From: Haplodiscus bocki | Lineage: Eukaryota | Length of the DNA: 64,000 bases | Reading direction: 5' to 3' | Assembly: GCA_965655095.1 (NCBI GenBank) | Contig: OZ296659.1 | Coordinates: 63,736,001 to 63,800,000, forward strand | Part shown: piece by piece, positions 1 to 64,000 of the stretch | Numbering within the stretch: the stretch's first letter is position 1 | Layout of the letters: every line of letters begins with the position of its first letter | Made by a program: the position numbers and the translations under genes | Notes under the pieces: generated by a model | The model's database searches: none | What the model was told of the DNA's origin: nothing | Seen by the model: the letters and a program-made list of their open reading frames with translations, nothing else

Positions 1-3000
1 CACAAAAAATTTCACGAACACCAGTAAAGATGTCGTTTTTCATCAATTTCAAGTCAACATTTCTTGCAGTATAACAACAAAACAGCCTATCCAAGGAACT
101 TCACAGAACATCTACACCACAAGTAGCTTAATAAACGCTGGACCGACCCAATGCGACCAATAGGCAATAAACAAAATGACATCAACGACCAAGGAAAGAA
201 AAAGGTGTTCTCTCCAATTTTTCAAATTGAAGTCAAAATTTTTGGCGATAACATCACAAAACAGACTCCACCCCATTCCACAAAAATTCTCTACCATTAG
301 CAGTTTAATAGGCGCTGAGAGGTCCCCAACGGACCAGCAGCCATTAAGTAAACCACTTTTGTCACCGAAATAAAAGTCGAGATCATTCGGGAAAAAAGTA
401 GAAACTAATCTATCTCCGTTGTTCAAAGAAGCTCCCGGCAGCGAGAAGTTGAATTTGCATTTGATCGACACAATCCGAATATTATAGAAAGAAAAAAACA
501 ATTAACGAACGACGAAATTTGAATTATCTCAAATTTTTCAAATACAAGATACATTTTGCGGGAAAATGAAAAAAGATCGTCAATCTTTTAATACAGCTGA
601 AAAATTTTCGAAATAAAATTACAAAACATTATCTAATCTACTTCTCCGAACCTCTGGACCCTGAGTAGTAGAAGCGGCGTTTCCAGACAAAAAAGAATTT
701 CTTCACCGAAGAATAAGCAAAAATGCAGTCTCTATCACTGAACAACTTTTCCAGCTCGTAAGTTGTTCAGTCCAGCTCGGCAGATTATAAGGACAAAGCC
801 GAGTTATGCTATCTAAAAGTCACGTTTATATTAGGCAAAGTTTTCGCAAGATAGGCAACTATAATATATAATTATCCGAGGAAAGTCTGCAATCTTTCCG
901 GAGAAGATGGGGCAACCGGTTGGTTAGAAACTTCGGGAGTTACAGGTTGTTCGTTCAAACACCCCCCCCCCCCCAATTCGAAATGTCATCAAAATCCGGA
1001 ATATCCCAAAGTCTCGGGGAACATGCCAGCTTCAACCGAGTCAAACTAAAAGACGCGTCCACCACAATACATTTGCTTCATTCAATACGAAGTGCTAAGG
1101 CGTTTTTCTCGTCATTCATCAAGTGCAAAAGTTGTGAGATGAACGGATAAACTGTTTCATAGCTCGTTGGGTTCGACATGAGTCTTGATGCACTTATGAC
1201 AAAAACGCCGTGAAAATACAAAGTTTTGGCCAAAACATCGCGTTTCCGACAGCACATGAACACTGTCCTCCACTGTCACACCAGTTTCAAAATGGTATTT
1301 GAAAAAAGAATCAATTTTTTTTTCAAAGGAATGGTTTTCCTAAAGCAAGAGAATCTGTAACTTGATTACCGAAAAACTTGCAGTAGCGTCTTTTTCAAAA
1401 TTATCAGAGTCCACCAATTGGATACCCATTGATGACTCATCAACCCACCACTTGGAAAGATTGGTGGAGTACCAGATAAAATGTTCAAGATATTGTTGAA
1501 TATCGTCTTTCAACGTATCCTTTTTGTTAGCAAAGCTCCTAACCACTAATTCAAATTAAAGTGTCAAGATTTCGGCATTTTTATCCAAATTCGCTGACTC
1601 TTAAATGATATTGTCCAATACTGTTTTGTGTGGAGATTCCTGAGTGACAGGGGTTCACTATTTCACCGTTCCTCCGGGGTTAACTTGACTTCTATTGACT
1701 TTCATAGTTAATTTAAATGCACCTGCTTTTGGAAAACATTTCCCCGAAAAACACACCGAAATGCGAGCATCTAATGCACATTTCAAGGCACCTACAACGT
1801 GGAGGTTCTGTCGAGCAGCAGGATTCGCGGGTTTCTATCTTTCCCTGGGCAGAACTGGACTTTCAAATGAAAAATTAAAATTATATTTACTTGCGTCTTT
1901 CTTCGAGAACTTTTCCTGGATTAAAAACATCAACTACCAATTCAAGTACGGGATAAGTGGTGACGCAGCTGAAAGAGATTGCCTTTCAGTACTTACCCCT
2001 CCAATTGACTTGACTTTTCGAAAGTTCTCACGATCTCAAAATTGTTTGTTTTCAAAGTCTTTCCCACATAGATTTTGTTTTTTTTTCACGAAATTCCGCC
2101 TTATTGGAAACTCGTGATTTCAAATCAGGAATCGCTTTTTTGGTTGAATCTGCAGAACTGTGCGTCACAGTTGAATTTTTCTTAGAAAGTTGAAAATAGT
2201 TTTTGATACTTCTCGAAGTTCCCAGAGGTTCAGTCTTTTTCTATGGTGGTTTTCAACTTGATGTTTCCAATTATCAACGAACTGGTTTTTTGGTTTTCCG
2301 GCTTTCCGGAGCTCCGCTTCGCCGCTGTGTTACATTAGTATGCGTTTTTAATATTCGTTGAAACACAGATCATATGCCCTCCATTCAACAAATATTAATT
2401 AGTTTACAATGTTTAGATGGATATCACTTGATCTTGCTTAATCTCACTGATTTTACTGACGAAATTGTGATTTTTTACATTTGAGGAAGCTTTTTTAAAC
2501 GAAGGTTATGACAGAAGCCCACAATTGGTCCGAAAGTCTTCCGACTACTTACACCCCCTTCCTTACTACGGAGAGATTGCGGTGGGTAATGCAAAAGAGT
2601 ATGTTACGAGCCCAGTATTGTTCTGGGTCCAATATTTTTATATTTATGCGCAAAAAACCAGCAACATTTTCTACAAGAAATAGGCGACATTTCAATGTGC
2701 CTGTGTCCAAAGTTTCTTCAGGCGCGGAGCGATATTCATCAATCTTCTTTCCAAAGCGTACAAAAATACAACCAGAATATTCGGGAGCATGCTTTGCACA
2801 CTGAAAAAGGCCGGCGCTACCAAAACAACTATGCAGCATCCTCATTCTGACAACTAAAACGTTAGCAGTATAAATTTATAATTCAATATTAAGGTAAGTT
2901 AAATGGAATATACTTTCCGACAAACTGTCATTCAAGCTTGTTTATATTAAAATAATAAAGCGAGAAAATAAATGCAGAAATTCAAAATATTCAAGATTTA

Positions 3001-6000
3001 CAAGCCTTAACTTGAGAAATATACTTCACAAGGTAAACATCCTTCGTCAGATTGTAGATTGTTTTCAGAGAATCCAAATTAGGTTTTTCTGATCATCAAA
3101 ACGCGTTACTCGTCTACCTTGGGATTCCCAATAAGCGGGAGGGTGCTATTTATTTCCCGGGAGGAGGGGAGAGATCATATTGCTGACTTGTTGACATCGC
3201 AAGTTGAACTTTCAAAAAGGATGATTTTTAAAATACATCTCTTCCAACTCTGAATTCAAAACTAAAAAGTATCGTTGTGTTTTATGAGTGAGTTCTACTT
3301 AAATAGAAAAATTCACAATATTGGTTAAGGTACCCTTCAAAACACCAAAATTGGAAGGAAACGCAACGGACTAAAATTTTCGCGTGACACAGCCAGTCCG
3401 TTGGAAGTCAATCAATGGTTCGAATAAGAGGTGGGGGTAGCAATTTCAGGTCTCTGGCAAAACGCGGAGAGTCCCACTTATTAGGAAGCCCAGAGTAATA
3501 ACTAAAAGATTCAATTAAAAGTTGTTAACGCTCCAAATACCTGAATGAGAGTTGGGTGACCTATTCCAAGTAGTCAAAAGCCGATATAATCAGAAAAAAA
3601 CTATAAATACCTGATGAGAAACCGAAACAAATTAGCTGCCTACATCTACATACGGGTGTTAAACTAAAAATATTAACTGCAACCCAAAATTTTCTTACTA
3701 AAATTAAATAATTAAATTTTTGCATTTTTAATCAAGAAACAGATATTTTTCATTCTTAAAGACAAAAAACAATGCCAACCAATCAACAACTTTTAACTGT
3801 AGAATGAATGTCTCAAAAGGAATTCCACAACCACAGAAAGTATCTGATTTTCCAAATTTTTCAAAGAAAATTCTTCCTTGAGACAGTGCATATTGTATTG
3901 GTTGATACGAATTGACAAATAATTATTTCATCGGTACATCTAAATTTTTGAATGAAGCAAACAAAAAAGCCGCAAAACGAATGAAAATCGATAAAAAAAA
4001 CGAACTGGATGCTATGACTCGTTGGTCCGATATATAATGTCTGCGAGTCGTTGTCAGTTCAAACATCTTTGCTATATGAGTTTTCAGAAAAAATTTCAGT
4101 ATATGTAACGGGATATTTATCGTACATAGATACGTTGTTTTCGCGTTCCTGGACTATAAACCTGGACGTAAGATTAATGGATACCCTGGAAACAGTTCGT
4201 TTTACACGGTGAAAAAAGCCACTGTATTATTCAGTCGGGCATTCTTTTTTTACAAAAGAGTGAGAGCCGACTGAATACAATGGACTCCGTGGAGATTTGG
4301 TGCCTTACGCGTGACGCCGAATGGGTAGTTTTTAAAAACTTGGCATTATCCAGTTTCAATACATTCTTCCTTTAAGTCGAATGTGTGAAAAGCAAAGTCA
4401 TCGTTAAACAGACACCCCGTTACAAGCATAAGCTGTTGTTTCGGTTGCTCTCATTAACTATTCAAAAGCATTCACATCTGGTGAATGAAGAGAAAATAAT
4501 GAAAAGAGGGCACTAGGTGACTCAGGAAAATTTTAAGAGACGCCAACAAATTCCCATTTTGAAAGGGCGCTGCGAACACAATCAATACTATGATGAAGAA
4601 AAACACCAGGCAGTGATAGAGAGCTAAAACTCGAGCGCCATCAAAATCAGAGAACCTATGGGGGTTCACTGGGATGTACAAAAACACTGTAAGCAAGTTT
4701 TTTTCTGAATTTCCACCAAATTCCAACAATTTTGTTGGAAAAAAATCGAACGGTATTTGAAAAGCTTGAAATTGCAAATTCGGACTACTTTCATGAATTT
4801 TTATGAAATTGACCTTCTGAGAAGAATTTTGATTGCAATTTTATCGCTAAAGTGTCAAAGCAGGATCTTTGTATACCAACTGAGCACAGCTTAAAACTTA
4901 TTTCCAGTCACACCTCACATTATTAAACTTAATCTGAAGTAACTTTACTTGAACTTATATTTTTTCTTAAAAAAACCACATAGTTTGTCAATTGTTTGGA
5001 TGAAAACTTCGGAACTGCATACGACATGTCCAAAGTTTAGAGTAGATAAAGCGCTTGTTACTGGCTCACCAATCTATGTTTGGAACTTTCAATGCATCAC
5101 GCGGTAGTGTTGTCGCGCGAAGTATGGGGTTGGAAAGCTACTAAAATTCGCAAACCTGTCGTTTTAGCTAATATTACTAAGCGAAGTGTGCGGTCGTAAG
5201 TCTACATTAATATGTAAGCAGTCTCAAAAAGATTACAATACAATCAACTTAGTCAAAAGGCCTTGCACAGCCGCGCGGACAAAGCAACTGCGTGAATTCT
5301 ACTAGTAAAATCAATCAAGGGGGAAAATTGAATGAGCATAAGATAATAAGTAAATCCATCACAAGTAAAGGCACAAGGGTAGATATTGCGAAAACTAAGA
5401 TTCACGAAGGCAAAATAGTAGAAAGCAGCAGCAACAGATTATATGAAATATTCTGCAAATTATGAAAGCTGCCTATTTATCTAAATTTTAAAAATTTTTC
5501 TTCAAAAAAACTTGAATATCCGGCGACGCTGTAAAAACCCATTGTAGACATCCCTTTACAAAACCCATCTTATATCAACAGGGAACTCATTGTGAATCTC
5601 CAATGTTAGAAAGTTTTCAGATTATCGATCAGTCAGAACAAAATTTTTCAAAAAAACTTACATCTGTTTTCAGTACCCTGAGAACGTAAAGTAGCTTTAG
5701 TACATAGGACGAGTTGGTATGTTCTGGCCTTCAGCTGGGGCGAATGGTTGCAATTGTTGTATCAAGCACCATTTTTCTTTTTGTTTCACTTATTTTCTTC
5801 AACTTTACGTCATACTTATTTAGTCTTTTATCTGAAACTCGGAGCATGCAACACCAAGGTAAAAGGAGTTTCACCTCTTAGAATCCCTTCAATTCGATCT
5901 GTTATCCAAACATCAAGATTAGGCGGGGCTATCGACTTGAATAAAAACTTTCTTTTACCCTGTAGTATTATACTGGTAACGTGCATAAAAGCAGTAAACC

Positions 6001-6329
6001 AAGTCGCTTCTCTCAGAGTCCTCTCTTGTAAATCCGCGATCGGAATATGAAGATCAATCAGTGCAGTTGACGAGGATATTACATGCAAAGAATCCTTATA
6101 GATTTTAAATCCAAAACGCGATAGTAAAATACCAAAAAGAAGTCAACTGAGTTATTTCCTTCACTCCTCCGTTTTCTTCAACGGCGATTAATGTCTTGCG
6201 GATTTTATTCAGAAGGTTTTCTTTGGTCTTCAATTAGAACAGTATCAAACCTCGAGACTAATGAAGAGGATTTATTGATAGACGTGTTTTTGTTTCAAAT
6301 TTAATCAATCCAGAGATATTTCTGTTCCA

Positions 6330-6950
6330 GGTTTCGGGGCAAAAAATTGAAGTTAGAAAAGGCTAACGAGATAGACTCTACTAAAATTGAAAGAACTAAA
6401 ACTCACTGTTACCATCCTTCAATTTTATGGTTTCCTCGTCCATGGAGCTCTTCAAGTTGGTTTGATACTGTGGGTGGATTCGAAAAAGAAATTCTCAGTC
6501 AAATGTCGGGTCGATTTCGTCCTGAAATTATTTCAAGAGCGAGGATGAGCATTGCGACTAATACAATTTCCCAGATGAGTTTGTCTTGCAAAATTTTCGA
6601 GAAACAAGAGATGAGAATTGGACTCCACATGATTTCTCTAAGTAAGAAGTGGGAAGCTAAGAGTGGAATTGAGAAGTGAGACGGCAAGTAAGAAGAGAGT
6701 TGGTTGTTAACAGTAGGCGAGTGAGTGAAATTATAATCTTTTATGGTCGTGCGAGACGACCCTAAAAAAGCAACATGCTCTAACACCATGCCACTAAAAA
6801 GGGAACAGCATGTGCCAAGCACCTTAGCAGCACGAGCGATTAAAAGGGTAGCATATCGTAGGCATAAAGGAACTTTTGTTTGTTTAGGGCCTTTGTCTAC
6901 AAGTTGAGCAATGCCAATCGAGTCAGTCTCATATTCTGATCTCGTCACCC
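6330..6950. repeat. Interspersed repeat (possible solo LTR), related to 15260-15940
   Basis: 6801-6837 matches 15800-15836 at 30/37 nt. Weaker collinear similarity is seen at ~6480-6550 vs ~15430-15500. Confidence 0.5.
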
Positions 6951-6974
6951 AGATAGTGGATAATATTTATTACT

Positions 6975-7138
6975 AAATAGTAATCAAATAATTGTAGCCC
7001 CCAAGTCTACTGTCCGAAAATTATTAATTTTATCCTCTTGCCAAGAGGAAACAGTGAAATAGTAATCAAATGATTGTAGCCCCTAAATCTACTGTCCGAA
7101 AATTATTACTTTTTTCGTCTTGCCAAGCGGAAACACTA
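6975..7138. repeat. Imperfect tandem duplication, 2 x 82 bp
   Basis: aaatagtaatcaaat..ttgtagcccc..tctactgtccgaaaattatta..tcttgccaag.ggaaaca starts at 6975 and 7057. Confidence 0.9.
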
Positions 7139-8339
7139 AAATTTGACCTGAGACTCTCGAAGCATCCCCCGCAACAATTTTGATGAGTCAATTTTACTTT
7201 TTTCATAATATTCGTTAGCTATCGTTTCCTGTGTCATTAACAAAGATACAAACAGCGCTGATCATTTCCGGTATTCATCTGAAAATCCATAAACCTAGAG
7301 TTCTTCATTTTGGGTTGGAATCTCCGAAACTTATAAGCTTCAGTTTTCTAAGGTTTAGCTTTAGGTCAAACGCGACAGTGTTCTGAATTTATCATTTAAA
7401 AAAACTATTAGATCACCTTGCTTTTATCCTTGCTCCCCTCCCTCCCCCCTCATTATGAGGAAGTTGGAAAAAAGGTTTCAAGACCCATGAAATTACGTCG
7501 ACATCCTGAAAACGATTATAGAAGTCATGTAATCTCATTAATGCCGTAATACATATACAAAGAAAATTGCAGGTAAATTCGTGAAAATGTGGCGCAATTT
7601 AGTTTACTTTTCAATCAATAAAGCTAGAAAATCTACTGCCACGCAATATGGGGGAAATTCTTAATCCAAATCCTGACCAAAACTGTTCATTATTAATCTC
7701 GCTTTCTCTTTCCGCGGCTATTTGGCTGAGAGGCATTCGACAGACGTTAAGTATTGAGTGAGCTAATCATCGAAAATGGTCCCGTAGCCCCCCGTATATT
7801 ATGAAAAACAATTCTATTTCTCCATCACATCACTTTGAGTACAGTTTATGCCGGCCAATACTTGCTCGACTTCACTGGCAGGAAAAACGAAAAATGGTGA
7901 CGTATACCCTAGCCGACGATACTTCTGACGAGTGAGGCGAAAACGCAGAGATGCTAAGCGTTCTTCACTTTGATTGGCTCAACGATTGTTGTTGAGAAAT
8001 TGAAATCATGTATTCCTTACGTAAGTGCTTTCACGAACGGCACCCGCGTATTTGACTTCCCTGATCATTCGTATTTGTCACGTAACAGAATCATTCCAAC
8101 TCAGCCAATAGTATTTGAGGATACGTCACCCTAGTGGATACGTCACCCTTCCTCTAATACGAATTGTTTCAGACGAATGTTCGCTAAAACATGGTTCGGT
8201 TTGTTGAACATCCACCTGACTTTGTGGCCAAAGCTAGATTGATTCAATTGAATATTTCGAAACTGCAAGATATTTATTGTGTATTGGACTTTTACCTCTT
8301 CCAATTGTTGAATTATTCCAAACCAGCTTTCAAACAACC

Positions 8340-8776
8340 TTGGGTTATTTATTGTTCAAATCCGTGTGCAGCGGGAGAATGCCAACAAAAGAGAAATCCC
8401 CCCAAGGGGAGCAACGCCTTGTTGAATGTCAGAGGAAATGTGGAAAGTGGACTGTCGTGTGGATCCCGAAAAGTCTCCTAAGAGATCATTTATTTGCGGG
8501 TTTTGTTCATATGAGCAACTCGCAAAACTAGAACAAAGACTAAAAGACCTGGAAGAGAACCGTTCCACAGCTTGCCAAGCAGCTACCAAAGATATAGAAA
8601 CAAGACTAACTGCATGGGAAGATAATCAGCATACTGAGAAAAATTTTGTCCCGAGAGAAACACAAACTGCATCTAAACCAACCTACGCCGACATACTAAC
8701 AGGGATAAAATTAGAAGAAAAATTCCAAAAAGACATAGAAAGAAATATAATTAACTCAGGAATAAATGTTCACTGA
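8340..8776 (+). pseudogene. LINE ORF1 remnant with PHD-finger-like Cys cluster and coiled coil
   Basis: Across frames: CSNPC...C...VECQRKCGKW...C.VDP...SFICGFC, then the heptad-like EQLAKLEQRLKDLEE and PTYADIL, a motif typical of LINE ORF1. Confidence 0.6.
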
Positions 8777-9051
8777 GAGAAGAACGACTATTTTTTCGAT
8801 TCTCAAGGATCTGGAAGTAAGTAGTAAAACCGAATCAACCACTAGAATCGGAAAAGTTAACGCATCGAAAACACAACTCATTCAGGTCAGGCTGAAAGAT
8901 ACAGCCTGAACTAACACCCCAATAGGGGCAACAAAGCTATGAGCTGAGACAAATCCTGCGAAAACCTTCTGAAGCACCGGAATTAATTCACTTCATTAAG
9001 CATAACAGAGTCGTCTCACAGCAACGCAAAGGTGACAAATGACTACAACGC

Positions 9052-11683
9052 CCTCTAAAGTGCGGCTTTTGGAACATAGAAGGAACGAGGGACAAAACAA
9101 AATTCTACGAATTCATAGATTTAGATATAATGCTACTTGCTGAAACGATGTCGGTCAAAACATTGGATATTCCTAATTTCATATGCAAGTCAGTTGAGGC
9201 AACCGAACATGAACGTGGAAGACCGACCGGCGGTTTAACGATTGCTGTCCACCAAAGAACTATGAACCAATGCGCAATTGTTTCAAAATCCGAGCTCAGC
9301 ATTAGTTTTAGATTAGTTAATACACAGCTCTTCTTCATCATCACCTATTTCAATCCCGAGATAGAAGAAGATGACATCTTACACGAGTTATTCCAAAATT
9401 TGAGACTCTCCCAACCAACAGATGAAATATGTTTGGAGACTTCAATTGCAGAATCGACAAACCATATGAAAAAACAAATGCACTCTTGGAATATCTTCAC
9501 CTGCAAAATTTAAACAACAATAATGATAAGGAAGAAAAAACTTTCGTGAACAGCCAAGGAAGCAGTACAATTGATCTCTGCTTCACTAATGCAGGTCACC
9601 GTATTAGCGACTGCAAAATTACCAACAACTTACTTAGTAACCACAGACTACTTACTATCAATTACTTGTGACTACAAAACAAAAGAAGAGACCGGTGAGA
9701 CCATCTTTGATGTTAACGTGGAAGTCTTAACTGATGTAGTCGAACAAATAGATTAGTCACTCCAACCTAGCACAGAAAACCTGAACAATTCAATCGTAAA
9801 AGCTTTCTCGTCATCCACAGTGCAGAACCAGAACCGCACCTCAAAGCCCTGGTTTGATTGTGAACTTTACGCAATGCACAAAAAACTCAAAGAAAAATAC
9901 AAAAATCACCGATTCGAATATTCAGACGCGAAAAGGAAATGCTACCAAAACCTGAAAAAAATAATCAGAATTATGTGCAGACGAAAGAAAGCCCAATATG
10001 AGCAAGAACACGAAACCCGCATAACCCAATTGACTGAGAACAGCCCCAATAACTTTCTTAAAAGCAAGCGAAGCCAGAAAGCCATTTGTCAAGCGTGCCC
10101 AGTCATTCTGCAAAACCATTTTATCGAAAGGTGAAGTTACTTTCCAGCCCTCCGACATACCCAACGACCATGACTATCTTCGAACATGTGCAGAATATAA
10201 CCGAATACTTGACAACCCTATTTCTCTTAACGAAATGTGTCTATCCATAAGGAATATTAACCCAAGGAAATCTGCGGGAATTGACAACATCTCTGCTAAA
10301 TCCCTGCGAATGTCCATGCCACTGACTTATCAGGTAATCTTTTGCTTTTTAAATAGTGCCTTTCACAATGCAGAATGCCCCCAACTTTGTAAAACTGCTA
10401 AGCTCAATCCCATTTATGAAGGAAAAGGCAGTAAATTTGACCCAAATAGCTACCGAGGTATAGCAGTTCACTGTGCCATATATAAAGTCTACTCGGGCAT
10501 TATTCATGAAAGACTGAAAGGGTGGTCAGATATTCATAGCACTTTACCTGAGACCCAACATGGCTTTAGGAGTGGTTTTTCGACGTTTACAGCAATTCAG
10601 ACCCTGTACGACACCATAAATGAGGCCATTGTGTTCAAACCATATTTTGTTTGCTTCGTTGACTTCGAAAATGGCCTTTGATAGCATAAATCGAACGAGT
10701 CTCCTCTCTAAACTTAAAAGTCTCGGAGTATCCATTCACTTCATAAGTAATTTTCTCGATGATAGATAGAAACAGTATCTCGTTATCCACCGGAAAATAT
10801 CTACAGGAACCGATCACTCAGACAGTGGGGTTAGCACAGAGGGACAAATTATCCCCGTTACTGTTTGCTATTTTCATAGCTGATCTCAGCGATACCCTTC
10901 TATCAGCTCTAAATCAACCTATGACCCTTTTCTATGCTGATGACTTTGCAATTGGTACCACAGAACTATCGTCTTTACAAGAATACCTCAATACCTCACA
11001 TAACTATTGCAAGATGAATCGCATCTCCGTGAATGTCAAGAAAACTAAGATTATGAGATTTTGTGAAGGTGGAGGACTCATAAAGAAACCCAATATCTGC
11101 TATGGAAAAGAGCCAATCAAAGTAGTTAATGAATTCGTTTACTTGGGTGTTAAATTCCAAACAAATTTGAAACCAACAAAACACTTAAAACACCTGGTGA
11201 CCAAAGCTGTAATTGCTACAAATAGTCTTATCACCAAGTTAGACTTGAATAAAATTTCTCTGATTAGTGCTACTAGACTTTTCAATACGGTTATTATTCC
11301 TGCTGCAACATATGGTCATCAAATCTTCAAAGATTTAATCTCTGCAGAAGTTTGGAACAATCACCAACGACAAATTTACAGCATATTTTTCAAAAGATGG
11401 GCTGCCATACCAAGACGATTGCCGACGATGCCGCTGATTGATGGAATTTTTTGCCCTAATCCTTTGAAAATAGCTGAAAGACAACCAAAAACTAAAAATG
11501 TACTATAGCAATGGATGCCACCACAGGTTATGTGTCAATGGAAAATGATTTTCTTTTAATCAAGGGACATTGCCTTGTCAGTGTATCTTTTGCCTCGATG
11601 AGATCTGTGATAATGGCCATGTATGCTGCTGTCCTGCTCTTCACGGAGTCGCCATTCTAGAACGACTAGAGAATTTGGTTTAA
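9052..11683 (+). pseudogene. LINE ORF2 remnant (AP endonuclease, reverse transcriptase, C-terminal Cys/His motif)
   Basis: Split over ORFs 9130-9513, 9429-9671, 9820-10134, 10235-10681 and 10759-11508. The tail after the 11508 stop reads CQCIFCLDEICDNGHVCCCP. Confidence 0.88.
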
Positions 11684-12384
11684 GGCCATTGCGTACCAAA
11701 AATCAATCGAGAACCAGAAACAAAGTTATACAATAACAGAATGCATTGTGACAAATCGGACTCTAGCTTGTGAATTTGCCATATATAGCTCGCTTTTGTT
11801 CATTTTATTTTTTATTTATTTCTCTGGAATATGTGATGAAGCATTTGTGATCACTATTATCACCATTTTCCCTTATATTCCATTTGTCAAAGATTGACGT
11901 TGAATTCAATGTTTCAATTTGTGGCCCAATCAGATTGAAATGTAACTTCACAGCGCGCTTCTTTCTTGCAATACATGTATATCTATCACGTGTATCCGTT
12001 TTGAGTCACCTAAAGACCAAATGAGAACGAAATTGAACGAAAATGCAAAAACAAGATTGTCAAAGTTTAACTGAGGCATTGATTGATGTCAATTTCTATT
12101 TAACTTTTAGAACTGCAGATGAAACAAAACGTCCGTTTGACCAATTCATTAGCGCTAAAAAAACCTACAAACATACAGGGTACGTTGAAGTATAATTAAT
12201 GTTTCATGAAAATCTTCAAGAAACTCGAAGTTTGTATTGTTTTCAAAAAAGTTTTTCATGACGTCTGCTGAATTGACTAATTACTATTCGGAGTCCAATA
12301 TTAACAACATCAATTTATATTTGACCTAAAAAAATAAATTGATAAGAATTGAAACTAGAAATGGACATCACTAATTTAACAGAG

Positions 12385-12755
12385 GCGAAGCTGTGCTTTG
12401 CAACACTTGCGCTAACGGCAAACTAGCGAACAAATCGACTAAATGTAACTGATTTTTGAAAGGTTTACGATACTATTGATAACAAGTGTACAGAAACGGA
12501 GTCAATTTTCTAAAGTTCACATACAAGTGAGAAATGCTATAATATTTCATTCGCTTGATATTTTAAAATAGAAAACTGATTCTCAAAGGGTAATTTCAGT
12601 TAGTAGAGCATGCAGTTCCGGCGCGAAAGGTCCAGGTTCGAGGGGAAACTACCCCTCTCTTCGGTCAAAATCTAAGAAATTGTGCGAGTTCAGAACGGTT
12701 CGTAAAAAAAGAAAACTAAAGCCTGCGATATAACACTTTCTTGAGCAAGTGTAAT
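12385..12755 (-). mobile_element. Non-autonomous Helentron-type (HINE/DINE-1-like) element, copy A
   Basis: Plus-strand left end: hairpin GCGAAGC-TGT-GCTTTGC (12385-12401), then ACACTTGC (12403-12410). Right end: ACACTTTCT-TG-AGCAAGTGT (12733-12752). This is a subterminal inverted repeat pair, a local inverted repeat and a terminal hairpin. Confidence 0.6.
12588..12655 (+). other. tRNA-like (Pol III A/B box) segment inside HINE copy A
   Basis: TAATTTCAGTTAGTAGAGC resembles a D-arm/A box. GGTTCGA at 12635-12641 is a B box. No convincing full cloverleaf. Confidence 0.5.
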
Positions 12756-13399
12756 TAATAAAAAATACGACTCCTTCCCAAAAAACTCAACCAATATTTC
12801 GTGAATGTTCTCGAGGACTGATTTGCCTAAATCCATTTTTCTATAAACTGGAAAGGTTATCGACAGACTGTTTTCTCTTAGGCCGTTGTGCCGCTTCCGA
12901 GAAAACACACGTCCAGCACGAGAATTTTCAAAGAACATAGGTATTTAGGATGCCAGAGGCATTAACCTTTAAATGTTCACTCGGAAAAAACTGGAATTAG
13001 CGATTTCCTCACACCCACTTTTGAAGAAAAATATGAATTGGGCGAATAAAATTCTGAGTTCTGAACATTCAAAGCGTCGAAGATTTTCTAGCGTTTTGAT
13101 GTTTCAAAAATTTGGATGAAATGAGAATCAAGAATTTTGAGATACGATACATGTTCAACATTTTGAAAAAGCGGGAAAAAATGAAAGTTAAAATGGCAAC
13201 CTTGACATTATTTGAATGAATTACTTGTCACGCTAGCAGAGGAGAGAAAAAATATCATTTGATTCAATTTGTCAGTTTCGCTTAAAGCGGTGCGTTACCA
13301 CTACTTCGTTTGTTGTCTCAGTCAAAACAGCGGTCACACTGCGACAGTACTTTAGTTTAAGGAGTGAGATTGTCTAGACAAGATCACTCTTCTACTATT

Positions 13400-13880
13400 T
13401 TTTGCCATATTATTTATGAGATGCAAAATTTTCCGCTCAAATAGAACGCTTATTTCTACCCGCTCTTTGTCAATTGCATTCACAATGGTCATTCACGTTT
13501 CTGAACGTGATTTTTTCCAAAAAAACTAGCAAATTTGCAGTAGAATGCGACAGTAAGATTTCTCAAAATGTTCACTTGAAGATTTTTTGGAAAAAAAAGG
13601 GATGGGTTTTTTTGAAAACTTGATTTTTTTTCAAAATCGCTAGAGGCGGCAAATTGGCAGTAGAATGTGTATCAAATGGTATGATTTCATAAAGTATCTT
13701 CAGCCCTACTAATGAGGTTTCTAGGTCAAAAAACATAAAGATTCTCAATTTGAAAAAATGAGAAAATTTTATGAGGAAGCAACGTTTCCTCGAGAAAAAA
13801 ACGTTTTCATCTTTTTAATAGGCTTCTTTACAAAAATGGGAAGGCTCAAAAATAAGCCGGTGGTAGCCGGCCGCCATGTT
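13400..13880 (+). repeat. Probable non-autonomous element with internal 120-bp periodicity and a 3' GC hairpin
   Basis: caaatt(t/g)gcagtagaatg at 13530 and 13650. Hairpin GCCGG-TGGTAG-CCGGC at 13856-13871, near the apparent end. Confidence 0.45.
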
Positions 13881-14769
13881 TCACTATTAAAGGCGCCACA
13901 CTTAGTGGCGCGAAAAAATGTCGCGTGAATTCCTGTAGCAAGGACTTGCAAGCGAAAAAAAGAAAAAGAAATGAAATGATCAATTAATCAGTCTCCTAAA
14001 GAAAATGTAAAGCATTCAAGTGAGATGGAATGCAAATGCAAAAATAGAGGTCTGAGTCAGTCGTTTTAAACCGTGGAGGAGGAAGATCCCGGCAGCCAAC
14101 AGTTACGTCTCATATTCAGTACATGAACTATTGTGTTGCAAAAATGTAATTTATCCTTCTATTTATTCAGCTCGCAAAAAGTCATAAATTGTACATAAAA
14201 CTTTTCAACTTTATTCCAGTTGGGAAGGAAGTGGAAAGCATTCAAACGAATTGAACTGCAACTGCACAAGATAAAGATTGAGTCAACATAGCTCAGAAAC
14301 GGCCAGTACGATTTTTTTTGACTGGACTTATGCTCCACAGAAAAATTAGGAACTTATAAAATTGCAAAATTCAATTATCATGACTAATATAAAAGAATAA
14401 AAGTAAAAATCCACTCAATTATGCTTCGAAAATTAGCTGATACAATTCAAATCCAGTCAGTCGGCAACTCTGATGTTGTCAGCTACAAATATTGGAACCG
14501 CCATAATAGAAACAAAAAACATTCCATAAATCATCAGAATCATCAAAAACCCATACATCAATTTTATTGGGAAAATGTGAACTGAACAATGTAAAACTTT
14601 TCAGGAAATCCCTAAGAATCATTCAAAGATTAGAAGGAGTCTCCAGATAAATACTTGGATTTGGCGCGAGGGCGAATAATTTAGTAAACGTTTTTTCTAG
14701 CACCGTTCCCTTCATTTTTCTTCAGTTTCACTTTCAAAAAATGTCCTAAACAAACTTTAGCCTTTTGTC

Positions 14770-15100
14770 TGCAACTAAGTCAACATCCAGAATGGAATCA
14801 ACCGAGTTAGGTCTCCTGGAATCCTTTCAGTTGATATGCAATCAAACAATCAGGATCAGAAGGGGCCATCCAAAGAAAAGTATGTTATTTCGCCTTTAGT
14901 ATACGACTAATGTAACAAGCAGAACACAGTCAACCGAGTTAAGTTTCTTAGGCTCCATTTCGTGGATCCGCGATCAAAATATCATCATCGAGAGGGGCTA
15001 TCTACGGGGATATCACACGCAATTTAGACTTTTTGAGTTTCAAGTTTTGTCTAACCACCAGTAACAACCAAACGCGAACAATTGAGTCAAGTCCCCTCTT
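14770..15100. repeat. Diverged tandem repeat, ~132-148 bp unit, 2-3 copies
   Basis: tcaaccgagtta at 14798 and 14930, each followed by atcaaa..at..aggggc.atc. A weaker third anchor lies near 15078. Confidence 0.55.
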
Positions 15101-15259
15101 TTGTCACTTTTTCACGAACCCAGACTGATGTCCACCAGAATTTGTGCAAGAGAAAATTTATGGTCGAGCAGAAAAACTACTGCAACTCGTGAGGTGAAAA
15201 GGGACTTATCAGTAGACCCAATAATTTGAAGTTTCATTGGCCTAGAATTTTTGTTGGAA

Positions 15260-15940
15260 CACCAGCGGTATTTCACGTCTGGATTTACAAAAAAAACTAA
15301 GAATTGACCTGAGAGATGAATTCACTCTGTACTAGCGAACGACACAACTAACGGATACCGTCGGTGGAGTTGAAGGATCAGCGTTATGATGTACAAGGGA
15401 AGCTCGTGTTGTTCTGGCTTACGGTAGAAAATAAAAAAGTTCTAAGTAAAATTTCAGGCGAAATCTGTGATGAAAAATTTGGGGAATCGAGAATGAAATG
15501 CCACCAAGACCATTTTCGAGCTGAATTTGATACAGAAAAATTGTGAGGACTAAAGAGTTGGTCTTAGAATGTTTTGGTCGAAGAGGGAATTGGATATTGG
15601 CCTTGAAGAACTTCGTCCAAAAAAAGGAAAGAGAGAAGTGGGAGTTGGACTTAGAAGAATTTTGCCCAAGAGGAAAACAACTAGGAGAGCAAGTCAGAAG
15701 AGGAGTTCTGTCCGTTCACGGGGAAGGCGAATTATGATCGTGCTGGTTGCGCAGATCAACTCAAAAATTACAACATGCTGACATATCATGCAATCAATAG
15801 GAAACAGCGCGTTCCAAGCATGTTAGCATCACGAGCAAATGGGGAAATGGTACGTTGCAATGGGAGTATAAAAATGTAATTCCAGCTTTCAGCGAGCTTT
15901 AGCTAAGCATGTCCATACCGTGGTCCGATAGAAAAGTAAT
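15260..15940. repeat. Interspersed repeat (possible solo LTR), related to 6330-6950
   Basis: Same match as above, in the same orientation. Boundaries are approximate. Confidence 0.5.
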
Positions 15941-16494
15941 ACCTTGTAGTCCTAGTTAGAATTTTTGCAAACCGTATTTGAGCAATCCCAACTTTCCAGG
16001 ATTTCGTCAGCTTTTTCTACTTATCTTCTTTCATATCATCAACTTCAAAAACGTTAGTTCTAATTAGTTACATATTGCAATTAACGTTTACCGTTAGGTG
16101 TAACGCTTAGCATTAACGTTTAGCATTGTGCTGGATTCATGTACTTGAAACCGTAGAGTAAATAGCGAAGACTGACATCCGCTCCAAGTTGGGAAAGCGA
16201 AAGAACAGAAATAAAGAAAAATTGTGTTGCACTCTAATCGCTTAGCCTCAGTCGTCCCGTCACGACAGTAGTTCGGGAAGTGCGAAGGGAAACGGTAAAA
16301 TCTAAAGGCATTAAGACAAGTTTAATGCCTAAACATGTTGTTTTCACGCAACGAAAGCAACCACGCGGCAATTCTTACAAAAGGTCAGCCTATTTCTCAA
16401 AAATGGCGCCTTCCCTCCTCTCACCAGTGATTTTGACCCCCACCCCGATCGTTTTTTTAAATTATTTCCAACAACTTGGTGTTATACATTTGCA

Positions 16495-16500
16495 TTTATT
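16495..16500 (-). promoter_or_regulatory. Candidate polyadenylation signal for GSS
   Basis: AATAAA on the minus strand about 420 nt downstream of the GSS stop. This hexamer is common by chance in AT-rich DNA. Confidence 0.25.
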
Positions 16501-16923
16501 TGTAGTTTGGCTTGCATGAGAGTCCAAAATAGCTCCCACCAGAAATCAGATACGAGTGATTTGAATGCCGTAGAAAAACGTTTGCAATTAGCACTTATGC
16601 TTATTGTGCTTACGGATAGCCGCTTATACCTTCAGCCAGCACCACTTATAAAAACCATAGATTCAACGGATTCCAACTTTGGCACAAGTAAACTCGAAAA
16701 ATTTTTAGATGGCCCTTCTTCTAAATGCCACCTTATTACAACACCATCACCCCTCTACGTCACAAAATTCAGCAAATTTCAGTCGGCCCTTTTTAAAGTA
16801 TAACTCTGACTGTTGGTACAAGCCGCCGCAGATATTCGCAGATTTGCAAATTTTGAAACCAATTGAACTCCCATTTAACAACCCTGAATGAAATCAGATG
16901 AGATGCGATTAGAAGGGGGGCTG

Positions 16924-17298
16924 TCATACTAAATGAGGGCTATCCAGACATGCATTTCCAGCTACCACGCCTCCGTCTAGTTTGGATTGATGTTTTGATC
17001 TAAGCAGATGGCCAGCTTCCTCATTCATAATGATCTCTCCATCCGAGTCTGATAGAACAAGGCCATACACGCCCAGCTCAACGACCACATTGCTGACGGC
17101 AACATTTGTATCAGTAGTTTTGTAATTGCAGCAGCTGATCAAATTCTCTGTACTTGTACTGTACACTCTCTCCATCAGCACATAAGCTTGTCTCTCTTCA
17201 GTATCCCGAAGTTGTTCTAGTTTCTTCACCATTTCTGCTTCAAAGTAGTTGTGTCCGCCACCCTCTAACTGTGGCTTGAGAACATACCTTGCAGGGTT
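16924..17298 (-). CDS. GSS: GSS coding exon 5 (terminal, ATP-grasp G-loop and A-loop)
   Basis: Acceptor TTTCAG ends at 17299. Encodes NPARYVLKPQLEGGGHNYF...YVLMERV...ELGVYG...GHLLRSK...DGGVVAGNACLDSPHLV and the TGA stop. Confidence 0.93.
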   Translation of the reverse strand, partial: NPARYVLKPQLEGGGHNYFEAEMVKKLEQLRDTEERQAYVLMERVYSTSTENLISCCNYKTTDTNVAVSNVVVELGVYGLVLSDSDGEIIMNEEAGHLLRSKHQSKLDGGVVAGNACLDSPHLV

Positions 17299-20200
17299 CT
17301 GAAAACATCAAATACCAGTACGAGATGACCCAAACAAACCATAAATGTCATATCTGCAGCGCTCTCAAAAAACGTTACGAAACAAAAGTATTTTCAATAG
17401 GGTCCAAATTTCATGCGCAAAGTCTAGGAAATATTTTGAATTGGCGCTTTTTATTTGAAAACTGGACCATTACCATATCCCAACTTTTGGGTATATTCGA
17501 CTATTTCTGGAGACTTCAAAAAATATAGGAAACCAATCGGTTGTTTTTATCCAGCTATGGATCTCTCAACTTTCAGCTGCATTAGTATTTTGAGAAACAA
17601 ACGCCTGAGTGGTGACCGGAGTAAAACTTCCAACTTTGAAAGCACGATTACTTCGCTACATATTCGAGCTCAGATCAGTATCAGGTAAAGTATAGCATAA
17701 TACATTGATGCGAAGCTGTGCTTCGCAACACTTGAGCCAACGGAATACTACTGAGCAAAACGAACAAGTATGATTAATGAAGGGGCCACGGTATTGGAAA
17801 ACTACGGACTAATCAATTAAGCAGAATAGAAACTGAGTTAATTCTTGAACAAATTTATTATAAACCTAAAAACAAGTGTAACAAGTACAACAGCTGAAGC
17901 AGTTAATTCGCTACATTAAATTTAAAAAGCGTGCAGGCTGGAAAAAGGGCTACGTGATTAAATTTTTGCAACAGAGCGAGAGCGCACGCACAACATCTAG
18001 GCAACATTAGAATCTTGGCACAAATGGGAGTTGTAAACGGATCGGGAAAAAGAAGCCTGTCATATAACACTTGCTTGCACAAGTGTAATAAATACCGAGG
18101 CGAAGCCGAATCTTCGTAAAACACGCCGATCAGAAAAAACGACATGAGATCAAGAACTTTTAATCTTGCGTAAAACAAAGTATTAAATTATTCAGATCAG
18201 TTGCCCAGTTTTCTCCGCTATGCCGACAATTCCTTATTCTATCGGGAGTGGTCTCTTATTGAACTTCATTTCTGAATGGCCACTGCCTTTGTGATTGGCT
18301 ACAGTGTCCAGTCTAGCACAAGCAATAAGGTTGGTGGCTAGTACGATTACTAAAACTATCAGAAAAAAAATAGTTTTTGGGAATAAAAACTTCCAACACT
18401 GTCCCCTAAAACTCTGCTCGCAGGTAGAAAATTCTACAAATTACAACCTTTTATCCCAAAAAATGCTTCAAAACGTTCCCCCGGACATAAAAAATTGCTA
18501 ATCGAAAGTTTCTGCATTCCTTTCATGGGTTTTCCCCCATGAAAATCGAACAATGTCTTCGAAGTCAAAGTTTTCTCAAAATGTAAATCTTGATTGCACC
18601 AACAATTTCACATTAAGAAGTGCCAGGAGTGAAATACTTGGACACTTTTCTAAAATATGAAATCCTGTTAGTTTTCAGAAAAACGGACATACACATATGT
18701 GAACATATTACATACCGGAATGAATTACTAATACGTTTTACTAATGGAATCAACTTTACAAATGTCGTATTTTAACTATAAATGAAGATTAATTCCTAAA
18801 GAATTTTGATGAAAGAATCTTAGCCTTGCAATTTTTTATAATATAATTTTGATGAAAGAATCTTAGCCTTGCAATTTTTTATAATATAATTTTGATGAAA
18901 GAATCTTAGCCTTGCAATTTTTTATAATATAATTTTGATGAAAGAATCTTAGCCTTGCAATTTTTTATAATATACACATGAAACGCCACTACATCTAAAC
19001 ACCACTGTTTTTAACGCTGTTCCGGTGAAACCACTGTGTATAAAAGATGGTTAAAGACTCAATTGGAAGCATTGGGAGGTAGGTATATTGGAAAATCCAA
19101 AACTTCAGAAACATTTTGATATCGGAAAAACCAGTCAAATTGCTTTTAGGTGTTTTATGTATTCGAATCGTATTCATCTCATCTTGGTAAACAAGGATGT
19201 CAACACCTGCTTGAGCAGGCCCAAAACAACCGATTGCAAGCTGTCTAAGGTATCAGAGATGATTCATCGGTTATTTTTGTCATTCCCAAGGAAATTCAAC
19301 AAGTGCAGATCTTACCAGGATTTTGTTGTTAAAAGGTCTGGCTCGACACCCCGGTGTCCATCAACCTCCAATTAGCTTCTTTTGCGAACAACATGTTTGA
19401 AGCTTCGTTAGGAGCAGGTGGCGTACCACTAATTTTAACAACAAGTTTGCAAAAAGAAAATGTCCGAAAAGAGGTTTCTTTTTCAAGTGAGTTTCAGATT
19501 TACTGCCTTCACAACCGTACATGATCTCATCTCGGTACCTGCCATACCCACAAACTTGATTTGTCAATCATGTTTTTTTCCACCCTAATGTTCAAGAAAT
19601 GCGCATACTTTAAAAGACGAAAACAACCTCTACTTGCCAAATGTCCCGGGAAAAATTCGTTTCTGACAATATTAGAACGGTAGGCTTCGTGATGGCGTCC
19701 CAAAACTGCTAGTTCTGACCGAGAAAAAAATTTCGCTAACCGTATTGAACAGGAACTGGAATTTCATTAGGGCAGTTGCAATAAACTAATTTGATCATGG
19801 CATCAATTTGTAAATTAAGAAGAGTACGCATCAAAAAGTCGTCCTGATAGGACTCATTAAACGTGAAAATAAAATTTATTTTTTTTTGATATCTTTCAGA
19901 TTTCAAGGAAAGTTGACCGTAAAAGTTATGTGGTATCTCCAGCGCATTATAACGCTTTTGTTTGTAGAAAATCGGGCTTTCTTTAGAAATTTGAAAAGTA
20001 ATGCTAAGATGCGAAGACAATTTTTGACGCGTATTATATAATCTTGATTGCTTGTGCTTGCATCGAGCTTTTAAAGCACTGTAGTCGAGCGAACAAGCGG
20101 GTGACTCCGTGCAATGTCGAGATGCCCAAAAAAACAGTGCTTCGGTAAATTTAAAACACGTGCTGCTGCAAGGTCATGAAAATAGACTCAGAAGTTCCCG

Positions 20201-23200
20201 CTTCAGATGCAGACAGTGACAAAAATGGCAGGTACATTGAACTTAAAATTTGCTTTTAGTAGATGATATGTTTCTTTCATTTATTTGACCAAAATAAATA
20301 CTGAGTGCCATTCCGACGGTAATCTGTTGAAGTTCGAAATATTTTGATATTATGCTCTTTATCAACAATCATGCCCAGGGATGGATAACTTGCTGAGCAC
20401 AGCCTACCTTACCATATACATTTTCACTCTGCTATTGTGACCGTATGCAGCAAGTTTGGAAAAGAACTTTTCCAAGGATTTTTCTCTTCTGTAAGCAGAG
20501 CGGTAGCATTTATTTTTTTTAAAAAAATGACGCTTTGAATAGCTTTCGACACTTGGAAAAGCAAAATTTAATTTGTGAAAAAAATGTTCTTGTTCCACTT
20601 GCTCTGACTGAAATTGGATAAAAGAAATCAATTTATTAATTTTTCTACTGAATTTGCACACCAGTTGAGCAATTCTTGGTATTTGCCATAGACGGCTTAT
20701 CACAGGCCATCTGAAAAACGACATGAACTGTATACGTCACCGTATATGACAGGCCGCTTTTATCCCTATTGATCTCTGATTTACCAAGACGGATACTGTC
20801 AAATATTTGATACATCTTGAGATTATTGCACTAATGGCCAGATTACTTCACTAGTAGTCCTTGCATAACAGTTTTAAGCAAAAGCAACAATTTATCCTTT
20901 CGCGGGTAATTTAAATAATTCATATGAGTGGAAAAACGGCTGTTACAGAACATCATGACAGAAAATCAAGGTTTACTCTACCTAAAATATGGACGAGCCC
21001 TTCCGTTCGGAGATGTTAAAACTAATTAAGTTAAGAAGTGAACATTTGAAAGAGAACCTGTAAAGCCGCATTTATTGCTTCATCTCCTTCTTGGCCAAAA
21101 TCTAGATTTTTGAAGCTGCAGAAGGTTGCCCGCATTCGTTTACATAAATCAGGGTCGTCTTCGAATGTTTCCAACATCCCGTCTTGAGCTAGAATTTGCT
21201 GGAACTTCTTCATTCCAGCCAGCTGATGACTCACCGAAGGACAACTCAGGGCTAAGCAACAGTCAATGTCTTCCCGCAGCTTCCAATCCTGACATGCAAA
21301 TCATTTGTACAATTAACGTTACAAGCTTACACGAGCAATATTTTAAACGTAACAAATCAAATATCATATGACAGGTAGTCAGTCTAACATTAGTATTTAG
21401 CAACTTCTCAAACCAATTGAAAGCTATTGGTTAAACTATTTTGACAATTCAGCGGTTGTTTCAAGTCGGTGCTTTCTACAAAAGCAAGTTGAAAACAGCT
21501 GAAAGTCGGCGCTGCCCGTCCGTCGGGAACGAAAATTTTGGTAAACTAGAGAGGGGTATCACAAAATAAATGTATCGAAAACTTTGTCTCACAGTACCAA
21601 AAAAATTCGTTTAGGGGGCCTTCTGGTGTTTCTGAAAGTTTCTGGCTTAACAACTGAATCTTGTCGGTTAACCTGACTTAAGAATTCAGCCATTATTTTT
21701 GGTTGGCGCTTTTTCCAAAAACAAAAGCTCAGATCAGCTGAAAGTCAGTGCAGCCCATCTGTAGGACTAAAAAAACTTGGTGAATCATTGAGGGAGGGGG
21801 CATAAAAAAATGTCCGAAACTTTTTAGCCATAAGACCGAAAAATTTCGTAGAAGGACAAGGAACCTTTTGGTGTTTTTGAGTACTCGTCCATGCGTGCGC
21901 CAGTGAGAAGGCAAACAATTCGTTGTAATCTCAAAAAAAAACAAAGTGACTACAAGCTTAAATAAAAAAGTAAAAGGGCCGACTGAAAAGAAGAGCCCGA
22001 CTATTATAGTGGCTTTCCTTTTGGGGCTTCGAGTGGAACGAGAATGCTCGCATGTGACGTTTTGCGTTTACGGGTTCATCTCAATCGAGAATTGTTTTTA
22101 GGCGAGCGGAGCGAACCCTTCTCACACAAGGACACCTCAAAGTGATTTCGCTTTTTACTCTCCGTGACATCCCTCGTTTTATCTCTTTAAATCTAATTTT
22201 TTCGGCACCAATTGGTCGGGTTCATCCGATTTTTGTATAAACACTACGGGTTCACGATCCATCACATTCCAAATTTTCGGCCGCCAAAATTTTTTTCGGC
22301 TAGTTATTAGCGAAATGTAAATTTTCAGATTTTTAGACGGCAAAGGCTATATTTTTGAGACCTGTCTCAACAGTAAGCTTGGAAATGCTAATCTTTTTGC
22401 ATTATTCGATAGAACACCATTCAATTGAGCGGCGTGCTGTGATGTATTTTGTGCGAGTATTCGTCAAAAAAAGAGCGAACTCATTGAAATTTTCTCAACA
22501 ATTTGACATCCCTATTGCGCACTGTGTTTCTTAACTTTGAATCTCATTTTCTACGAAAGCAATTGTAGGATCCGTTTGCTTACTGATTAGCTGCAAGGGC
22601 AAGGTAGTAATTGACAGGGGCCGAAATTTTCGGTGGCCCAAAATTTTTCGCCGGCGAGTTTTTTGGCAAAAACAATTGAAAACCCAAGTTTTTTCAGAGG
22701 GCAAGTGTTACTTTGTCGGAATTCTCTGGCTTTACATTCCATGTATGTCGTTAGTAGCATTCAGTTTTTAGCGGAAAATTTTTCACAATAGTTTGACCGA
22801 AAAATCTCAAAAAAGGGTTTTCAAATAAATTCCTGCGTTATCTAACGTTTAGCGCATTTAGCGTACCTCAAATTGATGCATGTCACTTGAATTGAGGAAC
22901 AAACTATGCAAAATGTACAGCGGTGGGTTTTGATTCAACTTTCGATTCCGAGCGAACTTTTCTCATGGATCTATTGCCGAAAATTGTCAAAAAATAGGTT
23001 CCCTCAAGACTTGTCCACTCTTCCAAAGACTTTTTATCCGGTTGTACAAACAATAAATTAAAAATGGCTTCGTGACGCCCACTGGATTGCCTGTAGAAGC
23101 AGTTCAGAGCTTTACAGGGTACGCTTTGTCGTAGTTAGGTGGTCTGGCCAAGGTACTCTTTAGATGTAGAGCAATTCTTTCCAACTGCTTTTTCCCGTTG

Positions 23201-26200
23201 CGCAATTTTATTGCAACTCTCATGACCTGGAAAACTGCCTCGACTGTCTGTCTCCGAATAAACCTCAGCATCTCCTCATTGTTTATAGGAACTTCGGGTT
23301 GCACAAAAAACTTTTGATCGATTTTTGAAAGAAAAATTGTCCAGAAAACACGGCTTTTTGGGAAGAAATTTTGTGTCCAAATTCGTATTGCTTTACTTAA
23401 TGCCCTAGTTTTCTACTTTTGGAGCCATTCCGCTTTCAGACAGCATTTTCTAAACAGCGGCTGGCTTTCGGTGACTTTTGCCATGGCAAAAATTTCATTT
23501 CAGCTAATTTTTTTTTAAGTTAGGACAGTTACCTTGAACTTCCGCTGTTATATCCATCGCTTGTTCTCAGCCTAATCTTTCCAGCTTTTACTACATGCTC
23601 TCTGGCATTGCATAAGCATGCGGTCAGCGATGTAATCAGGAGGTTGAGTACCTTCGCGAGCCTTGCCCTAAGCACCTTAGCGCCTATGTTCTTCTGTTTT
23701 TATTCATCGCAAGATTTCGCGACATCGGTTTTTCCACAGCTCATTTCTACTGACCTATTGGCGCTGCCATCATAACTTTTCACTTAAGCTTCGGAAAGGG
23801 AGCCTGCTTTCATTCCGTTCGAAAAAAAAATTCCGAATTTTTTTCGTCGTCATGGATTTTTTTGCCAAGTTTTGAAAACCAAAAAATTTGGTTACTTCTA
23901 TAATACTTTCGGTAAAAAAACTACCGATTGGTCCTCCACATTTTACCAGTAGTTGTCACGAAAGCACAGCTCGGAAGAGCAATAGGTTTTGGCCTTTCGG
24001 TATTATCTCAAAGAAAACGGTCCTTCATGTGTTATCTCTTGAAAATAATAGACAGTCAGTGCCGATGTTTTTCAGAAACAATCCCAAAATTGTTGCTCTT
24101 AGTTTTTAATACGCAAACAAGTGGAGCGCTGAAAGCGGTGAGAAAGGTGTTATGGTTTTGTCGCTTTGACGGGATCCAATTTTTGTAAAATTATGTTAGT
24201 TTTAAAAAAATTGCGCTGATTCGTAATTTTTCGGTCCTTTTACGTTTTCGCCGAAAAATTCACCTCCAGCTGCCTATAAGTCGTGTTACACCTGCACAAG
24301 ACTTTCGATTGTGACAGCCTTGATGCCGAAATCTATCATTAAAGATGCGTTCTTCGTTGAAAGCAGTATCAAATCTTCCAATTTTCAAGATCATCTCTAC
24401 TTTGATTTTCTGGAATTTAGATGCCTCAATGATATGTGAAACGTGGTTTCCACTTGCAGAGTGCTCCTGGTCCACATATTGCTCGAAACCCATGGGAAAC
24501 TTTGGCTGCGTCTATATTTACGGCCTCGAGTGTAATTAGAAGGCACTAATGTCGACGTTTTCTTTTTGTTTTCATGCAAGTTTTTCGCAGATTTCGTGGT
24601 ACTTACCAGAAAAATATTTCAAAAGCACCTTCATTTCCAAACCTATGGCATCTACTGGGACAATTTCTCCTGATTAAACTCCGGAAGATCTGGGCTAATT
24701 TTTCCTTTTTGCGTTCAAGATTTTTTTCGCCGAAACTCTTCCGAAAGTCGATTTTTAACCTAGTTTGTTAGTACTTTTAACCTAGGAACTATATTTAATT
24801 TCCCCTCAGACCCCACTTCTTACTGTAGTGCAAATTATTCAACTTCTGCATCAATCAGTGCAGTGGGTTTTTTTCAGTGTTCGAACTTTTTAGCGATATT
24901 TATACCTGTTTGAGACAAGATTTTCTTTTTGTTTTTTTTTCGATATTTTTTGGCAAACAGTACTGTATAAATGCTTCCCAGGTAAGACTAGGGGTAGATC
25001 AGAAGATAATTGTCCGCGCGTCAGAAGATTTTTTCGACAGCCGAAAAATGCCTAGGCGATGAAACCTAAGTATCCTTCATTTCTAAGGTCATTCAACCTC
25101 ACACATACCTGCAGTTAGTCTCTGTAGTCCCCAGAGAGGTTTATTTCGAAAAACTCTGAAGTGTTTTCCAGCCTGGAGCAGCACCGCTTTTCACCGCTGC
25201 GAAAAACTTGTGGAAAGTTAACTGTTTTGTTCCCTGGAATCTTCTGACATTTCAATTTTTTGACGCAATCCTTTCTCCAAATTGGTGTTTATATCGACTA
25301 CTCAATGGATGTAACTTGAACCTCTAATGAACGCGGTTGGAAAGATCACTCTCGAATTATGTCTTCTCGAAAGAAGTTACATCTTTCGATTGGAAGGATC
25401 ATTCTCGAAAGAAATTTTTCATCGAGGTTTCCTGCCGAAGAGAATTGAAGAGAATTAAAGAATTTGGAAGCTTCTCAATTTTCGCAAACTCTTCGGCTGA
25501 ACTCGGCTGCCATTCAGTATTTGCAAGCGGTAGTTGGCCGCAAACAAAGCTCCGTTTTCCACCCCATCTACTCGAATCCCTCGTCCGCCGCGCTTATATT
25601 TTTTAACATATCGAAACCGACGGAATTCTACAATCTACCATTGGAGTTCTAGGCCTATGGCAGGTTCTAGTCCTTCCGTACAAAAATAAAAGCGAATAGT
25701 TCACACCGGGGTCCGAATCTGCGATATGTGGATTCGGATCACTTTTGCCCTACCCACTAGGCCATGAAGAAACCATGAGCAAGAGAATATTTTACTGGCT
25801 CGGTTCAAAAATCGAAATTTTCAGGGCGAACCTGTGATCTGGAGAAGGTCGCTGTATGAATCAGGCATTTTTTTGTTGAAAACACCGATTAGAAATTCAG
25901 AATAGTGAAAGAAAAATGGATAAGAGCAAATCTAGCCAAACTGACTGATAATTTGAAAAAGCAGAAAATCCGAATTAAAATGACAAATTCAAAGGTATTT
26001 GTATCAACCAATTAATGTACTTGAAATCGAAGAGTAAATAGTGATGTCCACTCTAGCCTGAAAAGCGAATAAACTAAAATAATTAAGTACAGAAATCAAC
26101 CACCTTCACTTGATCGTTCAACCGGCAAGTGAAATCGATTTCCGAAATGTGAGCAGAAAAAATATGTAAACTCGGTACTTATTGAGCAAACATGAATTGG

Positions 26201-29200
26201 TAGATTCAGTTTTGCATATCGATAAAAGTCGACCATTGATTTTTTTTGCATTCTGAATCAGCTTCAATAGATGAACAAAAAAAGACCCGAATGCGTTCAA
26301 CGATATTTTTTCAGACAGATTTAGCTTGCGATTAGTCACAGAAACATGAGCATCAAAGATGCCAGGCATTAATTACTAAGAATCTAGAGTAGAGAAAAAA
26401 CGCAACTGAGCCTAGTTCAGTAAAGATGACTGATAATTTAGAAAAATCAGAAAATAACATCGACGAATTTCAAACATATGATGAATGGCTGAGCAAACAA
26501 TTCGAAATTATCTGAATAAATGTACGGCCACTTTCAATCGATTGGAAAGATTGAAAGTAAATAACTCCTGTCTGCTCTTTCATCGCTCAGCCGGCCAGCT
26601 GTCACCTTGATTTGCGAATAAGAATGGATAACAGAAAGTAAATAGTTTTTTTGCTTCCCTTTAGCCGGCCAGTCTCGAAATCGATTTGCGAAAAGGCGCA
26701 AAAATGTGAAGAAAAACAATAGCCGCCCGAAGCAGATAGGACTCCGAAATTTTTGGATTTTTTTCATATGCGCGATGTCACCACTACTACGATGGTCCTC
26801 CCTGCAGTCCCACGCAGCTCAAAATTTTTCAAATGTCGCACGAAATTCCTTTTGGACGAGGTAGCAAAATGTACGAAAAAGCGTTTAAAAAAACAAAGAA
26901 CCGAGCAAAACTTTAAGTACTTCGTAAAATTAAAATTTTCCGAAGTCCTAAAAGGACAGCAAAATCTATCGGTTTAAGCGTATCAGCTAATTCGTAAAAA
27001 ACTGGAAGGCCCCTGTCTATTCCACGATAATTTTCCTACAACATTTGGCTTTGAATTGAGCGCTGGACGAGCAAATTCATATCGTTCATCACTCAGAAAA
27101 CACATTTCAAATTCTCTCAAAATCATCAAACGTTAGCCGCTAGTGGATTAAATACATTTCCTTCGGAAATTATTGGAAATAGAAAACCAAGAAATTAACT
27201 GCTCTCAAGAGTAGCCTGAAATTTGTAAACCAGAAAATGTCAAGGAACTCGAAAGTACAATGAAAAAAAGAAAAGCAGGTCTTGTGATATAGTTACAAAA
27301 ATTCGAAATCCGTTCAAGTAGCCCCCCCCCCCCCAGAGGTCTAAACGAGGAAAATGGTTGGCACGCAGCAGTACAACCCTAACAGAGGTCCCACGTAACT
27401 CAACGCTGATTGGCCACGTAATCAGTCGAGGTGTGAATTTACATCATATTCACACTTAAAGGTCACAGGGATTGAAAAATGAAGCTCACTAACTAGTTTG
27501 CTTTTGTATGAAGAAGGCACATATCCAGTGCGGAAATAAAAAATGGCAACTTCCATGTCGTTGCCGAGGATGAAGCAATTGTTGTCATCTACTCTTCCTT
27601 CGTCACGCAGCTGCTCGAAAGTCTTCCGACACACAGTAATACCACTGAAAAACAGTTAACAGTGAATGCTAAACGTTTTTGTTAGTTGGAGAGTGGTATC
27701 CAATAAATTTATAAATTTTGTATTTCGAAAAAATTGCTACATCCTCTATAGAAACTTCGATATAACATTATGAAAAACATCCTCAACGAAATCACAACTT
27801 TGTCCTCTAAGGACAACTTCAACAAACCCTGAGCGCCCAAGTCGCCGCTGCCACTAAGGCTCAAAATACAGAAGAGGGGTATCACAAAAATGGGAGTTTA
27901 AACCTGTATTTGCAGTGTGAAAGGCCTTTGTACTACAAACTAAAGCACCATTCGGTTCATTAAATTCAAATGCTAGCATGCAAAACCTTTCTGCAGTTAA
28001 CTCGAAATCATAGGCGACTCCAGCCATGCCCGCTCTGTTACGAAAGCTAGAAAAAAAACGAAAAAGGCAGAAGACTTTCATGTTATTATTTAGCGGAAAA
28101 AATCGAAACTAATGAAAAACAATTTTTTATTCAGTGCTATCTGCAAGATTCTGATGCCACAGCAACTTGGTCGTTGTGTTGAGAACGCTCGCGCTCGGCA
28201 AAATTGATTTGCAAAACCTTTTCTCTGCCAAAAACGTCGCAAATTTCAGGGTCCAAGCGGCGTTGAATGAATTAGGACTCTCACGGCAGTTACCATGTAA
28301 AAATCATAACATGTTTCAAATATTTGATTCCCCCAGAAAAATCTGCGAAAACTACAGTTTCTAAAACTTAAGACCAATCGAACCTTCCTAAGTTCCTAAG
28401 CAAACAACAATTTAACTCTCACACGAATGCAAATATCTACCTGCTACCTGTGCGATTCTTACATGCGATAATTTTAAAACATTTCAATTTCACCCAACAA
28501 TTGTGTTCCAGACAGGTCTGGAAAAAGTCCAAGCCATGCCGTAATAATATCGAATATCGGCAGCTTCAATTTTTTCAAAAAGAAAAATACCGAATTCCAT
28601 TCAATTCATTTAAGTTATGATTGGTCTCTGATAAAAAAACCTCGACGAACAAAATGTGAGTTAGGCAAAGGTTAGGATTGGCTTGATTTGACATGGCATT
28701 ACTTATGAAAATCTACACATTATTTTGTGCGTATCCTTGTTAAACAATCAATCCTTGTCAAACCGATCCTCAACTTTCCATCACAATTTGTAAAGCAATG
28801 TAGGAAGAAATTGCAATGCAAACAGGAAACACAACCCCGGCGCGACTCGCATATCGACGCAAAAATTTCACAATTATGATTATTTCGCTCATATTTCAAA
28901 CAGTTCCAAAACTGAACACAAGATCGGTGTTTCAATACAAAAGCATTTCATTTTCAAAAAAGATCAAACTTCAACCAGGATTCTAGTGTTTTGCAAACCA
29001 AAAAATGCGATATGGAGTAGAAGAATGTTACAGTATTTGTTTAACACAAAGACGAAGCTGCGCTTCGCATACACTAGTGAAGGTGAGAATCGGTATCGAC
29101 TAACTGATCACTTGATAAGCAGTGATGAGCTTGAACCGGATACCTTATGAAGATATTTTTCTATATGAGGTCAAAATTTACCATCCTGGCAGCTCCTCTA

Positions 29201-32200
29201 AAGCTCCAGCAGGCGAGTAGTTGAATTACCATTAGATGAACCGAATGAGAGCAGTCGCTATTAAAAAAACATTTGAAACGAACGACACAAATTAAAACAG
29301 TTGATTTTTCAAACACAAATGAAATATCTATGATTCTTCAATTACAATTGAAGATATACCTCAATGAAAGTTGAAAAAAATCATCCCGGGTGCTCAAAAG
29401 TAACTCGTAGTATCAAGTGTTTTAAGCAACACGAGATAAACCCAATCAGACTAGGAAAAACAATCCCAATGAACAAGGAAAAAAAATTCCCTTATTTTCC
29501 AAAACCAAGTTACAATACATCAACAAAAGTTGAATTACGACCACTCCTGCTAAATGCCAGCAACTCTAATCAGCGATTGGTAGGAGCATTGGATGAATCC
29601 AAACAGATTAAAAAATAACGTTTACCGGAAAGTGCAAAAAATCACCTATGCTTTTTGGAAAACAAATCAAGATTTTCCGGGTAAAAATAGGAAACAAACG
29701 TCCCAACTGCTTTTCAAAAATGTCATGCACCAAGTATTTGAATTTTTAATGGACGAACCCAATCCAACTGGTGGAAATTTGAAAAATTACAAAGAAACGA
29801 TGCAAATGAAAACATCTTTGATTTTTCAAACACTAGTTACGATATAGACATGATGAAGTCGAACGTAGACCATCCCGGGTTCTCATCAGCAAATACGAGC
29901 AGCGATCAGAAGCAGGAGCATTTGACGGACCCAAATGGGTCAGCATTTTTCAGGAAACAGTTTGAACGAAAATCGCAAGGATGAATTTCTTCCAAAAAAA
30001 CTTAGGACAGTATATGAAATTGATATATTGGCTCAGCAGAGGAACATTTTCAGAAGTTGGTGAAAGCATGAGTTTTGCCGGGAAGTAAGTTTTTTGTTGA
30101 TCCCCAGATATTCCAAAAAATTCAACTTTCGAAATTCAGTCCTCGATGGAATTGTGCGAGTAAAAAAGTCCATGGAAGATAACAGTCAAAAAATTTCTCC
30201 GGCAGAAACGAGTGTAACAGACTTGCTAGAACTTTCAATTTTCACACAAATGCGATTCTCAAAGGACTACATAAAGGTAAAATGAATATCCCTCCTTTGA
30301 TACGCTGCCGAAGTCCAACACCGGTGAAGCAGTTTCGCAAAGCAGTCAAAACAAACTGTGCCACTTTTCCTGAAAACTAGCGACAACACAAACAATACAA
30401 AAAAGAAGAACGAGCTGTCGAAACAAAGATGTGCAAATTTCTGAAAGTATCAAAACGAAAATTTATTTCCGTAAAAAACTGAAATATGCCAGACTGTCAA
30501 CAAAATGAATGGCAATTTTGCTAGACGGCAAAGTTTTCTCGACAAGGAAGAGGCTTACATATACGGGTTCTTCTGTTGGAGAACTAAACCAAATGTTCCA
30601 CCTGCCAATTTCGCGCGTAGCCAGCCAGGCATGTTTTGACATTTTCACCAGATTTGAGTAAAAAGATTCATGTGTATAACGAACAACTTCTTGCCGCCGA
30701 TAAATATCTTGATCGAACTGAGTTCACTCAACTACCGCATCTGGCGCCGTTCCGTTATTTGGGCAACTGTCGGAGGTTCTCGAGCCGATTATTCTTTCAT
30801 CTCATAAGATTTTAAAGTTGATAAGTATTCGGAATTGTGGTTTAGAATTGAACGCGATTCTGAAGTTTTTGTACAAGTAACTCTTTTAACTGTGGGCGCC
30901 GGAGGCGGTCTTAGAGCTGTTACTGAAAGTTCAAAGTCTCAGCGTATAGCGAAAATGAAGATTTTAAAAAAGGTAGGCTGCCCTCAGAGACTCAGTTGCA
31001 AAACGTTGGCTAGTTGATTAGCTGGAATCACTGGGACAGCTACAATCCAGTTCAAACTCCGAATTGTTTTTTATATTCTGAGCCAGAACAAGGACTGAAA
31101 GTTGAGGTTGAGCAATAGTCTATGCGTTAACCTCAAGTGAATTGAGCCTTTAAAACAAAAAAAAAACGAGAAAAGGAAAACGATAACATCAAACAAGACT
31201 TTAAAGACTTTATAGAAAGGAACTGGAAAATTAAAAGTACTTCGACAACATTCTCGCATCAGGAAGAAATTTCCCGAGAGGACGAGAATAAACTGAAAGC
31301 TACTTCCCCAGAGTTCAATTTTCTTTGGAAAACTATTCATCAACTTCCTTCCTCAAAAATGTGGGAAGATCTGGTCAACAGCTCACAAAGAAAGTGGAGA
31401 TGACAACGACAGTGCCACCTAATCCGAGAAAAAAACTGAAACTTCAGAGTTGTATACAGATCAGTTTTTTGTAAAAGGAAAAATGAAAAACTTCCCGAAA
31501 CAAATAGTTAATTCGAGAACTAGGTTGAAAGGTTCAAAAACACATGATAATGAAGCACAATTTGAAAACGAAAATTGGGAAGCAATGTTGCTAAAAACTG
31601 AATGACAAACGAAACGTTAGTTTAGAAAATCATCACCTCAAAAAAGGCTCTTCATTCACTAAAACTGTTGGAGCTCATCAATTTTTTCAAACATCTCAAC
31701 GAGCATCTGATCGAAAAGTGAAATCCGAAACAACTTGCAGTCGTTTACTTGAAAGTTGAACATAAAAAGTTTTTCATTGAAGTCAAATCTATGACTAAAA
31801 ATTTGAATCTGACTCTGCCTTTCAAATCTAGGTACGGAAAACACTATTTCAAATACCATACCACTGAGATATTTGTACCAAACGATGATATGAAACCAAT
31901 GAAATTCAAGCTTTTCAATTCCTGGAACACTACAAAATATGCACTTTTGACAAGTTTGTACTTTTTGTCAATCTTCATTGAAAATGCCGCTCCTTTCCTT
32001 GTTTTCAGTTTTGCAACGTTGTGAATGTAGAACTAGATGTGCACGAGGTGGAGAGTTGCAGCGGGTTTTTGGAAGGGAGTCTCAAATGGGCTTTTCAGCC
32101 CAAAAAGTATAGTTATTCTCTGTATTGCTTAATTAGGCTTGTATCCAAACTGATTTTCAGGTCTAGATTGTTTCCAAGAATCCTTTGGCGACCAGACAAG

Positions 32201-35200
32201 TACTTCAGTGCATGGGCTACAATCTTCTTTTGCTGAGTGAAACAAGCCGGGAATAGGCCCAAATCCGAGCTGCAAGTAAGGCACGAAATATAAATGAGGG
32301 GGATGTTGTTTTATTTCGAAAACGATGAGTTTAGCGACAAAAATATGATATAATAAAAGATGATAAATACTGTTACGATATGTATTGCCTAGGGAACAGA
32401 CATTACAGATAATTGCCATTGAAAGAGAAAGTCATATATAAGGGGAGTGGGTATATGTTTGTGGGAAGGTCCGAAAATGTTCCTATATAGGAGAACTATA
32501 TGCACGTTTTCTATACTGTCTGCACTTGGTACGAGTAGTATATGACCGTCCTCAATGCCCATTCTTTTTGGAGGGCACGAAATCGGCTTCAATTTCGTCG
32601 AATACACGGTGAACAAAAAGCTAGCAAGAAAGCTTTACTTAATTGTAAAGCGCCGACTAAAAACCCACCATGCACTACTCTAGTTCATATCTCTTCCAAG
32701 CTATTTAAATTCTCATTTTTTTCTTGATGGGCAAGTAAACAAAATGAACAAATTGCTTGAGATGATTTCAAGTTCATTACAATAGTTTAAAGGTCAGGAA
32801 ATTCGGAGTTCGATTTCATGTTCATCAGTCCTCAACTAAGTATTTTGTTTAAATACATGACACTCATTGTGCTCTCCAACAATGATTGGCAGCTTTTAAA
32901 ATTTCCATTCCATGGTGCTAGATACTACACTTTTAAGGAACATTGGTGGTTCTCATCGCAAAGTGACGTAACGGTTGATCTCAAATTCGTTGTATGTCAT
33001 TACGTAGTCAACGTCCCAGAAAAATTCGAGGCAAATGCATCTATCTCCAGTAGAAAAAGGAAAGATTTTTATTGAGCGTAGTAGAAAGGAAAATGTATAA
33101 CCTTTTACTTGTGATGCTTTGCTGCAGTTTCAACTGATCGAATAAATTAGATTCGTCAGCGTCCACAACAAAAACAATACACTTGCTAGGCGAAGCCGCC
33201 GGCATTTCATGATCCGCAGCAGGAGCGTGTGTAAAGTTGCTGCCGTTAATGGTTTGAGGTGCTTCGTTTCCATTTGCCTCGCGTTTCGGCGAAAGATGGC
33301 AGCAATAGAATTTGAAGGCTTCTATGAAAGCATAAGACAGTTTGCATAGACAATTGTTCACTTTCGGCATGTGAATCGTCTTCAAACTGTTGTTGTTCAC
33401 GCCACTCCCTCTCACTCGATATGTTTCGGCAAAGTAGTTGGCCACATTTCTAAAATTAACTTCCCCAGTCAGTCACATTTTAAGTGCTAAGCATTCTCAA
33501 CAACTTTTCGATTTTTCAAAACGTTGCCGAAGTCATGAGTATACTACCACCGGAATACCATCCCGTACTTTTAAGTTGAGCTGGTACTCCCAATCGTAAT
33601 GGATGGAAATTTTGTTAATGGATGGTCAAAACTTCAGACTGCGTCAAAACTGAACACACATCTCACCGTTCTCCTGAAACACTCATCTTTGAAGCTAGTT
33701 GTTTTTTTTGAAAAATTGAGGCGAAAACTCTTTTGCATAAGACCGAGGTAACTTTTTACTAGACAATTGATGGCTTGCCAAAAACTGGCAACTAATACTC
33801 GACATCATTTTCATCTTGAAACTGATAAACCGATTGCAATTGAACAAAACTGACAAGATATGTTAACTGAAAAATGGATATCAGTTGAATCAATCTACGA
33901 CCTGAGAGGCTTTCGAGAAAGCCCTCGATTTAAGAAACAATGGGTATTTAAGGAGCAAAGTATAGTGAACGGTGAGGAATTGTGACACTTCATTTCTAGA
34001 CCATCACTTTCAGGACTTCGAACAAAATCTGGAAAAAATATTCCCGATGAAGCAAGTTACATCAAAAAACTCGTCCATTCAGTCGTGAAGGAAAAGAATT
34101 GAGTGAGTAATTCGGGAGGAGAAGCATTTAGAACAGTGACAAAATAAGGCGTGGCAATGCTTGGACCAGTTTCTTTATTAATTAAATCAAAATCTGAGAA
34201 AACTGCTCCAGTCAAAAGAAATTCCATTTCAAAAGCGGTCAATTAGGCCGTGGAAAAAGAAGTGCGTGATTATATTTAGAGGGAGATAATTTGAACAATT
34301 GGCATCGAATGCATTGTGGCAAGGTTTGAACCATAACTTTTTGGGAAATGGGACAGAATCTCGAATAAACTGATCCATTTGGGCGAACTTACGAATAAAC
34401 AGCGGTCGATTGGCCCATGATACAAAACAATTGAGTGGGCAGTTCCAGAGAAGCATTTGAAAATTGGACTGAAATTGAAGTCATTTGCTTGTGTAGGAAT
34501 ATTTGGACTACGATTTTTAGAAAGGGAAACAATGCATTTAAAAATATTGCAGTTAAAAAACTTGCTTTAAAAAAGCTAACTATTAAGGTGTAAAGGAAGT
34601 AAAATTGAACGGTAATTTTAGAAAAGAAGGCATTTGGAAATTTCAGCAAAATCGACATCATTTTCGTTTGTGGCAAAATGTGGACCATTTTTTACAAATT
34701 GCAAGAAAACCCTGTAAAATTCTTCCAGTGAAATGAAATTATAATCAAAAAAAAGCAAACGAATACGCCGTAAAAGAATCGATTGAATTGAGCGCGCAGT
34801 TTTAGAGAAGGCAATCGGAATGTTGACTAAAATCAGCAAGAATCATTTCTGACAAATTTCAGCCATAACTTGCGGAATATGGAAGAAAATCTAGTGACAC
34901 TGCTCGACTTGCATCAATCTTAATATTCTAAACTAACCATTCAGTCATGAATGAAAAGAGTGTGATAGTTTAAGAGAAAAAACATTTGCAGAATTAAATA
35001 AACTAGAAATCATATCCATGTGCAGGAATATTTCGATCCTTTTTTTAAAAAAACTGGAACAAAACCCGAAAAAATGTTAAATTAAACAAATTTGCATTTG
35101 ATAGGCTGTCAATGAAGTCATAAATGGAGAGAATAGAGTGGGCAGTTCAAGAGAAAAAGCACTTGCAAAATGACAAAAATACCTATTATATTCTTTTGCA

Positions 35201-36444
35201 GCAATGTTTGGGCCAAGTTTTCCAGAAAACAAAAAAATTCTCGAAAAATTGCTCCGCTTAAATCAGTCTAGACATAATAAAGTTTCCATTAAGCGTTACA
35301 TACAAGGAACTGAAGGAACAATTCAAGAGAAAAATAACTTTTGAAATGTACTAAAAGCACCATTTTAGGCATTTTCTGTCACTTTTGGACCATCATAAGT
35401 AGACAATAAAACAAAACGCGAAAATCATCCCGGCTTAATCTTTTCTATATATTGCTAGCTCTCACGAGAACGTTGGTTGAAAACGAGAAAATGAAAGAAT
35501 TTCGAGACAAATGATTTTCTAAATTTTGAGGTACACGAAACTAAACTATAACATATTTATACTTTACTATACATGTTTTAATTTCTCGGATTTTTTTCCC
35601 TCGGCGGTAGAAACAGTTTGTTGACACAAGACTTCTTTATTTAAACCACCGACCTCATTCAGATTTAACCTGCTTCCAATTTTTGTCTATTTTCGTCGTA
35701 CGGGTGGACGAAATTCGACATAACTTCCCTGGGAAAATCAGGGTGTCATGCCCATAGTTGTGTCATGCACATAGTTGTTCCTGCTTGTCATAAAAGTAGT
35801 TCAAACGGTACTTTTCATTCGTTTACCGGAAACCTGAACAAGAACTCTGATCGAAAATCTTCTATCAACATAGCCTTTTTTGCTGCCCCCAAGGGAACAT
35901 AGAATCGCAGAACTAACTTGTGCAAATCGGCGGTAGCTTCGGCGAGACCAGCAAAGCTGCATGCAATAGTGTTGACTTCAATCTGTCGTGATATGTAGTT
36001 GCCACTAATAGTGCCATCCGCGGAGCCATTTTCCTGCCTTTCGAACATGTAATCAGCACGAAATATGCCGAACTGTGCATTATGTAAATTGTTTCTCATT
36101 TCGCGTTTGTCCAATATGTCCAGCAGATTGGCGCAGAACTCATCACCTTGTTTGCAGGATTCCAAACATTTTTTAATGAACTTTATGTTCAAAGATATTT
36201 TATGATACAGACGGTTGAAGGCCGTTTGTAGCTTTTTCAATTCGTAAAAATGGTCCCTAGGCACAGCTGAAGGAAACAATGTTGTCGGCGATGGGACCAT
36301 CTGACCTCTGATCCAGAAAAACAAACCATTAGATGTTTTCGATAAATTCGCAATTTTACATGCTTTCAACAAGTCAGCATCAACGGTGGCGGAAATGACA
36401 GCCGGAATAAAGAAACAAACTTCCTCCTGAGCTTCTTTTGTCAT
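16924..36444 (-). CDS. GSS: Eukaryotic glutathione synthetase, spliced gene model (5 coding exons, 1716 nt, 571 aa)
   Basis: Exons 36444-35834, 33449-33102, 27644-27494, 21288-21058 and 17298-16924 join in frame through GT..AG introns of phase 2,2,0,0. GSS motifs occur in the expected order: RADYM, QIEVNTIACSFAGL, ESNLFDQ, FYFRTGY, CPSVSHQLAGMKKFQQ, YVLKPQLEGGGHN, YVLMER, ELGVYG, GHLLRSK, DGGVVAG..LDSP. Confidence 0.93.
17709..18089 (-). mobile_element. Non-autonomous Helentron-type element, copy B (GSS intron 4)
   Basis: Perfect hairpin TGCGAAGC-TGT-GCTTCGCA (17709-17727), then ACACTTG (17728-17734). Right end ACACTTG-CTTGCA-CAAGTGT (18067-18086). Same termini and similar length as copy A. 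Confidence 0.65.
18802..18973. repeat. Perfect minisatellite, 4 x 43 bp
   Basis: Unit aattttgatgaaagaatcttagccttgcaattttttataatat starts at 18802, 18845, 18888 and 18931. Confidence 0.97.
21058..21288 (-). CDS. GSS: GSS coding exon 4
   Basis: Acceptor TGTCAG ends at 21289. Encodes DWKLREDIDCCLALSCPSVSHQLAGMKKFQQILAQDGMLETF...AINAALQ. Donor CAG|GTTCTC at 21057, phase 0. Confidence 0.92.
25700..25772 (-). repeat. tRNA-derived SINE-like head
   Basis: Minus-strand A box TGGCCTAGTGG (25764-25754) and a degenerate B box AGATTCGGACC (25720-25710) at tRNA-like spacing. Confidence 0.5.
27494..27644 (-). CDS. GSS: GSS coding exon 3
   Basis: Acceptor TTTCAG ends at 27645. Encodes GITVCRKTFEQL...EVAIFYFRTGYVPSSY. 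Donor GTTAGT at 27493, phase 0. Confidence 0.9.
29053..29110 (-). repeat. Partial third copy of the same hairpin-ended family
   Basis: CGAAGC-TGC-GCTTCG, then ACACTAG and atcgactaactgat, similar to copy A. The other end was not found. Confidence 0.45.
33102..33449 (-). CDS. GSS: GSS coding exon 2
   Basis: Acceptor TTTTAG ends at 33450. Encodes VNN..AFIEAFKFY and IVFVVDADESNLFDQ (GSS ERNxFDQ motif). Donor AG|GTTATA at 33101, phase 2. Confidence 0.87.
34433..35490. repeat. Old diverged tandem array, unit ~175 bp, about 6 units (GSS intron 1)
   Basis: GAGTGGGCAGTT(C/T)..GAGAA-like anchors at 34433, 34607, 34790, 34958, 35136 and 35312 (spacings 174, 183, 168, 178, 176). Confidence 0.65.
35834..36444 (-). 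CDS. GSS: GSS coding exon 1
   Basis: ORF 35815..36444 contains PTTLFPS, DEF, FRADYM and QIEVNTIACSFAGL. The donor AG|GTTTCC at 35833 (phase 2) matches the next acceptor. Confidence 0.9.
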
Positions 36445-37545
36445 GTATACGCAACAATATGCTCTGAAAAAACATCAGAAAACAAAATACGCAAGAGCAC
36501 TTTCAATAAAAACCTTCCAGAAACTATTTTTTCATGTGAATGTCGAAGCATGCTCCTTTGGGTGGCTGTAAACAAAAACAAGTATGTGAAAGACTGAAGT
36601 TTCTTTATGCCAATGCCAGATTAAGATTCTTTCTGAGGAACTGCATCCAAGACAGAGGAATGAAGCTTGAAAAAAGCTAAAAAAATCACCAGATGGATCT
36701 CCCTTTCCAAGTTTCTTCTACAGAAAACCTAATCGAAAAAGTTTCTGATCTCAACCTGCTTTCCGTAGGCCATATATTAGGGTTTCGTTGTTGAGCCCAC
36801 ACATTATGTGAGCAACTTGATCACTTAGGTTCCTGCATACAGCAGGTACTAAATTAATTTGTGCGCTTAAAACGATTTAGGTTTCAGCTAACTCAGCGAA
36901 AGCTGAGTTAAGTTTTAGATACGAACACTAGAAAAATTGTCCTGTTGCTTTGTTGAAGTCAAAAAATTTTGATCACAGCATGAAACTTCCTTAGCTATCT
37001 GACGATTTCTCTGCTTTTCACAGAAAAGTTACGACAAGACCCTAGTCTGTCAAAACTATAATGTGGTTGCTGTCCAGTTTTACGATGGTTATTCAGCAGA
37101 AAAACGATTGAAAATCGGGCGATTATTGACTTTTTGAAAACCCCCATTATTTTTAAAAGCTTCAACTTTTTGGTGTGAAGGCTCCTAGAGCAAAAAATTC
37201 GACTAGGTATTGAGTTGAATACAAACCGTGTTGTATGCAAATTAATATTCCCAGTCGATAATTTAAAAAGGTGACCGTGCATATCGGTACGTTAAGCAAC
37301 TTATATATGACTTGCAGAGACGTAAGCTAAGCTCGAAAGGTGTGAGATCTGCGAGGGGGCAGAAGTCCTGGAAATACGAAAGGAACAACTACGTCATAAA
37401 GAAGAGTTCAGGCCGTTGATTAGCTGCATGCTGTACACCTCCTAGTGCCATTAAACGGTCTCCTTGTTTATGCAGAACCAAAGGAGGGCAAGAACTTACT
37501 GCATCAAATGATATTCTACAATGCTATAATTCACAAATTTGCCCT

Positions 37546-37672
37546 TGCAAAGCTCACTTTGGTTCGGATGCAATTCATGGCGTCGGCATATGATTCCGAT
37601 ATTTTCTTATTCCCCTATCTTCTCCGCGAGTCGTTGCATTACTTGTTGCACCGGGCGCAGCGCCACCTGTGC
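37546..37672 (-). mobile_element. Fragment of a CRE-like (restriction-like endonuclease) non-LTR retrotransposon C-terminus
   Basis: Frameshifted translation CTGGAAPGAT / MQRLAEKIGE / SESYADAMNCIRTKVSFA resembles the remembered C-terminal pattern TGG..LA.K....Y...M..IRTK.SFA of these elements. Confidence 0.6.
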
Positions 37673-37673
37673 A

Positions 37674-38281
37674 TAATCATCATCATCCTAGCTTTTCGCC
37701 AGTAAATTCAAATCAATTTACTCGAAGCAGGCAGCCACACATATTGTTCTGCATATCTTTCGCCATCCATCACGATCTCTTGCTTGTTTTGTCATGTGAT
37801 GTAAATCGTCCATGTAGCTGAGAAGTTTATCAGCTCTTGACTCGAGTACTGCACTGTCTCCATCTGAGTACATCTATATTTATGGTTATGATAGTTGTTC
37901 TGGGTCGTCCTCTGAATTGATTTCCTTGACTTGTACTTGTGCTGAAAAGGTGAATCATTGCGTTGTGTGAGGCACGTTTTCATCCATTCGGAGGACGTGT
38001 CCGACTAACTGCCGTCGTTTTCGTGTTTCTGATCCGATGGTATTCCAACAGCACTTTTCAAAATTGCATTTGCTTAAAATTCGGTGTGGGTACTTGATAT
38101 TGGGAATAACTCGTAAATGTTGTCTGTGGAAATCATTCGGTTTTTCTTCTGTCTGGCCCAAAACCCAAGTTTCAGCAATAAAAAAGTATGAATTGAGGAG
38201 AGAAATTTGAACCAGAGTTTTCCGTCTCAGTGTAATATTAGCAATTCTTTCCAAGTTTTTTTGGAGTCTGGAAAGGCTGCG
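37674..38281 (-). mobile_element. RTE-type LINE, 3' end (degenerate), running into the assembly gap
   Basis: Post-RT motifs AETWVL...FHRQHLR...IKYP...RKRR.LVGHVLRMDE and ARDRDGWRKI, then a (TGA)n-like tail (plus strand atcatcatcatc, 37676-37687). May continue past the gap to about 39000, but that part is weak. Confidence 0.75.
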
Positions 38282-38481
38282 NNNNNNNNNNNNNNNNNNN
38301 NNNNNNNNNNNNNNNNNNNNNNNNNNNNNNNNNNNNNNNNNNNNNNNNNNNNNNNNNNNNNNNNNNNNNNNNNNNNNNNNNNNNNNNNNNNNNNNNNNNN
38401 NNNNNNNNNNNNNNNNNNNNNNNNNNNNNNNNNNNNNNNNNNNNNNNNNNNNNNNNNNNNNNNNNNNNNNNNNNNNNNNNN
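38282..38481. other. Assembly gap (200 N)
   Basis: Run of exactly 200 n, suggesting a fixed-size scaffolding gap. Confidence 0.99.
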
Positions 38482-41400
38482 CTAATGATCTTTACATCTT
38501 CTTGCTAGAAGGGGCTGTGATCTCCAATCTACTACTTCACACTACTATCGCGACCCAACATGGTCGGCCTTTCGGATCAAAAAATGACAAAGTGAGAGTT
38601 TTGTCTGGCCCTCCAAAATTGAACAGGAGTTTGGGCAAAGTTTTATGATCAATTTGTGGATTGCAGCAATTAAGTCACGGGAGATGAACACAAAAATCTG
38701 TCTTTCGATTCGGCTGCAGAGTAGTTTGGGAGTTATGTCCATGAAAGTTGTTTCAGTGGAGCAAAAGCTTCTTTAGGCAGGATGGTGGTGATAGACATGA
38801 GAGTATTTGCTGAGAAAAGAAAAACAGTTTGAAAGAATGAAATTTTCAAAACATTTCGAAACAAATTGTAGAATGGTCAGTCGATGTCTGAGAATATATT
38901 CATTATCACCATTTTTTAGGATTCGTAAAATTTTACCATACTTGTATTCATCAGGAAAATTACCTTTTTCAGAGCATCATTTGTCAGTGTTAGAAGAATG
39001 TTGAGGAAGAAAAGAAGCTTCCAATAGATAGCCGATTGCAAAATATGGCCAATATGCAAATCAGTAGACATCATGCGTATGACGAAAGACAAACCATCTA
39101 CACTTTAATCATTTCAAACATCAATTGAGCCAAACTTTTCTGTGTGTGCAGTTTCAGCTTCAGTCGCATGATTGTTGAAAACACTCTCATCAATTTAAGA
39201 GAAATTTTTTTCGTTGAAATATATGGCCGACAGAGTTTTAGGAAGTACAGAAGGTAGTTGTTTTAAGACAACCAGGAAGAAATTCGATAGTAGCGAATTT
39301 GGTTTTTATGGTATCCGTGTTTTCAAACTTGCCAACAAGAAATTATTGTCACTTCTTACTATACAGTCGAAAAAGATACTTTGCAATAAAGACATAAGTC
39401 AGCCAGTCGATGTTTGAACAAGATTTTTTAAATATTTTTTCATATTGTCAAGTTTTGTTCCGTATTCCCCCATTAGGAAGCATCAAAAGCACAGCGACGT
39501 TTAAAGATAAGTTTTCTAAGAGAAGGGACATTTAGTCAGCAAGATCATTGAGGGTTTCGGAGAAACTCCCGGAAAGCTCAGCCGTATCAAAATTTTCAAT
39601 TGAAGTAGTACAGTACAACTGGAAAGAGGTGCATTGAAACCTTTAGGTTTTTGTGGGATTCGACATGTTTGGGACGAATAACCGTCGGTACACTAGAAAA
39701 AACGAAGTCTAATCATTCATGGTCACAATTGACAATTTCCACGGCAGATACATTCAAACGCTCCGCTGCTGAAAAAAAGTCAATAATATTGCCTTTATAA
39801 TATTTAGCCTAGACAATACACTGCTGTAATCCAAATTCAGATAGCAAGTTGAAAAAAACCGTTGACCCCTGGCACTGGGTCCTTTACTGATATGGATACT
39901 GAAAGCAACACATTATGAATGGGTTATAAAACAAAAAAACTCAAACAACTTTGTCAAAACGTTTGTCAAAAAGGAGGCCAGCTGGTGGCGTGTAGCAGAA
40001 AATAGCAATGAAATGGAAGTTTAACAAGTCAACAGTGCACTCGTGTTTTTTGAAAATTAGTTTTACCGTTACATTGCGGAACTGAGTTTCAAAATCTGAT
40101 TAAAAACAAGCAAAACTCCTCCTCCACTCGAAAGTTTTGAGGCTTTGAAATAAACGAATACCTTGAAGGAACACCTTGATCAATAAAAAAACTGTCGATA
40201 ACGTCAACCAACCACCATTCTATTATGATGATGCAGTCAGACTCAGCGGAAAAGATTGGAGAGTGAAATTCGAAGGCCTCGTTTCTCACAGATCCTGATT
40301 AAATTGGGACACCAATAATGCATGTATTTTTAGCTGTAATTTAGAGAGACTTTGTTTCAGAGTTTTCGGCCAGTCAAGTTCAGGTGCCTTTTCATTTAGT
40401 CTTCATCTGCCAAAATAATATTTCTGTGATACAAGAAAAGCGTCGTCAATGTCGGTTATCTATTCAATGATAACACAACGATACGACTTCCGTTTAGAAT
40501 CGCCATTTGATGCTTTCAAAAGTTTGAGGAGAACTATGGCTTTGTCATGACGAAAGTGATTGAGGGAATCTTCATCAGACTCTACCGAGTAAGTTCCTAC
40601 ACACACATGTTTCCTCCATTTAGCCTTGGCAACAGCTCTTTTGTTTTTATTTAGCAAAGTGCTAGTTTTTATATCACGTTTTAATTTCAGCCCGGTGGTT
40701 TTTTCTTCTTGGGCGCTGAAAATTTATCACTCGAGGTTAATTCTGGCGAGTTGAAACTTTTGCTTGATATAGTCTTCTTTTAGTTTTCATCGCAGCGTTT
40801 AGAAGTAGTAACATCTTTCAACTCAGGACCAGGTTGAAATGGGTAAAGTCAATTTCGTTTTCGCCATTTCAATTCAACTTTGAGTATTGACACTGAGTTG
40901 GATAGATTTTTGAAGTTTCATTCTTCTAAGTCAATTTTCGCTACGAGTAGCAAAAAACCTTCAATTTTCTCCTGAAGGACTTTACCAGCGGTTCCAATAA
41001 TAGCAAACTTATTAAAGCAAGATTTACATCTGAACAAGAGACACAGCTTTTTTTCCTACAATTAGGATATGAGTGGCAAGGTTAACAGAGAAAAAACGTT
41101 GCGATACAAGCCATCCAATAGATCCCATTTAATCCAGTCCTCGCGACTTATTTTATGACTTATTTTGATTGACCCACATGAACTGTTTTTCTCCTTGCAG
41201 TCCTTGACTGACACCGATGCAACCTTGACAAATCTACCCATTGCGAAAATCAAACCAGTACGCCCAGCCAGTTGCACTACGCCAGAAAACCAACAATGGA
41301 TCTAGAGTTGACTTATTAAACAGCACAAAGTTATTTATTAAGAGTACCAATAGAGTTAGGCTTTTCTTAGTTTACAACCAGACTTAGGAAAAGAGCAGTG

Positions 41401-44400
41401 CACTGCAACCTTTCCAATGAAGAGAAAAAAACTGAGAGAGTTGATTGAACAAACACCGAGTTTCACGAAAAAACATATTTCCAAAGTTTTTCGATAGACA
41501 CCTTGATGGAAGTCTGCAAGCCTTTGGCCTTTGGTTTCTGAGAATTATCAGTTTCAACAAAGAGAGACCAACAGATATGTTCGGGCATTTCCCCTTTTAT
41601 CGCTTTAGTAAGAATCCTTTCTTGGGAGCAAATAAGAGATTGTTTACTCTACCTCTATGATAAAACTAATTGTGCATGTGTCAAATCAGACATATATGGA
41701 AGTTTTCAAGGCCGTATTTCTTAAGAAGGATGACACGGAAAGACGAATTTCTCAACAAGCAGCAATTTTTCCCTTAATTTGTCTCTTTGGGATTTCGATA
41801 TAAATGCTAAGAACACGAGATGATTGACCAAAACGATTGATAAGACTTGAAGTAGATCAAAATTTGACGCTAAAATAAGCACCAGATATTAAGGAAAATT
41901 GGGTTTATATCGAAGTCCGGCGGGCCTGAAAGTGGATTGTTGAACTTCTGCTCTATCAGTATTTCACTGCTGGGAGGAAAATCAAATATTTCCCAATCGG
42001 CAGTTCTCTTGCATGTAGAAAACTTCAAAGTGGTACGTTGGAGCATGAAAAAGTCGAGTTCTAGGGAAAAAATTGGACTGAATTTTAGAAAAAATGAGAC
42101 ATCAGAGAAGTTGAGCATATTTTGGCAAGTTTGAGCCAATATTGTTGAACTTCGAAAAACAATTTTGTTGTTTGTTCTGAGCAAACCATCATGTACAGTG
42201 AAAAACCAGCTGATTGAGACTTTGGAGAACAACACATATCCTCATGTTGTCTAGGATTCGAAAAAAAGAAGCCTTTCCGGGCCGAAATGCACTGTTGATG
42301 TAGTTTCGCGAACGGAAAGAAATCAATTAGTATTCGTATGCAACAACTTGAGTCGAAAACGAAAAGAGTCAAATAAACACCTTGAAACAAGGAATCATGT
42401 CAATAGATTCGAAAAATATTGAGATTGAGGAACTAAAATATGTCAAGACTAACAGCACTTCGTGGTGTAATTGAGTTTTTAAACTTCAAACGTATTAAAA
42501 AAACACTTGAAACCAAAGGGCCCCGGAAAGCAAAAAACTGGTCTACTCTGACCTCGAAGGAAGAAATTGATCTTGTATTCATTGAGCAGAAACTAGCGAT
42601 TTTGAGATAAAAACCAAGATAATCAAAAACATGAAACAATTTTGCGATTTTTGAAGCAACTAGACAACCAAAGCATAGAACCATACTGAACACGCCTCCA
42701 AAAAAATGTTCTTTTTTGAGGTGATCGGAGCAAGGCAACTTGTGCTCAAGAAGCTAGTACTTGAAAACTGGGCATTGCCAGAAAGAAGTGCACTTTCTCG
42801 CGTTCACTGTGTATCACGAATTAATTAACTGCGAAGCCAAAACTCAAGGGCTTTCAGTTTCAATAACCATATCAGAGTAAAACTTTCCACAAGTGACCGT
42901 GATCTTAAATTAGATGACTGCTCTTATGAAGAAAGAAGAGTTTGAGTAGGGAGATAAATCAACAATATTAGAAGTTTGAGGAACTGTGGAACTTTTAAGC
43001 TAGCAGAATTTCGACGCAAGAAAGGAACTTGATGATTTTTCATTCTCCTAATTGAGTATTCCATCATTTGAAGAGTTGAATCATTTAATCGGAGACGTTG
43101 ATGGGAGAAACCGACACCGTAATTGTGGAGGATTAGCTTTTCCAAAATCGATGTATCTCAAATCTGATAATAATTTATGGCATTTTCGGGCCATCACATC
43201 TCCAACCAAAGGCCAAAACAAAAAAATGTCGTTCTAAATAGCCCCCTTAAATACAAGTTTGTTACTTGAGACCTTGATGAAAGACATCTAGATCGTAAGT
43301 GCTGGAAAATATGAGTTCGAAAATTGGGATGAGTCAAATAAAAACCCTTTCTTTGCATTTTTGGATTTTTAGGATGTCTACACGGGGTGCGGATTTGATG
43401 AACCGTTTAAATTGAACATTCTTTTTCGCGAGAAAATTTTTCGATGGAGTCCTCGACGGAAGAAATCAGACACCTAGGTAGTGAAAAGGTTTGGTTTTAG
43501 ATATCTACATAGGCCAAGTGAACTCAATACTTTTGCATGCTGGGATTGTCGGGATTCTAAATTGAGACAAGAAATCTTTTGAATTTCATTCTCTTATACC
43601 AATGTAAGTAGATATCCAGAGGTTACGGCGCTGATGGGAGAAATAAGATTAGTAACTGTGGTCAAACAAAAGTTCGAATATCGATATATGCAGAGTCTCA
43701 TGACATTTATCGACATTCTTCGGCTAACACAATATCAATGTGAAAAAAATGTCGAATAAGTTTTAACCCAAAAATCCTTCACATATAAAACTTTGTTGAT
43801 TGTGACTTTGATTGGAATAATTTGGGTGTAGTTTTTGGGGAACAAAGGAATGAATATCGGTTAATGTCCAATCTGATATTTCTTTTCGGCAGTTTAGCCT
43901 TATCTAAATTCCCACTCCAGTCCGCTTCAAAGAACCCAATCCATGAGTTAGAATTTTACATTTCCAGTTCAAGTAAAAAACTATCGTGCGAAAGCCCTGA
44001 TGAAGGAAATCGAGCCTGTCGTTGTTTGAAAAAACGAGTTGAGCTTTTGATTAATGTTTTGTTTGCAAGGTACCGGGCTTCGAACACCAAGAACCAATTC
44101 AGTATTTTTTAAAGCGAACAGATCACCTATTTTGGAGTGCTGTCGATTAAAACGTAAATGAAGGTTTTGAACTCTGTTTTTTGCAGTTTCAATATTCAGG
44201 CCAATTTATGCAAATTACACTTTTTGGTAAATACCCTTCCCTCAATGTGGAGATCAAAAACCGGTGTGTTGCAGAATAAAATAGCAAGAAGATTTGCATA
44301 TGATAGCGCTAGAAAAACCAGGATAGCGAAAAAATGCTAAAACCCAGAAATGAAAGTACATCCAGAAAAATAAGTTTTAACATTTATATGCACTAATTTA

Positions 44401-47400
44401 TCAACCCTTTTCAGTCTTTTTAGAAAGTTGTATGAAATTTTCCTCGTAATGTTTCGAAACAAACAGACAAACAACGAGTTGCTACGGTTTCTTAGTAAAC
44501 AGACTTCTTCGGAGAAAAAAGAGCCCAATTATCAGAAAACACTGAAGTTTGTCATAAAGAACATTGATTTGCAATTACCTAAAAAATGATGTAAACAAGT
44601 ACCTGAAAACATTTTTAAAAAACAGCTGATGAAGAGACTTCAACCTGCTACCTTGGTTACTTAAGCCCGGAGCCTCCCACTTGTCTGATATACAAGCTGC
44701 AAACGATTCTGCCTCACTAGGAGGTGTTGAAGTTTGCGCGTCATGGGCAGCTTCAAAACAAATGTTACAAGAAGAAGAGAGCTCGAGAAACGGATCAAAA
44801 TTTCTATTTCGGAAGTTCTTTTAAACGAAAATAATCAAAGCATCAACCCTGTATTTGTAACAATCTAGCTGGAAATGTCAGATTGGTGGCAGCGGAAAAG
44901 GAACTGGAGTAAAACAGCTTGAAATAGAATTCAATTGATAAGGAAAAGTCTACAGGCTAACTGAGAACCTACACGGTATAAAAAAAAACTCAACACGAAT
45001 TCTTGGGTGGTAAATTGCGCTGCGTTGTATTCTTGAAGGCATGTGATAAGAATCATAAGGAAAGTGTTGGGCTTAAGTTCTATACAATATTTTTTCAAAC
45101 TAGATCAGCTAGAGTATGACAAATGTAGTCTTTGAAATATGAGTTCACCTAAACAGACAACGGAAATTCTTACAAACTAAAACCATAAAAGTAACAACTC
45201 AAAATACAAAGTAGTTGGCTGCCGTCATATTTCTAGAAAAAAACTAATGAGACTTAACTAAATGTCTCCAGCAGTTTCCACTTTGTTACAAACTTGCTGC
45301 CAAAAAGAAAAATTTACGGAACAGGCCCACAAAAAAAAAGAAAAAAGTGAACAATGAACAATCACTGTCACCAAAAAATTGTTCAAGTTGCGACAATATG
45401 AGAGATCACGCGGAAGAAAAACAAAGACAAAAACAAGTGTTCTCTGACAAAATCCTTCACTAAAGCCGACTTTAGCATTAAGTTGCTCCTGTTCCTCAGT
45501 TTTGGCTCCAAAGAATGTCTTCCTGCGGGGTCTGGTTATCGTTAGAAATTATATTTCAGAATAAAAAGTTTCGTCAAATGAGAATTCTAATGTAAAACTT
45601 TGTAAATATTTAAATATTTAGAAACAACTTTCTACACATCCAGGCTAAAAAGTTATTCACAGAGAATGCTATTAACAGATTCCGGAAAATCATCAATTCT
45701 AAATGCAAAACGTTGACATTTAAGTGACCTGGGAGATTCCGTCGCACGTTCAGGCAACAGAGTTTTCGAAGGAGAGCTGTGCTTGTATTCCTCTAATCGA
45801 ACATGATGGTGTATCCTGCTGATCCTCCCATCTCCATATCGTTGAAAGCTGATGGCGAAAAGGAGTAGCTATCCTTGGTCTGGACACAAACTCCAACTCC
45901 AACTGAGAAAAATCCCAGAAGAAATCCATGTCATCCATGTCCGATAACTAATAGCCGCTGGTATCCATTTCCTACAAACCAGCAATAGAAACAAACCATT
46001 TTTATGATTTCAAACGTTCCTTGTTTGTCGGCAGTCATTGGGATTTGGACCAAATGATTGCCCAAAACTTTTCGTCATCGGCAAAAAATCATTTTCTAAG
46101 TTGAAAGAGGTTAATGATTGGCCATATTTTTAAACTTTGACGCAATCTATTTCTGACAAAAATGATGGAACTGGATCAAAACGTAAAATTAACTAGGTTC
46201 TTTTTTCGGAAACAGAGAAGATCCTGCTGCTGGAATTTAAAATGGAAATCTACGAAGCAAAATAAAAACTCGATTTACAGCTCAGTCGGTCAATAGATGG
46301 AAGTTCAGAACCTATGTGCCAAAAATGGTTTCTTTGGTATTTCGGGTTTCAGTTCGTTTGTGGCAGATTGTCATTGGCCGAGAAATGGCATGCAAAAACA
46401 TGAGTTTCTTCTGTGTAGACGCGGTAAGTCTTTTTATCGATACAAAAGTGCTTTCTTCACCCAAAAAAGCCATTTTCTGCATTTGTTCCTCAGAGGGAAT
46501 ACTAAACACAAGACAGCTGCCTTTGCTTTTTGCAGTCATTCAAAATGTATTCAGAGTCTTCATTGGTTGAAAGGTAATACACCTGTCGCTAATACAAAAT
46601 GGTAAACACGCGTCCTTCGTTATTTTTTCCACCTTGTTGCCCACACACACACTGAACATCTTCTTAGTTTTAATCTCGCTGATTGGTTTGAACTATTTTC
46701 GAAGAGTTTGTGGCAGGTCACTTTTCCATTTTTTAGAGCAAAAGAACTGTCTATTTTTCGTGTTAACCAAGAATGAAAAATTCAACTTCCATAGAGTGAT
46801 CTCGGTGCATTTATAGGAACGCCAGGGAAATCACAGTCTCTTTTGCTGCAGTTTTCGTTGAAACGAAACATGCCATCAAATAATTTTCTTGTAATGAGCT
46901 TTTTAGATGTCATTGTTTTTTGAACAAAATGCATAGTTGTAACCAACAAAAAGTGGTTACCGGAGAAACTGTAACTTTTTCAGTGGCTGTGCTTGAAGAT
47001 TACTGCAAGAAAGACCGAAGGAGTCACGGTGAATACCGAAGTTTTCGATGGACGAGACACACTTGTTTCTCTGCGAAGAACGATAAAAATGAATGTTATT
47101 ATTGCATTTCGCTGTTGAATTGTTCATCAGTGTTTTTTCAACCGTGAGCAGAGAAGCTGCTTTTTGTTTTTGTCAGGCCAAGTTTATTTATGGGTTTCGG
47201 CAGAGGAAGCAATGAGAGTTTCCTCCCTGAAGCAAAATTCTACTACCGATCCAAGAATAAATAGTTACAATTACCAGTTTTAACAGTTGAACGAGGTTTT
47301 GCCAAAACAAGGCAAGAAACATTACAAAACTCCCAAAGAAGCCCATGAGCTTGACCAAGAGGAGTCGAATGGCAACTTAATTGCAACTATTTTTAGAATG

Positions 47401-47859
47401 TAATCTGTAGGAGTTTTCCAATTCGTAAAAACGTTGCACCGGACTTTTTATTCTTAGTGACTGACTAAAAGGCGGTTGTAGGAAAGCACTTACTGAGTCT
47501 CTCGGTACAATTGTTGATGGCAATTATGTTTTCGTTCCAGCCACGAAAGTTTGAGATGATCAGATAATCAATATACATTGAATAAATCAACTGAATCAGC
47601 AGTTTTTGAATTTTCAATGAAACACAGTCTAATAACTTGATCGAAATTCACCCGCAGCCGATTTTTTTAGGGAAAATGTGAAACCTGGGTGATTTTGAAG
47701 GCGAATTGAATCAGTTGATTCAAGAGTTTCATCTTCAGATAAAAGATACACCAATAAGTTTCACAAACAGAACTCAAGAGTAAACTCACCCTCGAACACT
47801 CAATTCTTATTGACCCTTGTCGCGTGAACCATCCCTCACGTCATGAATAGTTAGAAGGA

Positions 47860-50330
47860 ACTTCTCCATTTTAAAACGCAATTCATGGATGAAATTAACG
47901 CCGGGATTGACAACTTTGATGCAATGATAGCTGCTCTACGAAGAACAGTTGCTCACTTCACACAACCGGGTTTGAAACTTTCTGCACACAACGGGGACTT
48001 TGACACGACAAAAAAGGACCGATCAGGTAGCAAAATTATACCTACTGGAATCTCTCCAAAAATTGCAAAAACTGAAAAGTTTCAGCTACAAGTTGGAATG
48101 CTTAACATTTTGAAGCAAATGCAACGCGTGATTGACTTTGTACAAATTCTTCGAAAATTTGTTTTCAATCTCGAACGAAAATCAATTCCATTTTGGCGTT
48201 TGTTGCAAGGAGAGAAAGCATTGAAATTCTTTATTGAATATCATAAATTTCTAAGCAGTTTGAAGACTGTTCTGACACGTGATACTATCTTGACAATACG
48301 TTTAGCAAAACCAGGCCCTCAATATTGCATCTCCTGTGATTCTTGTTTTCATGTCAGTTCCTTTGTGCTAAGAGGTAAAGATAACCTGATTGATTAGGAT
48401 GGAGTAAAACAGAAAGCCCTACGCAGCAAGTTTTTTTGGTTCAAGATTCTCCACTGCCACCCAATTGACTTTTCGGTGTGTTAATACAAAGAATTCCTAG
48501 CATTTTGATTTCCGGAAGACTGCCATTCTTACCTCAAATGGTGCACAGCGAAGCGAGTCCTAAGTTGAGCAGAGAACTGAACACTGACACAATTTTTTCA
48601 GTCAGAAAGTATTCATTCATTTTTTCATATTGCCTAGACTGAGTTTTTTTCAACAATTCGCTTGCTAACTTTCCTAGCAGAGCAAACTGGGCGGCATGTC
48701 TTTATTCATTCACGCATACGGATTCTAGTTTGAGTAATGTGAGCGCACAGATAAAGCTCGCGGATCATATGCCTAGACGTGAGATTGAAATTGGAACAGA
48801 AACAAAACCACCGGATTTATATTTGTTAAACATCGTTGAAGCAACTCAACTCTCTGATGACTTACTTAAGGCTGTTGACGAACAATCCGTTAACCAGCCA
48901 GAAACTCATGGTTTTTAAGACCACCTTCTAGCAGAAACACTTTTTGATGGAACAAATCTTCCTAGTACGGGCTCTTTCTCCTTGACACAAGTCCGGCTAG
49001 TCAACATGTTTGCAACCAATGATTTTCAAGACGTCTCGAGTGATATACGTAAAAGATTACAAACTTTTAACTTAATGCAACACCAACAAAATGATGAAGT
49101 TTTTCGTGAAACAAAATGGCGGGAAATTAGGCCATCTCATACTCAACCTCCAAGTTTTCTCAGCGGTTTGCAAGAACATTGGAAGCGTTTCATTTGCTTA
49201 GCAGTTGAAGATGATAATCTGTATCGTCTTTTCTACGATAATTTTGCAAAATGAAGTACAAGCAAATTTAGGGACCAAAAAACCTTTCTCGAGAATTATT
49301 AATCCGTCCATTCAATTCAACAACTGCATCGCTAAAACCATTGAGGAAATTCGCGGACGGTTTTGCTTTTCTGAATTTACGGATTTTTTCTTTTCTGCAA
49401 TTAGAAATTGCCTGACTTGCCTACAATATAAAAGCGCTCCGTCAAAAAACTTGAGAACGCCATTTTGACCAGTTTTATCCCTTGCTTCTTATCCTGGTAA
49501 AACACATGAAATTGACTTGGTTGGACTATTGAAGTCACCAGTTTACCGTTATGCGTTGACAGATTTTGATGTATTTAGAGAATACTGGTTTGCGGTCCTT
49601 TGGAAGAACGTCAGAGCAGACACGATTGCGCCTGCACTGACGTCAAAATTTTCTTCACATATATGTTTGCCCTAAACCATTTTGCTTAATCTGGGTAATA
49701 CTTTTGTTTCTGAATTGATAGATGGATTAAAGACTTTACCCGAAATTCAAACAGAACGTGCTAGTCTAAAACAACAACAAACGGTGACAGTTTCCTGGAG
49801 CTCTCATGGCACGCTTAAACGCATTCTTAAGTTGAATACATATCAACAGTGGACCGGTATGATTAATCAAGTGCAAATAGCTTCCTTCATTCATATAAGG
49901 TCCCATTATTCGGCATATGGTTGTAGCTCTAGATTTCTTTTTCAAGGAAACGAACCACTCAAACTTTTCGAACTACGACTTACTAACACTCTGATTCAAC
50001 GTTTTTTTCTGAATGCTGAAAACGTCTCTGCAATACAACAGGCAATGAACAATGAGCTCGGGGTAACGAATTTTAAATTGACTGGAATGCAAGACGGGTA
50101 CCGCGCTAATTACCATTGCAAAGCCAAATTCAAGTCGTTGGCTTTCTTCGCTCGTTGTCTTTTACTTAATGGTTAACTGGTCCCTCAATCTGGTTTCGCA
50201 AGTACATTGTTACCAATTGGGCTTTCATCATACAAAATGGCAAGAATTTTGACCAATTCCAACTGTATTATTCAGAAATTGTGAAATAATTGCACCTAAA
50301 AGGTCCATGGCATCAGATTGATATCTGTGG
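47860..50330 (+). pseudogene. Ty3/Gypsy pol remnant
   Basis: RT: QFMDEI (decayed YxDD), GLKLS, GISP. RNase H: ISCDS, YKEFLA, LTQFFQS. Integrase: AKTIEEIR.RF.F...IRNCLTCLQ (zinc-finger CxxC), EIDLVG, LG.TFVSEL, SHGTLKRIL, YHSAxGCS-like. Confidence 0.88.
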
Positions 50331-51056
50331 CTCCACCAAAGTTAAGTGTTGAACCGACGATTTTTTAATGAAATCCTTCTTCCCTAGTTAAAACGGCCAC
50401 CAAAATGGTTGATCAGCCACTTGTAACTGTTGGTTTCTGATTTCCAGTCGCTCCAGCACCGGTAACAATTGGACTAACAGGCCTCCCAGTTCCGTTGGTG
50501 TTGTCTGAACAAGTCAAAAAAGAATAGGCAAATCCACCATTGTCAAGACGACCTCTTCCTTCTATACATTTATAATCCCTTTACTGACAGTTGTGAAAAT
50601 CCTTTGCCTAGTGACTCCATGAAAATGCTAACCAGCTATCAAGAGCTTCTCGTGGAATCGACAAGGCCGAGCAAAGTCTACCAGCAAAAGCAATACCTGC
50701 TGACCGGCAACCTCAAACCCGCCTTTTTCATAACAACCTACATCAAATTAATATTTCTGAATTTCGTGTTGAGCAGTATGAAACTCTCCCGCAAATGCAG
50801 TTGGTTTTGAGTATTTTTAGTGGTTCAACTAGAGACCAATATGACAAATGCCAAACCAATTATCAGTCACAAAAACGGAATCTTGCATAACTTAAACAGT
50901 CTCTCACAGGAGACACATGTATTGCTACTCCTGTTTCTAGTTCACAAATTTTCAGTCATCCTTAACAGCAACAGAGGTAACCTGACAAATTAAAGAGGCA
51001 AAAATTCAAACCTCGCTACACTTTCAAAAAATTTAAGATTTGTTTATCATCATTCA

Positions 51057-51526
51057 ATGATGTATATACAGTCTTCATTACGAATATGCATCCAAAAAAT
51101 CACCCATCTGTCCATTATTTTAACAGCTGCAAGATTTGCAAGATTTATAGCACACTGCGTTGCCTTTGTTTTTGTCATAGGCAAAAATTTAACATCACTG
51201 ATAGCGTGCTGCTATTCCAAGCTCCTAGAAATGCGAGAAAAATCATGAAATTTTTAACCAGGCTCCTTGATAAAAGATTGTGATCAACCTAACGGTCGAC
51301 TTATCTATAATTAGTGACAAAACGTCGATATTTCCACAAAAATACCTACAAAACACTAGAAATGAACCTACAAGCGTTAAAACAACAATTACCACACCAT
51401 AAATTTTGAAAGAGAGCCAATCCTAATTTTGATTGTGGCTATGATCAGCCGACAGGTTTTTCGATTTTTTCAAAAGTTTTTTCGGTCTCTAGTTTAACTG
51501 TAACAATATTTCAGGCTACGCGCTAG
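51057..51526 (+). pseudogene. TARG1/OARD1-like macrodomain (ADP-ribosylhydrolase fold), frameshifted
   Basis: Manual translation: IAHCVAFVFVIGKNL...*PGSLIKDCDQPNGRLIYN / LVTKRRYFHKNTYKTLEMNLQALKQQL..*..NPNFDCGYDQ...FSIFSKVFSVSSLTVTIFQATR*. This is collinear with human TARG1 LAHCIS..MGAGIA / [30 protein letters not shown] / MPRIGCGLDRL / VFEATDIKITVY. Confidence 0.85.
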
Positions 51527-54500
51527 CGTAGGAAGCATTTTAGCAGGCGACAGTCTTCTCAGATAGCACTTACACTTTTTTTGAGAAAGAGTGCAACAAA
51601 AGATAAACAGTGTCTTTATTCTCGAAGTTGACCTTTCAATCACACTTTTTTAAGGTCATGAAAGACAAGCGACCCTTGTTATTGCGACCACGCAGCTCAT
51701 TCTACCACCACAATAAATCTAAGCAGGTTTCATCGAAACCTAAGGCAAAAAGTTTTTTGTCTACGGGACGGCCTTTGCTTTTGATCCAACTGACGAAACT
51801 CAAATTTTTACCCCTATTTTCCGCACGACATGTTGATCCGTGTTTCACTAGGTCTCTCAGCATTTCTTGTTAAACTTTCTCGAATTGGCAAAATCGCTGA
51901 TATCGAAAATAAGAATAAGTGAAGTTTTTTTTAACGGAGTTATCAGACGGAAGACTGAATGATTGCGATCGAGTTTTTTAAAAGTGTTTTGGCTCATCGC
52001 CAATATGGCCTCGCATTCCTGGGTCCAGGCTGCTTCAATGCACCTGGCACCTGATATGACTCGTCTCTACTGTACACTTTGCATTTCGTTAGCAAAACAG
52101 ACAAAGAGAGCACAACTGGCTGTCAAATCAGACCTTTCGATTAGTAATTTCATTTTTGGTTACACTGGTACAAACTGTACCTGTCAGAATGGATGCTTTG
52201 CTTAAAGAGAAAACCCAATTGCCATCACTTATACGTAGACTGGGGTTCCTCGTTCAACCACATCCTGAGGCCTACCTCCAGTAAACCAGAATCTCTTATC
52301 CCAAGTAATTTGCTGTTTCCAACATCCATAACAACGATTACCCAGTCTTCCATTTTCTGAGGAACAGTTTTTGCTAAAAGTGGTTTCATTCACTGAGGGC
52401 TCTGAGACCTGTATATTCGTATCCAGACATGCCTGCAGTTCCTACGCGTTCATAGAGTATCTGATTGTTGTTTCACACGGTTCAGTAAATTATGGCGTTT
52501 TCAATATTTTTCATAACCCTGTCTGCAATTTTCGCAAGTTACTGGCTGATTTTTCTTGTCTTTTACCTTACTACATTGTTTCAATTCCACTCCTAGGTTG
52601 CTTGATTAACTAGATACCCACCTCGTTCCTTTTTTGTACAAAAACTATAAATCGTTGCAAACTAGCATTGCCCTCTTCCTTCTGTAAGAGTGCTGGTTTT
52701 AAAGTCACCTCTTCTGACTGTCCAAAGCGTTCTAGTTTTACCTCATCATTGTTATCTGGCAAGCTTAACCGACATCCTTAAATTCCGCACATTGCCTATT
52801 TTTCCCATTTTGGCACACGAGTAACCTGTTCATTTGAGCTGCCTTCGTGATACGTCCAAAAGCATTCTAAACAATAGCACAAGAACATAAAATTCTCTTT
52901 TCCCAAATGAACTTCCAGTGAAAAACAACTTTTGATCATGCTAGGCACTACTTAGTGGCGCTCCGTAAGCCTCCAGTAAGCCATGAGAGCAAAAAATTTT
53001 CGTTTGTTAATGTCTAGCCAACTTCTCGGAGGCCATTGTTAATCCGTCCCTCGTCATTTAGAACAAGCAGCCACTCCAGATACTATATTCCACTTTCTAG
53101 TAAGAATTTTTGTAATCTTTTGGCCCTTAGTTTTTCCTCTCCCTTCTCCATAAAGTTTTTTTTGTCCACCGCTGTTTTATCCAGTTTTTTTACAAATGCA
53201 TCAGAAAGATGACTTTCCACTTTTGTCTGAAACATTCGAAACAGTTTTATTACCTCCTTTTCGATTTTTTTCCGTCCGACAGTTCCATTCGACCTACTAA
53301 GAAATGTTGAACTTTTGCTCTGCACCTCGTTATTTCTACTCATCAAAGACTTTTGCCGTTTGCAACAAACTTACGGCAATCTTTCACTTTGTCCACTTTT
53401 TTTGTTTTAAGTAACGGATTCGTGTAAAGGCTCCATCTGCCAAAGCACTTTTCTCTCACTTACTTTTCCTTCAAATGTCTATTTCAGTTCCTTTCGTCAT
53501 AATTGTTCCGCCCGCCAATTAAAGTGATCAATTTGAGTTCTCGAAGTGTTTACATGGACAGCAATGCACAACGACACAGCATATCATGTACTTCGCCGTA
53601 AATATGATCCTGAAGGCATTTTAACAAACAAGGGCACTCGCCAATGGTGAAGCCCCCAATTTTTCATATTGTGAAAGCCAGATGTTATAACTTAACCACC
53701 CTTGTCCATTCGAGCGTTTTCCACATGCCAAAATCTCATGGACTTTGGGGAATCATCAACGTCAAGAATTATGAAAATTTTGACAAACATTTTCAAAAAT
53801 AAAGACGTATTTGTGTTTCCTTAAAAAATTAACATAAGAATTTTCTGATCTAGCCATGTTTAATCTCGATCTTGTCGGTAAAGTTTAATATAAAGTAGGA
53901 CATCTTCATTTTTGAACTCAGTGCATCAACCTAGACTTGTTCCGAGAGAAATGTCCAGAACTAACCAAAGTCACTTTACAGTCTGCATGTACTCCTCCTT
54001 AGATTCTTTCTCGATGCGTTGCTGTGGAAATTAAGTTTATATTAAGTTAATGATGATTAGGACGCGGCCCCCTCGAGATATTTGTTTGTTTTTGAACTTC
54101 CTGTATTAGCCTTTACCATTTATTGTTTTTATTGGCTGAAGACTGTTTTGCTTGAAAAAATCCAACTAAACAAAAAGACTTCAAAACAGGAAACTTCAAT
54201 CCACCTTAAAACTCTAATTTACAAAAGTATACCCGCAAACTAGTACTGAGCATCCTTAACAACAAAAGCACACAAATCCAAACTCTTTAAAAACCCAACA
54301 AACCGAAGAGTTTCACCTTTAGTTCACATTCAAACTGTTCATGACATTTTCTGTTCCACTGCTATACCTCGCCGCGTTCCCAATCACAACTTTCTGACGA
54401 AATGGTAGACACAATAGGCAATTATGTAGTACAGGTAGCAGGCAAATCAAAAATACTGATATTTAAAGTCTGCTTGCCGGTCATTTCAATTCATACACTT

Positions 54501-57500
54501 CCACAAATGAAGGGCTTTACCTTTAACCATATCAAAGCTTTTCCTCATAGTCTCAACGTTGACCCGTTGTTATAGCAAGAAATTTTTTGTCGCGATTCGG
54601 TTTTTTATGCACGCAAAGGCCACGGCTGTGCAACAGAAAACCAAGATCAACACCACAGTGTAATTCAGTTTTCAGCTGCTGAAAATCAAAATTTTCCTTT
54701 TGAACTTTTACAACTCGAAAACAACTGCCGTAAAACACGCAGCGTGAACCGTTGCGTCAAAAAAACAAAATTGCCATTCTTTTTTTCAAGTTCACAAGGC
54801 CGAATTGAATGGAACTCCTATTGTCATCTCCATTTTGAGCACCGAAGCCTCACAGCAAGGATGACCTTTCTCAATTGTCTGATCATCCAAATTTAATTGT
54901 CACTGTTTCCTTGTTTTAAACATCACATCCGCGAGCTTTGAAACTAGCGCTGAACAAACAGTTTTTCAACACTTAGTGAGCATACTAGTTTCCTCATCAT
55001 CATTTTGATCATTCCTTTTAGTTCAACCGCTTGTTAGATACTTGATAATTTAACATTAGTTCTTCCAATCTCAAAGTGCTTGTTCTTTGGCTTTTTTTTC
55101 ACTCCTGCCTCTTGTCAATATCAGTGCGCATCATACATCCGGCCCTCAAACAACCTTAACGTTCTAGTTGACTTGAAATTCATTTAGTCAAGGAACCGAG
55201 CGAAGCTTTGCTCTCGGAAAATGTGTTCGTTTTGAATCTTTGCTACTTCTCCCGTTTTATGAATTTGCCATTCAACCAGATAACGACCAGCCCATAGTTT
55301 CTTGAACACTTTTCTACAATGTAGAATTGTCCAGTTCTTTTTCCGCCTTTTTTTTATCGAACCACTTTTTGTCCATTTCTCGTGGATTCATTGTTAATTG
55401 GATGCTTTTTCGAATCCACAAAGGAGATCACATATCACAATAAGATCTCGACACTCTCAGCGAAAAAAAAACATAATTTTTTTGTTCTCTTTCCGAGTTA
55501 CAACCGACACAACATCGACACACTGTTGGTGTGGGTTTACTTCTTTTACCTAGGTGGGACTTTGCTGAGGAGGTATCGCCTCAATATGTTCTGACTCCTT
55601 TGGCCTCTGTGGTTTTTTGAAGGTTGTCACTACAAGACCCACCTGAACAAAGCGAACAACCGCCGTCCTTCCGACTACCAGGAAGTCCTAATGCAATTTT
55701 TAACAGACTTTTTTTATTAATACGCATGAAAAAAATTTTCGCGTCAAAATTGAAACGGACTCCCTGAGTGCAATTCAGGCCTGGAAGGCATCGACTGAAA
55801 ACGAAACTAGACATTCATTCGAGAACTTTTCATTACGTTTGATCAAAATTTCCATAAACTTCGTGTTTGTTTTCAAACGATATTTTCGAAATAACAACTA
55901 AACGTCAAGTATAACATTTTGTGTTGTCTCCTCGCCATTATCGATGCTGGTAAAAAGAGCAACTGTTCAGCTTTGTTAGCTTTTCGCCTGAATATTCTCA
56001 ATTCCATCGCTGTTGTTTAATGAAGTCATTTACCTATGTTCCTTGTTCCCAAGGTTTCACTGTTAGTAGTCGTGCAAAGTGTGGCGATCCAACAAAGAAA
56101 GGTATCTTTTCTCTTGCTATTCGGATGACTGATGTTTGATCATTTTCTGATTCGCATTAGCTCGACCATTCTGGAACGGTAGCAGAAGAACTCTTGTTGA
56201 CCCCTAACATACTGTTGGCACTTCGCCAAGCAAATTTTATGTTTTTTAATGCTATGTTCCAATGCTTTTCACAGTTGATCCTCATTCGGCTCTCAGAGGG
56301 AATACTGAGGCTCCATATCTCGCCATCTCTGAACTTCACGGGAAACTTTCTGGTTTCCCTTCTGACTGGTTTGAGAGTTGTCTCGGCTCCTCCAGAGAAC
56401 GAAATTGCTCCTAAGTTCTCCCGACGGAAATAGGACACCCTTATTCATTGCGACCTTGTTTTCTTCGTTCGGTTGTTGATGCTCCTTAAGTTTGTGATAC
56501 TTCTCTTGTTTCTTTGCCTTCAACTAAACAAGCCACAGTTTTAGGTTTCAGAGTCTGGTGTAAAACATCCAATTCAAACGACATCCTTTGTCGCGATAGT
56601 CAGGCAACATTCTCATCATCCAAAACGCAATTTTCTGCCGGTTGTCGAATTTGTATCAACAAAACTTCAATGTGATATGAACCTTTTAACAAACAACAGA
56701 AAACTAAATTTTCATTAGTTCAAACAGTTTATCTCTACTTCTTGCTTTTAAAAAATGCTTTTTATTGCTTCATCAGGTGGCATCACCTAAAATGCAAGTC
56801 CACCCTTTAGACGAGAGCAGAGATAGATTCCACATTATTGCTACAGAGCCGAGTCTTTTACCTTTACCAACAAAACCACCCCAAAACAAAAAAAGTTTTG
56901 CCAATTTTTGAAAAATTGGTTGCTTTACATTCATGTATACGTATTTGCATCCTGTTGGTTAGAAATGCCTACACACGCTTTACACGTTTATTGTTAAGTA
57001 CACGTTGCTGTAACAAAACAATACATGCTGCCTAACACACACACTTTTCACCAGGGGTAATTCGCAATATGTTTTTGCTGCACGAAGGAAGACTTTACTG
57101 GCGAACTCTATTGAGCATTCCTGGAAGAGAACGTAACATCAAACGTTTTTGTGCAGATTCTTTGGCATTTTAACTTATCGCCTCCCGATGAAAAACGCCG
57201 CACATTATGAGTTAATGCACCATAACGGCCTGCTAGTGAGACAAAAGATACGCCAATCAGTCCTCTTTTATGACATTAGCCAGTCGGGAAACATTACAAA
57301 ATCCTTGACCAGCATTAAATGAATGGTTTAGGCTGAAGAAAACTAAAGAAAGTTAATTTTTCGAGGCAATTTTGACGCAAATAGAGTTCTTCGTACATAT
57401 AAAACAGATATACCAACGATTAAAAACCTATTTTGGTTTTTACTGTTTTAAGTGAGAGATTTTCGAAATGCCTAAGTTAAAAAGTTAATAAAATAACAAT

Positions 57501-57989
57501 GCTTGAAAAGTTAACCGAGAGAAACGAATTTTCTCAGATTTCTTCAAAATAGAAGCATATATTCAGGTTCATTTACCTTATTTTTTCTCACTATAGCATG
57601 TTGGTAATGTCAATGTCAAAATTTAGGCCCAGACAGATTTTTGAAATATTTTATTGAATAAATTTTGTACAGTAAATGGTGACGACAGTTGACATTTATG
57701 CTCGTGGTTTTTGGGAGTACTTGGATCGGATAAGCCATTTCAAGTACTGTTTGGTGCTGTGTAACAGACAATATAAAAAACTGCTGCTTACAAAGAACTG
57801 AAAAGCCTTATAGACTTTGCAGCACTATCCAACGAACTGATTTCGAATATTTTTTGCCTAATAATTGATTGAGTCTTCCAAAAGATCCACTATGAAGCTG
57901 CGTGGTCTCAGGTCTATTCTTCAACCCAGGAGAACTTACAAAATTCCTTCCTACACTTTACGATAAAACTCTTTGCCCTAAGGCTCACG

Positions 57990-60900
57990 ATGGACATTTG
58001 CAATCAAAAAATCACATACTTAACACATGAGAAAAAAATAGATGTGATAAAGGAGCAAAATTCTACGTTTGAAACAAACGACACAATTGTCAAACAGATG
58101 AGTTTGATAATTGCAATGTATGTCATCACTTTCAATCTGAAGGGCAACATGAAACTATCAAAAGCCATATGAAACTGAAAATAGAGTGAATTCATAAAAC
58201 TGCTAGTTTTGTGATACTTGGAAGTTTTTTGTTACAGTGACGGAAAGAACATAACGAGGGGGTTGGTCATAAAAGAAAATTTTTTTTGAAATCTGGTAAC
58301 AATAATAAACCCGGAAACAAAAAAGAGCATGAGCCATGAAAAATCGTTTTACCCTCACTGAAGATCAACAACTTTTTTAAATTTTTCAAAACAAATCTCT
58401 CGTCTTTCTCTTGCTAATGTTAATATTAGAAACACGGCATATGAAAATTTTGTTCAAGATGATAAAGATCCAGTAGTTGAAAAAACTTGTAGAAATTACT
58501 ACGCCAGCATAACTAAAAGAGCTAGTTTCAAATGATATGTATCTTTTTACGCAATGTTTTTGCGTGATTTCACTGATGCTCATTAATCCCATCAAGTTTT
58601 CAATTTGAGTGGTGTTCCCTCAAACCTAGGACAAAAACGTTTACCAGCCCTAGCTTGCATAAATAAAAAAAGTTTGCAACCTGACGTTTTAGTGAAAGTT
58701 GAAAAAACACAACTAATGTGGTCTCTATGGTGATGTTTCGGAGAAAAAGCATGGGTGATGAATTTGGAATTTACGTGATATAAGAGGAACTAGCTACGTT
58801 CTGCTCCTTCAAACCATAGGTCAATTTTGAACATAAAAGCCTTACAAACGTTTTTTGTGCAAGTTAGAATACATTATCTCGAATACACCCTGGAGAAAAA
58901 ATGTGTGTTTAACTAGCATCTAATTACAATCTATTCACTCCAGTTGCACAATTAAATATGGTAAGTTTTTTGAAGATGGATTACAAATCAATGACGCTGC
59001 CAAATTAGAAAAGTTAAACAATTTTTGAACGTATACATTCGGAAAAGAAAAAAATGGATCTTTTTCATTTTCTACCAATATATCAATCCAGAAACGAAAA
59101 CGCACCTGAGAAGAGATGGATAGATTTGTTACTTTATAAAAGTCAGTTTGCCTACAAAAATGTTAAATAAATTCAAGGAACAAAAAACTGAAAAACTTCT
59201 TGGTAGAAATTGTACAACTACTTTTTCATTAAGAGACGTGCTGATAATCCACCAACAAAAAAACTCAGAAATTAAACCATGTACAAAGAAATTTTGGTAA
59301 GGAGCTTTACTTTTCATTTACTAACTTCTATGAAATAATACTAATTTACTTCTCAGGTATTATTGATTTTGAAGGTTTGAATCACATACCGTCTTACACC
59401 AGTTTTGACGAAGAAACAACATTTTCCTATGATTAAAGCTCAGTTAGATGTGGTTAAATATAAAAACTGAATTAAAAAATTATGTCGAATTCAGTTTTCA
59501 AAAATAGTTCGGACCAATTTCTGTTGAAAGAATTGGTTAATAGTGAGACAGTTTTGGAAAAAGAAATGAGCCAAATTTTCAAAAGAAACACAAAATCAAA
59601 TACCAGTAAAGAAGTTGAAAACAAATTCGAGAACGCGAAATTAATTAATTGCGCAACTCTTTTGGATGGAAGGTCAGTGTTCTCCCCTCATTTCAAAGAA
59701 ACAATTTATAGAAGAAAAGTTAAACAAACTCCCAAATTATGTGAGAATTAAAAATGTAAGATGTCAAGGTCATGTAACAGGAAATTAAACAAGAGCAGCA
59801 CATCTGATATGCAATCTAAATATTAGATAGTCATTTCCCAATTGTCTACCAAATGCTTTCCACAATCTAAATGAATTTAAAGCACATAAAGTTTTTATTG
59901 GAGTAAAAAAACAAAAAACAAAAGACTTACTAATATGTTTATCACAAAAACTGTTGAAAAGTATGCTTCAGTTACTAAGAGACTCATAAGTTCAATTTGT
60001 TTCAGGAACAAAAGTTTAGAGGAGTTGGTATAAAGAGGAAAAGATGAAGATTTCACTTCAAATAATTGGAGACCAGTGGATTTTTGTCAAACAAAAAACG
60101 ACTCATTCTCTAGAAGCCTTCAAAAAACTTAGTGATCATGACAACTCATCAGCAAATCTTCAAAGCGAGAAATATTTTTCAACTTTAACAAATGAACCTC
60201 AGAACCAGAAAATGCAAAAAACTCATTGAAGAAATCAACATCAAAACAGGGAGCGAAGTAACAGAAATTTGTAAATTGACAGATGTGCCTTTATTGGCTG
60301 ATGTTTTTGTAAACATATAAAAAACTCTAAGAAAAACATAGCCTAAGTCCATTGTACTTTATATCAATATCCGGTTACACTTACGCATGTGGTTTGTAAA
60401 AAACAAAACAACAATAAAACTAAACAAAAAGTGAAGAGTTGTAGAATCAGTAGAGATTTTTCTTAGGGCCAAATATGTGGCGTAATCGAAACTCGTTCAA
60501 TTATGAAAGTTAGAAAGATATCAATACTATTCATAGACCCAAAAAATATCCTTTGATCCAGGCTTTACCTTACAGTGGGTATATATCTGTAATGAAATAT
60601 TTGAAATCGACACTTGAAACAGAATGTGATAGAGTAATTGGTTACTTTGTTGATATGGAGTTAGAATATACAGACGCTACACAAAACAAAACAGGTTATT
60701 TTCCATGATCATCAGAATCTGACAAAATAACAGAGTTTTTCACCTACTTTTTGAAGAATAGTACTCCATATGGTTATATGTCTGTTAAGGAAGTGATTTG
60801 CGAATGGACTGATTAAGTATTTTATACTACACAAAACAGAAAAATTTACTTCTGTGAAGAGTTGGGCATGAAAGCAAGGATAACAGAAAAGTTTTAAAAT

Positions 60901-61760
60901 TTGAACAAAACAAAAAATTGAAACCAATTTTTGACTCGGGAATGAAACTTTATTTTAAAACTGAAAAAAAGTGACAGACAAAAACGTAAATTTTTGAACC
61001 TCGTTGGAAAAAATTATTACGAAGTTTTAGGAAGTAGAAAACACCACCAACTTTAAAAACGGCAGAAAAGTGTAAATAAAATATCTAAGACAGGTTATGA
61101 TAATAATGAATCACGCAAATCGGAAAGATAACACCCAATTACTGAAGAATCTACTAATTAATGACAAATCACAATTAGCAAGCCAACACATATACCAATA
61201 ACAAGTTATGATTTATCAATGTCTTTTCTGTACAAATCATACTATTTCAAAATACAACATTAAAAAACAGTTTTCGGAAGATCAACATGAAAGTCCTTTA
61301 GAGGAAGCGGATTCATTTCTAAAGGGTGTCGAGATAGATGACCTGTTTACCGTTTTAAAAAACAGACAAAAAAATTCATGTGTTGATTTTAGCATTTTGG
61401 AAAAATCTCCAAAACTTTATGACGAAACAAACAAAAAACTTTGGGGTAAATTCAAAATTGAGACCTTGAATGCAATTAAACTAGACGACTTCCTTGCGTT
61501 AAGACCAATAGCAAATGCCTACACTTATGATAATGTAGAGGAACCTAAAAACTCAAGTGAACTACAAAAACAGCTATGAAAATTTCAAAGAACACAAAGA
61601 TTGCTTGTACAAAATTCTTGCAGAGGGAAAAATAAAAAAACTTCACAATGGGAAACGATCAGCATATAATGTAAGCAGGATCAACTAATGAAAAAGACCA
61701 TTCTAATTTGATTTAAAAAGATATTTTAAATATGGTATTGGAAGCCAGCAGTTCAGTTAA
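57990..61760 (+). pseudogene. Polinton-type protein-primed DNA polymerase B remnant
   Basis: Decayed motifs in order: VRCQGHVTG..RAAH (~59755, DHCHxTGxxRGxAH type), NIKTGSEVTEICKLTDVPLLADVF (~60235-60310), IGYFVDMELEY (~60637) and KKLWGKFKIE...DDFLALRP..AY (ORF 61208-61579). The start is approximate. Confidence 0.78.
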
Positions 61761-62139
61761 CTGAAAAAAATTTCGCAAAACATGTCGGGTATACAAAACT
61801 CGATTGGAAAGAATCTTCAAAAACGGTTGAGACTGATAACGCAGAATTTTTTACTGAGTTTACTTTTTCTTACTTCTTTACTGAATTGATTTATCAGACA
61901 TGCATCTTTTGCATTTCCATTCATATCCTCAGTGACATAAAGATATTGAAACTGTAACTAAAAAGCTATGTTTTAGTGAAAAAACTGATTCATCTTTTGG
62001 TATATCAACGAAAGTTTGAGATTTTTTTTGATTCACAGTAGCCATAAAAAACAGCACTCAATGGATGGGATCAGTTTTGAGGAATATTTTTTAACAGCTT
62101 TGATTCAAAATAATCAATATTGTGTGTCGTAACAGAAAA

Positions 62140-62432
62140 TGATTAGTTTTTCTGTGTTGAATTGAGATAATGCACTTGTGTTTTAAAAACTAATGAGTTA
62201 AAGCAGAGATTTCATCATCCAAACTAAAACTATAATTCCCATAATGCTCTTCATTTTTTATTGAACGTAATCTTTTGCACGCCTCTTCTGGGTTTTCTTC
62301 AAGTATATTTGTTACAAAACCAGAGGATGGAGTAAATGGAGCTTTATCATAGTCACAAAAGTCTTTCTTTCCCACAACAGGTGGTACACTTTTTTCACTC
62401 AAACTTTTTTTCTGGTGATAACTATTTTTCAT
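62140..62432 (-). pseudogene. Small helical ORF remnant of the Polinton-like element
   Basis: NPEEACKRLRSIKNEEHYGN....DEISAL..*FLKHKCI resembles the DPNELxxRLxLL....AGN...NEI..I.D.L pattern I associate with small Polinton genes. It lies between pPolB and the ATPase. Confidence 0.5.
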
Positions 62433-63089
62433 CAGTTGTTTTGGCTCTAGTAGTTGGTTTACCTCAATGAGGAGATTTATACTATATATATGTCAATTAA
62501 AAATGTAAAATTTGTCTATTTTTCGAGTTCTTTTCAAAAAAATTTCTGTTTTGTTGCCTTCTCAAACAGATGTCATTCTAAGTTACATCTTTTATAGAGT
62601 TCATTTTCAAACGTTAAAGTTTCACATTCAATTTTGTAAGAGACACCAGTAGTAGTTTTATTTTGAGTGGCTAATATGTTTTTGTCATGTATGAATCTAA
62701 ATTACTTTTTGTTAAGTGTATTCATAAGTTTTACTAAATCATCAAATAACTCATTCCTAAGTAAATTTTGGTCAGATAGTGATTACAAATATGGGGTTAA
62801 AAACAGTTTGTTTGGTTGATCGATCCAACACTTCATTTGCTTCTGTTGTAGTTTTGCTCTCTGAGACCTGTTTTTATTTTGTATCTGTAAAAAATTTTGT
62901 CTTTGGTCCATTTGTTTTGCATCCGAATAATACTCTAGTTTTTGTTAATCTTGACGTACTTTTTGTACGATAGACTCGGTGACACCTTATCCTTTTCGAA
63001 GCTTTGAGTTCTTTTTTTTTCAAACTTAAAATGCCACCTTTCTTCATTTTGTTCTAAAACAGAAAACACATTCAAAACTGTAACTGAAA

Positions 63090-63660
63090 TTAGTTGAAAC
63101 TCTGAAGTTTTTTTGGGAAAAGCGGTTTAATTCTAGTATGCATACAAATAACAAGTCTATATTGGTTGTAAGCACAAAACTTTTCACTTTTGCTTTTGAA
63201 ACTATCAATATAAGGACAATCTTGATCACTTTTCCATAATTCTCTACAAAGATCTTTGAAATCATAACTAATATAGATGCCAGCAATGTCTCCAAAAATC
63301 ATTTCCACATGTTTTTCAGTTTGTATGGAAATACTTATTGAATGTTGTTTTCTCACAGTTCTCTTCGATAGAACAAAATAAGATGGGAACAAAATTTGTA
63401 CGTTTAAATGCTTATGTCGTTCTCCTGTAAAAAAGAGTCAATTGCTATATTGTCATAGTCCCGTTTTCCATCAAAACAACAACACTTTTGTCAAATTCAC
63501 TTACTTCACCAAATTCTTCTCCAGTATCAAAATTATGAATAAACTGCTCAGGTGACCTAGTTGAAAAAATGAAAAACCTCTTCAAGGAAATTTTTTTTAT
63601 TGTGGTGTAAGTTTTACCAGAAAAACAAACACCAATAAAAAACTCTGAAAACAAAAGTTT
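63090..63660 (-). pseudogene. A32-like (FtsK-HerA) DNA packaging ATPase remnant
   Basis: Walker A FFIGVCFSGKT (~63610-63640) and a decayed Walker B strand SVVVL. After a frameshift: FTGERHKHLNV...PSYFVLSKRTVRK (GRH..Q.YF..PK..R pattern), continuing in ORF 63090-63392. Confidence 0.72.
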
Positions 63661-64000
63661 TTCTCTTTTCCGATTTCCGTTTTGGACATCATGATTGTCA
63701 AAATGAATTTCAAAAGACTGACTTTTAGGTTTTTTATTTCAACAATCTTTACTTATAATTTTCGATTTTCTATACAACTTGTCACCTTCTAGACAACTTT
63801 TACAATCCCTACAATCACTTTTGCAAACTAAGAATGAGTTTTGATCTTATTTCTAGGTTTAGAGCTAGGTTCACAAACATGAAATGTTCTAGGCTCGAAG
63901 AGCTGTTACATCCAGCTAAGGTTACTGGAAGAGTCACATGGACCAAAGAACCAGGTATATTTTTTTAATCGTATTGAAAAGTACATTTTCATAGTTTTAT

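Follow-up and report, generated by a model that had tools for sequence, protein, structure and literature searches.

A TARG1/OARD1-class macrodomain as the last Pol domain of a Ty3/Gypsy-type retrotransposon family with a decayed copy in Haplodiscus bocki

The closest described enzyme to the domain reported here is human TARG1/OARD1 (C6orf130), an ALC1-like macrodomain hydrolase in which Lys84 and Asp125 have catalytic roles (PMC9411070, in the part available). TARG1 reverses thymidine-linked ADP-ribose modification of DNA in a Lys84-dependent manner, as shown with the bacterial toxin DarT (available text of PMC8501950), and its removal of ADP-ribose from nucleic-acid termini is covered in the accessible part of PMC7050489. 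The antitoxin DarG of the DarTG system shares the fold class and the catalytic lysine, and viral macrodomains, including those of alphavirus nsP3, share the macro fold and a place within a protease-processed polyprotein; a counter-defence role has been proposed for the viral domains in the excerpts available. Among reverse-transcribing LTR elements, epsilon-like fish endogenous retroviruses sometimes carry macro domain ORFs (available portion of PMC4977317, citing Basta et al. 2009), and chromoviruses such as MAGGY, as described in the accessible literature, have an extra host-derived domain at the C-terminus of Pol, past the integrase.

In the window, a 64,000-nt stretch of H. bocki DNA, positions 51092-51526 hold a TARG1/OARD1-class macrodomain that is decayed but retains both catalytic residues; it closes a dead copy of a Ty3/Gypsy-type family from which internal sequence has been lost. 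Human TARG1 is the best match of the domain in sequence and fold and shares its Lys/Asp dyad, but is encoded by a free-standing host gene, whereas the element domain forms the end of a retrotransposon Pol and is a predicted hydrolase. The DarG family model NF048014 matches in its macro part only and not over its full length, scoring 28-57 bits where the cut-off is 250; DarG lacks the aspartate of the dyad (PMC9411070, same part), which the element domain has, and acts with a toxin partner, of which there is none with the element domain. The fish elements are Retroviridae with additional ORFs whose macro class is not given in the available text, whereas here a TARG1-class domain is fused to a Ty3/Gypsy Pol. 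Chromoviruses carry a methyl-lysine reader, in contrast to the enzyme-type macrodomain, long linker and candidate cleavage site of this family, and Pfam detected no chromodomain in P0001, P0002, P0003 or P0009 (P numbers denote the natural proteins compared). Alphavirus domains match more weakly, the closer viral folds being arthropod-virus proteins with UniProt names that give no function.

That macrodomains had already been noted in other retroelements, as the original prediction cautioned, is correct for the fish endogenous retroviruses, and the macrodomain in LTR elements is to this extent known; the family-wide, Pol-terminal TARG1-class domain is real and is a new variant. No description of a TARG1-class domain in a Ty3/Gypsy Pol was found in the literature searched, which included few subscription journals and no Repbase entries and was available in part. 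A survey of chromatin domains (10.1101/2021.11.30.470311) lists transposon fusions of Chromo and PHD domains, with no Macro fusion in the available main text, and its supplementary fusion table may bear on the question. Because precomputed Pfam labels include the Gypsy-plus-Macro architecture of P0016, prior notice at the database level is likely. The Pfam Macro model placed the domain of P0002 below its cut-off and missed those of P0009, P0017 and P0022, so that the domain is overlooked by routine annotation.

The following features were recognised at the locus, all on the plus strand:

47306..47753, plus strand, decayed protease-to-RT region of a Ty3/Gypsy-type pol (tblastn of P0009 residues 130-267, P0011 1-129 and P0007 1-26)
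47876..48616, plus strand, C-terminal part of RT, connection and start of RNase H, with 5 stops
48631..49287, plus strand, end of RNase H and RNase H-integrase linker, with 3 stops
49328..50335, plus strand, integrase zinc-binding domain, core and C-terminal part (Integrase_H2C2, E 0.035; relatives)
50336..51091, plus strand, Pro/Ser/Thr-rich linker, decayed and partly deleted, in the integrase frame
51062..51073, plus strand, decayed counterpart of a V-N-A-V-type motif just before the macrodomain, a putative protease site
51092..51526 (start approximate), plus strand, TARG1/OARD1-class macrodomain, last Pol domain, with 2 frame changes and 3 internal stops
51320..51322, plus strand, catalytic lysine codon (equivalent of TARG1 Lys84, by alignment to TARG1)
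51443..51445, plus strand, catalytic aspartate codon (equivalent of TARG1 Asp125, by alignment to TARG1)
51583..51593, plus strand, possible polypurine tract and start of a 3' LTR, a weak assignment without a partner LTR (9-base purine run, then TG)

The pol of the window is colinear with its relatives over 47306-50722, and its integrase is 55-59% identical to those of the closest ones. Most of the RT core is missing, residues 268-541 of P0009 having no counterpart between 47753 and 47876. Three frames of 46500-47900 gave no Pfam match, and upstream of 47306 a protease, gag and 5' LTR were not recognisable by tblastn of relatives or Pfam. At the other end, the purine run and TG lie 57 nt past the macrodomain stop, and neither a repeat finder nor a sensitive self-BLAST of the window revealed an LTR pair around this copy, so that the paired LTRs expected to bracket the macrodomain are not found here. 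As the copy is old and its 5' end is not recognisable, we class it as a decayed pol fragment of Ty3/Gypsy type and not as a complete element.

The peptide pieces quoted in the original prediction were recovered on the plus strand in three-frame translation, with revised boundaries. The domain, which had been started at 50840, begins at approximately 51092; a weak match at 50903-50941 (E 0.14-0.25), considered as its start, was taken as chance. Frameshift decay, proposed in general terms, is confirmed: the frame changes twice, once near 51100-51130 and again at about 51311, three in-frame stops interrupt the domain (51246, 51255 and 51407), and the domain ends with the stop at 51524-51526, close to the end point of its relatives. 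What had been read as a gap of about 0.8 kb before a separate gene is the decayed remnant of a coding linker that shares the frame of the integrase: P0021 aligns to it without gaps at 50372-50497, 50624-50722 and 50993-51097, each time in that frame.

Pfam assigned neither macrodomain piece of the window to any family, Macro included, and the N-terminal piece alone gave chance matches only (Numb) against the PDB. The C-terminal piece (51314-51526, with X at stops) gave five distinct PDB matches at E ≤ 10, all of them human TARG1/C6orf130 (best E 5.5e-4); a word search with this decayed piece yielded 10 candidates, none significant. A 144-column profile built from two natural relatives (A1) scored the two pieces at 51.9 and 27.3 bits, jointly covering columns 13-143, with no further match in six frames of the window or in a reversed control; the profile check suggested earlier thus failed with Pfam and succeeded with natural relatives.

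To the wider family, TARG1 was matched by profile at E 3e-30. The macrodomain of P0017, folded with an 80-row alignment, gave a model of very high confidence (pLDDT 96), and in a PDB fold search with this model TARG1 took ranks 1-8 (TM 0.84-0.90, rmsd 1.5-2.2), the best match having TM 0.90, rmsd 1.5 Å and 34% identity. DarG came next (TM 0.88-0.90, 18-20% identity), Poa1p structures ranked behind both (17-19% identity), and alphavirus macrodomains were weaker (TM 0.75-0.78, 14-18% identity). Together with the PDB match of the window piece, the profile and the predicted fold place the domain in the TARG1/DarG (ALC1-like) class with a Lys/Asp dyad, and the TARG1-class identity first proposed from the letters stands. 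We take TARG1 to be 152 aa long, and the Lys84/Asp125 numbering of window residues assumes this length. Equivalents of both residues, claimed at the outset for the window, are present in the alignment of the window with P0002, P0009, P0017 and P0039; in the 29 family rows the lysine is found in all 29 and the aspartate in 19, being changed in 2 and uncovered in 8. Such counts are inflated, the matches having been chosen with a profile that itself holds Lys and Asp; across all kept matches, host-type ones included, they are K in 145/145 and D in 136/145.

The place of Poa1p in this search is one of two points for a role unrelated to defence, in which the domain would clean up O-acetyl-ADP-ribose, ADP-ribose-1''-phosphate or the ADP-ribose that caps primer tRNA or genome RNA within the particle; the other is that TRPT1/KptA chemistry and ADP-ribosylation of RNA ends exist (PMC7050489, accessible part). 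The much closer TARG1 match (34% identity versus 17-19% for Poa1p) and the lack of a reason why such metabolites should limit only these lineages make this role very improbable.

The statement that RNA viruses use a macrodomain class different from that of TARG1 proved too general. The closest viral folds to the P0017 model include VP8 of Kadipiro virus (TM 0.89, 31% identity; a likeness of fold only), and predicted folds similar to TARG1, again by fold only, were seen in virga-, flavi- and negev-like virus proteins from thrips and other insects and in a Cressdnaviricota protein. Phage relatives of the macrodomain are only 26-36% identical, and phage macrodomains form the nearest Atlas clusters. 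A search of species genomes for close bacterial relatives gave 55 pattern matches, none of which was confirmed.

The architecture that is broken in the window is intact in natural relatives. An integrase search returned 13 proteins (39-59% identical), two of which, P0002 and P0009, read through integrase, linker and macrodomain in one frame. The other 11 stop within the integrase or the linker, before the macrodomain position, and thus neither confirm nor deny the fusion; no other C-terminal domain was seen in them (Pfam rescan on 4 of the 13). P0009 (1778 aa, 121 member sequences) carries protease, RT, RNase H, integrase and macrodomain, in the order found in Ty3/Gypsy elements, and has Ty3-G Gag-Pol as its best PDB match (E 7e-46). 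A whole-library search with a two-sequence profile matched 4977 proteins at E ≤ 0.001; among the best 150 of these 4977, 17 have Pol-like sequence outside the macrodomain. Additional families, in which a single ORF spans integrase C-terminus, linker and macrodomain, are represented by P0017 and P0039, and P0021, cut short at its end, carries a P0003-type linker on into the macrodomain. The Pol of the family reads protease-RT-RNase H-integrase-linker-macrodomain, and given the in-frame fusion in relatives and the linker remnants up to 51097 in the integrase frame, the macrodomain is the last Pol domain. Thus, the assignment of the macrodomain to the element family holds, whereas its placement as a separate third ORF in an env-like position does not, the domain being fused in frame to the Pol C-terminus in P0002, P0009, P0017 and P0039. 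In P0026, P0045 and P0154, an RT, pre-RT or integrase piece is joined straight to a macrodomain, which suggests internally deleted copies.

These fusions also bear on whether the domain is a passenger, that is, a processed OARD1 pseudogene or a neutral capture of a host gene beside or inside a dead element. A copy that is broken throughout and has no bracketing LTR pair would suit such an origin, but the domain in the window shares 50-55% identity with P0002, an element protein, compared with 34% between family members and TARG1, and several divergent families have the domain in the Pol frame and conserve it far better than the adjoining linker; we regard a passenger origin as exceedingly unlikely. 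Its processed-pseudogene form is refuted by the continuity of the domain with the Pol linker and its closeness to P0002, and the Pol fusions of the relatives, together with a well-supported clade of integrase-fused domains, agree with the initial view that this is no one-off OARD1 pseudogene.

Pairwise identity among P0002, P0009, P0017 and P0039 is 62-72% for the integrase parts, 35-57% for the macrodomain and 18-26% for the linker, a low-complexity stretch of 160-366 residues in the relatives. The macrodomain is far better conserved than the linker, as expected where selection acts on a domain and leaves the linker in front of it free to change, and on these protein-level comparisons the macrodomain appears to have stayed under selection across families during the divergence of the linker. 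Net charge was basic in all groups and uninformative on nucleic-acid substrates. A V-N-A-V-type motif lies no more than 16 residues before the macrodomain in 16 of 20 proteins (13 in its strict form), against 4 of 70 linker windows (strict form, none), counts that refer to a motif defined after inspection and to rows of which many are near-copies and 2 match only at the initial Met. A similar motif is found at all six RNase H/integrase junctions inspected. The text available of PMC3185560, PMC7828637 and PMC8402755 gives no Ty3 or foamy protease cleavage-site sequences, so that the cleavage reading rests on comparison within the family. This comparison is suggestive of release of the macrodomain by the element protease as a separate product of ~150 residues.

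If the domain instead stayed on the integrase, it could act as a reader that tethers integration to ADP-ribosylated chromatin or DNA breaks, much as a chromodomain would. It is found where the C-terminal chromodomain of Gypsy elements sits, and the MAGGY chromodomain targets H3K9me (10.1101/2021.11.30.470311, available text); the length of the low-complexity linker would suit a tether, and P0135 has a macrodomain at the same end position in another lineage. Speaking against a reader are the candidate cleavage motif right before the macrodomain, the retained catalytic dyad and the other elements that hold the macrodomain at sites not joined to the integrase C-terminus. On balance, we think a targeting role quite unlikely.

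The reading that we favour, tentatively and at a little under an even chance, is that the domain is a packaged ADP-ribosylhydrolase and frees replication intermediates of marks set by the host. The macrodomain would be produced at the stoichiometry of Pol and incorporated into the particle, where the aspartic protease of the element would cut it free at the V-N-A-V-type site, similar to that before the integrase. The free hydrolase might then strip mono-ADP-ribose from reverse transcription intermediates (RNA, single-stranded cDNA and DNA ends) or from acidic residues of element proteins. Such marks would be added by host transferases, and their erasure would let the element escape an ADP-ribosylation-based block. 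Against counter-defence stands the known PARP-family restrictor of retrotransposons, ZAP/PARP13, whose PARP-like domain is defective (PMC4982230, available part).

Other LTR elements carry the domain as well. Besides P0009, a region search on long proteins found P0016, a Gypsy-type Pol in which the macrodomain directly precedes the integrase zinc finger, and two DNA ligase III fusions. Domain contexts were obtained by running Pfam on 69 of the 150 matches, the longer ones, and the LTR-element contexts were as follows:

RNase H, then macrodomain: P0068, P0094, P0147, P0159 (Pfam and domain positions)
Macrodomain after the integrase zinc finger: P0084, P0098
Macrodomain after the SH3-type end of the integrase: P0135
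Macrodomain beside the protease: P0114, P0157

In P0114 and P0055, the macrodomain is at the position after the protease. A placement between protease and RT was considered for P0037, P0058 and P0062 and gained no support from BLAST. The Gypsy-type Pols P0094 and P0159 have two tandem macrodomains, one intact and one degenerate, which separate RNase H from the zinc finger of the integrase. Elsewhere, long linkers between RNase H and integrase may conceal macrodomains that have decayed.

Phylogenies were built from macrodomain alignments of only ~140 columns, without taxon labels. One tree was limited to 26 rows from proteins whose architecture is known, 16 of them element rows. It unites the six rows of the integrase-C-terminal group in a clade (98/93), and the joining of all 16 element macrodomains in one clade was rejected (p-AU 0.0056). 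A 48-row tree likewise rejected a single clade of all LTR-element macrodomains (p-AU 0.00027) and placed P0009 and P0018 apart from the other integrase-fused domains, a joint clade not being rejected (p-AU 0.40). A single origin of the LTR-element macrodomains is rejected. In a quick tree of 145 rows, from which 10 short-coverage rows were dropped, the integrase-fused group together with five unlabelled rows received SH-aLRT 92; the macrodomains of P0037, P0058, P0062, P0041 and P0052 lie near the integrase-fused group in this tree.

TARG1-class macrodomains also precede the BRCT domain in the DNA ligase III-type proteins P0014, P0015, P0122, P0145 and P0162, and are fused to NADAR, SLOG and uracil-DNA glycosylase (UDG) domains in P0105, P0112, P0074 and P0158. 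As the same domain class is fused to ligase III, a repair role would fit equally well, and the close rival to counter-defence is a helper that clears PARP1/2-type ADP-ribose from gapped integration intermediates or cDNA ends so that host repair can complete the insertion. The ligase III fusions presumably use the domain in this way, the position in P0016 directly before the integrase zinc finger would suit it, and TARG1 acts in the DNA damage response (PMC10933786, in the part available). Conflict with the host is the better fit for the post-protease position in P0114 and P0055 and for the presence of the domain in non-integrating RNA viruses and phages, and the ligase III macrodomains form a clade of their own (99/96), separate from the element domains. 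Most Ty3/Gypsy elements integrate without a macrodomain, which also counts against a repair helper; we consider it unlikely, though well within consideration.

Taking counter-defence as the preferred reading, a broader and more doubtful proposal, possible in our judgement but rather improbable, is that Ty3/Gypsy elements repeatedly captured predicted-intact TARG1/DarG-class hydrolases as packaged Pol products (after the protease, between RNase H and integrase, and after the integrase) because hosts ADP-ribosylate reverse transcription intermediates. The macrodomain would then be the antidote to an undescribed, DarT-like eukaryotic defence. If retrotransposons do retain this enzyme class and capture it again and again, their reverse transcription intermediates would be candidate natural targets of TARG1-class enzymes, the element macrodomains would be ready probes for the host transferase, and LTR retrotransposons would join RNA viruses and phages in the conflict between macrodomains and PARPs.

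The remainder of the window contains a second, better preserved RT-bearing element on the plus strand (8426-11505; RVT_1 at 10034-10678 and 10747-11505), which looks like a non-LTR retrotransposon and has an upstream ORF (9043-9510) that gives an endonuclease-like impression and has no Pfam match. Pieces resembling exons of eukaryotic glutathione synthetase are spread over ~20 kb of the minus strand at 16927-17307, 33044-33472 and 35818-36474 (Pfam E 1e-37, 0.005 and 1e-33, respectively). The assembly has a gap of 200 N at 38282-38481. Repeats comprise a perfect tandem array of four 43-nt units (18802-18974), an 82-nt duplication (6975-7142), a dispersed pair 5.3 kb apart (12382-12453 and 17707-17778) and a diverged 185-nt repeat (43096-43278 and 43629-43812).
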